Positions 1 to 64,000 of a stretch of DNA of 64,000 bases are shown piece after piece (the stretch's first letter is position 1; every line of letters starts with the position of its first letter). A program made the position numbers and the translations under genes. Source of the DNA: Styela clava (lineage: Eukaryota); assembly GCF_964204865.1 (NCBI RefSeq), contig NC_135254.1, positions 15,562,001-15,626,000 on the forward strand, written 5' to 3'. Below the pieces are notes generated by a model. The model saw only the letters and a program-made list of their open reading frames with translations, was not told the origin of the DNA and ran no database searches.

Positions 1-3000
1 AATGCGTCTTGTGCGGAAGGGTGTGCTGCTAGGCTTTCAAAATTGACTAAATAAGCTTATTTCGCTATATATTATTTTTCCAAATAAGGTCATTTTCGCT
101 ATGAGAATACCCCAGATTCTAAAATAAAAAAGGCTTAGCTTCTAGTTGTGTGGCAAACTTCAGGTAAACCTCTTTAACATGAAATAATCAAATCGAATGC
201 CTCTTGTGCGGAAGGGTGTGCTGCTAGGCTTTGAAAATTGACTAAATAAGCTTATTTCGCTATATGTTATTTTTCCAAATAAGGTCATTTTCGCTATGAG
301 AATACCCCAGATTCTAAAATAAAAAGGCTTAGCTTCTAGTTGTGTGGCAAACTTCAGGTAAACCTCTTTAACATGAAATATTCAAATCGAATGCCTCTTG
401 TGCGGAAGGGTGTGCTGCTAGGCTTTGAAAATTGACTAAATTAGCTTTTTTCGCTATACGTAATTTTTCAAAATAAGGCCATTTTCGCCGTAAGAATAAC
501 GTAGATTCTGAAACAAAATGCTTAGGTTCTAGTTGTGTTGAACACTTCAGGTAATCTTCTTTAATGGGAAATAATCAAATCGAATGCCTCTTGTGCGGAA
601 GGGTGTGCTGCTAGGCTTTCAAAATTGACTAAATAAGCTTATTTCGCTATATATTATTTTTCCAAATAAGGCCATTTTCGCTATGAGAATACCCCAGATT
701 CTAAAATAAAAAAGGCTTAGCTTCTAGTTGTGTGGCAAATTTCAGGTAAACCACTTTAACATGAAATATTCAAATCGAATGCCTCTTGTGCGGAAGGGTG
801 TGCTGCTAGGCGTTGAAAATTGACTAAATTAGCTTTTTTCGCTATACGTAATTTTTCAAAATAAGGCCATTTTCGCCATAAGAATAACGTAGATTCTAAA
901 ATAAAAAAGGCTTAGGTTCTAGTTGTGTGGCAAACTTCAGGTAAACCTTTTTAACATGAAATAATCAAATCGAATGCCTCTTGTGCGGAAGGGTGTGCTG
1001 CTAGGCTTTGAAAATTGACTAAATAAGCTTATTTCGCTATATGTTATTTTTCCAAATAAGGTCATTTTCGCCATGAGAAAAACGTAGATTCTAAAATAAA
1101 AAAGGCTTAGCTTCTAGTTGTGTGGCAAACTTCAGGTAAACCTCTTTAACATGAAATAATCAAATCGAATGCCTCTTGTGCGGAAGGGTGTGCTGCTAGG
1201 CTGTGAAAATTGACTAAATTAGCTTTTTTCGCTATACGTAATTTTTCAAAATAAGGCCATTCTCGCCATAAGAATAACGTAGATTCTAAAATAAAAAAGG
1301 CTTAGGTTTTATTTGTGTGGCAAACTTCAGGTAAACCTTTTTAACATGAAATAATCAAATCGAATGCCTCTTGTGCGGAAGGGTGTGCTGCTAGGCTTTC
1401 AAAATTGACTAAATTAGCTTTTTTCGCTATGCGTAATTTTTTCAATTAGGGCCATTTTTGCCATGAGAAAAACGTAGATTCTAAAATAAAAAAGGCTTAG
1501 CTTCTAGTTGTGTGGCAAACTTCAGGTAAACCTCTTTAACATGAAATAATCAAATCGAATGCCTCTTGTGCGGAAGGGTGTGCTGCTAGGCTTTGAAAAT
1601 TGACTAAATAAGCTTATTTCGCTATATGTTATTTTTCCAAATAAGGCCATTTTCGCTATGAGAATACCCCAGATTCTAAAATAAAAAAGGCTTAGCTTCT
1701 AGTTGTGTGGCAAACTTCAGGTAAACCTCTTTAACATGAAATAATCAAATCGAATGCCTCTTGTGCGGAAGGGTGTGCTGCTAGGCTTTGAAAATTGACT
1801 AAATAAGCTTATTTCGCTATATGTTATTTTTCCAAATAAGGCCATTTTCGCTATGAGAATACCCCAGATTCTAAAATAAAAAAGGCTTAGCTTCTAGTTG
1901 TGTGGCAAACTTCAGGTAAACCTCTTTAACATGAAATAATCAAATCGAATGCCTCTTGTGCGGAAGGGTGTGCTGCTAGGCTTTGAAAATTGACTAAATT
2001 AGCTTTTTTCGCTATACGTAATTTTTCAAAATAAGGCCATTTTCGCCATAAGAATAACGTAGATTCTAAAATAAAAAAGGCTTAGGTTTTATTTGTGTGG
2101 CAAACTTCAGGTAGACCTTTTTAACATGAAATAATTAAATCGAATGCCTCTTGTGCGGAAGGGTGTGCTGCTAGGCTTTGAAAATTGACCAAATAAGCTT
2201 ATTTCGCTATATGTTATTTTTCCAAATAAGGCCATTTTCGCTATGAGAATACCCCAGATTCTAAAATAAAAAAGGCTTAGCTTCTAGTTGTGTGGCAAAC
2301 TTCAGGTAAACCTCTTTAACATGAAATAATCAAATCGAATGCCTCTTGTGCGGAAGGGTGTGCTGCTAGGCTTTGAAAATTGACTAAATTAGCTTTTTTC
2401 GCTATACGTAATTTTCAGAATAAGGCCATTTTCGCCATAAGAATAACGTAGATTCTGAAACAAAAAAGGCTTAGGTTCTAGTTGTGTGGAAAACTTCAGG
2501 TAATCTTCTTTAATGGGAAATAATCAAATCGAATGCCTCTTGTGCGGAAGGGTGTGCTGCTAGGCTTTCAAAATTGACTAAATTAGCTTTTTTCGCTATG
2601 CGTAATTTTTCTAATTAGGGCCATTTTCGCCATGAGAAAAACGTAGATTCTAAAATAAAAAAGGCTTAGGTTCTAGTTGTGTGGAAAACTTCAGGTAAAC
2701 CCCTTTAACATGAAATAATCAAATCGAATGCCTCTTGTGCGGAAGGGTTTGCTGTCAGGCTTTGAAAATTGACTAAATTAGCTTTTTTCGCTATACGTAA
2801 TTTTTCAAAATAAGGCCATTTTCGCCATAAGAATAACGTAGATTCTAAAATAAAAAAGGCTTAGGTTTTACTTGTGTGGCAAACTTCAGGTAAACCTTTT
2901 TAACATGAAATAATCAAATCGAATGCCTCTTGTGCGGAAGGGTGTGCTGCTAGGCTTTGAAAATTGACTAAATAAGCTTATTTCGCTATATGTTTTTTTC

Positions 3001-3960
3001 CAAATAAGGCCATTTTCGCTATGAGAATACCCCAGATTCTAAAATAAAAAAGGCTTAGCTTCTAGTTGTGTGGCAAACTTCAGGTAAACCTCTTTAACAT
3101 GAAATAATCAAATCGAATGCCTCTTGTGCGGAAGGGTGTGCTGATAGGCTTTGAAAATTGACTAAATTAGCTTTTTTCGCTATACGTAATTTTTCAAAAT
3201 AAGGCCATTTTCGCCATAAGAATAACGTAGATTCTAAAATAAAAAAGGCTTAGGTTCTAGTTGTGTGAAAAACTTCAGATAAACCTCTTTAACGTGAAAT
3301 AATCAAATTGAATGCCTCTTGTGCGGAAGAGTGTGCTGCTAGGCTTTGAAAATGGACTACATTAGCTTTTTTCGCTATACCTAATTTTTCCAAATAAGGC
3401 CATTTTCGCTATGAGAATACCCCAGATTCTAAAATAAAAAAGGCTTAGGTTCTAGTTGTGTGAAAAACTTCTGGTAATCTTATTTAATGGAAAATAATCA
3501 AACCGAATGCCTCTTGTGGGGAAGGGTGTGCAGCTGGGCTTTGAAAATTGACTAAATTATCTTTTGTCGATATACGTATTTTTTTCAAACAAGGCCATAT
3601 TCGCTATGAGAATACCCTTGATTTTAAAATGAAAAAGGCTTAGGTTCTAGTTGAGTGAAAAACTTCAGGTAAACTTCTTTAATAACAAATAATGAAATCG
3701 AATGTCTTTTGTGCAGAAGGGTGTGTTGCTGGACTTTGAAAATTGACTAGATTTAACTTTTTTCGTTATACGTAATTTTCCCAAATAAGGTCATTTTCGC
3801 TATGAGAAAAACGTAGATTCTAAAATAAAAAAAAAGACTTAGGTTCTAGTTGTGGGAAAAAATTAACCTCTTTATTAATAAATAATGAAATCGAATGCCT
3901 CTCCCGCGGAAGGGATTTTTGCTTGGATTTGAAATTATCTGGCTTATTTGCTTTTTCGAA
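1..3960. repeat. Tandem satellite array, ~195-bp monomer, ~20 copies, truncated by window start
   Basis: Anchor aatgcctcttgtgcggaagggtgtgctg recurs at 1,197,390,583,778,973,1168,1363,1558,1753,1948,2143,2338,2532,2727,2922,3116,3311,3506,3701,3894; the last monomers are increasingly diverged. Confidence 0.98.
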
Positions 3961-4727
3961 GGAAGTTAAATAAAATTCGTTTCCCCTTTTTTTTGTTTTT
4001 TCATTCCTTTTCAAGCTTTTATTTTTTATTTTTTGCTATATAATTGTTATTTTTCCTAAATTATAAACATATTTCCCATAATAGTATGCTAATTTCGTTT
4101 ATCTTCATTTTTTCGGGTGTAGATTTTGACACGCCTCCATTTCTGCCATAAATATTAACCTTTCCGCTTCGCCGCACACAAAGGTCAAATTGCTACTAGC
4201 TTCACAGTGGTAAATTGTACGGTAATCGTTTTCCTCGTTTTTTTAGGTACATGTACCGGTAACGGACTTGTCAGAATATGGCTAGGGTAAGCTAGGCATT
4301 TAACACATCCACTAACCTCCAGTTATGCAAATACTGGTACCGTTTGGCTCAGCCTGTCTTACTGTCTTAGGGTTGTCTTTTCAAGTCTTGACGTCGAATT
4401 CCGGTACCGTACACGAAACAATACGGTACCCGTAACGTTTTTATTTTTATGTTCTGATGTTAGAGGTAAAACAGTAGAGAACCAAGAAGGAACAGATTTA
4501 TGGATTATAGGGATCCCATTCAAATAGCTTACCGATACCAGGATACAGCTTACCCATGCTGGTTGGAAATACTTTCATACACAATCAGACAATGCGCATG
4601 CGATAAAAGACTAGGCTCGATCGTCGTAATTTTATACGTATTTTGTTAATAAAAAAGGAAAAACCTATTTCGGTAGTGTACTGTTAGGTTATGATTTCCT
4701 TAAATTGTTTCGTTATGACGAAGTCTG

Positions 4728-5198
4728 GGGTCTCATGTAGTTTCTTACCTAACATACTTCTAGTGGGCGTAGCATGTCAATTTTTTTACGTATCAATCCT
4801 AACCCCCACCTGACTATACCATCTGAAAATTACGTCATTACGACGTCACAGTGACGTAATAGAGCCCTTCAAACTATACGAACTGCCATCCAAGACGTGC
4901 AAACGAGCACCCGAAATCCAAACGAGCACCCGAAATCGAACAGTTGTTTTTCTCGTTTTCTCGTCGCAACGATTCCAATAGGAGAGAGACCGATAACGTC
5001 AGTCAGTTCTTTATCGTCGGCGCCAATGCCATTTCGGTGGATCGTGAGTATATTTGGCAAGCTCTATGACGTGATTGTGATGTCGTAGTGATTTAATTTT
5101 TGGATGGCGTAATCAGATGGGGGTTAGGATTGACATATCAAAAAATTGTTATGCTACGCCCACTAGAAGTACGTTAGGTACGAAACTACACGAGACCC
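4728..5198. mobile_element. MITE with long (~130 bp) imperfect TIRs gggtctc...gagaccc and 8-bp TSD
   Basis: TSD gaagtctg at 4720-4727 and 5199-5206; ends are reverse-complementary. Confidence 0.9.
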
Positions 5199-5207
5199 GA
5201 AGTCTGG

Positions 5208-5680
5208 GGGTCTCTTGAAGTACACGCCGCACATACGTCTAGTTGGCCTGGCTCAATAATTTTGCATATGTCATTTCTGACCCCCACCTGACTACGTCAT
5301 TCGAAAATTACATCACTGCAAATTCGCAGTGTCGTAATAGGCCTACAGACCTCCCAAGCCCTTTCGGCTGTACAGATGGTCGCCCAGACAATCATCCGAA
5401 ATCGAGCTAGCTATTTCTCTCGTTTTCTCCTTGAAACGATACCGATAACAGAGAAGTCGCTGACGTTAGTGAGTTTATTATAGTCGGCACAGATGTCATT
5501 TTGGACGATTGTAGCTATACTTTAGCAAGCTCTATGACGCAATTGTGACATCGCATGTAATGTAATTTTTGGCTGACGTCTGGACGTACAAAGGTGAGGG
5601 TTAGAAATATTATATTAATAAAATCGTTATGCTACTCTCACTCACTAGAAGTACTTGACGGCACGTACTTCAGGAGGCCC
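5208..5680. mobile_element. Related, more diverged MITE (gggtctc...gaggccc) with 8-bp TSD
   Basis: TSD aagtctgg at 5200-5207 and 5681-5688; internal sequence similar to 4728-5198. Confidence 0.85.
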
Positions 5681-5784
5681 AAGTCTGGAAGTGGAGATGA
5701 ACTTGAAAGTTCCAACGCAAACGAACCTTGATTTTTAACATGGCTCTATGGTGCAATCATTATAAAATAGCTTTACGCCTTGAG

Positions 5785-6048
5785 CAATGTTCCCTCTAAT
5801 TTTTTGTAGTATGTGTGCGCAGAAATTTTGGTGTGTGCGCACTTTTTTGGAAATGACTAATATTTGTGCAAAAACCAATGAAGAAATTTTGGCGTTCTAA
5901 CCGGGTAATAAGTGGGCCAACAACAATTTTCTCAACCTGCCAACCGAGCACATTGTTATATTACATCGAAATAAATAAATCTATGCGTGTGCGCAGCCTC
6001 TGAAAGCTGTGTGCGCGCGCACACGCGCACACCGTAGAGGGAACACTG
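5785..6048. mobile_element. hAT-type MITE
   Basis: TIR caatgttccctcta / tagagggaacactg; perfect 8-bp TSD gccttgag at 5777-5784 and 6049-6056. Confidence 0.92.
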
Positions 6049-6283
6049 GCCTTGAGTGCCTGATAATTTTCGTGAAAACAAGTTTCTTTTTATGGCCATA
6101 AAAACTATGATTTAATAATGTTCGAAAGTTTGACCCACGTGACATTGTAATAATATTTTGATACATTATAATCGAGCCATGTTGCAGTGTTGCTCTGCAT
6201 TTGCCAAAACATCATTTGGCCATGGTATTCATTTTAATTCAGTATTTTATAACTATGCATTTACAGGACTATATTATTTAATA

Positions 6284-8077
6284 ATGAAACGTCCTAAACT
6301 AAAAAAGGCAAGCAAACGAATGACATGTCGACTGAAATTTAAGATACAAAAGAGGGTCAAGGAACATCACCGAAAAGCTCGCAAGGAAAGCAAGAAAAAC
6401 GGAAAAGGAGCAAAAAAGAAAGATCCTGGTATCCCGAATGACTGTCCGTTTAAAGAAGAAATTCTCAGAGAGGCAGAAATACGAAAACAAAGACTAGCTG
6501 AGCAAAAAGAACGACAAAAAGAAGAAAGACGAAAGATGTTTAATAAACAGCGTGATCTTAAAATTGAGGGCAATGACTTGGAAAGTTTTCAGAAAGGCAT
6601 ATTGAAAAGGCAAAAAGATTTTGAAAAAATTTCATCCAAGTTTGGAGGAAAAGATTCAAATGAAACGAAGAATCTTGTTCACGAGAACTCTCGGCGGGCA
6701 TATTACAAAGAATTTAAAAAAGTTATTGAATCTGCTGATGTAATTTTAGAGGTAGTTGATGCCAGAGATCCAATAGGATGCAGATGTGCTGAAGTTGAGA
6801 AGGCTGTCTTGGATTCTGGATTGAATAAAAGAATCATACTAGTTTTAAACAAAATTGACCTTGTCCCCAAAGAGAATGTGGAAGCTTGGCTCAAGTATCT
6901 TCGAGCTGAGTTTCCAACAGTTGCTTTTAAAGCAAGTACACAGTCACAAAGACAGAATTTGAGTCAGAATCGAGTTCCGGTTCGCGAGTTAAACAAGGAT
7001 CTCTTGCTGAAATCCAGTAAATGTCTCGGTGCCGATAATCTCCTCAAATTGTTAGGTAATTACTGTCGGAACGCCGACATCAAAACGAGCATCACTGTCG
7101 GGGTTGTTGGATTCCCAAATGTTGGAAAGAGCAGTATAATCAACAGTTTGAAGAGAGCTAAAGCTTGTAACGTAGGAGCCACTCCTGGGGTTACAAAATC
7201 CGTGCAACCTGTGAACATTGATAAGAATATCAAGATCTTGGATTGTCCTGGAATCGTAATGGCAAGTGGTAACGAGGCCACGGCAGTTTTAAGGAATTGC
7301 GTCAGAGTTGAAAGCATTGAAGATCCAGTTACACCTGTGGACGCTATTTTGAAAAGATGTAACAAACAACAGATGATCATGCATTATAATATTAGTAACT
7401 ACGAAAATACAAATGAGTTTTTATCACAGTTAGCAAGGCGGCAAGGTAAATTGAAAAAAGGTGGTATTCCGAATGTCAACAAAGCAGCAAGATCAGTGCT
7501 TAATGACTGGAACAGTGGCAAGATAAGCTACTACACACACCCACCTGAAGATGTATCGAGAAAATCACAAGTATCTGCTGAGATTGTTTCAAAAATGGCG
7601 AAAGAATTCGATTGGGCGTCACTTGAATCTGATAATTTAGCAACATTGAATGCCGTTCGAGGTAATCCATCACTATCCGGAGGCGTTGTATTTGAATCAA
7701 TCGGCCACATGGAAACTGAGGAAAACATTGAAGAAGATAGCGATGTTGAAGAAATGCAAGAAAGCGATGATGACATAGAAATGGGAAAAATCACTATGCG
7801 AAGCACAAAACAGAAAAAAGTCGAAGTAACCAAACCGGAAGGAGATAAACATTCCGCAATCAGACACGTCTCTGCAGCGGATGAACTACAAAGTTCTGGC
7901 AGCAATATACAAGCAAATAAAGGTTTGAAGGACATGATGAAAAAGAACAAAAAGAAAAAGAAACGTGCTGATGTTTTATCTGATAAACTTGGAGAATCTC
8001 TCATGTCTGCAATGGATTTCCGTGACGGTGACAAAGACCAAGAATATGATTTTGAATCTGATTTTAATATGAATTAA
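6284..8077 (+). CDS. GNL3: Nucleolar circularly permuted GTPase, GNL3/nucleostemin (GNL3/GNL3L/Grn1) family, 597 aa, single coding exon
   Basis: N-terminus MKRPKLKKASKRMTC...KKDPGIPN; permuted G motifs NKID (G4), GFPNVGKS (G1), ATPGVT (G2), DCPG (G3); acidic C-terminal region. ATG at 6284 follows acceptor-like tttacag (6260-6266); the ORF-track start at 6158 is TTG. Confidence 0.93.
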   Translation: MKRPKLKKASKRMTCRLKFKIQKRVKEHHRKARKESKKNGKGAKKKDPGIPNDCPFKEEILREAEIRKQRLAEQKERQKEERRKMFNKQRDLKIEGNDLESFQKGILKRQKDFEKISSKFGGKDSNETKNLVHENSRRAYYKEFKKVIESADVILEVVDARDPIGCRCAEVEKAVLDSGLNKRIILVLNKIDLVPKENVEAWLKYLRAEFPTVAFKASTQSQRQNLSQNRVPVRELNKDLLLKSSKCLGADNLLKLLGNYCRNADIKTSITVGVVGFPNVGKSSIINSLKRAKACNVGATPGVTKSVQPVNIDKNIKILDCPGIVMASGNEATAVLRNCVRVESIEDPVTPVDAILKRCNKQQMIMHYNISNYENTNEFLSQLARRQGKLKKGGIPNVNKAARSVLNDWNSGKISYYTHPPEDVSRKSQVSAEIVSKMAKEFDWASLESDNLATLNAVRGNPSLSGGVVFESIGHMETEENIEEDSDVEEMQESDDDIEMGKITMRSTKQKKVEVTKPEGDKHSAIRHVSAADELQSSGSNIQANKGLKDMMKKNKKKKKRADVLSDKLGESLMSAMDFRDGDKDQEYDFESDFNMN

Positions 8078-9068
8078 TAATGCTTAGATTCAGATACAGA
8101 AATATTATTGGGACTAACAATTAATTTCAGACGGATAATACCTTAATTTCCCGTTCTATTGTTCGTTTACTCCATATCTCGATAAAGCCATCAATCCGGT
8201 ATTACATGAAATATTATTCACAAGTACCTTTGAAATTCTGAGTGAAAAATTATCAAAGCATTAAAATTTCAATAGAGTATTCCTTTCTAACAAAATTATC
8301 ATGTTAAAAATCCAATGTTAGCAGCTATATCAAATTGGTTTATTTCATATTTTTTCTTTTAGTAATGTGATATCATATAAATGTTTACATTGCTTTTGCC
8401 TGGTTAATAAAATAGAGGGAATAAAGATGCAATGCCTTTTTCTGGTCAATAAATAGCGGTCATACGGCACATGATTGCATATTTATTTCTTACTGGGTAG
8501 CCACTGCTGCTTGAGGTCAGAGCCTTAGGGAGACTTCATAAAACCTCTGTGGTTTGAATACTGCCGTTATCTCAAGCACAATTCAACTAACTGTTCATTA
8601 CTATCATCTCTTTCAGCATTGAGTAGTTCCTGAATCGGTTTACAGGTCGTAGTCATCAGAGTCCCGCTGCCGGTTAGTCAAGCACGAGATAAATGGGACT
8701 CAAATTGATCTCTTGTTACTGCAACCAATGCTAATTACAATTGTATGTTTTCTCTTAAAATAGCATGTCAACAACCTGGATATATCGTATTTTTCTCATA
8801 AATCAACAACGTCTTATACTATTCGAATGCTGCGCTACCCTGATCCAAACTGGTTCTTCATGCAGATAACAAACAAAACCATTTATTAGTACTCTGTAAC
8901 GCATATATATGGTTCATTAAAAAACACAAGAAGTTATTAAAATTATCTGCGAATCAAATAATGTTGGCAAAGATTTTTTCCAAGGGGCTCTAATTCAGGG
9001 AACATTACCATATACCACATTATGACAACGCAGTAATGTTATGTGCAACTATTTTTATATGCATAAAA

Positions 9069-12000
9069 TTACGATACATCGCCTGAGAGTATATCATAAA
9101 CACTGTATTTTGATTTAAACTTATTAAGCATAGGTTGAGAAATAACAACATCAAATATAAAATGAAAATCTCCATCAGTTTTTACATCATTCACATTTGC
9201 AAATTGATTAAACCAATCCATATGGTCACCATCAGCCGGAACTTTTATTTTACAATAAGAACTTCCAGTAACTTTTACTAATCGATCGTGTATTATTTTA
9301 TTCAATTCATCTAAACCAGGCCCCTCTGTGGCAGATACCATACATGTAGATGACGGTTGAAGATAGAGGTGGTGGCGCTTCAGCTTTTTACCACGTTTTG
9401 AATAGGCAGCTTCTTTTTGAATTGGAATTGAAGAATCTTTTCTGTAATGTAGCGAAGCATAAGTACAAATAAAGTTTTCTTAGTATACCAGCGGTTCCCA
9501 AACGCAAAATCATTTCTCCGCAATTTGAACTTTTGGCGTAACGGTTAAATGATAAAACTTAATTGTGTTGCAGATTGCACCTTTCGAGTTCGAATCCGAA
9601 GCCCCCACCTCACCCACGCTATAATAAAATTGATAGACAATGTCGCCCCATATCTGTCCTTCAATCAAAAGCAGCTGGTATAGTGCCTTGCTTGGAGTGA
9701 AAGGCAATGATAAGCGATGTATAAAAATACTAGTCTTAAAATAATGAAGTCTATTCAAAAATTTATTGTATGTTAAAGTATTTCCTTGTTTCACTAGTTT
9801 TGTATATATCTACTGGAGTTTCTTTAACCAACGACGAGGATCCACTCAAGCAGAGATGACTATAAGATTGAGACCACCAAATATAAACAATTTTGATACT
9901 AATTGAATAAAGAAAAAAACATACTGAAATTCAGATGTCTGAATAATATAAAAACATGAACCAGCATTCATACAGGGTGACTAAGAAACAGAACCCATAA
10001 ATTTCTCAATTCTGCAAAAATGCATGAAATTAATTTAACACTTAAATTTCCCATTGTTTATGATTGTACCCAAACGTTTAGGTAAACTAGGAAAGAAGCT
10101 TTGCACAAAAGTCTCTTACTGTACATAATTATGTTCCGACAGATCTGTTTTTTTGGGGATCACCCTGTACCAAAAGTTGACCATTTCTTAGACACGACAT
10201 ATGGATACTAAAATCTGGATGAACGAACTCTTAGAAAAATTAGAATTAGACGAATCACAATGTAGACACAAATGCAAGTAAAATTATATAACTTACTGTT
10301 CAATATTTCGAGTATCTGGCAATAAATCAATTTTATTTTGAACTTCTATCATATTTTCTAGTAGTTTTTCCGGCAAATTGAGATCCGATAATACTTTATA
10401 AACATTCATCTTCTGATTTTTGTAGTCTGGATGACTTATATCACTCACATGAATTATCATATCCTGAAAATAGAGGTAATGTTAGAATTTTTCCATTATT
10501 GGAGTTCTATAAAGAAATCTTTTTTCTCTCTAACTACTGGACCAATTGTTTTGAAATTTTCAGTGGTTGAATATCGTGGTCATCGCTAAAAGGCTATTAC
10601 TTTTATTTATCCTAAATTTTCTATAATTCCTATAAGATTTGATATTTTATCCAATTTTTATTCATGAGAACACAACGAAACGTCAGTCTTCGGATTTTGA
10701 TTTCGTGCTACGCAAAAGTCTAGAGCTTCACGCTACTGGTGACTTACTGTAAACTACGTACGTTAGGTTACCGTTGAAAGATTGTCGAAACATTTGGTAA
10801 TTTCATTCGCGCTGGCACAATACACATGAATCATCATCATGACAGGACCAGGTAAAGCTAGGAAAGTTTGGGTACCGGTACTAGTAAGTTCAGAAGTTGC
10901 AGCTTCATCCGAGATATATTTTTGGGGAACATTTTGAGTAAAATATTTCAATTTGGCTTTCGTGTTTACATATTTGAGCATTTCTCCCTCCTGTTATTAT
11001 TCTAAACTGCATGTTATATTCATATATTTGTTTTTATGTTTTTTGGAAAAAAGGTGAAAAAGTACATCTTCAAGAAAAATTGGACTTACAGCTTGTAACA
11101 TATCCTCCATTGTAGCACTAAAAGCATCAATAAGTGAATGAGGTAAATCAGATAAAAATCCCACAGTGTCAATTAATAAGTATCTGAAAAATATCGGGTT
11201 TTAAAAATTTTTAAGCATGAGGGAACAAATTTCTTATCTTTTGCGTAACTCTTATCTGATACCAATATCCCTTTTTCACATATTATTTGACTTGCAGACT
11301 GATTATGCAGCCCAACTAGGTGTTGCCACATCAAAAAGCATTGCTCGCCATTGTAAGTGGAACATAATAGCAGCTCATCAATAGAGGCTATTTCACAAAA
11401 TGTGTCCATGCATCCAGAACTACTCCCAAGTGTCACACTACACATAGACTGGTAACCGGGCAGGTAGTTATGTTTGTTCATAACTGAACACTTTTATCCA
11501 ATTTTTATGTTCTTATGAGTAAATTTGTAAATCCTAAACATGTGCATAATATGTTGCGTTTATTTTCATCAGGTCAGTAATCATTTCAAGCAGTATACTT
11601 TTTGTAGGGTGTTTGTGGCTCCCAATCTTTGTTGTTAAATTCTTCCCTTCGCCTAATTTGGAATTCTTCATTTCTACCTCGCTATGCATAAAAACTCCCT
11701 TTATTTATTCAATCTTTAATAGATCCTCAGCTAGTGTTATGCACAAGCCATTTTTGTACAGTTTAAGTACCAGTTCGAAGATGTGTGCATAAATAATTAT
11801 TATGATAATAATAAAGAACTGAAGAATATTATAATCGTAATACTAGAGCAAATACAAAGCCCGAAGCAATTTGGTAATGTTGGTTCTTCTTGTGTTTTCT
11901 CTAAAACAGGGATGTCTAACCCGCGAGCCGCATGTGGCCCACAGATAGAATTTGTGCGACCCACGTGTAGTTTTTATATAAATACCGACATATAAACATA

Positions 12001-15000
12001 TTTAACATAAATTTCCTGGTATGATATCAAATCTTACCATAATTTGGGCTATGATTTCACGTGATTCCGCCATATGGAAAGCGTTGTTATGCGCTACAGA
12101 ACATGATTTCACAAAGGCCACTCAAGCGTGCGACACCTGCGGCGATACAATGGGTTTTTCTACCCATTGTGGAGTCAAGGTTGAAGTCACTTGAGGATTT
12201 AAATCAGAAATATCAAAAGGATTGGGAAGAGTTGTAAGACAACGATGTATGCCTAATATGCCGTAAATTTCTCCACCCATTGTGGAGTCAAGGTTGAAGT
12301 CACTTGAGGATTTAAATCAGAAATATCAAAAGGATTGGGAAGAGTTGTAAGACAACGATGTATGCCTAATATGCCGTAAATTTGTTTCGAGCTTGAAGTC
12401 TTATATTTTAAAAATTATGAAGTCGAAGCCTAGAAGTACGCTGACGAACGATAATTTGACAAGCCAGTTAGTTACATTTGGCAGTATCAAAACTACACGT
12501 TGATATTAAACAGTTGTGCAATGACAATCAAAAGCAAGTTTCGAACTAGTTGAAGAGGAAAATTGCTGACTTCATATTTATTTATTTTTTTGATTATTTA
12601 CGCCAATGTATGTACATTTTGAATAAAAAATGAGTTGAATTTCATGGTCCATGGTCTTTGTGTGCATCTTGTGTTCAGGAATCCGCAAAATTTTTGTGCA
12701 ATCCAGGCGCGTTTGATTTAGCGACGATCAAATTCTAACGTAAATCGGAATTGGGTTGCTATTTGAGTTTGGTAAAAACGTTTGCGGCCCGCAATGAATT
12801 CCCCCACGTGGAAGTGGCCCGCGACACTAAAAAGTTTGGACATGCCTGCTCTAAAAGATAAACTTTTCAGAAAAAACAGAGATAATTTGTTTTACATGAG
12901 AATAACCTAGATGGTTCAGGCTTGGCAATTTGTTTTTTGCAAAAACCAGCGAAAATAATGAAAATTTTCACCATACCACGATACTGATATTATTTGGCGA
13001 ATTCCTATTAATTAATGGAGTTGACCAAGAACTTTTTTTACAACAATGTATTCAAATATACAGAATCATGATTGCCATGCATCATGAACATTAGTTATCG
13101 TTGCCATCTTACCTTAAGTTACCACAAGATAATGCTGAGTGAGTTGTAACATCTAATGTTGCAAATAAATGATTCTTTGGTTCAAGTCTCTCAGATTTAG
13201 TAAGTGCTTTTATTAAAGTTGTTTTACCTAAACAAAAAAAATGTGTTGATATTTAAAAGAAACAACTAAATTGCCAAAAATTGCAAGGATGTATGTTGAC
13301 TATCTCCTGAAATATTATATTTGAATATGTTAAATCGAATAAATACTGAATTGGGATTAGATTTATATTTGTGAAGATTGATTAAATGAGCCCATGGGTG
13401 TACAACATTTTTTGTCAGTGGGCCATATAACCAACTTCAGACATCTAGCTGGGCCAGTGACGGGGCCACACATAAAATTTTGTTAATCAATGCAGGGAAG
13501 GCAAGAAAAGAAAATGCGGCTATTGCTTAACCTCGCAGTAACAAAGGCGAAACGACGAAAGATTTAACACAGCGACAAGGGCAAAAAATAATATGTATTT
13601 ATAAGCATGTGATTGATGTGAGTGACTTTTTAAACAGAGTGAGTGTTGACAAGGGCCACACTAAATGGCTTGGCGAGCCGGTTAGTGGCCCACTTGTTGC
13701 ACAGATCTGTGTTATAGCCAGAAAAAATTTATAAATTTTACGTTGATTTTTTCATGGTTATGATAAAACGAAAAACTTCTAAAGTATTCCTAAAATAAAC
13801 AATTGACTACTGGTAAAGAGAATATTAGAATTTCAAATGTATTCATATTTTCTACTTCTTAAGAGCAACACTAGCGACTAACCAGCATTTGTGTATCCAA
13901 CAACAGCAACTACTGGTATATTATTCTTCCTCTTTGCTTGTCTCTGATATGTTCGATGTTTGCTTAATTCTGTCAAACGGGATCTAATTTTTTGTTCTCG
14001 AATTTTAAATTGTCGTTTCAGTAATTCCATTGGCGTTTCTCCAGGGCCACCGACAGCACCGTGCCTTATTGAATATATATGTATTGATAATATATCAGAA
14101 TTAGATTATCGTACATGTTATCATCTCCGCGGATAACAAAGGGTGGTGGCAAGGATACCCAGAAACAGGTAATTTACTATAGGCCTACTATAGATCAGGG
14201 TTCAGCAAACTGTGGCCCGCAAGCAAATTTTAAATACATGAAAACATTTTGTAGAGTAGAAGTAACTGGAACATGTGTCAGTTGCAAGTTTACTTGCGAT
14301 CATACTCACTATCATTCGTAATTAACACAGGAATAGGTATCTCAGGTGCGTCATTATACAAAATTTGATTCCGGCAATTCTCTATAAGCGGAAATTATTG
14401 CCAACTATGTACATATTTAGTCCAGTAATGCATAGGGACCACTGCTAAAATATATAAACTTATTTTGATTAGTTTTCTATTTTGTCAGAAACCTATTTTA
14501 TGTCTCATTTTCGACATCCATGGATGGGCTTATTATAAAACAAATACCGTAAGTGCATGAATTTCTCATGTAAGCAAGGTCACATGCATTTTCGTATAGC
14601 AGATACAATGCTGTACTACATAGTAGGATTAGGATTAACATATTTATCCCGGGGGAGAGGAAAGCCGATAAGACGGCTTATCCATATGGCGAACCACGGC
14701 CTCTTGTCTGGTTACCATTCCAAGTCGGGTATGGGATTAGTTATATTGTTTGTTTTTGGAAGCATGGACTTGGTGGTGGAGGAAGCCGTAACCGACCAGC
14801 GGTTACGTGAACCACCCAACGGCGGCGAGGAGTCCAGCAATCCTCTCGCACATAACCATCCCTGCATGGGATTCGAACCTGCGAACCCACGTAGAGTAAT
14901 TAGAGGTGCGGTGGCGAGCGTATCCCTAACGCTTAGCCCGTTGAGCCGAACCGCCGCGCCAAGAGTAGAGTTACAAGCGACGAGGAACATACTAAAAGCT

Positions 15001-17568
15001 ATATAACTGGCACTGATGTCATAGTGACCCAATGAGCAATGACATTCAAAAATTAAAATCTGTCATATTTTGCTATTCATCATATAAAAATATAGATTTG
15101 ACATATTATAGATCAATGAAAAATAATGCTATCATACCCTCTTCCTTGTCTGTTGTAAGATGCTAGCTCAGATTTCGAATGCGTTCTCAGATATGGAATT
15201 TCGGCCAATGCAACTTGTAGTTTTGCTTGTTTGGTTTGTGCTCTCAATCGGAAGATTTCCAAAACAAGTGAATATCTGTTGATGGAATTTTGAAAACTAA
15301 AATTTAAATATCTGTAATGATACCGTTGATACGAGCATAGAGTTTGATATAAGACAAGATTAAGACAATAAGTTGTTTAATCTACTTCTTCTCAAAGTTC
15401 CCGAACCTCTTGCTGATAGGCCATCCTACCTTAGGCATTGGGTAATGAAAGAGAGAGGAGTAAACAAGGTTGGAAGGTTCACAAATGTTCTTGAAAGTTT
15501 GCACCTTTATTTTTTTTTTCAATAAAAATATATTATATAGAGTACCCTTCAAAAGCAGTGTTTATTCAGAGACTACATTATCATATAACTATCTCATGTT
15601 TCAACATATCTACAATTGATGTCCGGAGTAACAAATTCACAGATTTCACACACCAAGATCACATCTAAAGCACCTATATATTTAGGTAAAGGTTGTGATG
15701 ATAAAACTCCTTTTTCAATATATACTCCTTTTCATCTTACCTGTCGAAAATACTTTCGATTCGTGTCATATCAGAAATATATTTTCTTTGGAGTCCGTTT
15801 AATCCATTCAGACTTAAAAATATAGCCGTGATATCTTGATGTTGAACTATCTGTTCTTTCAGACGTTCAAGTCTTTCACCTCTAAAAATTCTTTGTTCAT
15901 GTGGTGTTCTAAGAATGTACAAAATGTATTTGTAAATTATGTTTGCAAGACATAGAATATAGCTTTTGAATTAAATAAATTCAAATTGCAAAATCGGAAA
16001 AAATGAGTTTCCAATTTCTTCACCAGTAAATGTTTTATTTAGCAAAAATAGGAAAGTTAAAAAACAAAGTTTCTTTCAAAGTCTTAACTCTATATCATCG
16101 CTACAAAAAGGAGGCGCAGTTTTTACCACTTCATGGCAGCTCCTGCCACGAACGAACCGCGAAAGCTCTTGCCATGGTTTTATAGTGCTATTCAGTATTC
16201 AGTATGTACCAGATTTCAATTGATCATGTGGAATTATATCTACCTAAACCCAAATCCATCAAAACTGTATCCATAAGAAAAACGTTCCAACTTACCCAAT
16301 ATTTGTCACCATAAGGGGCAGCCCTGTTTTTACGGTCCACCTGCCGTGGTTACGGCAACAAAATTTTACCTGCCATTGGTTTTCAATTTGCCGCCATCGT
16401 AACGGCAGCTCGTCATTGGTTTGTGGCAGCTAAAAAGTCAGTCGCCATAGGTTTGGCTGTAGCGGCCATGGTATGGAAATACCGCCATGGTTTTGGGGCA
16501 TCTGCAGACGCCACAGAATACTTAAAACTGCACTTAAAAAAAGATTGAAAATTGCAATGACTATTGCAAATATCCCAAGTGTCAAGCTGTTCTACAAAAT
16601 ACCTTGTTTTCAAGATCATTTTCCCACTGACTTTCCATCCTGGTAAACATTCAACTAAAGCTACCGATTCCTCAAGTTGTAATTCAGTGGTTGTGTTGAT
16701 CAAATTATGAGGACGAACTTCACCTGAATACACAAATAGCTAGAATAGACAAAGCAATACTTATCCCTGCATTCTCAGAATACCAGGTTATACACATGAT
16801 GAACAATGTGAAGTGATGAACTAGAATGGAGGATAGTGATACAATCTTGACTTAGTGCAGTAATGTGAGCATATAATGATTATCCAAACCACTTTTTTTA
16901 AATAATACCCTATACCCCCCCCCCCCCCTTTCTGCAATACATGAAATAACTGAGTTATATTAAAAATATGCTAGAGAGTAATGAGAGGATCGTTTTCAAG
17001 TTCTCCCTAACCCTTCAACAAATTACTTAGTTTTATTACAGTGTGTTCATATATTAGTGGAGAGGATAATTTAAAAAAGGTCTCTGGTATCCTCCTAACA
17101 TGAAACGACCAGTTCATTTTAATAATATCTATAGCCCGTCCCTCTATGCATATGGCAGTATGGAGAGGTATGATGAGAAGAATGCTTAACAGTAACATCA
17201 ACAAATATTCAAAACACGAAACCTTACTTAAATAGACCTGTAGACCCAGAGTTTTTCAAATACTTTATCTATTTATTTTTGTCCAATGCTTCAAAAAAAA
17301 AAAAAACTTTGAAAATAAACTTGCCTATCAAGTCAGGCTGTATAACAAATACATTGTGATCTCCTAATTTCAGTACTTCACTGTCAATAATGTCATTTAT
17401 TGGTTCATTGTCCTCATATTCATCATCTATGGATCGATAAAAGTTTGCAGAACAATGTACACGTCTCAAAGGAATTGCGGCTTGATAAGTTACAAAAGTT
17501 TGATACTTATTTCTCAGTAAATTATTACCTACACATAAAATCTTTCTACTAAATAATTTATTTATCAT
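9069..17568 (-). CDS. GTPBP6: HflX-family GTPase GTPBP6, 9 exons, ~533 aa
   Basis: Exons 17568-17325, 16723-16603, 15908-15741, 15275-15138, 14064-13883, 13227-13113, 11183-11090, 10463-10297, 9441-9069 join in frame (1602 nt). Motifs DRYSLVLEIFRLRAQTKQAKLQVALAEIPY, GGPGET, VGYTNAGKTTL, LFATLDVT, DTVGF, NKID; basic, transit-peptide-like N-terminus. Confidence 0.93.
9973..10167. mobile_element. Tc1/mariner-type MITE in GTPBP6 intron 8
   Basis: ta-cagggtga...tcaccctg-ta, i.e. short TIR with TA TSD. Confidence 0.75.
11230..11420 (-). mobile_element. Possible decayed RTE-like LINE ORF2 C-terminal fragment
   Basis: CEIASIDELLLCS followed by frameshifted LQW, then SQIICE; loosely resembles the RTE SIExLLxxxQLRWxGH...PKQILYGEL region (similarity judged from memory). 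Confidence 0.3.
11907..12848. mobile_element. hAT (Charlie-like) non-autonomous element in GTPBP6 intron 6, with internal ~112-bp tandem duplication
   Basis: TIR cagggatgtctaac / tttggacatgcctg; TSD ctctaaaa at 11899-11906 and 12849-12856; duplicated block at ~12163-12271 and ~12275-12383. Confidence 0.88.
13392..13709. mobile_element. Degenerate hAT-type MITE
   Basis: Ends ccatgggtgtacaac / gttgcacagatctg; subterminal gggcca/tggccc motifs. Confidence 0.55.
14624..14960 (-). mobile_element. Full-length tRNA-derived SINE in GTPBP6 intron 4
   Basis: Minus strand has A-box-like ggctcaacggg, B-box ggttcgaatccc and an (aatcct)n tail; further copies near 18.2-18.7 kb, 20.9 kb and 23.0 kb. Confidence 0.88.
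16112..16535. mobile_element. Non-autonomous DNA element with short TIR and internal ccatgg/ggcagc repeats
   Basis: Ends aggcgcagtttt / aaaactgcactt; both ends and internal blocks match the reverse complement of 24660-24860. Confidence 0.7.
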
Positions 17569-18235
17569 CTTTTGGAAAAAAAATTGCTACGAATAATTCA
17601 TCATTAGGGCCATCGCATTTCCCGATATACCCTACCGTACCGGTACAGATATATGAAACGTCAAACGATACCGGTAATGTTGTCAAATCGGATCCTTCAT
17701 ACTACCTTATTACAGAAATTTTCCTGCGACGACGAATACGGCGGGGATTCCCCTACTTTCATTGGCACCCAACTCCCCTTTAAAACACACGTGTAGTCGT
17801 GTTTAACATTGAAATTTCTTGGGAATCCCCCAATTCTGTTATAGAAGCTTGAAAAATATTATCGTACTAGTTCAAAATTTGCCACTAGTCATCTTCCAGT
17901 GTAAATGAACTGAACTCAATAGCCGTATCGTTCCTCCTCTTCCTACCAAAACAATGTTAATGCTGTTGCTGTTTCTATTTTATTGATGACTGTATTTTTC
18001 GTTGACGAAATAATAAATCTCATATTTGAGCCAATCATTTTGTATACCGGTATAAGTTATACTTTCTTTAGAACATTGTCCACTTAGGCCCAAGTGCGTA
18101 GATCCGTTTCTCAAGGATGCATAATGTGATATAAGACGATATAAATGGAGGCGTCTCTCTCATGTGCTAAACTTTGGGAATACGATAGCCATGACGCCTC
18201 TGGTCGCAGATTCGAATCATAGGACAGTACTACAT

Positions 18236-18402
18236 AATTATCCCGAGGGAGAGGAAAGTCGATACTGCGACAAGGCGGCCTAATCATATGGCGAACCACG
18301 GCCGTTCGTCAGGTTGCCGATAAATGTCTGTTATGGGATTAGTGTTAGAGGTGCGGTGGCTAGCGTATTCCTAACGCTTAGCACAATGCGCCATACCGCC
18401 TA
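18236..18402 (-). mobile_element. Internally deleted copy of the same SINE
   Basis: Matches the 3' part and the 5' head of 14624-14960. Confidence 0.75.
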
Positions 18403-18432
18403 GTTGTGGGGTGGTACCGGTAACTGGTTACC

Positions 18433-18740
18433 TGCGCGCTGGTGTGGCTCATCGCGATTCGCCACCGCACCTCTAATTACTCTGCGTGGGTTCGCAGGTT
18501 CGGATCCCATGCGGGAAGGTTATGTGCGAGAGGATTGCTGGACTCCTCGCCGCCGTAGGGTGGTTCACATAACCGCTGGTGGGTTAGGGCATCCTCCACC
18601 ATCAAGTCCATGCTTCCGAAAAACAAGTAACTAATCCCATACCCGACATGGAATGGTAACCGGACGAAAGGCCGTGGTTTGCCATATGGATAAGCCGTCT
18701 TTCCTCTCCCCCGGGATAAAAAAGTAAAATCCTATCCTAC
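18433..18740 (+). mobile_element. SINE copy, head-to-head with the previous copy
   Basis: B-box-like ggttcggatccc, shared core, atcctatcct tail. Confidence 0.85.
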
Positions 18741-19742
18741 CTCGACCGCCAAGTATCTAATTCTAAAACATGCGCCATAGCTGGCTAATTGTTCCCAAAC
18801 AATACATAAGCCGAGTCTTATCGGCCTCCCTAGACCCAGAACTAAAAATGATATCTTTTGTTACTTCGTTTCGGCCTTCGTTTCAATATATTTAAGCATT
18901 TCTCTTTTGTTAAATAAATCATCAAACTAAGCCAGAAACTCACATGTATATGATTGAAGTCTTTAATTGACAAAAAAAAGCAAGTCACTCATTTCGATTG
19001 TCAAATAGAATTGCTGATTCACCATCATAACAATAAGACACACAATACTATACAAGTAATGTCAGCTTTTACTTAAATTGATATAGCCTTATTGATAACG
19101 ATAACAACAAGCTTTAAGCACAGAAAATTTTGAAGCGACTGTCTCAGATGGGCAATTCGATTGGCATATGTGTTCAATTTTGAAAAGAGAAAACCATGGC
19201 CCAAATTTATAAATTTTATCAACACAAGTGATGTATGACTAGCACCAATTAAAATCCAATTCTCATAACATTTCCACTCAGTTATTGAAAAATCAATTAT
19301 CTTCAGAATTTTTCAGCTCACTGTAAATCTAAGTAGAAGAGGATTCGGTATTCTGAATATGATTGAAGCACATTACTGACACTAATATAGTGAATTTTTC
19401 TGAATTGCCCATCCCTAGTGTTAATACTACTCCTGCAGTTCAAATTAAGCTATTTACAAGTTCAACCAGCATTATCGTTCAGGTCGGCACTATAAAAATG
19501 CATGCATACACATGAACAAATACAGTTCTGTTAGCCCACTTTAGGTCTGTTTAGTATTCGATGATCTATTCAAAATTGTTTGTGCAATTGCATCGATTTT
19601 AGGTAGAAGAAAAATACAATTCACTAATATGGCATTTTCAGATTTATTGCAGGAGAGGAAGTATGATAAGCTAGCTTAATTACATGGTGATTCACAGCTT
19701 CTCTCTATCTCTCGGAAGAACTCTGGCGGCTGAATGCAGGTT

Positions 19743-20732
19743 TTATGATACAACAGTGTGGATTTTCATATGATATTCCACATCTGCTGGTTGTTTAAAT
19801 GTTTTTGCACAAACTATACATTTAAATTTTTTTTCAGTCATGTGAGTCACCATGTGTCTGTTAAGTCCACTTGCATGACTGAATTTCTTACCACATTTCT
19901 TGCATTCAAAATTTCTTATGCCAGTGTGAACGGTTGAATGAATTTGCACATCATAAGATCTCTTAAATGTTTTATCGCACAATGGACATTTATAATTTCT
20001 TTCCGAATTGTGAATGACCATATGACGTTTCAGGCTTCCAGTGAAGAATTTTTCGCAAATTTCACACTGAAATCTCTTGTCACGCATATGGGTTCTCAAA
20101 TGCAACTTAAGACTGCTCTCCCAACGAAAGGTCTTAGAACATATTTCACATTTATAGTTTTTCTGGTCTGCATGGTGTTTCGCATGTCTATTGCGATTGC
20201 TGCAATAGCTGAATCTCTTCCCACATGTTTCACAAGCATATGGCTTTTCTTTTGTATGGGTTCTCAAATGTTGCGTCAAGCTTCCAGAGTGAGTGAATTT
20301 CTTATCGCATACTTCACATACATGCATTTTAACACCAATATGTATCATCATGTGTTCTTCTAGATGGGTTTTAGAGGTGAATTTTTTCCCGCATATATCA
20401 CATGGATAATAAGTTCTGTTTTCAGAATGAATACGTCGAAGATGGGTTTTTACGCCACTTGCTCTGGAAAACTGCTTTTTACATATTTTACATTGATGGA
20501 GCTTTTCGTCTGAATGAGAAATCAAATGATTCTCCATGTAACACTTGAATATGAAGCATTTTTCACATAATGGGCATTTGTACTGCTTCTTCTCCCAATG
20601 TTTTTTCCAGTGCTGTTTTTTGCTGCTCTTGCTACTGTATTTTTTTCCACATATCTCACATTCAAATTCTTTCCTTTCTGCAGCTATGACATCACCAGGA
20701 GTGGATTTTTTGGGATGTTTCTCCTTGTTCAT
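19743..20732 (-). CDS. C2H2 zinc-finger protein, 329 aa, 11 fingers, single coding exon (paralog 1)
   Basis: Repeated CxxC-x12-HxxxH with TGEKP-like linkers (HTKEKPY, HTGIRNF); finger 8 has a 2-aa shorter spacer; no KRAB/BTB/ZAD in the ORF. Confidence 0.92.
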   Translation of the reverse strand: MNKEKHPKKSTPGDVIAAERKEFECEICGKKYSSKSSKKQHWKKHWEKKQYKCPLCEKCFIFKCYMENHLISHSDEKLHQCKICKKQFSRASGVKTHLRRIHSENRTYYPCDICGKKFTSKTHLEEHMMIHIGVKMHVCEVCDKKFTHSGSLTQHLRTHTKEKPYACETCGKRFSYCSNRNRHAKHHADQKNYKCEICSKTFRWESSLKLHLRTHMRDKRFQCEICEKFFTGSLKRHMVIHNSERNYKCPLCDKTFKRSYDVQIHSTVHTGIRNFECKKCGKKFSHASGLNRHMVTHMTEKKFKCIVCAKTFKQPADVEYHMKIHTVVS

Positions 20733-20931
20733 GGTTCAAGATGGTTGTTATGACTGAATGAATTCGCCTTCTTAGTATTGACAGGAAGTTTTGCTAATAC
20801 ATTAAGTACGATACTGGTACAAATTTATTTTTCAAATATATTTTGTTCGGTCTAATGACGGATTGATGCATTGAAATTATAAATAAAATATTTGTTAAAT
20901 AAACAAAAGGAAACCAGAATAAAGTTAAATA

Positions 20932-21090
20932 GAATAGGATTTACATATTTAACCCGGAGAAAGCCTAATCATGTGACGAACCATGGCCTCTCATCAGGTT
21001 ACCAGTTTATTTAGGATATGGGACTAGCCAGTTATTTATTTTCAGGAGCATGAACTGGAATGATGGAGAAAGTCATAAGGAAGGGTTACG
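20932..21090 (-). mobile_element. SINE 3' fragment upstream of ZNF paralog 1 (a shorter fragment sits at the equivalent position, ~22995-23045, for paralog 2)
   Basis: aggatttacatatttaacccgg... matches the SINE 3' end. Confidence 0.7.
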
Positions 21091-21792
21091 ATATCTGGAA
21101 ATACAAAATCCCTGACAAAACTTTAATGAGCCATGTTGACCAATTATGCAACCAAAACACTTATACTGTACAATATTATGGTATAAATTCACAATGTATT
21201 CAAAGGCACAAGCTATTGTCGCTTTCTTGTGAGAATAGAATATATACAGAACAAAACGAAAGGCCAAAAATTGTTGCCTAATCATTAGCCCGAGTGACTA
21301 AACCCTAGCACAAAATAAAGTAAGTTACTGGTAGTGCAGCCAAGATGCAGATCACAAAATGATGGCAATTCAGGTCATCTATTATCTGAATGCGAAGCAA
21401 TCAGTGTTGCACAAAAATGTTTGCATGTGACATATCTCTGATAAAATAGCAATATCTGAATACTCGAAGATTTGTAGGATTGTAGCAGGAATTACATGAA
21501 CAAATACAGTCCTGTTAGCCCACTTCAGGTCTGTTTAGTTTTCGATGATCTATTCAAAATTGAAATGGCATTCACCATCACAACTAAGTATACAATTGTT
21601 GCCTTGTTTATGCAACTGCATCGATTTTAGGTAATAGACAAAAGAAAAATACAATTTGCTAATATGGCATTTTCAGATTTATTGCGGGAGAGGAAGTCTG
21701 ATAAACTAGCTTGATTATATGGTGAACCATAGCTTCTCGCTTACTCTCGGAAGTACTCTAGAGACCGAATGCATCAAATTACATCTTAGGTT

Positions 21793-22782
21793 TTATGATA
21801 CGACAGCATGGATTCTCATATGATTGTCCACATCTGCTGGTTGCTTAAATGTTTTTGCACAAATTTCACATCTGAATTTTTTTTCAGTCATATGAGTCAC
21901 CATGTGTCTTTTAAGTCCACTTGCATGACTGAATTTCTTACCACATTTCTTGCATTCAAAATTTCTTATGCCAGTGTGAACGGTTGAATGAACTTGCACA
22001 TCATAAGATCTCTTAAATCTTTTATCGCACAATGGACATTTATAATTTCTTTCCGAATTGTGAATGACCATATGACGTTTCAGGCTTCCAGTGAAGTATT
22101 TTTCGCAAATTTCACACTGAAATCTCTTGTCACGCATATGGGTTCTCAAATGCAACTCAAGACTGCTCTCCCAACGAAAGGTCTTAGAACATATTTCACA
22201 TTTATAGTTTTTCTGGTCTGCATGGTGTTTCGCATGTCTATTGCGATTGCTGCAATAGCTGAATCTCTTCCCACATGTTTCACAAGCATATGGCTTTTCT
22301 TTTGTATGGGTTCTCAAATGTTGCGTCAAGCTTCCAGTGTGAGTGAATTTCTTATCGCATACTTCACATACATGCATTTTAACACCAATATGTATCATCA
22401 TGTGTTCTTCTAGATAGGATTTAGAGGTGAATTTTTTCCCGCATATATCACATGGATAGTAAGTTTTGTTTTCAGAATGAATACGTCGAAGATGGGTACT
22501 TACGCCACTTGCTCTGGAAAACTGCTTTTTACATATTTTACATTGATGGAGCTTTTCGTCTGAATGAGAAATCAAATGATTCTCCATGTAACACTTGAAT
22601 ATGAAGCATTTTTCGCATAAAGGGCATTTGTACTGCTTCTTCTTCCAATGTTTTTTCCAGTGCTGTCTTTTGCTGCCCTCGCTACTGTATTGTTTTCCAC
22701 ATATCTCACATTCAAATTCTTTTATTTCTGCAGCTATAACATCACCAGAAGTGGATTTTTTGGTATGTTTCTCTTTGTTCAT
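21793..22782 (-). CDS. C2H2 zinc-finger protein, 329 aa, 11 fingers (tandem paralog 2)
   Basis: About 25 aa differences from paralog 1; flanks are also homologous (~19510-20960 vs ~21495-23020). Confidence 0.92.
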   Translation of the reverse strand: MNKEKHTKKSTSGDVIAAEIKEFECEICGKQYSSEGSKRQHWKKHWKKKQYKCPLCEKCFIFKCYMENHLISHSDEKLHQCKICKKQFSRASGVSTHLRRIHSENKTYYPCDICGKKFTSKSYLEEHMMIHIGVKMHVCEVCDKKFTHTGSLTQHLRTHTKEKPYACETCGKRFSYCSNRNRHAKHHADQKNYKCEICSKTFRWESSLELHLRTHMRDKRFQCEICEKYFTGSLKRHMVIHNSERNYKCPLCDKRFKRSYDVQVHSTVHTGIRNFECKKCGKKFSHASGLKRHMVTHMTEKKFRCEICAKTFKQPADVDNHMRIHAVVS

Positions 22783-23544
22783 GGTTCAAGATGGTTGTTA
22801 TTACTGAATAAATTCGCCTTATTATTATTAACATAAAGTTTTGCTAATACATTAATATACCTACGGTATACTGGTACAAATTTATTTTTCAAATATATTT
22901 TGTTCAGCCTAATAACTGAATGATGTAGCCTATTGAAATTAAAAATAAAATATTTGTCAAATAAACAAGAGGAAATCGGAATAAAGTAGGATAGAATAGG
23001 ATTTACATATTTATCCCGGGAAAGAAAAGTTGATAAGACAGCTGGATCAATCCTAACCCTCACCTGACTAGTGACTACACCCTGGGTCTGACACCACCCA
23101 AACCTACACCATATGTCACAATCACGTCATAAAGCTTGCCAAAGTAAACCGGTACCGGTACCGTAAAACTGGTTACCGTAACTTAGGATGACTTCACTAT
23201 ACCGGTACTTTAATCAGCCGTTTGTTGTCCGATTCGCGTCAAACTTAACATTACATTGATGTAATTCTCTGTACATGCATTTAATTTTCTCGTCGATCGG
23301 ATCATTTTTTATGTCTTAATTGTCTCATTTTTACTACGCCACTAAATATCTAACTTCGGATGGGGAATCACCTCCTTGCGTCACCGCAACTCGAGATAAA
23401 AGTGCGTGCGAGAAGACAAAACACGCTTTACGTCGTTGCGTAAATGCCAGATGTTCAATCCCCATCGCGAGCGGCGGTGATGATGACGTCCGTAGATTTT
23501 CCGGTGCAGCACTCTCAAGTTGTGCTCATCTAAAACGTCTTGTT

Positions 23545-23805
23545 TTTGGACACGTAGTGGACATAACGATCGTTTCAACATTTTGTTGTTATTGGACACG
23601 TTTAGTGGACATAACGATCGTTTCGTTGTTCTTTGACACGTTTTGAAGAAATCGCTTTTCTCTTTGATTACCGGACCAATTGCTTCGAAATTTTCAGTGG
23701 TTAAAGATAAAAATTTTCTCCAGAAGGTTATTACTTTTTTCCGCCATGACGTCATCCAAATTATGTAACTCTACGTATTCATATATTTGAGCATAGCTCT
23801 CTTGT
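23545..23805 (+). mobile_element. Helentron-like non-autonomous element (HINE), family A, with duplicated 5' end
   Basis: ttggacacg...tagtggacataacgatcg occurs twice; 3' ctacgtattca followed by gagcatagctc hairpin. Confidence 0.75.
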
Positions 23806-24619
23806 ATTTTCTATTATCGTAACTTTAGATCCGAATATTCACCGATCAAAGCTGATTTTGTTATAGCCGATAATGTTTTGATACCGTTTTTCAAACTCCA
23901 CTTCGTAAATAGTCGCACGATAAATGTTATTAAGCATTCATAAGGCTGTTTCTTTATGAAAATATTTGCGCATAATCACGACAAAACACTGATTTGGCAA
24001 TAGGCAACTTTGATTTAAATAACTTTTGTTAAATTTATAAAACCGAACTCATTTGCGACAACTTATCGCTGGTCATATATTTTATAATTACGCAGTATTT
24101 CACGACTGCTCACAATTTTTCTATTTCGAACCATGCTGCCGTTCCAAATGGAGGAATTTGAAATCGTCAAATTGAACGAAAATGCTTTTCGTTAATTGCC
24201 ATTTTCAATCAATTTAATTATATTACATTTCCAACATTTGACGCCATGAATTCAAGATCCACAGAAAACTGTTGATGTATATGTTAGCCGATATTGATCC
24301 AATTAAACAAAATATCGTTGTTATTTTTAAATCTACTGCCAACCCGTCATTCGACGCCCTCTGTCGAATGACGATATTTTAAGGAAGTTACAAGTCACGA
24401 TTTAAGCCACTCGAAAACGGAGTATCAATTTTATCGTAAAACATGATTTTTTTTTATCAAAAAAAAGATTAAATTGCCTGATTGAATATGATAACTGATT
24501 TAAATATATAAGGACTCACTTTAGAAACTGTCAGGAGCACAGTATGACGCAATTTAGTCGAGATATAAACGTTTGAAAATTTCATCCGAAGTTACAGGGC
24601 ATTCGAAGTTAGCCGATTT

Positions 24620-25140
24620 TACAGTACCTACGATCACCCAAAATGGCATCTGCGCTGACAAGTGCTGTTTCAAGTTTTTTGTGACGCCTAGAACTGCCGC
24701 AAAACCATGGCCGCTATGATCAAGCCAACGGCAGCAAATCGAATACCACCAATTTTGCTGCCGTAACCACGGCATGTCGGCCCCTGATGGTGATAAATAT
24801 TGGGTAAGTTGGAACGTTTATCTTATGGATACATTTTGGGTGGATGTAAGAACTGCACCTCTGCGCTGACGATAAAGAACTCACTAATCAGAACAGCAGC
24901 TGTCATATCGGGATCGTTAAAACGACAGAAATACCTTGCCCAATTTTGGATGATCGTCTGCACATCTTGGATGACAGTTCGTATAGCCCCGTTTGAAAGG
25001 ACTTATCGGTATTATGTCAGTGACGTCGTGATGACGTAATTTTGTATAACGCAGACAGGTGGGGGTTCGGATTGACATATGCAATAATTGTTACGTGACG
25101 GCCACTAGAAGTTATTCAGGTAAGAAACTACATCAGACCC
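24620..25140. mobile_element. Partial copy of the 4728-type MITE, interrupted by a nested element at 24660-24860
   Basis: Right TIR ...gaaactacatcagaccc ends at 25140; direct repeat ctgcgctgac at 24650-24659 and 24861-24870 flanks the insert. Confidence 0.75.
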
Positions 25141-26128
25141 CAAAATTGCCCTCCACCCGATAAACCTACCGCACCCCTCCTGGATCGCATACAAATGCAA
25201 TATTGTACTCAGTACCAGTATGGCCTAACAAACACTAGAAGACTAGTGAGGTCTAGCATTCTACCAATGTTCGATGGTAGTTAAGGTGTCCTAAACTTCT
25301 AACAAACACCTGCACAAAATTTTACAAATCCATCACAACAGGGAGCGTTGTCCGCCGTTTTGGGAATATGTTAGTTACAGTACTTTCCATTTTTTTCACG
25401 GTTTCAATAGCAGCATTTCACCATGTTTTTTTTTATCATTTTAACATGTTTTTGTGCTTAAGGGACTTCTTTTGCTAATGTTTTGCTGATACAATCTACA
25501 GAAGTAATCGGAGTCTCTTGTAACGTTAGCGACATCAGACTGCTGACATTATAGCTATAGGGCTAGGCTGTGTGCCTCTGGATGGGATTTACGTTTATCG
25601 CGGGGCATTTTTGTACAAGGCATCCACCACTGATGCAAGATTGTGAAAAACACCCCCGACACGCTATAAAATACCAGATTGGTAATTATCTAGTAGAACA
25701 GTGGTTGGAATCTTTAGAACAGTGGTTCCCAACCTTTTATGACTCATGGCCCCCTTCCGGTGTCTTTTTGCACTCGTGCGAAATAAGTATGTACAACCTT
25801 TTATGGAATGCAAAAACAAACCACAGGCAAGAGAGTCCAAATTTTTTAGTATACAATCAATGGGAATCTTGCACTTGGGACTGTCTGAAGAGGTTGCTTA
25901 TATTAGACACTGTCTTTGATAAAGCTAGACGAGTGTCACTGTCAACATCAAGACGGTTTCTAGATTTTGTTTGATGGTAACAAGATCAGAAACCCGATCT
26001 TGGCCAAGGCTGCTCCTTTATTGTCACAACTCGCTTGGCAGCCAAGAAACCGTCAACGTCTTTCGCCTGGGGATGATTTTTGTCACGGTAGGTTTGAACT
26101 TTAGATGGACTTAATGATTCATTGCTTA

Positions 26129-26360
26129 TTGGACACGTAGTGGACATAACGATCGTTTCAATATTATGTTGTTGTTCTTGTTCTTTGACACGTTTTTAAA
26201 AAGTCGCTTTTCTCTTCGAATACTGGACCAATTGCTTTGAAATTTTCAGTGGTTAAAGATAAAAATTTTCTCCAGAAGGCTATTACTTTTTTTTTCGCTA
26301 TGACGTCATCAAAATTATGTGACTCTACGTGTCCATATATTTGAGCATAGCTCTCGTGTT
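26129..26360 (+). mobile_element. HINE family A, complete copy
   Basis: Perfect subterminal inverted repeats tggacacgtag (26130-26140) / ctacgtgtcca (26325-26335), hairpin gagcatagctc (26343-26353), T-rich ends, no TSD. Confidence 0.8.
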
Positions 26361-26373
26361 ACGTACGAGCAAT

Positions 26374-26861
26374 GGACCTTTCCCCGGGCATGGACTTCCT
26401 TGTTTACTTCGTGACATTGGCCAATCAGCAAGATGCAAAAAGTGACGTAACAATGCCCCCTTTTCGCTTCCGCTCTGACACTTTTCTCACTCAGACAGAT
26501 TTTCAAGCGTGATTGTAAACATTACCTCGTTTTCGCGTTTTTGAACTCTATTCGTTAGTTTTCAGTTGTGTTTTGGGAACTTAAATAAAAATCAGATAAT
26601 TCAATGATCACTCTGTCTTTCTAGGAGTTTTAATTTAATTGCAGTCATAAAAATTAGGCTGTGATAGACTAGCCTGAAATTCTTTACCGGTACTTTTAAA
26701 AAACAGATTGTTGTATGCGATGAATCATAATGATGGTTTGAAACACATACCCCATTTTACAGACGCCAACTCGCAAAAGCACTCTTAAAATAGCCTTGAC
26801 AATTTTGCAATGGTAAAGTATAGGGAGAATTTTCCGAGGGTCAAAGGTCGGGGAAAGGTCC
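26374..26861. mobile_element. MITE, possibly PIF/ISL2EU-like
   Basis: TIR ggacctttcccc / ggggaaaggtcc flanked by AT on both sides. Confidence 0.7.
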
Positions 26862-27043
26862 ATGCAGGCACTGGGCACATTCTTTGTCATCTCGACTTAT
26901 TTTGGTAAAGCCAACGTAACTCTCGGTCTTTTTTTGTATTTTAGGCATCAGGAATTTACAAATCGATTTTTGCGTATATGATGCGATAGTGAAGGTTATC
27001 TCGTAGTCTAGTCCTAGAGAAACCCACCGTTCGTAGGTTAGAC

Positions 27044-27564
27044 CAGTGCTGTTCAACCGGGTATACGGTATACCCAAGTGTATACCAGACCATAAGTTGG
27101 GTATACAACTGATAAAGGGTATACGAAAGGTGTACAACCTAACTCAGGAAATCTAAACTCTAATATATATATAATAAAATATTCAATTGGAGACAACAAT
27201 GCAAACGCGGCGCACATGAAATATAAAATGTTATTAACGCTAAGAACCGAAGTGAGCACGTTGTTACATCACAAATTATATAGATAATACGGTTATGTGT
27301 CTGGGTTGGTGATTTCGGCTGCCATGCACTTTGTTTGATTTACGTCGAACATTATTCCCGTCGACGCTAAGGCAGTCAGTCAAATTTATAACTTGCGGTC
27401 ACTAGCCTATTAGATTGCATGATGATATTGCAGTACAATATGTGCTTAAAATTTATTGTTTATTTGAGCCCTAAATAAACATTGGTATTTGTAAGGTAAT
27501 GGTATACAAAGTTCCTGAAAAACTGTAAAAGGTATACTTCGATAAAAAAGGTTGAAGAACACTG
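27044..27564. mobile_element. hAT MITE
   Basis: TIR cagtgctgttcaacc / ggttgaagaacactg; TSD ggttagac at 27036-27043 and 27565-27572. Confidence 0.9.
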
Positions 27565-28025
27565 GGTTAGACGGCCTACCAGCGATATATTTTGATTTGT
27601 AGATTCCAAAATCAATTATGAACAAACAATTCACGCATAATAAAGTAAATACACCCTGTGATCGCAAATAACATATTCAGATTCTGAGAATGCGGTGAAG
27701 GCCTGGACGGGGAATTATATTTTTAAAGGAAAGTATGCAAACGAAGCCTCTTTATGAACAATTTTAAACTTGTGTCGTGGCCCCCCTTGATCTTCTTCGT
27801 AGGCTAAACTAGATGGGATTTGGAGGAGGTCTGAGTTGGTAGCAGTGTCGGCTCTTGAATCTCGAGGTTGGTGCACACAATAATCCCCCCCTCTTATAAG
27901 GGGTTAACACCTCCCCTAAAAATTTAACCCCCCCCCTCCTTTTGAGGTGCGATTCCACACTGTAATTCCTAACTCAAGTATAATTGTATTTAAATATAAC
28001 GACCATGGCATATTCATCAGTGTAG

Positions 28026-28577
28026 ATGAGGGGTTCCAAACCGCAGTCTGCGGGCCAATTACGGCCCGCGTAACGATTTGAAAAGTGAAATAGTTTTCAA
28101 GTGGTACCATTGATACCTTAAATGTTAAGTCATCAATGGTGGTACCTATTGAGTTTTAGATACCGTCTATCGTTACATCATTATCACAGTTTAAGCACGT
28201 TTATTTCGTAACAATTGAATTATACCGGGATCTTATGTATACGTACGGGTATTAGGATTACACACTGCAGTATTTTAGATATCAGCCGTATATTAAGAAA
28301 GCTCAAAGATGTCACAAAACAAAAACTAGGTACTGAAAATAGACGTTTTCTAGATGAATGGCAGCGTTTTTATTTTCTCATTGAAAAGAATCAAACTTCA
28401 GCGATTTGTCTTCCTTGCCAACAAAATATTTCAGTTCTGAAGGAATACAACATTATGCGCCATTATGATCAGTTGACGCGCGTATTTCGGCATTTAATTA
28501 ATTGCTTAATTCATACAAAAGTCAAACAAACATGTTCAAAAAAATGGGAAATGTGTAACAAAACAAGCCATAAGTAG
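28026..28577 (+). mobile_element. Decayed hAT (Charlie/SPIN/GTF2IRD2-like) 5' end with transposase N-terminal fragment
   Basis: ENRRFLDEWQRFYFLIEKNQTSAICLPCQQNISVLKEYNIMRHY resembles the SPIN/Buster zinc-binding N-terminus; gggcc/ggccc subterminal motifs. Confidence 0.78.
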
Positions 28578-28909
28578 CCATCGTACATCGCCATAAGTAC
28601 ATCGCTTCTTAAATCCATACCATTTTTTTAAGAATAGAAGTAGTTTTATTTTACTACCCCCTAAATTTCGAAACACCCCCCCCCCTCCATAAAATGAAAA
28701 GCTGGGGAACATAAGCCGTACACACGTGGCCATGAGCTTATACTGAATGATACCGATGTTATATAATATAGCGATGCTGTAAGTATGTTTCACCAGAAAT
28801 TACTAAAAAGAGTTTTAAGCGTTTTCATATTCAGCACATTACTAGAATGAGTGGTTTATTAATTAACCAAAACCAATAATATACTAGTTTTCTTTATCTG
28901 ACGCGTGGG

Positions 28910-30327
28910 TGAAATGTCTATTCAAGGAAGTAAAGCTAAAAATAAGAAAACTGATTTTAAAGTGGAATGGCTACATACAACAGTGAGGTGTTTGACACTA
29001 ATTTGCAATCGTGGATACCGGTATGCATAAGCTAAAAATAACTGCTAAACTTTACAAAATTTTTTGCTATTTCACGCCAAGGAATGTGATAATCCACAAA
29101 GTTTGTCGGGAAGTGTCACCTGATAGTGATATGAAAATCATGGGTGGGAATAAGAAGTTGACTATCTAAAACGCCATTTAAAAAAATAATATAAGCACGT
29201 TGACGCACTAGATCAGGGGTCGGCAACCTACGGCCCGCGGGCCGGATCCGGCCCACGGAGCACTATAATCCGGCCCGCGACGCTTCACTAAATTATAGTA
29301 ACAAAACATCCGTTTTGACGAATATATTCTTTAGAATAAATTATATTATAGCCTAACAACTATATATTTCACAATCACTCGTTTAATGAGCATATAATTT
29401 AAATATAATTAAGCAAATGGCAACAAAACGCCGTAAAGTTGATGCTAAGAGCAAAGGGTTCAATGGCGCTGAAAATATTCAAATGAAATTTTATGAGATG
29501 CAATGAGGAAATAAATCTATATTCCATTCGAGAGATGTATCACTGCTTGATTTTTATTATAAAAAGTACCATCCGTTCGGTTTTTCAACTTTCTAAAAAA
29601 TATGTGCGGCCCGTCAATGACTTGCAACCTTAATTTTGGCCCGCGAGCGACAAAAGGTTGCCGACCTCTGCACTAGATGCATCAGAAGCGAAACGTGGAA
29701 GCAAGAGGATGTTGTTCGAATTTTTTCACCGCAATTCCAACCGCTGAAGAGAGTGAAATATTAAAAAAAACCTCAAGTGAAATAAAGACTCACATAGTTA
29801 GTGTCCACCACGTGTTAAGCTGAATTCGTCAATATTGTCCCGCAAATTTTAATAAATAGTCGCAAATTAATAATATGTCAAAATACACTAAATTGCCACA
29901 TTCATGGTGAAGCAAAAATTACGGCTTCGAATTTTTGATAAGCATAGACTTTGTCGCCAGGGAAGAAATCATGCGGAGCATAAGACAAGCAAAATTTCAT
30001 ACGCTGAGTGTTGATGAAAGCAATGATATTTCAACAACAAATATGTCTATCTAGATTGTACATTAAGTATTGCACTTTGGATGATTGTCGCTTGATTCAG
30101 CAATAAACACAACAAACATGGACAAAGTGTATAAACGTTGGAAAGGCACGAAAACAATGAGAAGCTACTTGAGTTAAACGTGGGCTTTGTTCGCATTCCG
30201 ATAATATACTACTATTACTACATTTCACAAAGTTTGAAATAATTTAGGATTCTGCTCAGCCTTAAAATAGTTTTGCTCAGTAAAAACAACATTTGCGCAG
30301 TGTGAAATTTTCTTAGAGGGAACACTG
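28910..30327 (+). mobile_element. Decayed hAT transposase relic ending in the same TIR as 5785-6048
   Basis: Fragment TLSVDESNDIST at ~30001 (hAT first catalytic Asp region); terminal tagagggaacactg at 30314-30327; left boundary approximate. Confidence 0.6.
29214..29670. mobile_element. Young hAT (Charlie-like) MITE nested in the older relic
   Basis: TIR caggggtcggcaacc / ggttgccgacctctg; TSD cactagat at 29206-29213 and 29671-29678; retains MATKRRKVD transposase start. Confidence 0.92.
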
Positions 30328-30840
30328 CCAGCAACTCTCTCGCTCATAAACCTGCAAATGCAAGGTAATCAGTAGTGACATTAGCGAGCTAATCCCTAAC
30401 GATGCACCACACCGCGTTTTTATTTATACATATATATATATTGAATACGTATTTGAACATATTAAAACATTTAGAATTGACATTATCCCAAATATATTCA
30501 GGAACACGAGCTTCGTAGACATCGACAATCGCATTTCGTACACCTTCGCTAAAATAGACTGAGCTAAAATAGCGGCCACGCCAACCGTGAATAGACAGTT
30601 TTGTGTGCTAATAGCAAATCGCGTCTGTCGCCTTGGATTGGTCGTGTCGTCACGCTGACCACGTAGTGTAGTGTACATAGTGTAGTAGTAATGTCTAACT
30701 ATTTATACCTACATAGATGATATTGCATTTGTTCATAAAGTCAGAATTTTCACAATTATCGATATTTTTATTGCATATTTTTTGCAACGAATTATAAAAA
30801 TTCAAAAAGTAGAATACTTGATGACATGCTCGATGTTTAT

Positions 30841-33800
30841 TTAATCTACATTTCTTTGGGATAGTTTTATATTTATACCATTGCGTGATCTTAATATGAT
30901 ATCGCCCATCAAACGCAATTCTTTAGTCTTGTCACAAGATGTAACTGCATACTTTCGTAGTAAATGAGCCAATACGACTTTTTCTTCCATCAATGCAAAC
31001 CTTTGACCTATGCAATTTCGGGGTCCTGCTGAAAACGGCAAATATGAGTAGGGATGTCGTCCGACGCTGTTTTCAGAACTGAATCGGTCAGGCTCGAAAC
31101 TGAAATAGAAGCAGTTATTCAAAAATACAAAATGAGCTTTTAAAATCAGAGCTGAAAGAATTATCATTTCGTGAATGAATGACTTGAGCCCGAGACTTAA
31201 CACGTCATACACTCGTACTAATTCACAAATCAAACGACCAATTTCATATTAAGTTCCTTATCCGAAGCAAGCGCATTAGGCATCGTAAAACTAAATATTA
31301 CCTCTCGGGATCGGTCCAATAGTTAGGATTCTTATTTACTGCTTGTGTGAACAAGACGCAGTCAGTTCCAGCTGGTATCAAATGTCCATCCATCCTGAAA
31401 TATTGCATTCATAGGATTTATAGTTTGAGACAAAACATGTAAGATAACGACATAGCTATACCGAGCGCGATATCAATGATGATAAAGTTGGTAGGTTGGG
31501 CAGGGCACAAGCTTGAATTTGGAAAAGTCTTCTTATGATGATACACAACCTAAATTTGTTTCGCAGAATTCTACATGAACATTTTTGAAAAAAGGGCCAT
31601 ACCGGTCACACCTACGATTGAACAAATTTCTCTGGGAACTGTCTGTTAACAAAATATTGCTAAAAATAACAGTAGATTGGTCGAAATGAACTTTTAGAAT
31701 TCCATCCATTTTAATATATTATAATAAAGAATTATATCCATTTATGGGTTTGCCCTTGAATTTTCTAGTTTCCTGAAAAAATACCTTTAAAAAGTCGGAA
31801 TTCCCAAATGCCGTACCGTTGGTGATGAACTAGTTTAAGCGTAAAAAATAAATCAATATATCTCAGCCAGACGTTGAATAAAAATTTATAGAGATAATTT
31901 ATCATAAAAACTGGAATATAGGTATCATAGGAATCACTAGCAGGTCATTTCGGCCCATCACTAATTCCAATGTGACCAAAAAATTGAGTTCTGGCTTGTC
32001 TGATTGTGATCATAATTAATAAATAGGGATCATGGACGATCTTACTCGCAATCTTTGCTCGTTATACGTCCAATGATAGGAACAGATGGTAGGATGCGAA
32101 GGCTTTCTTTTACTACCATTTCCAGGTATTCAAGCTTTTTTAGATTTTCCATTGTTATGTACGCAGAATCGGTTTCATTTAATACCCTGTCGAGTTCGTC
32201 ATAAATTTTAGCTTGAACATCCGGATGGGCGCCAATCAAATGCAGAGCCCATGCTAAAGCTGCTGCTGTGGTATCGTGTCCTTGGTAAAAGAAAATATTT
32301 GTTTTTAACTGAGCACAATTCTTATTTTGTTGACGGTTTGCAAACATACTGATTGTACTTCTTTGGCTAATATGAAATCGATTATATATATTGTCGAGTA
32401 TGAGCCAACGACGAGGTGTGGCACAGCATAAATGGATCGTCTTCGACTACACATTAGCTATATATAGCGATGATGTGCTCATTAACTGTTTTATTGCAAT
32501 ATACGCCTACCTTGTCTCTATCGAAACCCTCGTTGTGGGCGGTGCCGTGTGTTGGACCAATTGAAATAAAAGTTTAAAGTTTTTCAAGCCGGCATATTTG
32601 TTAATTACAATAGACTTTACATTAGACTATATACAGTAATATGTTGCGCATACCTTCAAACATAAAAGTATCTACTTCTTCTCGAATATCATCAAATGAA
32701 AGCACCTTTCCATCGTCTGCAACACTGAGAAGCATGTCAAGGAATGCCAAACGTTTGGGCTTCTTTTCCCCTGATTCACTCGCCGAAAATGTTTCCATTT
32801 TTTCTTTGATAACTGATTTCGTAAAACCGTGCAATATGCCAAGACATTTGTAATATTCTTTACCATACTTAGTGTGACGAAAAACCAAATCCGACCAAAT
32901 CCAAGGCGACTTTTGACGTTCTTGTATGATGCTAGATGTTCTAAAAATCATCATCAATAATATATATGATGAAAGCCAATGTAAAATACATATATGTTAT
33001 GAAGAAACATATATATGAACAAGATATATCGGTACTTTCGTAGTGTGTGAACCAAGATGGCGGACACCGGAACGTAGTTTGAGTACCAGGTTAAGGTTAG
33101 GCCATAATTTCAGGTGCTGATACTACGGGAGTCACTTGGCTAGTCCCCGAACTCGTAATAATACTAAAATAAGGAAAATTGGAATAAAATTATGGCCTAA
33201 ACCTGACCTGGTACACGCACTACGTTCCGGTGTCCGCCATCTTGGTTCACATACCCCGGGAGTACGGATATTTCTTATCATCATAACATATTTTTCAAAC
33301 TCTGGTCACAATATATATACTTAGATGCCAATTGGACCAAATTAACATGGCACTATATAGACGTATATATATATATATAATATTGTTTTGTTCTGTTATG
33401 GCATTAGCGAACGTTAGAAACTTGTGAATGTGAAAGTATTCTATAAAAAACTGAACTATGCCATATTACATTACAAAATTTTAAACGAAAGACCTAAACG
33501 TTGAAGTTCAATTAAATAGTCTTTTACCAAGCAAATTTGATTATGATTTTCTTCTACCTATAGATGGCGTTAACGTATTCTGAGTCTTCAGAATCTTGTG
33601 CGTTGATAGATTTCCCCATCGCAGTCTCACAAATGATATCAAGTGTGCAGAGTGTTATAGGTGTACAGACGTTGAATGTTTCTCCGGTTTTCGCAAATTT
33701 CTCAAGGTTAGTGGAAAAAACTTTTGCCTGTTCGTTCATCACCGCAAGGAAGTCGTTGAGAATACTGAATAAAACAAAAAATTGTTAAGCGAGTCGAGTC

Positions 33801-34406
33801 TGGCAAGTTTATTTCAAAGCGACTGCATGGGTCGCGCAAAAAGTAGCCTAGCAAATAATTTGAGCAACATAGGCGCATACAGGTAGATAGTATATTATTA
33901 TATATACCAGTATATCTCTGAAATATGGATAAAGATATTTGCAACTTACTCGGTACTATGAATTTATACCTGAAATGGAAAGTTGGTGTCAATAATCGTC
34001 GTCTAGTCTTCCATTTTTCTCCACTAGCTGTCAGCAGGCCAGTGCCAAGCCAAGAATGCAGGAAGTCGTAGAAGAATGACTTTTTGATGTGATTGGTACT
34101 ATGGAGTAACGTTTCCGCGCTTTTTGGTCCAAGTATAACAATTACAGGTTTCATTCCCATCCAACCTATTCCTACTTCGTCTTCTTGGTTTGGTCTATCT
34201 TTAATCATTTTCATTAGAAACTCATACATTTCATCAGGATCACCTCTCAGTTGCAATGCATGACCAATAATTGGATAAGCCTTCAGTAGTGGCGATGGGA
34301 TGTTTTTGAAAGCGTTCAATTTTTGCACGTAATCTTTGAAGAATGCAAACAGTTTGACGAGTACAACAGCTATAACAAGGCTTACTGTCAGAAAAGCGGC
34401 CTCCAT
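30841..34406 (-). CDS. Cytochrome P450, CYP4 clan (CYP4V-like), gene A, 6 exons, ~505 aa
   Basis: Exons 34406-33970, 33764-33558, 32940-32654, 32280-32046, 31394-31302, 31099-30841 (1518 nt). Motifs [49 protein letters not shown]. Confidence 0.93.
33030..33265. mobile_element. Palindromic MITE in CYP gene A intron 2
   Basis: gtgaaccaagatggcggacaccggaacgtag ... ctacgttccggtgtccgccatcttggttcac; second copy at 47480-47686. Confidence 0.85.
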
Positions 34407-35316
34407 TTTTACAATGCTAGAAGATATTTATATATATATCTATAGTAGAAGTTATAAATGGTTAAATATAACGAAACCTATTACCTAAGCTTTGTGATTG
34501 ACTATATATTAATAGTAGGTTCGGTCACATACAAAATTGATTCGAACATAATACCTCAGAAGAACGCACCGCATTTTCCAGCACCTTATACTAATGGAGC
34601 GATCAACTTTTCTGTCAAACTTCGTACACTATTTGATATTAATCCAATGTTCGATTTTATTACACTCTTCCGTAATCATATATATCAACATACTTTCTAG
34701 AATTAATCTAGATCATAAATAATAGCCTAACAATCTCAGCCTTAACTTTAACACATTTATACTATAGCTGCCCTTGTTCTCAGCTCGAATAGTATATTCA
34801 TATTGTTATGAGCTATACCTTCCCGAAAATACCCAAAACCTTCTCGCACACTGCTATATCAATGCATTAATATTTTAAGATATGCTTGTTGAACTTTGGA
34901 CCGTATTGTTTCAGGGCTCAAAATATACCGAAATTTTTCTTCGGTCTATCATGCCAGAAGGTCGTATTATTATTACCTGTATTTGCCATGATTTCGAGTC
35001 GCATAGTCCGGCCTCAACAGGTATTTGCTGAAGTTTGTTACTAACATTACAACTAGAGCGTTTCTTCTAACGAAACGCTTTTGCTACTAATACGCAGTTA
35101 CCAATTCTGTGTCGATAATAACACATCGAATGAAATAACATTTTGATTTGTCCATTTATTATTTATTGAATAACACAAAATTCGTCGCACTAACAAAGTT
35201 TTGTTCCACTAATTTTTCGATATGTTTTCATTGGTTCTGTTTATTTATAATTAGGTTAGACTAAGTCAAAAGTGATAAATCATCTAATTGGTCTCATAAT
35301 TTGGCATTCATTTTTA

Positions 35317-35666
35317 CCGTATTTCCCGTAAAATAAGACAGGGTTTTATTTCAATTTTCTTTCGAAAAAAAGCGCTAAGGAATATTTCGAGGAGATGTTT
35401 TTTATTTTCATTTATCGTAAACAAAACTACAAAGTAGAAAATTACGAGGTTTTCAAATATACAAAATATGAAAACCGATATCCATTTACTTATAAATAAC
35501 AAGTTTTTATTTCAAAAACGGGTTAACATAGATTATCAATAATTTAGAAGGTATAGGAGAGCTTTTTTTCTACTCGCTTTTAAGGGGAGGATTTATATTA
35601 CAATCATTTTTAAAATTTAGTATAGGTCCTATTTTCAGGCTAGGTCTTATTTTCGAAGAAACACGG
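35317..35666. mobile_element. Tc2/pogo-like MITE with CCG...CGG termini
   Basis: ta-ccgtatttcccgtaaaataagac ... gtcttattttcgaagaaacacgg. Confidence 0.75.
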
Positions 35667-35885
35667 TGAGAAGGTATAAACGAAATAAAGTTCGACACAG
35701 CAACGACGTTGATGGCCGTATGTATGTGTTCTGTTTTTTAACCTTTGGGCTAGGCTAGGGTATTGCATGGATTTGACCAGTGTGCTTGTATTTGAACATT
35801 TTTATCTATGGCATTTATAATTACCAAAAAATCACAGTTATAGCATTTCATTCATAAACTTGATAACTAAACAATCAAAATATTG

Positions 35886-38800
35886 TCACATTTCAACACT
35901 TCTTCTTTTTATTTTTATATTTATCCCATTTCTTGATCTGAGTATGACGTCACCCATGAGTTTTATATCTTCAATTCTATCGCATGATTCAACGGAATAT
36001 TTTTGCAAGAAATGAGCAAGAATTACTTTTTCTTCCATCGTTGCGAACTTTTGTCCGATGCAGTTTCGAGGACCGGCAGAAAACGGTACGTATGCATATG
36101 GATGTCTTCCTACGCTATTCTCAACGGTGAAGCGTTCTGGATCGAATCTGAACAAAAACTAATTTGTCTGCTTTCGGGGGTTACCCACAAAAATGCAAAA
36201 TATATTGAAATACATTTTGTAAAAATCTATCCTCAGGGGTCGAAAACTAAAATATAATATAAAAGTGCGCATGCCGTTTTTTCAGTTTGGTTTGAATAAT
36301 TATGACGCTTGAAAAGATTTCTGGAAATTTATTGCATATATATTGCAAAATGCAAGCTCGCTTAATGACAAAAAGTACTTAGAAAATATTTATACATACG
36401 GAAATACAATACCATAATATACCATTCTTTAGCCTAGTCAGTGCCTGTTGATATAAAATTATTACCGATTTTCCAAGAAAACTGTTCGGAAAACTCAGAT
36501 ATATAAATGTACATATGATTTTCTAGAAAATCAATAGAAGTGAATAAAATAGTATTTCTATTCACCTCAGAGGTTCTGTCCAATATCTTGGATTATTGTT
36601 GACAGCATGTAAAAATATAAGACACTCTGTTCTTTCTGGAATGAAATGCCCATCCACCCTGTGAAGAGAAGAAACAATCTCAAACACATTTCTACAGAAG
36701 AAGCCATTCATATTCGTGAATGCATTTATACATAGCTGTTAGAAATACTGTTAACAAGCACCATTATATATAAATAAAAATAATAATTATATTTGTGTGC
36801 TCTTCTTTTTTTCTAGAATTGGTAATAATAATACCGACATTGGGGATTATGTCTTACGTGCAATCTCGAGTGGTGACTCGTCCGATCATCGGTACCGATG
36901 GCAACAACCGTAGAGCTTCTTTTACTACGAGATCCAAATACTTCAGATTTGCTAAATCGTTCATGGTTACATCTATATCGAGTTTCCCGTAAAAAACTTC
37001 GTCTAATTCTGCATGTATTTTCCTTTGGATTTTTGGATGAAGTCCGATTAAATAAATTGCCCAACTTAATGCAGCTGCAGTAGTGTCATGTCCTTCGAGA
37101 TAAAATGGATACTCAATAAATTAGGTAGAAGTTACCTTATGTAAAAATGAACAAAGAATGAAAACCATAATATATATATTACAAATAACTGGAGGTAAAA
37201 TTTGAAACTCATATAAGCAGAAATAGCAATGAAGAATTATCATGATTTCAAACAAGAACAGAGTACAATTTTCTGCGCTATATTTGTCAAACGCCGCTAC
37301 TACCACTTTAGATATAGTCTCCCAAAATCTTGTCGTCGAGACTGTGAACTGCGTTGGTGTATGATTAAAGGGTGAGCATTATTCTACACCACGATGGTGA
37401 CCTTTTTGGGTCACATTTTGCCTTGAATAATCCCCTTACCTTCAAACATGAAAGTATCCGTTTCTTCCTGAATATCTTTGAATGACAGTGGTGTACCGTC
37501 GTCTGATGCAGTCATGAGAGTATCTAAGAAAGCTAAGCGTTTCTTTTTCTCAAACGTTCCACCAAAATTATCTTTCCTATCTTGAATAACTGATCGTGTA
37601 AACTCATGAACAATACTCAGGCATTTTTCATATTCTTTTCCATCGGCAGTATGGCGATAAATGAAATTGGGCCAGAGCCACGGAGATTTCCCACGATCGA
37701 GTATGAATTCGGTACATCTGCAACAAGTTTATATTAAAATTACTTGATACAGTACTATCTGGAAAATACCAACGGAGTTGATAATTTGTTATGCTCATAG
37801 AGCCAAAAATGTACATATACAGCCAAGTATGCATATACAGCCTGTGACATGCATAAACAACCAACCTAATGTGCTCAGCCATTCAGGTAATGTATATACA
37901 CAGCCAATCGCTTTTATATGCATGTGCTTCCGCGTGTTTGATGTCTAAGCGTTGGATTTTGTGTAAGTTGGCGGAGTTGCATGGAAAAATAAAATTGCAA
38001 CTGGTCCTTTTATCGCAATTAGCACACAATAATTACTTGTATATTGCTTTCACATATTCCGAGTTCTCATTATCCTGTGCGTTGATCGACTTTCCCATTG
38101 CTGTTTCACATATTATGTCCAGCGTGCATAAAGTTACCGGTTTCCAAACGTCAAAAGATTTTTCCGTATTCGAATATGGACTCAATTTCTCCATAAACAC
38201 TTTTGCCTGTTCATTCATTACCTCGAGAAAATCTTTCAAAATGCTGAAAAATGAAGATTTACTATCAAGTTGTATAATATTTTGACTTGTGAAGTTTTTG
38301 CAAAATTATTCTGAATTCCATTGAACAATCACAACTGCTGGGATAACCCGGAGTACGAGTGTCTATTATACGCAATAAGATTAAGGCCGAGCGTGGCATA
38401 TTATGATGAATAAATGATAAAATGATTTACGCCGAAACTATCTTTATTCAAGTGATAGAATAGTATTTTTGAGATATTTACACTTGCTGAAAATTTCCGA
38501 CGGGTTTATTTAGAAAGCTCTAAGGTTCTATGCAATGATTTCATAAAAATTTGACTGATTTTTGAGTTTTCGATTTAAATTTTGGGCATTTGAAGTAAAA
38601 TATAATTTATTACAATCTGTGCATTCAATATATATTGCGTATATCCATCTTCACGAATATGCGTTTAAATTTTTACAAATTGCACCCAGACGGCAAATTT
38701 TTCTTTGAAAAAATTTATCAGCTATCAGCTAGCTATACGGTATGCAGACCTAAAATGAAACGTCGGTGTCAATAATCTTCTTCTTGACTTCCATTTTTCT

Positions 38801-39189
38801 CCAGATGAAGTCAAAAGACCAGTTCCCAACCACGAATGAAGAAAATCATAAAAGAATGTTTTTTCGGTGTGATCAGAGGAATGAAGGATGCTTTCAGCGG
38901 CTTTTGCTCCACCGACAATAAGAACTGGAACTGTTCCGACCCAAGCCAGTCCGACATCACTTGTTTCAGGTGCAGGACTTTCAATCATTAGTTTAAGTAC
39001 GTTTTCGTAGTACTTGTCAGGTGTTCCAGTCAAAATCAAAGCATGTCCCAAGAACGGGATCGCCCTGACTCCCGGGCCTGGCAGTCCCTTGAAGATGTCC
39101 CATTTACGTTTATATTCTTTAAGAAAAAATAGTAGCTTAATTCCTGCCCAAACCGCCGCTAAAGATATGATTGTGAACAAAACTTCCAT
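35886..39189 (-). CDS. Cytochrome P450, CYP4 clan, gene B, 6 exons, ~504 aa
   Basis: Exons 39189-38750, 38243-38037, 37717-37440, 37092-36858, 36658-36566, 36147-35886 (1515 nt). Motifs [35 protein letters not shown]. Confidence 0.93.
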
Positions 39190-40629
39190 GTTTTATTTTC
39201 AAGCGTAATACAGGTTAAAAATACTGCTGTAATAAATAATTCAAATTCGATTAATTTGCTAAACTAAGCAATAAATCATAGGGGGTACACAGCCGTGAAT
39301 TAAAATTTCTTCATCTTCTACAGTTTTCAAGATTAATTAATATCTGGAGTAAAAAATGTTTAAAACTAACAAAACCAAATCAGCGTTCAGGAATTAAGCA
39401 CACCGCGGCAAAATCCTGCTTATACTATACATTTCACTGATCATAACGAAATGGGAGTGCTTATGAAGGACATTTTTTTAACATAGCACTGTGTGAACTC
39501 GCTGTGGTTGAATGATTATCGGAATTCCTATAATAAATCTACCTTCAAGTCAAACAAAAAACAATTACCACAGACTAGCGCAAACAATGAGAGAGGTTGA
39601 TAGCATAAAAGTCGAAATAATACTGTTAACATTTTATGCATAAGTCATCAGGCTAAACCAGTAGTTCCCAGTTATCTTGTCCGCGAGACATGTGTTATTG
39701 TTTTTATTTATTTTATTATTTTGCTGCCAGCGTGACCACTTGGTTACAGAGAATACGAAGTCACATTGCTTAATTAATCGATTTGTCTTCCGTCGTTAAA
39801 TTGGGTGTTGAAAGAAGAAATGCAATTGATTTCGCAGTGGTGTCTTTGCCCAGTAATCACACTTCAGGATCCGATTGTTGAGAAAGGTTTTTAACAATTC
39901 TCACAAGTCTTCAAAATCTGAAAATCTATTTATATGTGTTCAAGTCCGCGTCGCCTCCGTATATAAGTGAATAATGCTGCATTCTATTATTGCAGTATTA
40001 TTGTAATTAGATACCAAAACAACACGACAGCAAATCCAAGCAAAAAAAATGGGATTTTGAGACCTCATACATGTTTTTCCCATACTACTTTCATTCTTTG
40101 TTTTACTTTCGAATTTCGTAGTGAAGAAATCTGTAACGATAATACCGTTAGACTACAAATCAAGAAAAATGAAACGCGTTGTCGAACGCGTCCAAATATA
40201 TTCAAATTTTGGGCAAATATTCACCGTCTATGTGAATGCAAATGCTTATATTTGAGTTCAATAACCCGATATTCTTGCTCTCTTTTTCAAATCTGCAACG
40301 AAACATTAGGTTATAATATTACTCAAACACAGGTGTATTATCTGTTTCATTGATTTCTTATTTTGTTACTAGTCCTCGTCGTCATTTTATTTGATGTTAC
40401 CAGTTCACCAGGGTAGAGAGCTGGGAAACCCCAAGGCTAACAGTTGCATACAACAACGTCACACAACGCACGAAAAACTTGCAGACGATATATATACAAT
40501 TACAATATACATTTCTCATGAAGAATTGAATATAATCCTCTGATTTTTGAAATTATTGTACTTTTCTTATTGCCGGTCGCGATTTTACAAAATTTGGGGT
40601 CGCGCAAAAAAAGACTTTGTGAACCACTG

Positions 40630-41075
40630 ATCTATAGCATACCTTCAATGGCACATTTAACGAACTCTCTTACACGTACAGTGAGTATAATTGTTCAGGC
40701 CTTGGTTGTCTTTTTCAATCGCAAATGGATTTGTCATGTTCAATTTCGCCGCGGCTGAAGTTACACAAGGGCGCTGTGTGGTGATGGGGCGTAAAATTTC
40801 TTTTCAATAAATTCTGTTGTTGGCTTTTAGCATCTCATCTTTTTTAATGCAAGTCATGGTCCTTGAACTGTTCTTCCATCCATTGCAGCAACACCAAAGA
40901 AACATCGGCGATGCAGCTGCAAGTTTGACGTCTATTCGAAAAAGGACTTGCTATGCAACTTTAGTATGCTGCGTCAGCAATACTGGGACTTCCGTTATAT
41001 TAGCTATGGTCGGCATTATTGTATGGGAATATACAAGTATGGAAACTGCCTATGCCAAACATGACATAAATATAC
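40630..41075 (+). pseudogene. Fragment of a multi-pass membrane (7TM/GPCR-like) gene with a frameshift and a stop
   Basis: IYSIPSMAHLTNSLTRTVSIIVQALVVF/fs/SIANGFVMF...GRCVV...Q*ILLLAFSISSFLMQVMVLELFFHPLQQHQ...IRKRTCYATLVCCVS...VILAMVGIIVW gives three hydrophobic segments; begins directly after a hAT end (gtgaaccactg, 40629). Confidence 0.5.
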
Positions 41076-41157
41076 ACATACCTAAATCGGATTCTATCCA
41101 CCAGAAAAATCTCTTTTTCGCTTCCAGTCTGAAGTTCAATATCGCAAACTTCCTCTT

Positions 41158-41330
41158 AACCCTGCTGAAACGCTTAAAAACAGTGAAAAACCGTCAAAAA
41201 ACACCAATAACCCTGCTGAAACGCTTAAAAACAGTGAAAAACCGTCAAAAAACACCAATAACCCTGCTAAAACGCTTAAAAACAGTGAAAAACCGTCAAA
41301 AAACACCAATAACCCCGCTAAAACGCTTAA
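41158..41330. repeat. 51-bp minisatellite, ~3.4 copies
   Basis: aaccctgctgaaacgcttaaaaacagtgaaaaaccgtcaaaaaacaccaat at 41158, 41209, 41260 and partially at 41311. Confidence 0.95.
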
Positions 41331-41427
41331 AGGCGTTTCGAATTCCAACTACATTAAAATTGTTCTTGTCTTAAAACTCTGTTTTGAAATTTTGACTGGG
41401 GTTGCTAACTAGGCCGCGCGCCTAGGT

Positions 41428-41660
41428 TTTGACACGTAGTGTACATAATGAACGTGTTGTTATTATGTTGTTGCTGTTATTATTAGTCTTTTTCGTCTTC
41501 TTGTAAAAAAAGTTTTTCTCATTAACTACCGGACCAATTGCTCTGAAATGTTCAGTAGTTAAAGATTGTAGTTTTCGCTGAAAGAGTATTACTTTAATTC
41601 ATATCAAAATTTTTTGAAGAATCTATGGTTTTTTGTGTGCGATGACGACATCAAAATTAT
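41428..41660 (+). mobile_element. HINE family A, diverged copy lacking its 3' end
   Basis: tttgacacgtagtgtacataa... and accggaccaattgc...cagtagttaaagat core; a 3'-end-only fragment lies at ~44334-44372. Confidence 0.65.
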
Positions 41661-42347
41661 TTATTTTAACTCTGAAAAAATGGCACGGTGTAGTAATAAT
41701 ACCGCGCGTCAACAAGTCGAGATAACGGTCAGCATTTCCTCTATATTTTTGAAACGTATTACTCGTATTGTCAATAGAATTTAAAGTGAACATTATATAC
41801 GGTATGAGCTCTTCATTTGTGAGTCATATTTGTTCATCTTTGCACTGTTTATTCTGGTTTCGTGTTGCTTTTATGTACTGTTAAATTTTAGTTTTTGGAT
41901 TTTACATTCAATTCGGAATAAGTCCCGAGAAGTTTCGTTTATTAAAGTCTTTTTCGATTATCACCAACTATTATTGCTTATGTGTCTATATATATGACAT
42001 TGTGTCTGAGCTATTTCCGGAGTTCTGGTGAGGCTGCGTAGTAGACTGGTTCAATGTCTTTCAATGAAAGTTCAATTCAATGAAAAGACCAAAAATTAGA
42101 ACTATTTGAACGATCACGGATACTTTTATAGATTTTTTTGTCATGTAAAGCAGATTTTTCCAAGTAAATAAATCTAGAAAAAGAAGGTTGGGGTTATACT
42201 TCTATAAAATCAAAAAATTGTTAAAAATAAATATTGTTCATGGCTTTGATTAGGCAAATTAGAACTTCCAAATATAGAAAGTAAAATGTTTTAAGTTTTT
42301 TTTTAACCGCATAAATTATGTTAGCTGATTAAGCGACACTGTTAATT

Positions 42348-45300
42348 ATGGCTGATAGAATTTATGCAAATGATTTGAGGACACAAGTATTCAATGTACG
42401 GGAACAAAGTAAGTATGAAATAGTAAATTTCAGAAATTAATCTCTGCAAGATTTAATGATTTGTTCGTTTGAATGTGATGATTGGCAAAAAAACTCTCTA
42501 CTTTTCCTGACAATTATAAAAGTAATATTTTTCCACACGTGCAATGTAAAAACTTTCACTAACTTTATAACTTCAAGTTTTCACTCTGAACATGCCTGAG
42601 TGTGCAAAGTGCGGGCCAAAAGCGGCCCACAAGGAAAAATTGCGCGGAGAAGTGCCAATCTGGAATGGTGTGCCAGCAAAACGAGTTTTTAGTTTGTTTA
42701 ACATGGTACGTGCGAGCAATTCCAATCCTTTTGCGCCGCAAAGCCCATACCAGAACCTGGGTGCTACTGTCATATTAGCAAAACTCCTTTTGCAAAATAC
42801 ATGATTTTATAAAAACGTGCCTCTTACTGAATTCGTTTAAAGTAGTTGTGACAGTAAATTTAAATAAAAGTTTATTTTTATAGAAATTTATGCGTTTTAA
42901 CTCACAATTTCCGCAAGGGCTCCTAATAATGCCGTAAGATCAATACCAAAAAAAAAAAAAAAAAAAAAATTGTGCCTGCAACTACTAGAAAGGCTATCTT
43001 AAATTAAGATGCGGCCCGCAGCTCCACCCAGTTTCTTGTATTTGGCCCTCCTGTAATGAAGGTTGCCCACACCTGCGATGGGAAAATCTCTACAATGCAA
43101 TCTCATAACTGTAAAAAATAGAACAACTTGTATTCTTTGTTCAAGGTTCGGCAGCAAATCCCATCAGTTCGGGACAGAATATGTATTCGGAAGCGAATGC
43201 AGGTATGTATCCTATCTATTCAAACATAATTTAAGGCGGGTATTATAGCATATGTGTTATTGGAAACGAAGTGGAATTAGGGATCGTTTTTGTTGTTGTT
43301 ATTATTGGTATTATTGTTGTCGTGATTATGGAGTGTTGTTGGTAAAAATCGTCTTTTTCGTTACCAGTAGACAGTTTATATATCAGTTTATATATGAAGA
43401 AAGAGCAAAAGATCTTTGAAAACGACGCACGAGTATGTGACTAATTGCAAATACCGTAAAATCGCTCATAAAAAATATATATTGAATTTTGACTCTGAGA
43501 AGTCCAGAATACATGAGTAATGAGAAAAACTTATTGTTATCACAGCCACGGATTATACCACAATATATAGATTGTGATATTGATTTGCCTGGAAATTTTC
43601 AATATTTTTGTTGGCATGTAATAATAAAATAAATCATTTTATGCTACGAAGCATCAATTCATCAGCTGCACTTTACATACCACCATGAATGAAACAGCTA
43701 GGTCTATATTTAAATACCAAAATATAAAATTGTGCAATACTTGGATAAAAGTCAAATTTTTCCAATAACAATCATAACGATAAGTTAAACGCCAACAACA
43801 ACAAGAATTTACCACTCCGGTCCACATGTACATTTCGTGTCCAATTATGCACATATCCTCATTGACTGATATTGGTAAATTTATGGTCTTGAGTTCCTTC
43901 TCATTCTTAACATACTGCCAGAGTACGGTATTAAAAGTGAAATGTGCACCGTACTTTGACTTTCTTAACTTCCTAAAACAAGACTTGTATTTTTATCCAG
44001 GTAGTAGGCAAATTGCAAGTAATGAAGGATTCTATCTGGATCTCGCTCAGACAAGCGCAGGTGATGCAGCTGCAGAAAGTCACAGACAAGAACTTACAAA
44101 AACCAAGAACGCTGTGACCAATGTGGAGGCGCAAACCTCCAAGCTATCTAGTAGGTTAAGTTCGATATTTAATGCTTCATTCATTGCACAAATTTTTTGC
44201 AAATTTTTAGTACTTGGCAATTGAAGAAGTCTTTATGAGACTATTATTTTTTGTTTAAGAGCATGCATAGCCCGATATTTCACCCAAACTTAGCTGTTTA
44301 TTTTACATTCACGGTAACACTGTTTTAACATATAACTCTCGTGTACATATATTTGAGCATTATTCTCATGTTGTTTTATATTTTTGTAGAAGTTGTAGTT
44401 CGTCAGCAAAAATTCCTCATCTTGATCACAATAACGTTTGCAGTGCTACTTGGAATTGGATTGGCCACAGTATACATGCTGAGTAAGTATCATTTAAAGC
44501 TGCCGACTAAGGTTTGACTTGGCGTTTAAAACCCATTTCAATGTGCTGTCATTTAGAGAGATCCGGGGAGGGACGCATTTGGGTCTTGATTGAACGTTGG
44601 AAAAGCTTGGACCAGTAACAATAGCTAGTTTAGCTATGCGGTTTACATTCAATATTGGAAAATAACGAAGATTTTAAAAAGGGACAATCATTCACAATTT
44701 TTCATCTTTCACAATTTCTCAGTCATTAAATTCTTTCTAATGTTTGAAACAGAGATTATCAAACCACATTATATGCCATTCAAACCGTTTAAAAATATAA
44801 CCAACTAGTCTACTTTAACCTAACAAAATATGTTTTTAGCCAAAAATCAAGAAACACAACTAATCGGAAATGTTGGAGTCGGCAACAAAACTCCAGCGAA
44901 TCTTGTTCACTATATTGACGAGCAGAGAAAAGATATCACCGAGTTGGAGTTAAGTTTCGGTGAAGTACAAGAGAACTTATCCGACATAAAATTGGAGGTA
45001 CTTGGCATAATTGAAGGTGATTCGAGGGAAGTCAACAAAACAGTTCTGGAACAACTTCAAATAGCGACAAACCAGTTGAAGTCTGCACAAGAATATTTGA
45101 TTAAAGATACTGTAATTGAGGCGGGAGGTAATATTTCCAATGGCCCGTTCTATCTTGGGCCATAGTATACCGAGAATAAGCATCATTTGTATATGCAAGT
45201 TCGTACAACCTGAATATTAAAAAATAATTTAATAACTAGTTTTCGTTATTTCATACTTTTCAATCCGGGCTGAGTAGCACAACATGATATGAAATTTCCG

Positions 45301-46093
45301 TCGTTTGAAAGTGTTTTGTAATATGTTCATGTTGTGACAAAATACCAATCACATGATTTCTTCACACAGAGAATTATACCACCGTCGATGGCAAGTTATT
45401 TTGGACCGGTACTGCACCTGGATTGAATTATACTGTGGCCTACAATGTGTGTGCGAAGTACTGGTCAACAATGGCACAAATAAAAAATAGACAGGAATAT
45501 GATGTTGTGATGTCGATGTTGCGCCCAAAAAGTGGATTTATTACGGTATGGATTGGCTTGGGAATAAATCCAATAGTAAGTCCCAATAAATTATACGTCA
45601 TTGCAAAATTATCAATTTTGAGAAGGTAGCATTGATCATTCACAAAACTTCTGACTGATTTTTTCTATTGATGTTCACAAAGCTTATGTCGTCTTTTACT
45701 TAAATTAAATTTCCTTACTATCAATTCCGCCAATTTGACGGTATTGACTTTTGCATTATTTTATCTGCTCCTAGAAATTTGATTATTGAACCACCACTGC
45801 TCTGCTATACCGGTGTATGTTGGATCTCGGCCTAGAATTATTATTTGGGAAACGCGGTTATGTGAAAATAAACCTTAACTGGGAAATGGAATATTTCTAA
45901 TATTATTTTTCAGACAAAACAAATCTGTCCAACTGACGGTTTCACGAAATGGATTAGCGGAGAACCAGGAATCGGCAGTAGCTACAAAACTTATACAAAC
46001 ATCTCACTTGTAGTTCGTTCAGATCCGATGTATAGTGGAATGATGAACGCTGAACCAAATTGGGCGAGAACCAAAGTATTGTGTCAACTGTGA
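42348..46093 (+). CDS. Type II transmembrane C-type lectin-like receptor, 7 exons, ~344 aa
   Basis: Exons 42348-42408, 43146-43202, 44001-44150, 44390-44482 (TM FLILITITFAVLLGIGLATVYML), 44840-45127 (helical neck), 45370-45575, 45914-46093 join in frame (1035 nt, all GT-AG). CTLD: NYTVAYNVC...MAQI...VWIGL...KWISGEP...VLCQ. Confidence 0.82.
42595..43075. mobile_element. Degenerate hAT MITE in lectin intron 1
   Basis: gcgggcc/gcggccc subterminal motifs; right end aaggttgcccacacctg. Confidence 0.6.
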
Positions 46094-46509
46094 AACAAAA
46101 GTGTTATGCTACATTTAAAAGAACAATGGGTTCGCCCTTGTAGCTTAATAATTAAAACTCACATGCGAGAAGGAGGTAGAATAACATTAATTTTTTGCGT
46201 CATTATTCATTAACGGCTTAGAGAGTATATTTTGTGACATTATTCTATTCCACAATCTGTATGTTGTGCTAACTAGATATTGCGTTCCACAAGAAAAATT
46301 TACAATTTATCATACATGAAATGAAACCTCGAAGTTTGCGTTCATGCGCAAACCGCCGATGTTTATTTTGTCACAATTGCCCGGTAAACTATAGTAGCTG
46401 ATGATGAATACATGATGATGGAACAATTGTATGAATCCCCGGCTGAATCCCCCCACTGGTGATATCTAAATTACATGTTTTTGTTAAAATGGAAAACTTA
46501 CGTCTAGAA

Positions 46510-46824
46510 CAGAGGTGGGCACGGTTTTTGGATCAGGGGCCAAATTTTTTGCCCAGCTAAACTGGCGGGCCATGTGGGTATGACGTGAAGAGTTACATTT
46601 TATGAACAATATCTATACTCTATCGTGTTTCAAAAGCAACTGTGGAAAACAATTAACCTCGCGCCAAAACTAAATTTAACAGCAATCTCAACAAATTCAT
46701 TGAGCTATTTTTAACTAAAACATCAAAATTTGGTTTCAGTTTGTTTGTGGCAGCATCAAGCGGGCCAGATTGAATTACCTAGCGGGTCTGATTTAGCCCG
46801 CGGGCCGTACTTTGCCCATGTCTG
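46510..46824. mobile_element. hAT MITE
   Basis: TIR cagaggtgggca / tgcccatgtctg; TSD gtctagaa at 46502-46509 and 46825-46832. Confidence 0.9.
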
Positions 46825-47479
46825 GTCTAGAAGATGTGAAAAAGCGATTACGTAGTTTATCTCGACGGCAGAGATACCTGTAAATAGCGGTCGACAAGGG
46901 CTTTCAAGACAGCGCTATCGGCGAATAAACGAGAGAATGTGTATTTCAAACGGCGGGGTCTGACAAAAAGGTAGGGTACTGTACTTTTATAATGAGATAG
47001 CAGACCATGGCGTTTACCAATTTCGGGTATTTGAAATGAGTTTTGGTTTGAGTACACTGTGTCTGGGTTTGTCATATATATCTCTATACGAAATTAGCTC
47101 ATAAACACAACCTTTGCCAACATATCTTTCAAATATACAATCCAAATTTCACAATGATTTACGTACTTTGTTTGCCATAGCCAATCAACGAATACGACAA
47201 GCGTTTATAGCCTTCGTGTAGTTAATAATTATTTTCCATAACTGAATCTTGTCGAAGTACAATAGGTGATCAATATAGGCTTAAACCGTATCTAAAAGGC
47301 GGGGTGAGAGTTGAACAAGAGTGCAAAATGTATAGTCTCTGCAAACGGTTTATGGGGTCTTACATGAGGTAAGATGAGAACCAGCCACTCAAGAAGGCTG
47401 AGAAGAAAGGCATCGTGCTCGGCTATATAATTGAGGACGCTATTCTAGCTAGTTCTTAGTTATAGTAGCTGCGATATCG

Positions 47480-47686
47480 GGTACTCCCGAAGTATGTGAA
47501 CCAAGATGGCGGACACCGGAACCGGAATTCAAGTACAAATACTACGGGAGTCCCTTGGGTAGTCCCCGACCTCGTAATAGAACTAAAATATGGAAAATTG
47601 GAATAAGATTATAGCCCAACCCTAACATGGTACACAAACTACGTTACGTTGTCCGCCCAATTGGTTCACATACATCGGGAGTACCT
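47480..47686. mobile_element. Palindromic MITE (33030 family) ~125 bp upstream of CYP gene C
   Basis: ggtactcccgaagtatgtgaaccaa ... ttggttcacatacatcgggagtacc. Confidence 0.85.
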
Positions 47687-47811
47687 GATGTCGTATCATT
47701 TTATGGAAAATTTCCAAAATAATTGTTTTTTAAAAACAGCCATAGAAATTGAAATATATGTTGCTTTATTTATCACAGATTTATTCCTAAAAGCCACCGA
47801 TAGTATGTAAG

Positions 47812-50783
47812 ATGGGGGTGGCAGTATACTCTGTATATCTACTTGTAGCATACATTTCATTCCAAATATTTTTTGTTTTAAAAACGTTTGCAAAGAATTG
47901 GATCACTTTCAAAGATGTGCCCGGCCCCCCGCATCGACCATTACCTCTCGTAGGACACTTACTCAGAGAACGCGTAGGAGTAGAGGAATTTTACACACGT
48001 ATCACTACCGGCTTGAATGAAATGGCGATTTCAAGTGAGCGTGAAGTGGCGTGCGTCTTTCTAGGCCCGATACCGGTTTTGTTCATTTGCGGTCCAAATG
48101 CAGCAGAAGTAATTCTCCGGAGCTCCAAACACAACGAAAAAGGCTTCATGTATCATTTTTTAACTGAATGGCTAGGAACGGGTTTGTTGACATCAAAAGG
48201 TGACAAATGGAAGGAAAGGAGGAGATTACTCACGCCGACATTCCATTTCAGGTTTGGAATATTCTGTACCATAGTATATATGTGTACATGTACTACGTCT
48301 ACTGATAACTAATAACTAATGAAACTTTTATTATTTTTTTCACAAGAATAGTCTTGGAACGGTCTTGATAAGCAATGAGATACAATTTGATTTATTATTG
48401 CTTCCTTCTTTAACAAGCAACCAACACTAATAATTTGTTTGTTTATCTGATTTTTGTTTATATATTTGATAATATAGATTTTGATCATTTTCAACCAAAT
48501 TCCCGCATTTTTCAGCATACTCCAAGATTTTCTTGAGGTCATGAACGAACAATCAAGCGTTTTTACAAGAAATTTGGAAAAATTTGCTGAAACTGGAGAA
48601 CGTTTGGATATTTTTAATCCAGTTACGTTGTGCGCACTTGATATCATATGCGAAACAGCAATGGGAAAGAAGATTAATGCCCAGGATAATTCAGAGTCGG
48701 ACTATGTCACTGCTTTGTACACGTAAGTATAGGCGTCGACAAATTGTGCATGGAAAAATATACCATTTCTTATTTTTTGTCATTTAATATGTGTACTACA
48801 AGTTTTATTGTGCCTTCATACATCGCTGTGGATTTTCTCCTCACGTTACTGAGAATCTATATGTTTGCTGCTATATATAAGATGAGGTCCCAAATTTTAT
48901 CATCCTTGACTTGAAAAAATAAACTATAACTGCTCTTTAGGATATCAGAGATGTTATTCAATCGAATACGGTCTCCATGGTTATGGCCGGATTTTACGTT
49001 CTCTCTCACAAGTAGTGGTAAACGGTATTACAAATGCTTGAATACTTTACATGGCTTCACAAAATCTGTCATAAAAGATCGAATGCAAAATTTTAATCTC
49101 GATGAAGATGCAACCTCTGATGTTAAAAAACGACCAGCGTTTCTCGACCTTCTGCTTAGAGTTTCGGAAAACGGAAAAGTACTTTCATTTGAAGATATTC
49201 AAGAAGAAGTGGATACATTTATGTTTGAAGGTTTCGCCTATTGCTATTAATTATATCCATAATCGATTATAAACGATTTGCAGCAGCAGTTATGCACATT
49301 GATTCTTTTATGAACAAAATACCAGTAATACATTATCATGCATGAGTATTTTATTCAAAGCATAGTCAAAAAGTCAAAAAAAATGTGAACAAAATCACTG
49401 AAACAAAAGTAACGAACAACCACTGTAAAAGATTTAAAAGTCCACAAACTCAAAGGAATTCAATTCGAAATGGCGCAAGTTTTCGGAAACAAAATCATGG
49501 CATAAATACCAAATTTATGAAAGGTAACTTCTACAACAAATGGCAGAGAAGTTGTGATCACGGCGTTTTAAGATTTATTGTGGACAGTTTGTACAGTATA
49601 GACGCCACTTGTAATATTGATAGAAATTAGCAATATTTCTTCGTTAGGAAAGATACCGGACTGTATGTATTCGATTGTTGTAAATACTATAATATGACAG
49701 TAAACAACATTTCTACTTGTCGATCCATCCCCTTCGCAGGCCACGACACAACTGCTGCAGCAATGTCATGGGCAATCTTTTTAATTGGATCTCACCCGGA
49801 AGTTCAAGTAAGAATTCAGGAAGAATTGGATGAAGTATTAGGACAAGATATGAACAGAAATATAACCATGGATGATCTTCGAAAGATGGATTATCTGGAA
49901 CTTGTTGTGAAGGAATGTTTGAGGGTTATACCATCTGTTCCACTCATCGGAAGAGTTACAAGCTGTGAATGCGTGTAAGAAATTCTACTTGCACCCTTTC
50001 TCTCCTTTTCTATCTGACGCTCACAAACTTTTTTTCTTACTCCTCTTTCAATTTTCATTCCAAGTCATCTGTCACCATTCAAGAATTATTTTTATATATT
50101 TATTGCGATCTTCTTCATGCGAATAACATACAATATGACATACGTAATCATTCTACTTTTTATGATAAAACAGAATCGATGGACACAAAATACCCGAAGG
50201 CTCGGAATGCTTGCTATTTCCTCAACTTGTGAACAACTTTCCAAAATTTTGGCCGGATGCTGAAAGGTAATGCTTCGATTGGCGTGTTGCTTCATATCAT
50301 TGTTACATGTCGTGTATTACTTAAATTTCATTCAGCCTTTTCCCAATTTTAATCAGTTTTGAGGAAGTAGTTTTTTTCATATTCAGAAATAAGAAATGTC
50401 GTTTGTATGTAATGTCTTAAGGTCGCCCAAGACAAATACGTTCATACCAAATCTATCGCTTCATATCTTTAAAAAAATTTCAACATAGCAAAACTAAATT
50501 GATGAACAATATTTAACTCTTCTCTAGTTTTAACCCGGAAAGATTCACTGTTGAAAATAGTGTTGGAAGACATCCATACGCATATCTTCCATTTTCTGCT
50601 GGTCCTCGAAATTGCATTGGTCAGAGATTTGCGATGATGGAGGAGAAAGTTATGTTGGCACATTTGTTCAGAAAATTTTCTGTCGAAGCGTGCGATAAAC
50701 GTGAAGATATAAAACTACTTGGAGATCTTATTCTACGACCTGGAGACGGTATCAACGTAAAACTGAAGAAAAGATTCGAATAA
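47812..50783 (+). CDS. Cytochrome P450, CYP4 clan, gene C, 6 exons, ~506 aa
   Basis: Exons 47812-48251, 48516-48722, 48941-49230, 49740-49974, 50174-50266, 50528-50783 (1521 nt). Motifs [35 protein letters not shown]. Confidence 0.93.
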
Positions 50784-51055
50784 TTTGCCAATTTTTGTTT
50801 TCCAATGTGCAATTTATAATCTATATCCAGATTCAATTTTGAATTCGAAGTAATACACTGTTTGTAATTTGTATTTTCTTACAATTAACAAAATTTGCAA
50901 AGATTATTTATTGATTATTGTTCAAATGAAATAAAGTTAAACACGCTTTTACAGTATTGGTTGTTGACACGATCCATAGAACACACCATATACACGCCTT
51001 GCTAAGTATGTCCTTAAGTTTATATGGATAATAACAGCTTGTAGTAAAAGTTAAA

Positions 51056-51342
51056 CAGTAGTTCTCAAATTTTTTAAGCCGCGCCCCCTTTTTAGAGTTT
51101 GTCAAGTCTCGTGAACCCCTCGAAAATAACTAACTCCCAATAAGCTACAAATACCAGGAAGTGAGACGAACGTATGTTTTATTCAAAAACACGTTGAAAT
51201 TACGTGGATGGAACGTAAATATTCAAAATGGGGCGGGCAAGATCAATCTAACAAATATTTTTAATCAGCTTCATGACCCCTTGAAAATTATCTACCCCCC
51301 CCCCCCCCGTGTCGGGCGCACCCAATCGTTTGTGAACCACTG
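51056..51342. mobile_element. hAT MITE
   Basis: cagtagttctcaaa / tttgtgaaccactg; imperfect TSD around agttaa. Confidence 0.7.
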
Positions 51343-51450
51343 AGTTAATGGTTGGAGGGACCGCTTATTATAAAAATGATGTTTGCAAAAATTGAGTTTT
51401 GTGAATCTGACCTTTTTCGATAATAGACTTTGGCGCGATGAATTTAAAAT

Positions 51451-51603
51451 AAAACTAAAAAGAAAGCTATAATTCATGATTAATTTCAATCGTCCATTCT
51501 TCTAAATGTTGATTTATTTTTAAAAACTAAAAAAACTAAAAAAAAAGCTATAATTCATGATTAATTTTCAATCGTTCATTCTTCTAAATGTTGATTTATT
51601 TTT
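51451..51603. repeat. Local tandem duplication of a ~70-80-bp AT-rich block
   Basis: aaagctataattcatgattaattt...cattcttctaaatgttgatttattttt occurs twice. Confidence 0.85.
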
Positions 51604-54119
51604 GATTTTACATCGCAAATCTTGGTTTTCTGGGAATACCTTTTGAAGGCTCATATACATTTATGTACAATTGTGAAGCACAATTGTCAGACACTACACT
51701 CAAAATACGATGACTACTACTATTAGAGTTATCCGCTTTTTGAAGTTGGATACAATGATTAAACTCAAATTTATGTAAAATGATAAAACAGTCGGCATTT
51801 CATTTAAAAAAAATATGTTGTTGCAAATCGTTTGTAACAAGAAAACCCATTTTTAATCAAAGTTGTGACCAAAATGCCTATTTTAATAAAAGTTTATTTT
51901 TTTTTATATGAAATAATACACTGTCTATTGTTCCGCTAACACAATGTAACTTCAAATTCAGCCCAGGTGAGAACTAAAATAGAAATATAATTGGCTGTAA
52001 TTATTTTTTTCAAAGAATCAAACTTTTTGAACTACCTCAACTTCAATGTCAACCTTTTACTGAAACTAATTATAAGTCGAAGACAAACTTCCAAGAAATA
52101 TAATTAATACTTTCGCCGTGTAACACATAATAATTATGCCACTTTCAGGTGACTAATCAATTCTACTTTCACACAATAGAAGCATTAAAAGGTATTTTCA
52201 GCAAAACGAGAGAAAATAAATTGCATTTTTTCGTAATCTCTGACTTGCGTTACATGGGAACGAAATCCTACTTGATCCTAGCTTGCATTCATAAATTTAG
52301 GAAGTAAAGTGAAAAAATTTGCATTTGTATTATGTTAATTTTGGCTGTTATTGTTTTTAGTGGAAATTTATAATTTATTCATGGGTTTGTATGTTTCTAC
52401 GAGGTTTGGGCTTTTGTGTATTCTGATGCTTTGCTTGAGTTGAACCAGTATAGTTACATTAAACTGCCTAAATGATTGTCTGTTCAGAAAAAGTTTCCTA
52501 ATTGCACAGAATGTAAGTACTAGTAAAAATATGCATTTCCCGTTTCTTATTTTATGTACTGTTCGCAGTTATTAGTCCTTTTAATTTAATTGCGACGTAC
52601 ATGAAAATCGTACTACCACTCTAAAAATTATTTTATAAAATGAGCAAACAAAAAAAAAAAACTAAGAAAAACAGGATTCAATGGAGTTAGACTTAATTCG
52701 CATCCGATTTTCAAAACCTGATTTAAATTGAGTCACAGAAACTGGCTTACTAGAAACGACACGTGGCTGATACTTGACTATGGGATGATACTTGATGATC
52801 ATTAGTGGCAGAATTAGATATAACAATAATCGATAATAATATGATAAACGATATTCGGAATAATTGGTCTGTCGTGACAATTTGATCTTGAAATAAACAT
52901 ACATAGCCTGATTTACTCCGATAAGTGCATTCATTAAGTATTACATACAATATACGTCAAATCAATTTATCAATCAGGAACCAGAATTAAATACGTTCAT
53001 TGGAGATTCTTAAAAAAACCATTTGCGAATTAAGAAGCTTTAATTAACAATCTTAATACAACTAACTCATTCAATATGATTATGGGTTTAAACAAGTGTT
53101 TTCTAAATACTTACAGTATACTATTAAAAAATTTTGATTAGGGAATTGACGTAAAACCAAATACGTTAAAATGAAATTAATTGAATTAAAACGGATTGAA
53201 CAAAAGGAAACAAACGATCATTATTTTGTTTAAATATAATCAACTTAAATTTATTATTTTCACGATACAATCAAAATTTGAATTTGTAAGAACCAGGTCA
53301 AGCTTCATTCGAAAACTTATTCTTTTTAATCCCATAATCTCAGATGTTCTCAATTAATTGATAGCATTTATCACTTTGAGCAGCTTGAGTAATTCGCCAT
53401 ACCAAAATGGATGACGTATTTCACACTCAATCCCAAGACAAGATTACACGGCAATTAGTAATCCTGACCCGACACAAAACTCGCAGATAAATTTACTGTT
53501 ATCTGCGGTATAAAACTCAATGCATCAAGAGAGCGATGCTCAAATATATGGACACGAAAGCCAAAACGAAGTAATACAGGTATCCAATCTGTCACAGCAG
53601 ACTACATGTATACCGCAGGCTTCACGACTAACGCGAACGTCATTGCACACAAAAAATGAATTCCATAGAGCCCATAAAATTTAAAATAAGTGAAACTAAT
53701 AGTCTTCCATCGAAAAATACTATCTTTATCCACTGAATATTTCAAAGCAGTTAATAAGAAATTCGATTTTCTTTCATAACAATAAGAACAAAAATACCAA
53801 CAACAACATAATAACAAAACGATTCATAGGTCCATTTCGTGTCCAATAATAAATTTCTAATCGTTGTTAAGGGTGACAATATTAAATCGAACAATGGAAG
53901 TAATCACTTTCTAATAAGATTTATCGAAACGTATAATTTGGTTAAAGATCTCTTTAATTTGACTCAATTGACGAATGAAGTTCCACATTATTATTTCTTT
54001 CACGTGCGCGAAATTTTTTATATTTTTTCTCTTCTATATTCCTGAATAGCTTATAAGCACGCGAATTTTACCCGTGAGATTATTTTGAATAACTTCATTG
54101 ACGAAATCATAGAAACAAA

Positions 54120-54638
54120 ATGGCTATTCTGCAGATAGTTGAATTTGAAAGCAAAAATATTGAAAGGAATATTAAAACGTATAGCAAACTGGAAAAAATC
54201 TATCGATTCAGGAACAACACAAAATTACGTAGACAGAAACACTTAACACTGAAAAACTGTACGGTTTCGAAAAAAACTGAACCAACATCAACGCAGAACT
54301 ATAATAAGATTGCAGCATCTAAAAGAAATAAAGGATTTACCAACAATCTTTGTTCAATCGTGGAATCCGATGAAACAGAGGAGTCAACAAATAATACAAC
54401 AAATGCAAGCTTTTGGATTGGAATTCAAAAAGATTTTGTACAAAAACAAACATTTTATAAGAATTTTAAAATGGATTTGGGAAGAAAACTGAACAATTTA
54501 TTGCCTACAATCGACGAGAACGATGAAATAGTCTACAACAAGGATTTAAAAGCTAAGCAGCATCTTTCTTTAAACTGTAAACCAAGAGAACTTTTCCACG
54601 CAAAGCATGAAAATACAACAATCATATCTTGCTGCTGA
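54120..54638 (+). CDS. Orphan protein, 172 aa, single coding exon (family copy 1)
   Basis: ATG-initiated ORF; diverged intact paralog at 58596; aataaa at ~54722; no domain recognised. Confidence 0.7.
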   Translation: MAILQIVEFESKNIERNIKTYSKLEKIYRFRNNTKLRRQKHLTLKNCTVSKKTEPTSTQNYNKIAASKRNKGFTNNLCSIVESDETEESTNNTTNASFWIGIQKDFVQKQTFYKNFKMDLGRKLNNLLPTIDENDEIVYNKDLKAKQHLSLNCKPRELFHAKHENTTIISCC

Positions 54639-55187
54639 TTGTGAAACCATTAGGCTCGTCATTATATTTTTTTCTAGCTGTTATTGAATTATATTTATCG
54701 ACATTGTGTGCAATATTTTTCAAATAAATTTAATTTTTACCATAGGTTACGTTGAATGAAATTTGTAGAGTAGAAAGGTCAAGATTAAATATCTTAAGAG
54801 TAGGGATGGGTAGTGGAAAGTGAACTGAAAATTCGAGATCGATTCTTTCATAAAGAAAACTCACTAGCATATAGACTACTCAAGAGTAAACACTGTTAAC
54901 GCAATGATCGATCTGTCCTGGTTTGATTAGGAAATGAATCTGAACGAATTTTAGAATTCAAATTTTTTTGGGTAGTGACTGATTCAGCCTCGAAGGTTGA
55001 ATTGTTATAACAACCGAGTTGGATGATCTATAAACTCGGACAAATTACGCTGTAACCAAGTAAGATAGTATCGAGCATATATAGGGCTATAGGAATTGGG
55101 CCTAATTGTATGCAAATTTAGTTGTAGGCAAAAAAGTATGAATAGTAACAATCGCGGAGTTACAAGTGACAATTGGTGGGTTGTACC

Positions 55188-55533
55188 CAGTGGTAGGATT
55201 CATGGGGTTCTCTCAAACCCGTTAACAGAATGGCACAATACTTAGCAACCCTGTTTTTGTTTTGTTTCAAACGTTAGACGACCACAGCAAATTGGTAACG
55301 TACCTACGAGACGACTGCAGCGTTGTACTGTATTTGCTGCTTTGCGTAAGTTATGTACTAAATTTATGTAAAGCATGTCATGTTAATGAGCTTATTTGTG
55401 ACATTAAATAGAAATTGTTACGTACAGTTACAGATATATAAATTTGACATAACTTTTCTGAAATGAGTTAAGTGTCGTTAGTTAGTTCGACACAACAGAG
55501 AACCTGTTATTTAAAATGTTGAATCTATCACTG
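55188..55533. mobile_element. hAT-like MITE
   Basis: TIR cagtggtaggattca / tgaatctatcactg; no clear TSD. Confidence 0.6.
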
Positions 55534-56916
55534 TCGTCTGTATTTATATATAGGCTCATCTTAGAGGTGGTAACATAAAACTTAGAACATAGCAACTGAC
55601 GCATTACTTAACGAAACAAGTCGAAACTGCCATAGAAACACCTCGACGTGGCGAATTCCACGAAACAGAAGATTTTGTGACAACCTTTGCTATGCATAAA
55701 TGGAATCTGTCTGATTAGATGGTGGACGTACCAAACTCTTTCCGATAAGAACCAAGCCAAATGCCACGTTTATTATGATATCTACAAATGAGATAGGTAA
55801 ATTCAAACGGTGTAAGTATTTTTAGAATATCAACTAGTATAATATTTTTCGAATTGGAATTTCAAGTATATTTGAAGTCACGCTGTAGAATTATTTATTT
55901 AAGGTGTTTCACCTCTTTCTTCAACGCAAGAGAAATATCTGTCATTTTACTACAAAAAAGCATAAAAGATAATTGCGAATCTATGTCGTTTTAGGTAAAA
56001 AAAAAATTTCCGTTCTAGGTAATTTTACCGATATAAATTTAATAATCTTACTATTCAAAAGCAAAAGTGCTAAGCCTGAGAGAATAAACAAATTGCCAAA
56101 TTGACAAATAAACATCAACCTTATATATTATAAAACATGAACTTAAAGACGAATGTTCTTGCAGCTGGATCATATTTGGAAAGATAAATATAAATATAAT
56201 TGATTGTAATCGTCTTTATCAAAAGCCGGCATCCACGAACTATACGTCAACGTTAACCACAATCATCAATTACTACTATTTCTTGTACAGAACAAATGAT
56301 GCGTCGAATTAAAAGTTATTAGTTCATGAACTTAATAGTAGCATGTAACACTTAAACATTATGTACGCGTAAACAATGAAGATACAAAAGTTCATTTACA
56401 TGGAACAAGTTACAGATGTTAAAGCATGATTGGCGCTACAAAAATAGAAAAAATATGTCTTTGATTCAATGTATTGCTCTTTTATTTATTCTTCGAAGAA
56501 GTTCAATCTTTTTGATCACTTCCGACTTCCTGCTTATTTTGAAGCTCGGGTCAAATTTATGCTTATATGCTGAAACAAGATTCGGTTTTAAATGGAGTTC
56601 ACTGTATAATATATTTCGTGTCGTCTGTCGGTATCGTTGTTATATGGCACACGTTGCGGGTATGCCGCATATGATGTATTTATTATTATAAACACTGATT
56701 TCCAACTTCAGCCTGTAATTAGAAAAAAAATACGGAAATGGTCGGACTGCGATTAAAATTATGAAGGTCTAACGGATCCCAAACAACTATAATTATCACC
56801 GTAGTTCCGTTTTCCTGTTAAATTATGGCTTTGTTAATCAATTGTGAACTAAATAAAATAATAAACACACCGGTAGCTGGAGGAAACGCTTTCGGATAAT
56901 AATAAACAATCTAGCA

Positions 56917-57230
56917 CACTGGTTCTCAACCAGTGGGCCATGGCTCACTGCTCGGCCATAGATTCTTTTCAAGTGGGCCACAAGCCTATTAAAAATTACT
57001 ACGGTTATTGAAAAGTTTGGTTTCATTTGTGTCAGTATAGTCAAATTTTTAGGGTGGTAGCAATGAATGATGCTGCTGCTTTTCATTCTAATTTTAAAAT
57101 GAAAGTATTTATTTTTGCCAAAAAGTCTCGTTTTTCTTGTAGTTTTTTCCTTCCATGAGAAAGATAGTGGGCCACAGAATTTTCATGCAACGAAAGTGGG
57201 CCACGAAAGAAAAAAGGTTGAGAACCACTG
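56917..57230. mobile_element. hAT MITE
   Basis: cactggttctcaacc / ggttgagaaccactg; repeated gtgggcca. Confidence 0.8.
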
Positions 57231-58595
57231 ATAGCACAATTGCTGTCTACATCGCATGGCTGGGTATTTCGAATCGAAAAGTAAATTATTCGAATCAATT
57301 CATACGACAATTTTGAATCGCCGCGATCTTGTCTTTTTTGACCGCCAAAGACGACGAGTTTCTTCATATTTCGCTATTGATGGAACATGTTTCTTACTGT
57401 GTACGACAACTCCGCGAACTAACTGAGTGATGGATTCTGTGTTTTCATTAATTTACCGTAGGAGGCCCGATTGCAATAAAAAAGTCTCATACAGTTACGT
57501 CGTTGTTTTAATTTAAATATCTTCCAAGTACATTCGATTCGAATAAATGTTCGATTTGATTCTGAAATCATTCGAAAAGTGTCCTAATGATTGTAACCCA
57601 GCATGCTTATAATTTTTTTTTTATCCCGAATGGGCTATTTTTTATCGCCAGGTTTTCTCCATCGGAAGTAATTTTGTCGTTCTTGGGGAGAAATAATTTT
57701 GTATTCGATGTGGTATTACTAATATTTAGTACTTTATTATTACTATAATACTTTTTAGTATTACATTTATGCACACATTAAAAGCTATTTGAACTGTACA
57801 AAAGAGAGAGTGCGACTTGCGCATATCACAAGCTAATGGTCCATTGAAGATTGAACAAAAAAAGTAGTTTTAATGCGTAGTGAAGATGGAATAAAAAAAT
57901 CCGAAATACACAAAAGTACGAATTTAACGGAAAGAACCACTCATAACAGAAGCCTACCATTTCAGCAGAGTGTAAAAAGTTGGGTAGACCCCAGCAGTCC
58001 AAGGATATTTCGGTTCTCCATGGCAGTTCCCTACACTTTCTTTAGACTTTAGAGATTTCGCACCGAGTTTTGCTTAAAGAGGTATCAGTCAAAAATAACG
58101 CTATTTTACATGTTAACGTTTGGGAATGAGGGTGAAATGTTTTTTCTTTTTCATGGGGTGAGCTATATTGAGCCTGCTGTCAAAAAGTAATGATGACATC
58201 ATTCAACTGTCAATTCAAAAAATAGTGGTAATTTATCAGTGCTTATGTGATTTTTAAGTCGTGTTTCATGATTGGTTTATACTTAATCAAAATATTTACC
58301 TATTTATTTGTTTGTCTTCACTACAATACGAAGCTGCTATATTTTTAATTATAGTGTTTGGAATCTACAATTAGAAATTAATTGAAAGGAAGTTAAACTC
58401 TTTTAAATAGGCGTACTGAAACTAATAATTTTGTTTAATATTAAGTTTATTTAAGTGGTACGTACTTTGCCTCAGATGTTTCCGTGGGTAGGTTGATTTA
58501 TTACATTTTATTTTCTCTTCGCAGAATATAAGTGCGCGAATGTTGTCCGTGATCTCATTTTACGCAACACTTTGTCACAAGTCGTAGCATAGAAA

Positions 58596-59126
58596 ATGGC
58601 TGTTCTACAAATAATTGAATATTCCAGCGAAGATATTGTCGAGAAAACTAATAAAAATTGCAATAGTAATCGAATTGCGGAAAGAATACATTGCTTTAAC
58701 AAAGAAATCAATTCTGGTCGGAAGCATATCAACGAACTAAAGAATTTCATGGCTGTGGAGAAATTCGAATCGAAGTCATTGGAAAGGCAAAAGCGAGTTT
58801 TTTCAACAAAATCAAAAAGAAAATTCACTAACCTATGCGCAATCAAGGAATCGGAAGAAACAGTGGAAATAATAAACAAGACATCGAATTTATGGATTAA
58901 AATTGAAATGAATCAAAGAAATTTCGCGGAAAGACAACTATTTTCAAAAAATAATAAAACAAATCTGCGACGAAAAATGAACAATATGTTACCGGTAATT
59001 GACGAAAAAGACGAAATAATTTATAATACGGAATTAAACGCAAAACGGTATCGTTCTATAAACTGCAAACCACGAAATCATTTCCGGGAGAAACATGAAT
59101 TTAAATTATTTGTATCTTGCCATTAA
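58596..59126 (+). CDS. Orphan protein, 176 aa, single coding exon (family copy 2)
   Basis: Colinear with 54120-54638 (MAxLQIxE, LCxIxES, W, LxRKxNNxLPxIDE, NCKPR, KHE, SC-x-stop); acceptor ttttctcttcgcag at ~58511-58524; aataaa at ~59188. Confidence 0.72.
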   Translation: MAVLQIIEYSSEDIVEKTNKNCNSNRIAERIHCFNKEINSGRKHINELKNFMAVEKFESKSLERQKRVFSTKSKRKFTNLCAIKESEETVEIINKTSNLWIKIEMNQRNFAERQLFSKNNKTNLRRKMNNMLPVIDEKDEIIYNTELNAKRYRSINCKPRNHFREKHEFKLFVSCH

Positions 59127-61625
59127 TTTTTTTACATTACCGTCGAAATATATTTATAGTATTACCTTAAAGTGCAATATGTATGAAAATAAATTTATTT
59201 ATATAAAATGTTGTTGAATTCTTCAGGAGGTAACAAAGGGGTAGATACGACAACTGAGTGCTTTTTCGAGCCTTGTTTTTCTCAGTCACTTCCGTATAAC
59301 ATAGGGTAATCAACACGATGTCAAAGGGGGAATAGGCAATTGGAATTTTAGCTGCCGTTTAGATATTTCGTTTGCTCAGATAGATTTTCAGACGTAGGAT
59401 AATGAATGGCAAGTGTATGTTGGGCATGCACCATCAGTCGAGTCCTTGAAATATACTTGAGATTACAAACTGAAATAAAATATGTAAATACTGTTTTATC
59501 GATTTTGAAAAAATAAACTGAATAAAATTTTCTATCAAGGCATTTCCAGAATAAACTCGAGGTTTATTTTATCATTTCTTCAAAACCAAATTTCCTGAAC
59601 TAATTATATGGCACTAACTTAAGACGAGTTTGAAACAGCTCAATCTATTTTATTTGATTTAATAGTTTAAATTATATACAACGAAAATTTCAAAGTTTAT
59701 ATATCGTCGAAATGAGTAAATAAAATTTCGACCCAATTTTGAATCCGCAAACCGAAATTTAAAAACAAAGGAGAAGCTGTAGATTGTTAAGAAGAAGCAT
59801 ACCTTACTTATGTTTAAACGTAATTTTTGGGATATTAAGTGGACTACTAACATTGCGCTGGTCGTATTCGTACTCCCCTAATAGCCGGGAGTGGCAGTCC
59901 TAGTGGAATGACAAAACTACATCAACCTGACTTTCACTCATTTACTGAAACTAATCATAAGTCGAAGACAAACTTCCAGGAAATATACTTAATACTTTCG
60001 TCGTGTAACACATAATAATTATGCCACTTTCAGGTGATTATTTAAAGCTACTCTCACACAATATAACTATTAAAAGGTATTTTCAACAAAACGAGAGAAA
60101 TAAAAATATTGCATTCTCTCGTAATTTTTGGCTTGCGTTGCGGGGATAACTCTTGCAAGACACTAGCTTGCATTTCTTTCATAAATTTATCAAGGAAAAC
60201 GAAAAACTTTGCATTTGTATTATGTTAATTTTGGCTGTTATCGTTTTTGGTGGATTTTTATAATTCATCCATGGGGTTTTATGTTCCTACAAGGTTTGGG
60301 CATTGGTGCATTCTCATGCTTTGCCGAAGTTGAACTGGTAGTTACTTAAAATGCTAATTAAATGATTGTCTGTTGAAAAATAGTTTCTTAATTGCACAGA
60401 ATGTAAATAGTAGTGAAAATATGCATTTTCCGTTATTTATTCTATGTGCTGTGTTGCACAGATATTAGTCGTTTAATTTAATTGAGATGTGTATGAAGAC
60501 TTAATCTCCAACTTATTTTTAAAACTCGATTTGAATTGAGTCCCAGAAGCTGACTTTACTGGAAATGACACGGGGCTGATACTTCTCATTGATGGATTTG
60601 TACTTGACTAGTCAAGTGAATCTTTAGTAGCAGAATTTGATATAATAATATTAGATAATAAGATGATAAACGATATACGGCATAATTGGTGTGTCATGAC
60701 AATTTAACTTCAAAATAAACACAGCGAGCCTGATTTTCTCCGATAAATGCATTCATTAAATATTACATACGATAGACGTCAAATCAATTTATCAATTAAG
60801 AACTAGAATTAAATACGTTATTTGGAGATACTTAATAACATTTGCGAATTAAGAAGCTTTAATTAACAATCTTAATACAACTACCGGTAACTCATTCCAT
60901 ATGATTATGGGTTTAAACAAGTGTTTTCTAAATACTTACAGTACTATTAAAATTTTTTGATTAAAGAATTGACGTAATACCAAATACGTTAAAATGAAAT
61001 TAGTTGTATTAAAACGGATTGAACAAAAGGATCTAAATGATCATTATTTTGTTTAAATATAATCAACTCAAATTTATTATTTTCACGATATATTCAAAAT
61101 TGTAAGAAACAGGTCAGGCATTACTTAAAAAATGATTCCCTTTAAGCCCATAATCTCAACTCAATTAATTAATAGCATTTATCACTTTGAGCACTTTGAG
61201 CTACCAAAATTGATGACGTATTTCACACTCAATCCCAGACAAGATTACACGGCAATTATTAACTACTCGGCATAGAACTTGCAAGTAAATGTGCTGTTGT
61301 CTATAAAGTGAAACTCATTGCAATAAGAGAGCGTTGCTCAAATATATGACACATTAGCCAAAACGAAGTAATATAAGGTATACAATCTGTCACTGTATGC
61401 TAGCGCTGTCTTCACAACTAACGCGAATGTCATCGCACACAATAAACGAAAAAACAAATCTCATGGAGCCCATAAAATATTTTGAGGTAAGGAATAGCTT
61501 CTAGCCAAAATTAAATGAAAATGAAATTTCTTCTTTAAATGAAATTTCAAAGCAATTGGTCCCGAAGTTAATAAGAAATGCTAATTTTTCATAAAAATAA
61601 GAACAAAAATACCAACAACAACATA

Positions 61626-61950
61626 ACGGGAATATCGGTCAGTATCCGAAGACTTATCGATCGAAAGTTAGGGGATCCCCAAAACAGCGCTCTTACCTCA
61701 TAGTGACACTCTATGTCCTATCACTAATTAATTAATAAATCGCTAATTATACGACATAATCTGCCCAAAATCAATAGGTCCGAGATATGATGAATGCACA
61801 TGCAAAATCTGGAGCAGATTCAATCCCGCTTTCATGAGATATCGCGTGCATCTAACAGACATACACACAACCAGACAGACAGACAGACAAATACCTATCA
61901 CCATACTCACCGATTAAAATCGATAAGTAACGATTAAAATCGATAAGTAA
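61626..61950 (-). mobile_element. Helentron-like HINE, family B, present only in duplication copy 2
   Basis: Subterminal inverted repeats acttatcgat (61652-61661) / atcgataagt (61919, 61939), (acag)n microsatellite; empty site acata/ataacaaaa at ~53810 in copy 1. Confidence 0.82.
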
Positions 61951-62259
61951 TAACAAAATAATCTATGGGTAAATTTCTAATCGTTGTTAGGGATGTCAAT
62001 ATTAGATCGAACAATGAAAGTGGTCACTTTCTAAGTTTCTAATAAGATTTATCGAAACGTATAATTTGGTTAAAGATCTCTTTAATTTGCCTCAAATGAC
62101 GAATGAAGTTTCACATTATCATTTCTCTCACGTGTGCGAAAATTTTTATATTTTCCTCTTCTATATTCCTGAATATAAGAAGAATATTCCTTATAAGCAC
62201 GATAATTCTACTTATGGCATTATTTTGAATAACTTCATTGGCGAAATCATAGGAACAAA

Positions 62260-62776
62260 ATGGCTATTCTGCAGAAGTTGAATTTGAAAGCAAAAATGAT
62301 GAAACAAATGATGAAACAAATAGAAAACTAGAAAAAATCTATCGATTCAGGAACAACACAAAATTACGTAGACAGAAGGACTTAACACTGAAAAACTGTA
62401 CGGTTGCGAAAAAACTGAGCCAACATCAATAAATTACTAAAATATAATTGCTGCATCTAGAATAAAGAATGGATTTACCAACAATCTGTGTTCAATTGTG
62501 GAATCCGATAAAACAGAAGAATCAACAAATCAAACAACATATGGAAGCTTTTGGATTGAAATTCAAAAAGATTTTGTACAAAAACAAACATTTTGGAAAA
62601 ATTTTAGAATAGATTTGCGAAGAAAAATGAACAATTTATTGCCTACAAATGACGAAAAAAATGAAATAATCTACAACAAGTGATTAAAAGCTAAGCAGCA
62701 TCGTTCTCTCAACTGTAAACCAAGACATCTTTTCCACGCAAAACATGGAACTGCAACAGTCATATCTTGCTGCTGA
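62260..62776 (+). pseudogene. Disrupted orphan-family copy 3
   Basis: Close paralog of 54120-54638 with a 1-bp deletion after codon 5 (cagatagtt to cagaagtt), another indel near 62410 and a premature TGA at 62681. Confidence 0.82.
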
Positions 62777-63589
62777 TTGTGAAACCATTCAGCTCGTCAT
62801 TATATTATTTAAAACTTTTATTGAAATATATTTATTAACATTGCGTGCAAGATTTTTTAAATAAAGTTAATTTGCTATTAATCATATTTTACGTTAAATG
62901 ATTTTGTAGAGTAGAAAGGTCAAGATTACATTTCTTAAGAGTGGGATTGGGTGGCGAAAAGTGAGCTGAAAAATTTACCGACATCGATTCTTTGATACAG
63001 AAAACTCACTAGTTCATACTCAAAAGTAAACAATGTTAACGCAATGATTGATCTGTCTTCGTTTGGTTAATGTAGTGTAGGCCTGTAGGGCGTCGTGACT
63101 AAAAATTGGTCTGAACAAATGTTTTTTTTGGTTGTGACTCATTCAGACTCGAAGATTAAATTGTTACGATTTCCCACTTTTGCGTAAAGCTTAGCTACAT
63201 TTTATAAGCAGATTATGAATATGTATTGGTGAAGTTGACGCAAATATTCAGCTTAAAACCATGAGGTTTGTAACCACAACCTAAGATATTCTTATAAGCA
63301 GAAGGCATCTTGAAACGCTATCGCGCAGATGTACACAGAGCGTGCGACACCTGTGGTGATACAACGAGTTTTCGATGAAGTGGGATCTGAGGTATAACCA
63401 CCATTGACAGTTCCAATTAAACTTGTATATGTGTGAAATCACACTCAGCCAAGCTAAACGTAGGATTGTTGATATCTTTGGTTAAATATGGTATTCTTTA
63501 CATGAGTGGCTTGGTAATGGAAGGATTTCATGATGTGAAATTATTTCAGAGGAGCTCCGACGAACCCCTGATAAAGCTCTACCGAACCC

Positions 63590-63925
63590 AGGGGCAAAAG
63601 TACGTGGGTGCAAATGTACGCAGGTGCAAATGTATTTTCTCGGCTGCAAATGTACGCGTTGCAAATGTCCGCGAGTGTCAATTTCCGTGGGTGAAAATTT
63701 AAGGGGGTGCAAATATACATGGGTGCAAATATCTATAGGTGCAAATGTTCATGGGTGCAAATGTTCATCTGCGCAATCTGTGTTGGTGCTAAAATCTGCT
63801 GGTGCAAATGTATCGGTGCAATTGTTCATGGGTGCAAATGTTCGTGGGTGCAAAAATATACAGATGCAATTATCCTGGGTGCAAATGTACGTGTACAATT
63901 GTACGTTGGTGCAAATATATTGAAA
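63590..63925. repeat. Array of ~16-17-bp ggtgcaaatgt units, probably MITE-internal
   Basis: More than a dozen (gg)tgcaaat occurrences; absent from duplication copy 1. Confidence 0.8.
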
Positions 63926-64000
63926 CCAGGAAAAGTATTTGTCATTTTACTGCAAAAAAAAAAAAAAAAGATTATTGCGAATATATGTCGTTTGAATATA

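Follow-up and report, generated by a model that had tools for sequence, protein, structure and literature searches.

In the genome of Styela clava, a gene family is represented by at least 20 open reading frames (ORFs) that are intact and uninterrupted, encode 165-177 aa and all begin with MA[IV]L, and comparison of the encoded proteins supports the anchors of two LxxIxE motifs as the main invariant feature of the family, also between two clades that share 23-29% identity. LxxIxE is the docking motif for the B56 subunit of the phosphatase PP2A, and it is likely, as far as can be judged from sequence, that the Styela proteins dock to B56, be it as competitors of its substrates or as adaptors. 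The two ORFs and the pseudogene of the window, i.e. the whole stretch of 64,000 nt that was analysed, belong to this family, which is larger than the initial annotation had seen.

The genes of the window and the duplication in which they lie have the following positions:

52030..63993, + strand: two-gene unit, roughly 8 kb long, duplicated in tandem (blastn self-matches)
54120..54638, + strand: copy 1, an intact uninterrupted ORF of 172 aa (ORF list and family alignment)
58596..59126, + strand: copy 2, an intact uninterrupted ORF of 176 aa (ORF list)
62260..62776, + strand: pseudogene, a duplicate of copy 1 with a broken ORF, LPTNDE in place of motif 2 and the miR-92 match lost

The ORF coordinates and the identity of 42% between the proteins of copies 1 and 2 bear out the earlier description of two intact, diverged paralogs plus a pseudogene. 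The motif loss in the pseudogene (LPTNDE), also described before, was confirmed, and it is accompanied by two 1-nt deletions and two in-frame stop codons, at 62438 and 62681. In a blastn self-comparison, positions 52030-55991 match positions 59915-63993, and the duplicated units consist of copy 1 and copy 2, followed by the pseudogene and a fourth gene, L004, which lies just past the window end at C5:15628479.

ORFs were taken from 23 loci, 20 of which are intact and three of which (L014, L026 and L036) were left out as broken. The genome of S. clava itself (377 Mb) was searched with single proteins, yielding 10, 32, 9 and 36 matches; all copy counts are lower bounds. The copies form four clusters, at 15.6 Mb and 18.2 Mb on C5, at 19.5 Mb on C8, and at 19.85-19.97 Mb on C16, and fall into two clades, one with the five C5 copies and one with the 15 copies of C8 and C16. 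A profile comparison of the two clades with hhalign gave 92.9% at an E value of 3.8e-7, which is a modest link, and with a profile HMM built from the C5 proteins alone, five of six C8/C16 proteins scored above all 6000 shuffled sequences. The two clades are regarded as related because of the profile match, the result with the C5-only HMM, and the agreement in length, start, motif spacing and flanking elements. Weak genome matches on C1, C14, C17 and C19 (E 1.7-3.7) were not counted as family members; the stretches on C1 and C14 scored poorly against the family profiles. One copy is represented in RefSeq, as the uncharacterized S. clava protein XP_077975088.1 (LOC144430838), and eight of the nine family proteins that were looked up are absent from the protein collection. 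It should be noted that C16 carries further broken copies on the opposite strand, which were excluded from the analysis.

The family consists of real coding genes under purifying selection. A codon model over all 20 copies gave an omega of 0.448 (2dL about 70 against an omega of 1), so that dN/dS, for which a value near 1 had to be considered, lies clearly below it. Pairwise dN/dS ranged from 0.29 to 0.82 in the 17 of 18 pairs with estimable dS, and omega was also below 1 within clades (0.39, 0.53 and 0.46); the 11 young C16 copies are weakly constrained (omega 0.64, 2dL 4.9). The constraint is distributed unevenly, with an omega of about 0.1 at aa 1-8, about 0.3 in the motifs and in the C-terminal block, and about 0.6 in the linkers. 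The many broken copies, the tandem arrays and the small number of annotated copies might be taken to indicate repeats without a function, or cargo of transposons or viruses that was spread by duplication. However, such an origin is highly improbable and largely excluded by the overall omega of 0.45 with its 2dL value, by the intact ORFs at 20 of the 23 loci examined across a dS above 1, by the lack of an attached transposase ORF in 190 kb of flanks, and by the lack of relatives in viral and metagenome contigs, where none of 596 and none of 191 pattern matches, respectively, is a relative.

The transcript check covered copy 1 and made use of sequencing runs that were guessed, and not recorded, to be RNA. 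Contigs from three such runs of a single study cover positions 54358-54661 at a depth of 2-5; the longest pair among them, of 260 and 200 nt, show two differences each. This is a weak hint at transcription of copy 1, and another weak hint, for the family, is the RefSeq entry of one copy. The 5' half of copy 1 and the unique DNA before it had no contig from these runs, which is no proof in either direction.

The view of the initial annotation that the proteins have no recognised domain agrees with the Pfam search, in which two proteins retrieved no family at E values up to 10. A word-indexed protein search with copy 1 gave 96 candidates, none of them related, and a search with a profile of 21 sequences gave 2282, of which the only related one was the Styela protein itself. 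A full HMM scan with a seven-sequence profile against 1.84 billion representatives returned two matches, one of which was again the Styela protein; the other, a 1430-aa repeat protein, aligned with motif 1 only (E 2.7e-4) and was rejected as a match at the level of the motif. The ESM Atlas offered no usable match for two proteins, a result that indicates neither novelty nor absence. A resemblance of the ORFs to a transposable element or virus, which had been named as a possible objection, was found neither with Pfam and the HMM scan nor in the flanks or the viral and metagenome contigs. Thus, as far as these protein, viral and metagenome collections reach, the family appears to be restricted to the lineage: the earlier proposal of a lineage-specific family stands in that no homolog was found in them outside S. 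clava, and its restriction to the species is unproven.

The two motifs, at aa 77 and 128 in copy 1 and at aa 80 and 132 in copy 2, exactly where they had been placed before, correspond to the following positions:

54348..54365, + strand: motif 1 of copy 1, LCSIVE (aa 77), with acidic residues after it and a basic patch before it
54501..54518, + strand: motif 2 of copy 1, LPTIDE (aa 128), with LxxIxE anchors
58833..58850, + strand: motif 1 of copy 2, LCAIKE (aa 80), with LxxIxE anchors
58989..59006, + strand: motif 2 of copy 2, LPVIDE (aa 132), with LxxIxE anchors

Thirteen columns are invariant in the 20 proteins (M1, A2, L4, I6, L77, E82, E85, E88, N126, L128, I131, E133 and C153), and eight of them, from L77 to E133, are situated in or beside the motifs. 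The anchors Leu at P1 and Glu at P6 are present in all 20 proteins in both motifs, and Ile at P4 is present in all 20 in motif 2 and in 19 in motif 1 (I80), the remaining protein having Val. Accordingly, 19 of the 20 intact copies contain two strict LxxIxE motifs, and the last one contains one LxxIxE and one LxxVxE. The spacer positions P3 and P5 accommodate three to six different residues each; one spacer is not free, with Pro at P2 of motif 2 in 19 of 20 proteins. The distance between the motifs is 51-54 aa throughout the family.

Conservation of the motifs in further homologs had been put forward as a check, and all six anchors are kept in the 17 copies beyond the cluster of the window. They are among the 14 columns that are invariant in these 17 copies out of the 71 columns common to copies 1 and 2 (hypergeometric P 2e-5), and in a simulation with a uniform codon model a shared Leu, Ile or Glu stayed invariant with a probability of 0.093, 0.015 and 0.008, respectively; these P values err on the optimistic side, given that the motifs themselves carry the alignment between the two distant clades, that the link between these clades is modest, and that the copies have ancestors in common. 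When six proteins were shuffled 20,000 times each, two strict LxxIxE motifs occurred in 0.16-0.75% of the shuffled sequences, and the excess was weaker for the broad pattern [LMFI]xx[ILV]xE (P 0.007-0.20). The flanks of the motifs are acidic on the downstream side: motif 1 is followed by Glu at P9 in all 20 proteins and by Asp or Glu at P7 in 15, with Ser at P2 in 12, and motif 2 has Glu at P7 in 15 proteins, while the remaining five have Asp or Glu at P8 together with Glu at P9. The 16 aa before motif 1 contain four to seven Lys/Arg and at most one Asp/Glu; the 16 aa before motif 2 contain three to five Lys/Arg, which is barely above the background of the proteins.

These properties can be compared with those of known B56 ligands. 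Constant Leu, Ile and Glu at P1, P4 and P6 with variable spacers agree with the description of the B56 motif in PMC10970375. The broad consensus is [LMFI]xx[ILV]xE, with Leu preferred at P1, Ile preferred at P4 and an invariant Glu at P6, and further determinants are acidic or phosphorylatable residues at P2 and P7-P9 and, in a subset of ligands, an upstream basic patch (PMC10970375, PMC7108865). The ligands BubR1, KIF4A, RepoMan and RacGAP1/Cyk4, as presented there, resemble the Styela family in P1 Leu, P4 Ile, P6 Glu and acidic P7-P9, and additionally in Ser at P2, found in many Styela copies, and in a basic patch that lies within about 15 aa before motif 1 (PMC10970375, PMC7108865). In contrast to these ligands, which are described as large proteins with a function of their own, the Styela proteins have about 170 aa, occur in at least 20 copies and have mostly the two motifs conserved. 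The family thus shares the features of B56 LxxIxE ligands that can be recognised in a sequence, and qualifies as a candidate ligand. The potential partner is present in the host: the Styela genome has three B56 loci, and the equivalent of R222, a pocket residue of B56-alpha (PMC8256288), is kept in the C1 gene and in one C4 gene, the two B56 genes that were read at that exon.

The L-x-x-I-x-E-x-x-E blocks might instead bind another ligand or have a structural role, the match to the B56 motif being a coincidence. The motif is short, the broad pattern in copy 2 is at the level of chance (P 0.20), and E85, E88 and N126 are invariant although the B56 motif does not strictly need them. However, the combination of P1, P4 and P6 occurs twice, with variable P3 and P5, acidic residues downstream and a basic patch upstream, and a reading of motif 2 as a SUMO-interacting motif is at odds with the residue at P5, where the required hydrophobic residue is replaced by Asp, Glu, Lys or Pro in eight of 20 proteins. 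Such a coincidence is considered unlikely.

Docking would be facilitated if the motifs were exposed. All six proteins tested fall on the disordered side of a charge-hydropathy plot, and in AlphaFold models from both clades the motifs are not part of a helix or sit at the margin of one, at a pLDDT of 48, a value that shallow alignments depress regardless of structure. Both runs placed a weak helix between the motifs, in models whose quality did not permit a search for similar folds.

Two further blocks, at the termini, are conserved. The N-terminal one is represented in copy 1 as follows:

54126..54143, + strand: N-terminal block ILQIVE of copy 1, conserved, within the region of aa 1-8 that has an omega of about 0.1

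The initial annotation had taken ILQIVE as a weaker B56 motif. This reading is weakened: the broad consensus is present in 14 of 20 proteins, and the invariant residues M1, A2, L4 and I6 differ from those predicted for B56 binding, so that the N-terminal block is probably a site different from the B56 motif. With its hydrophobic and then acidic residues it resembles a SUMO-interacting motif. At the other end, copies 1 and 2 indeed terminate in SCC and SCH, but the suggested lipidation site is not a property of the family. Lipidation classes are CaaX or the terminal CC of the Rab type; no CaaX was found at the 20 C-termini, of which three end in CC, two in CH or CY and 15 in RSR or RCR. The ends differ by clade, with CC, CH or CY in the five C5 copies, all of which have Cys in the second-last position, and RSR or RCR in the 15 others; C153 is invariant in all 20 proteins.

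These terminal blocks lend themselves to an adaptor, in which B56 would be bound via the same two motifs and the N-terminal MA[IV]LxI[VI]E and the C-terminal Cys block would hold a substrate, a SUMOylated partner or the membrane. Selection holds the two ends as tightly as the motifs, and the invariant C153, the second-last Cys of the C5 copies and the weak helix between the motifs in both AlphaFold runs would also fit. However, the C-termini are not shared between the clades, recruitment of one holoenzyme needs no second pocket-binding motif, and Pfam recognised no binding domain. An adaptor is rather improbable, though still a serious candidate.

Tentatively favoured, with a confidence somewhat short of even, is the view that the proteins are disordered, bind B56 through two sites and compete there with its substrates, in amounts that depend on the number of gene copies and that miR-92 keeps in check. 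The two LxxIxE motifs, 51-54 residues apart, would dock into the B56 pocket, and a small disordered protein of this kind could engage two holoenzymes or rebind a single one. It would thereby displace B56 substrates, for example other LxxIxE proteins, and phosphorylation would be raised in a pulse. The Styela protein would be a short-lived, dose-dependent competitor, with gene copy number setting the dose and miR-92 shortening the pulse, and the conserved N- and C-terminal blocks may set its location or hold a second partner. It should be noted that the N-terminal 8 aa and the C-terminal block are constrained like the motifs, and that a pure decoy needs neither. The current data fit a decoy and an adaptor alike, both of which are predictions.

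Precedents exist for the proposed competition. Engineered chains with one, two or four LxxIxE motifs inhibit B56 in proportion to motif number, and the two- and four-motif versions resemble the Styela proteins in carrying several motifs on a spacer and lacking a catalytic domain (PMC7327492). These inhibitors are synthetic, whereas the natural Styela proteins additionally keep their N- and C-terminal blocks. CIP2A and PME-1 are endogenous inhibitors of PP2A-B56 with an LxxIxE-like motif (PMC10970375, PMC9974998), but they are large, folded and widely conserved and have extra mechanisms, unlike the Styela family. The stress-related IER3/IEX-1 serves as a precedent, in function, for a protein that dampens B56: it is reported to bind B56 and to sustain ERK phosphorylation (PMC4599215), and it has no detectable sequence relationship to the Styela family. 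Membership of the Styela proteins in the IER group was rejected, as Pfam gave no family and no IER protein was among the two matches of the HMM scan or the one match of the profile search. IER3 is small and encoded by a single gene. In the literature searched, mostly outside subscription journals, neither a natural small multi-LxxIxE family nor a description of the Styela family was found.

Two elements in the flanks of the genes, a TATA-like box and a 3' miR-92 seed match, are new in the present analysis:

54052..54057, + strand: TATA-like box TATAAG of copy 1, 68 nt before the ATG, a putative promoter element
58527..58532, + strand: TATA-like box TATAAG of copy 2, 69 nt before the ATG
54708..54715, + strand: 8-mer match to the miR-92 seed, copy 1, 14 nt before AATAAA
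59172..59179, + strand: 8-mer match to the miR-92 seed, copy 2, with AATAAA at 59188

Both clades have the TATA-like box at a distance of 61-78 nt upstream of the ATG, a similar box being present in the 15 C8/C16 copies, and it may act as a promoter element; a splice or trans-splice acceptor is possible just upstream of copy 2. No shared CRE, CArG, NF-kB or triple heat-shock element was found in 400 nt upstream.

The 3' element, which matches the miR-92 seed, occurs in 19 of 20 3' flanks (five 8-mers GTGCAATA, 13 7-mer-A1 matches and one 6-mer), at a background of 0.2-5.5% per flank, and is absent from one flank and lost in the pseudogene. Within 110 nt past the stop codon, TGCAAT is one of two 6-mers common to all six subgroups, the other being T-rich. 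The family carries a conserved seed match that predicts targeting by the miRNA. Rfam mir-92 matches the genome at four places, three of which are hairpins that contain the seed, and none reaches the gathering score. The seed agrees with a morpholino sequence in 10.1101/680991, and in Ciona savignyi the expression of miR-92 is described as spanning stages and tissues (PMC8001136). The TGCAAT element could alternatively serve 3'-end formation, since two of seven control 3' flanks of other genes also have TGCAAT, fused to AATAAA. In general the two do not adjoin more often than chance would have it, as a background of 163 kb contained six such pairs versus 7.9 and 5.3 expected.

A more far-reaching version of the proposed competition, which is doubtful, is a natural 20-copy family of bivalent B56 inhibitors without traceable ancestor, a counterpart to the engineered multi-LxxIxE inhibitor, which would be produced in a burst under control of the TATA-like box and then be silenced through miR-92, generating a timed pulse of phosphorylation, possibly in gametes, in early embryos or under stress. 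Orphan families rarely yield a testable function, and here little is conserved beyond two docking motifs and one 3' element. If binding is true, the family would be a natural small multivalent regulator of B56, and a young multi-copy family would have joined an ancient phosphatase through short motifs alone. The family proteins are basic (pI 9.5-9.9), with 15-21% Lys/Arg overall, and lack a hydrophobic segment.

A diverged paralog of the PP2A regulatory subunit B56 (protein P0005; loci L039, L040, L045, L046 and L048) lies at 9.98-9.99 Mb of contig C1 in the Styela clava genome (G000). It is encoded by a gene of few, long exons, adjoined by a second, partial copy, and is 44-50% identical to the B56 of other animals and 80% identical to protein P0006; the pocket arginine is retained. 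One might speculate that the partner of the LxxIxE family is a lineage-specific B56 such as P0005.

The 1430-aa protein P0002 is a repeat protein that looks unrelated to the family. It carries several NLCSIEDE-type repeats, each of which matches LxxIxE, and is an independent multi-LxxIxE candidate.

On contig C16 (19.85-19.97 Mb, L015-L035), 12 intact family genes, all on the + strand, form an array interspersed with broken copies of the opposite (-) orientation; its repeating units measure about 17-20 kb. Long ORFs within this cluster (L064:2387-8329, 19.957-19.963 Mb), similar to those of a BEL/Pao-type LTR retrotransposon, are not linked to the family genes.

Mir-92-like hairpins were observed on contig C8 (L069:1501-2290, 12.83 Mb), adjoined by more stretches bearing the seed, and on C17 (L070 and L071, 12.23 Mb), where two are separated by 350 nt, which suggests two small clusters.

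The window itself contains the following further features:

1-3934, tandem array, unit about 195 nt, copies 80-92% alike
6143-8077 (+), uninterrupted 644-codon frame
19743-20735 and 21793-22785 (-), a tandem pair of C2H2 zinc-finger genes whose DNA is 89% alike
30841-39192 (-) and 47791-50774 (+), cytochrome P450 cluster, at least three genes
53526-53850, short high-copy repeat upstream of copy 1

The 644-codon frame, which resembles a nucleostemin/GNL3-type GTPase, sits opposite a different, - strand gene and between that gene's exons. The P450 genes are CYP4-like. The repeat upstream of copy 1, a family member, had very high contig depth in all four sequencing runs examined.
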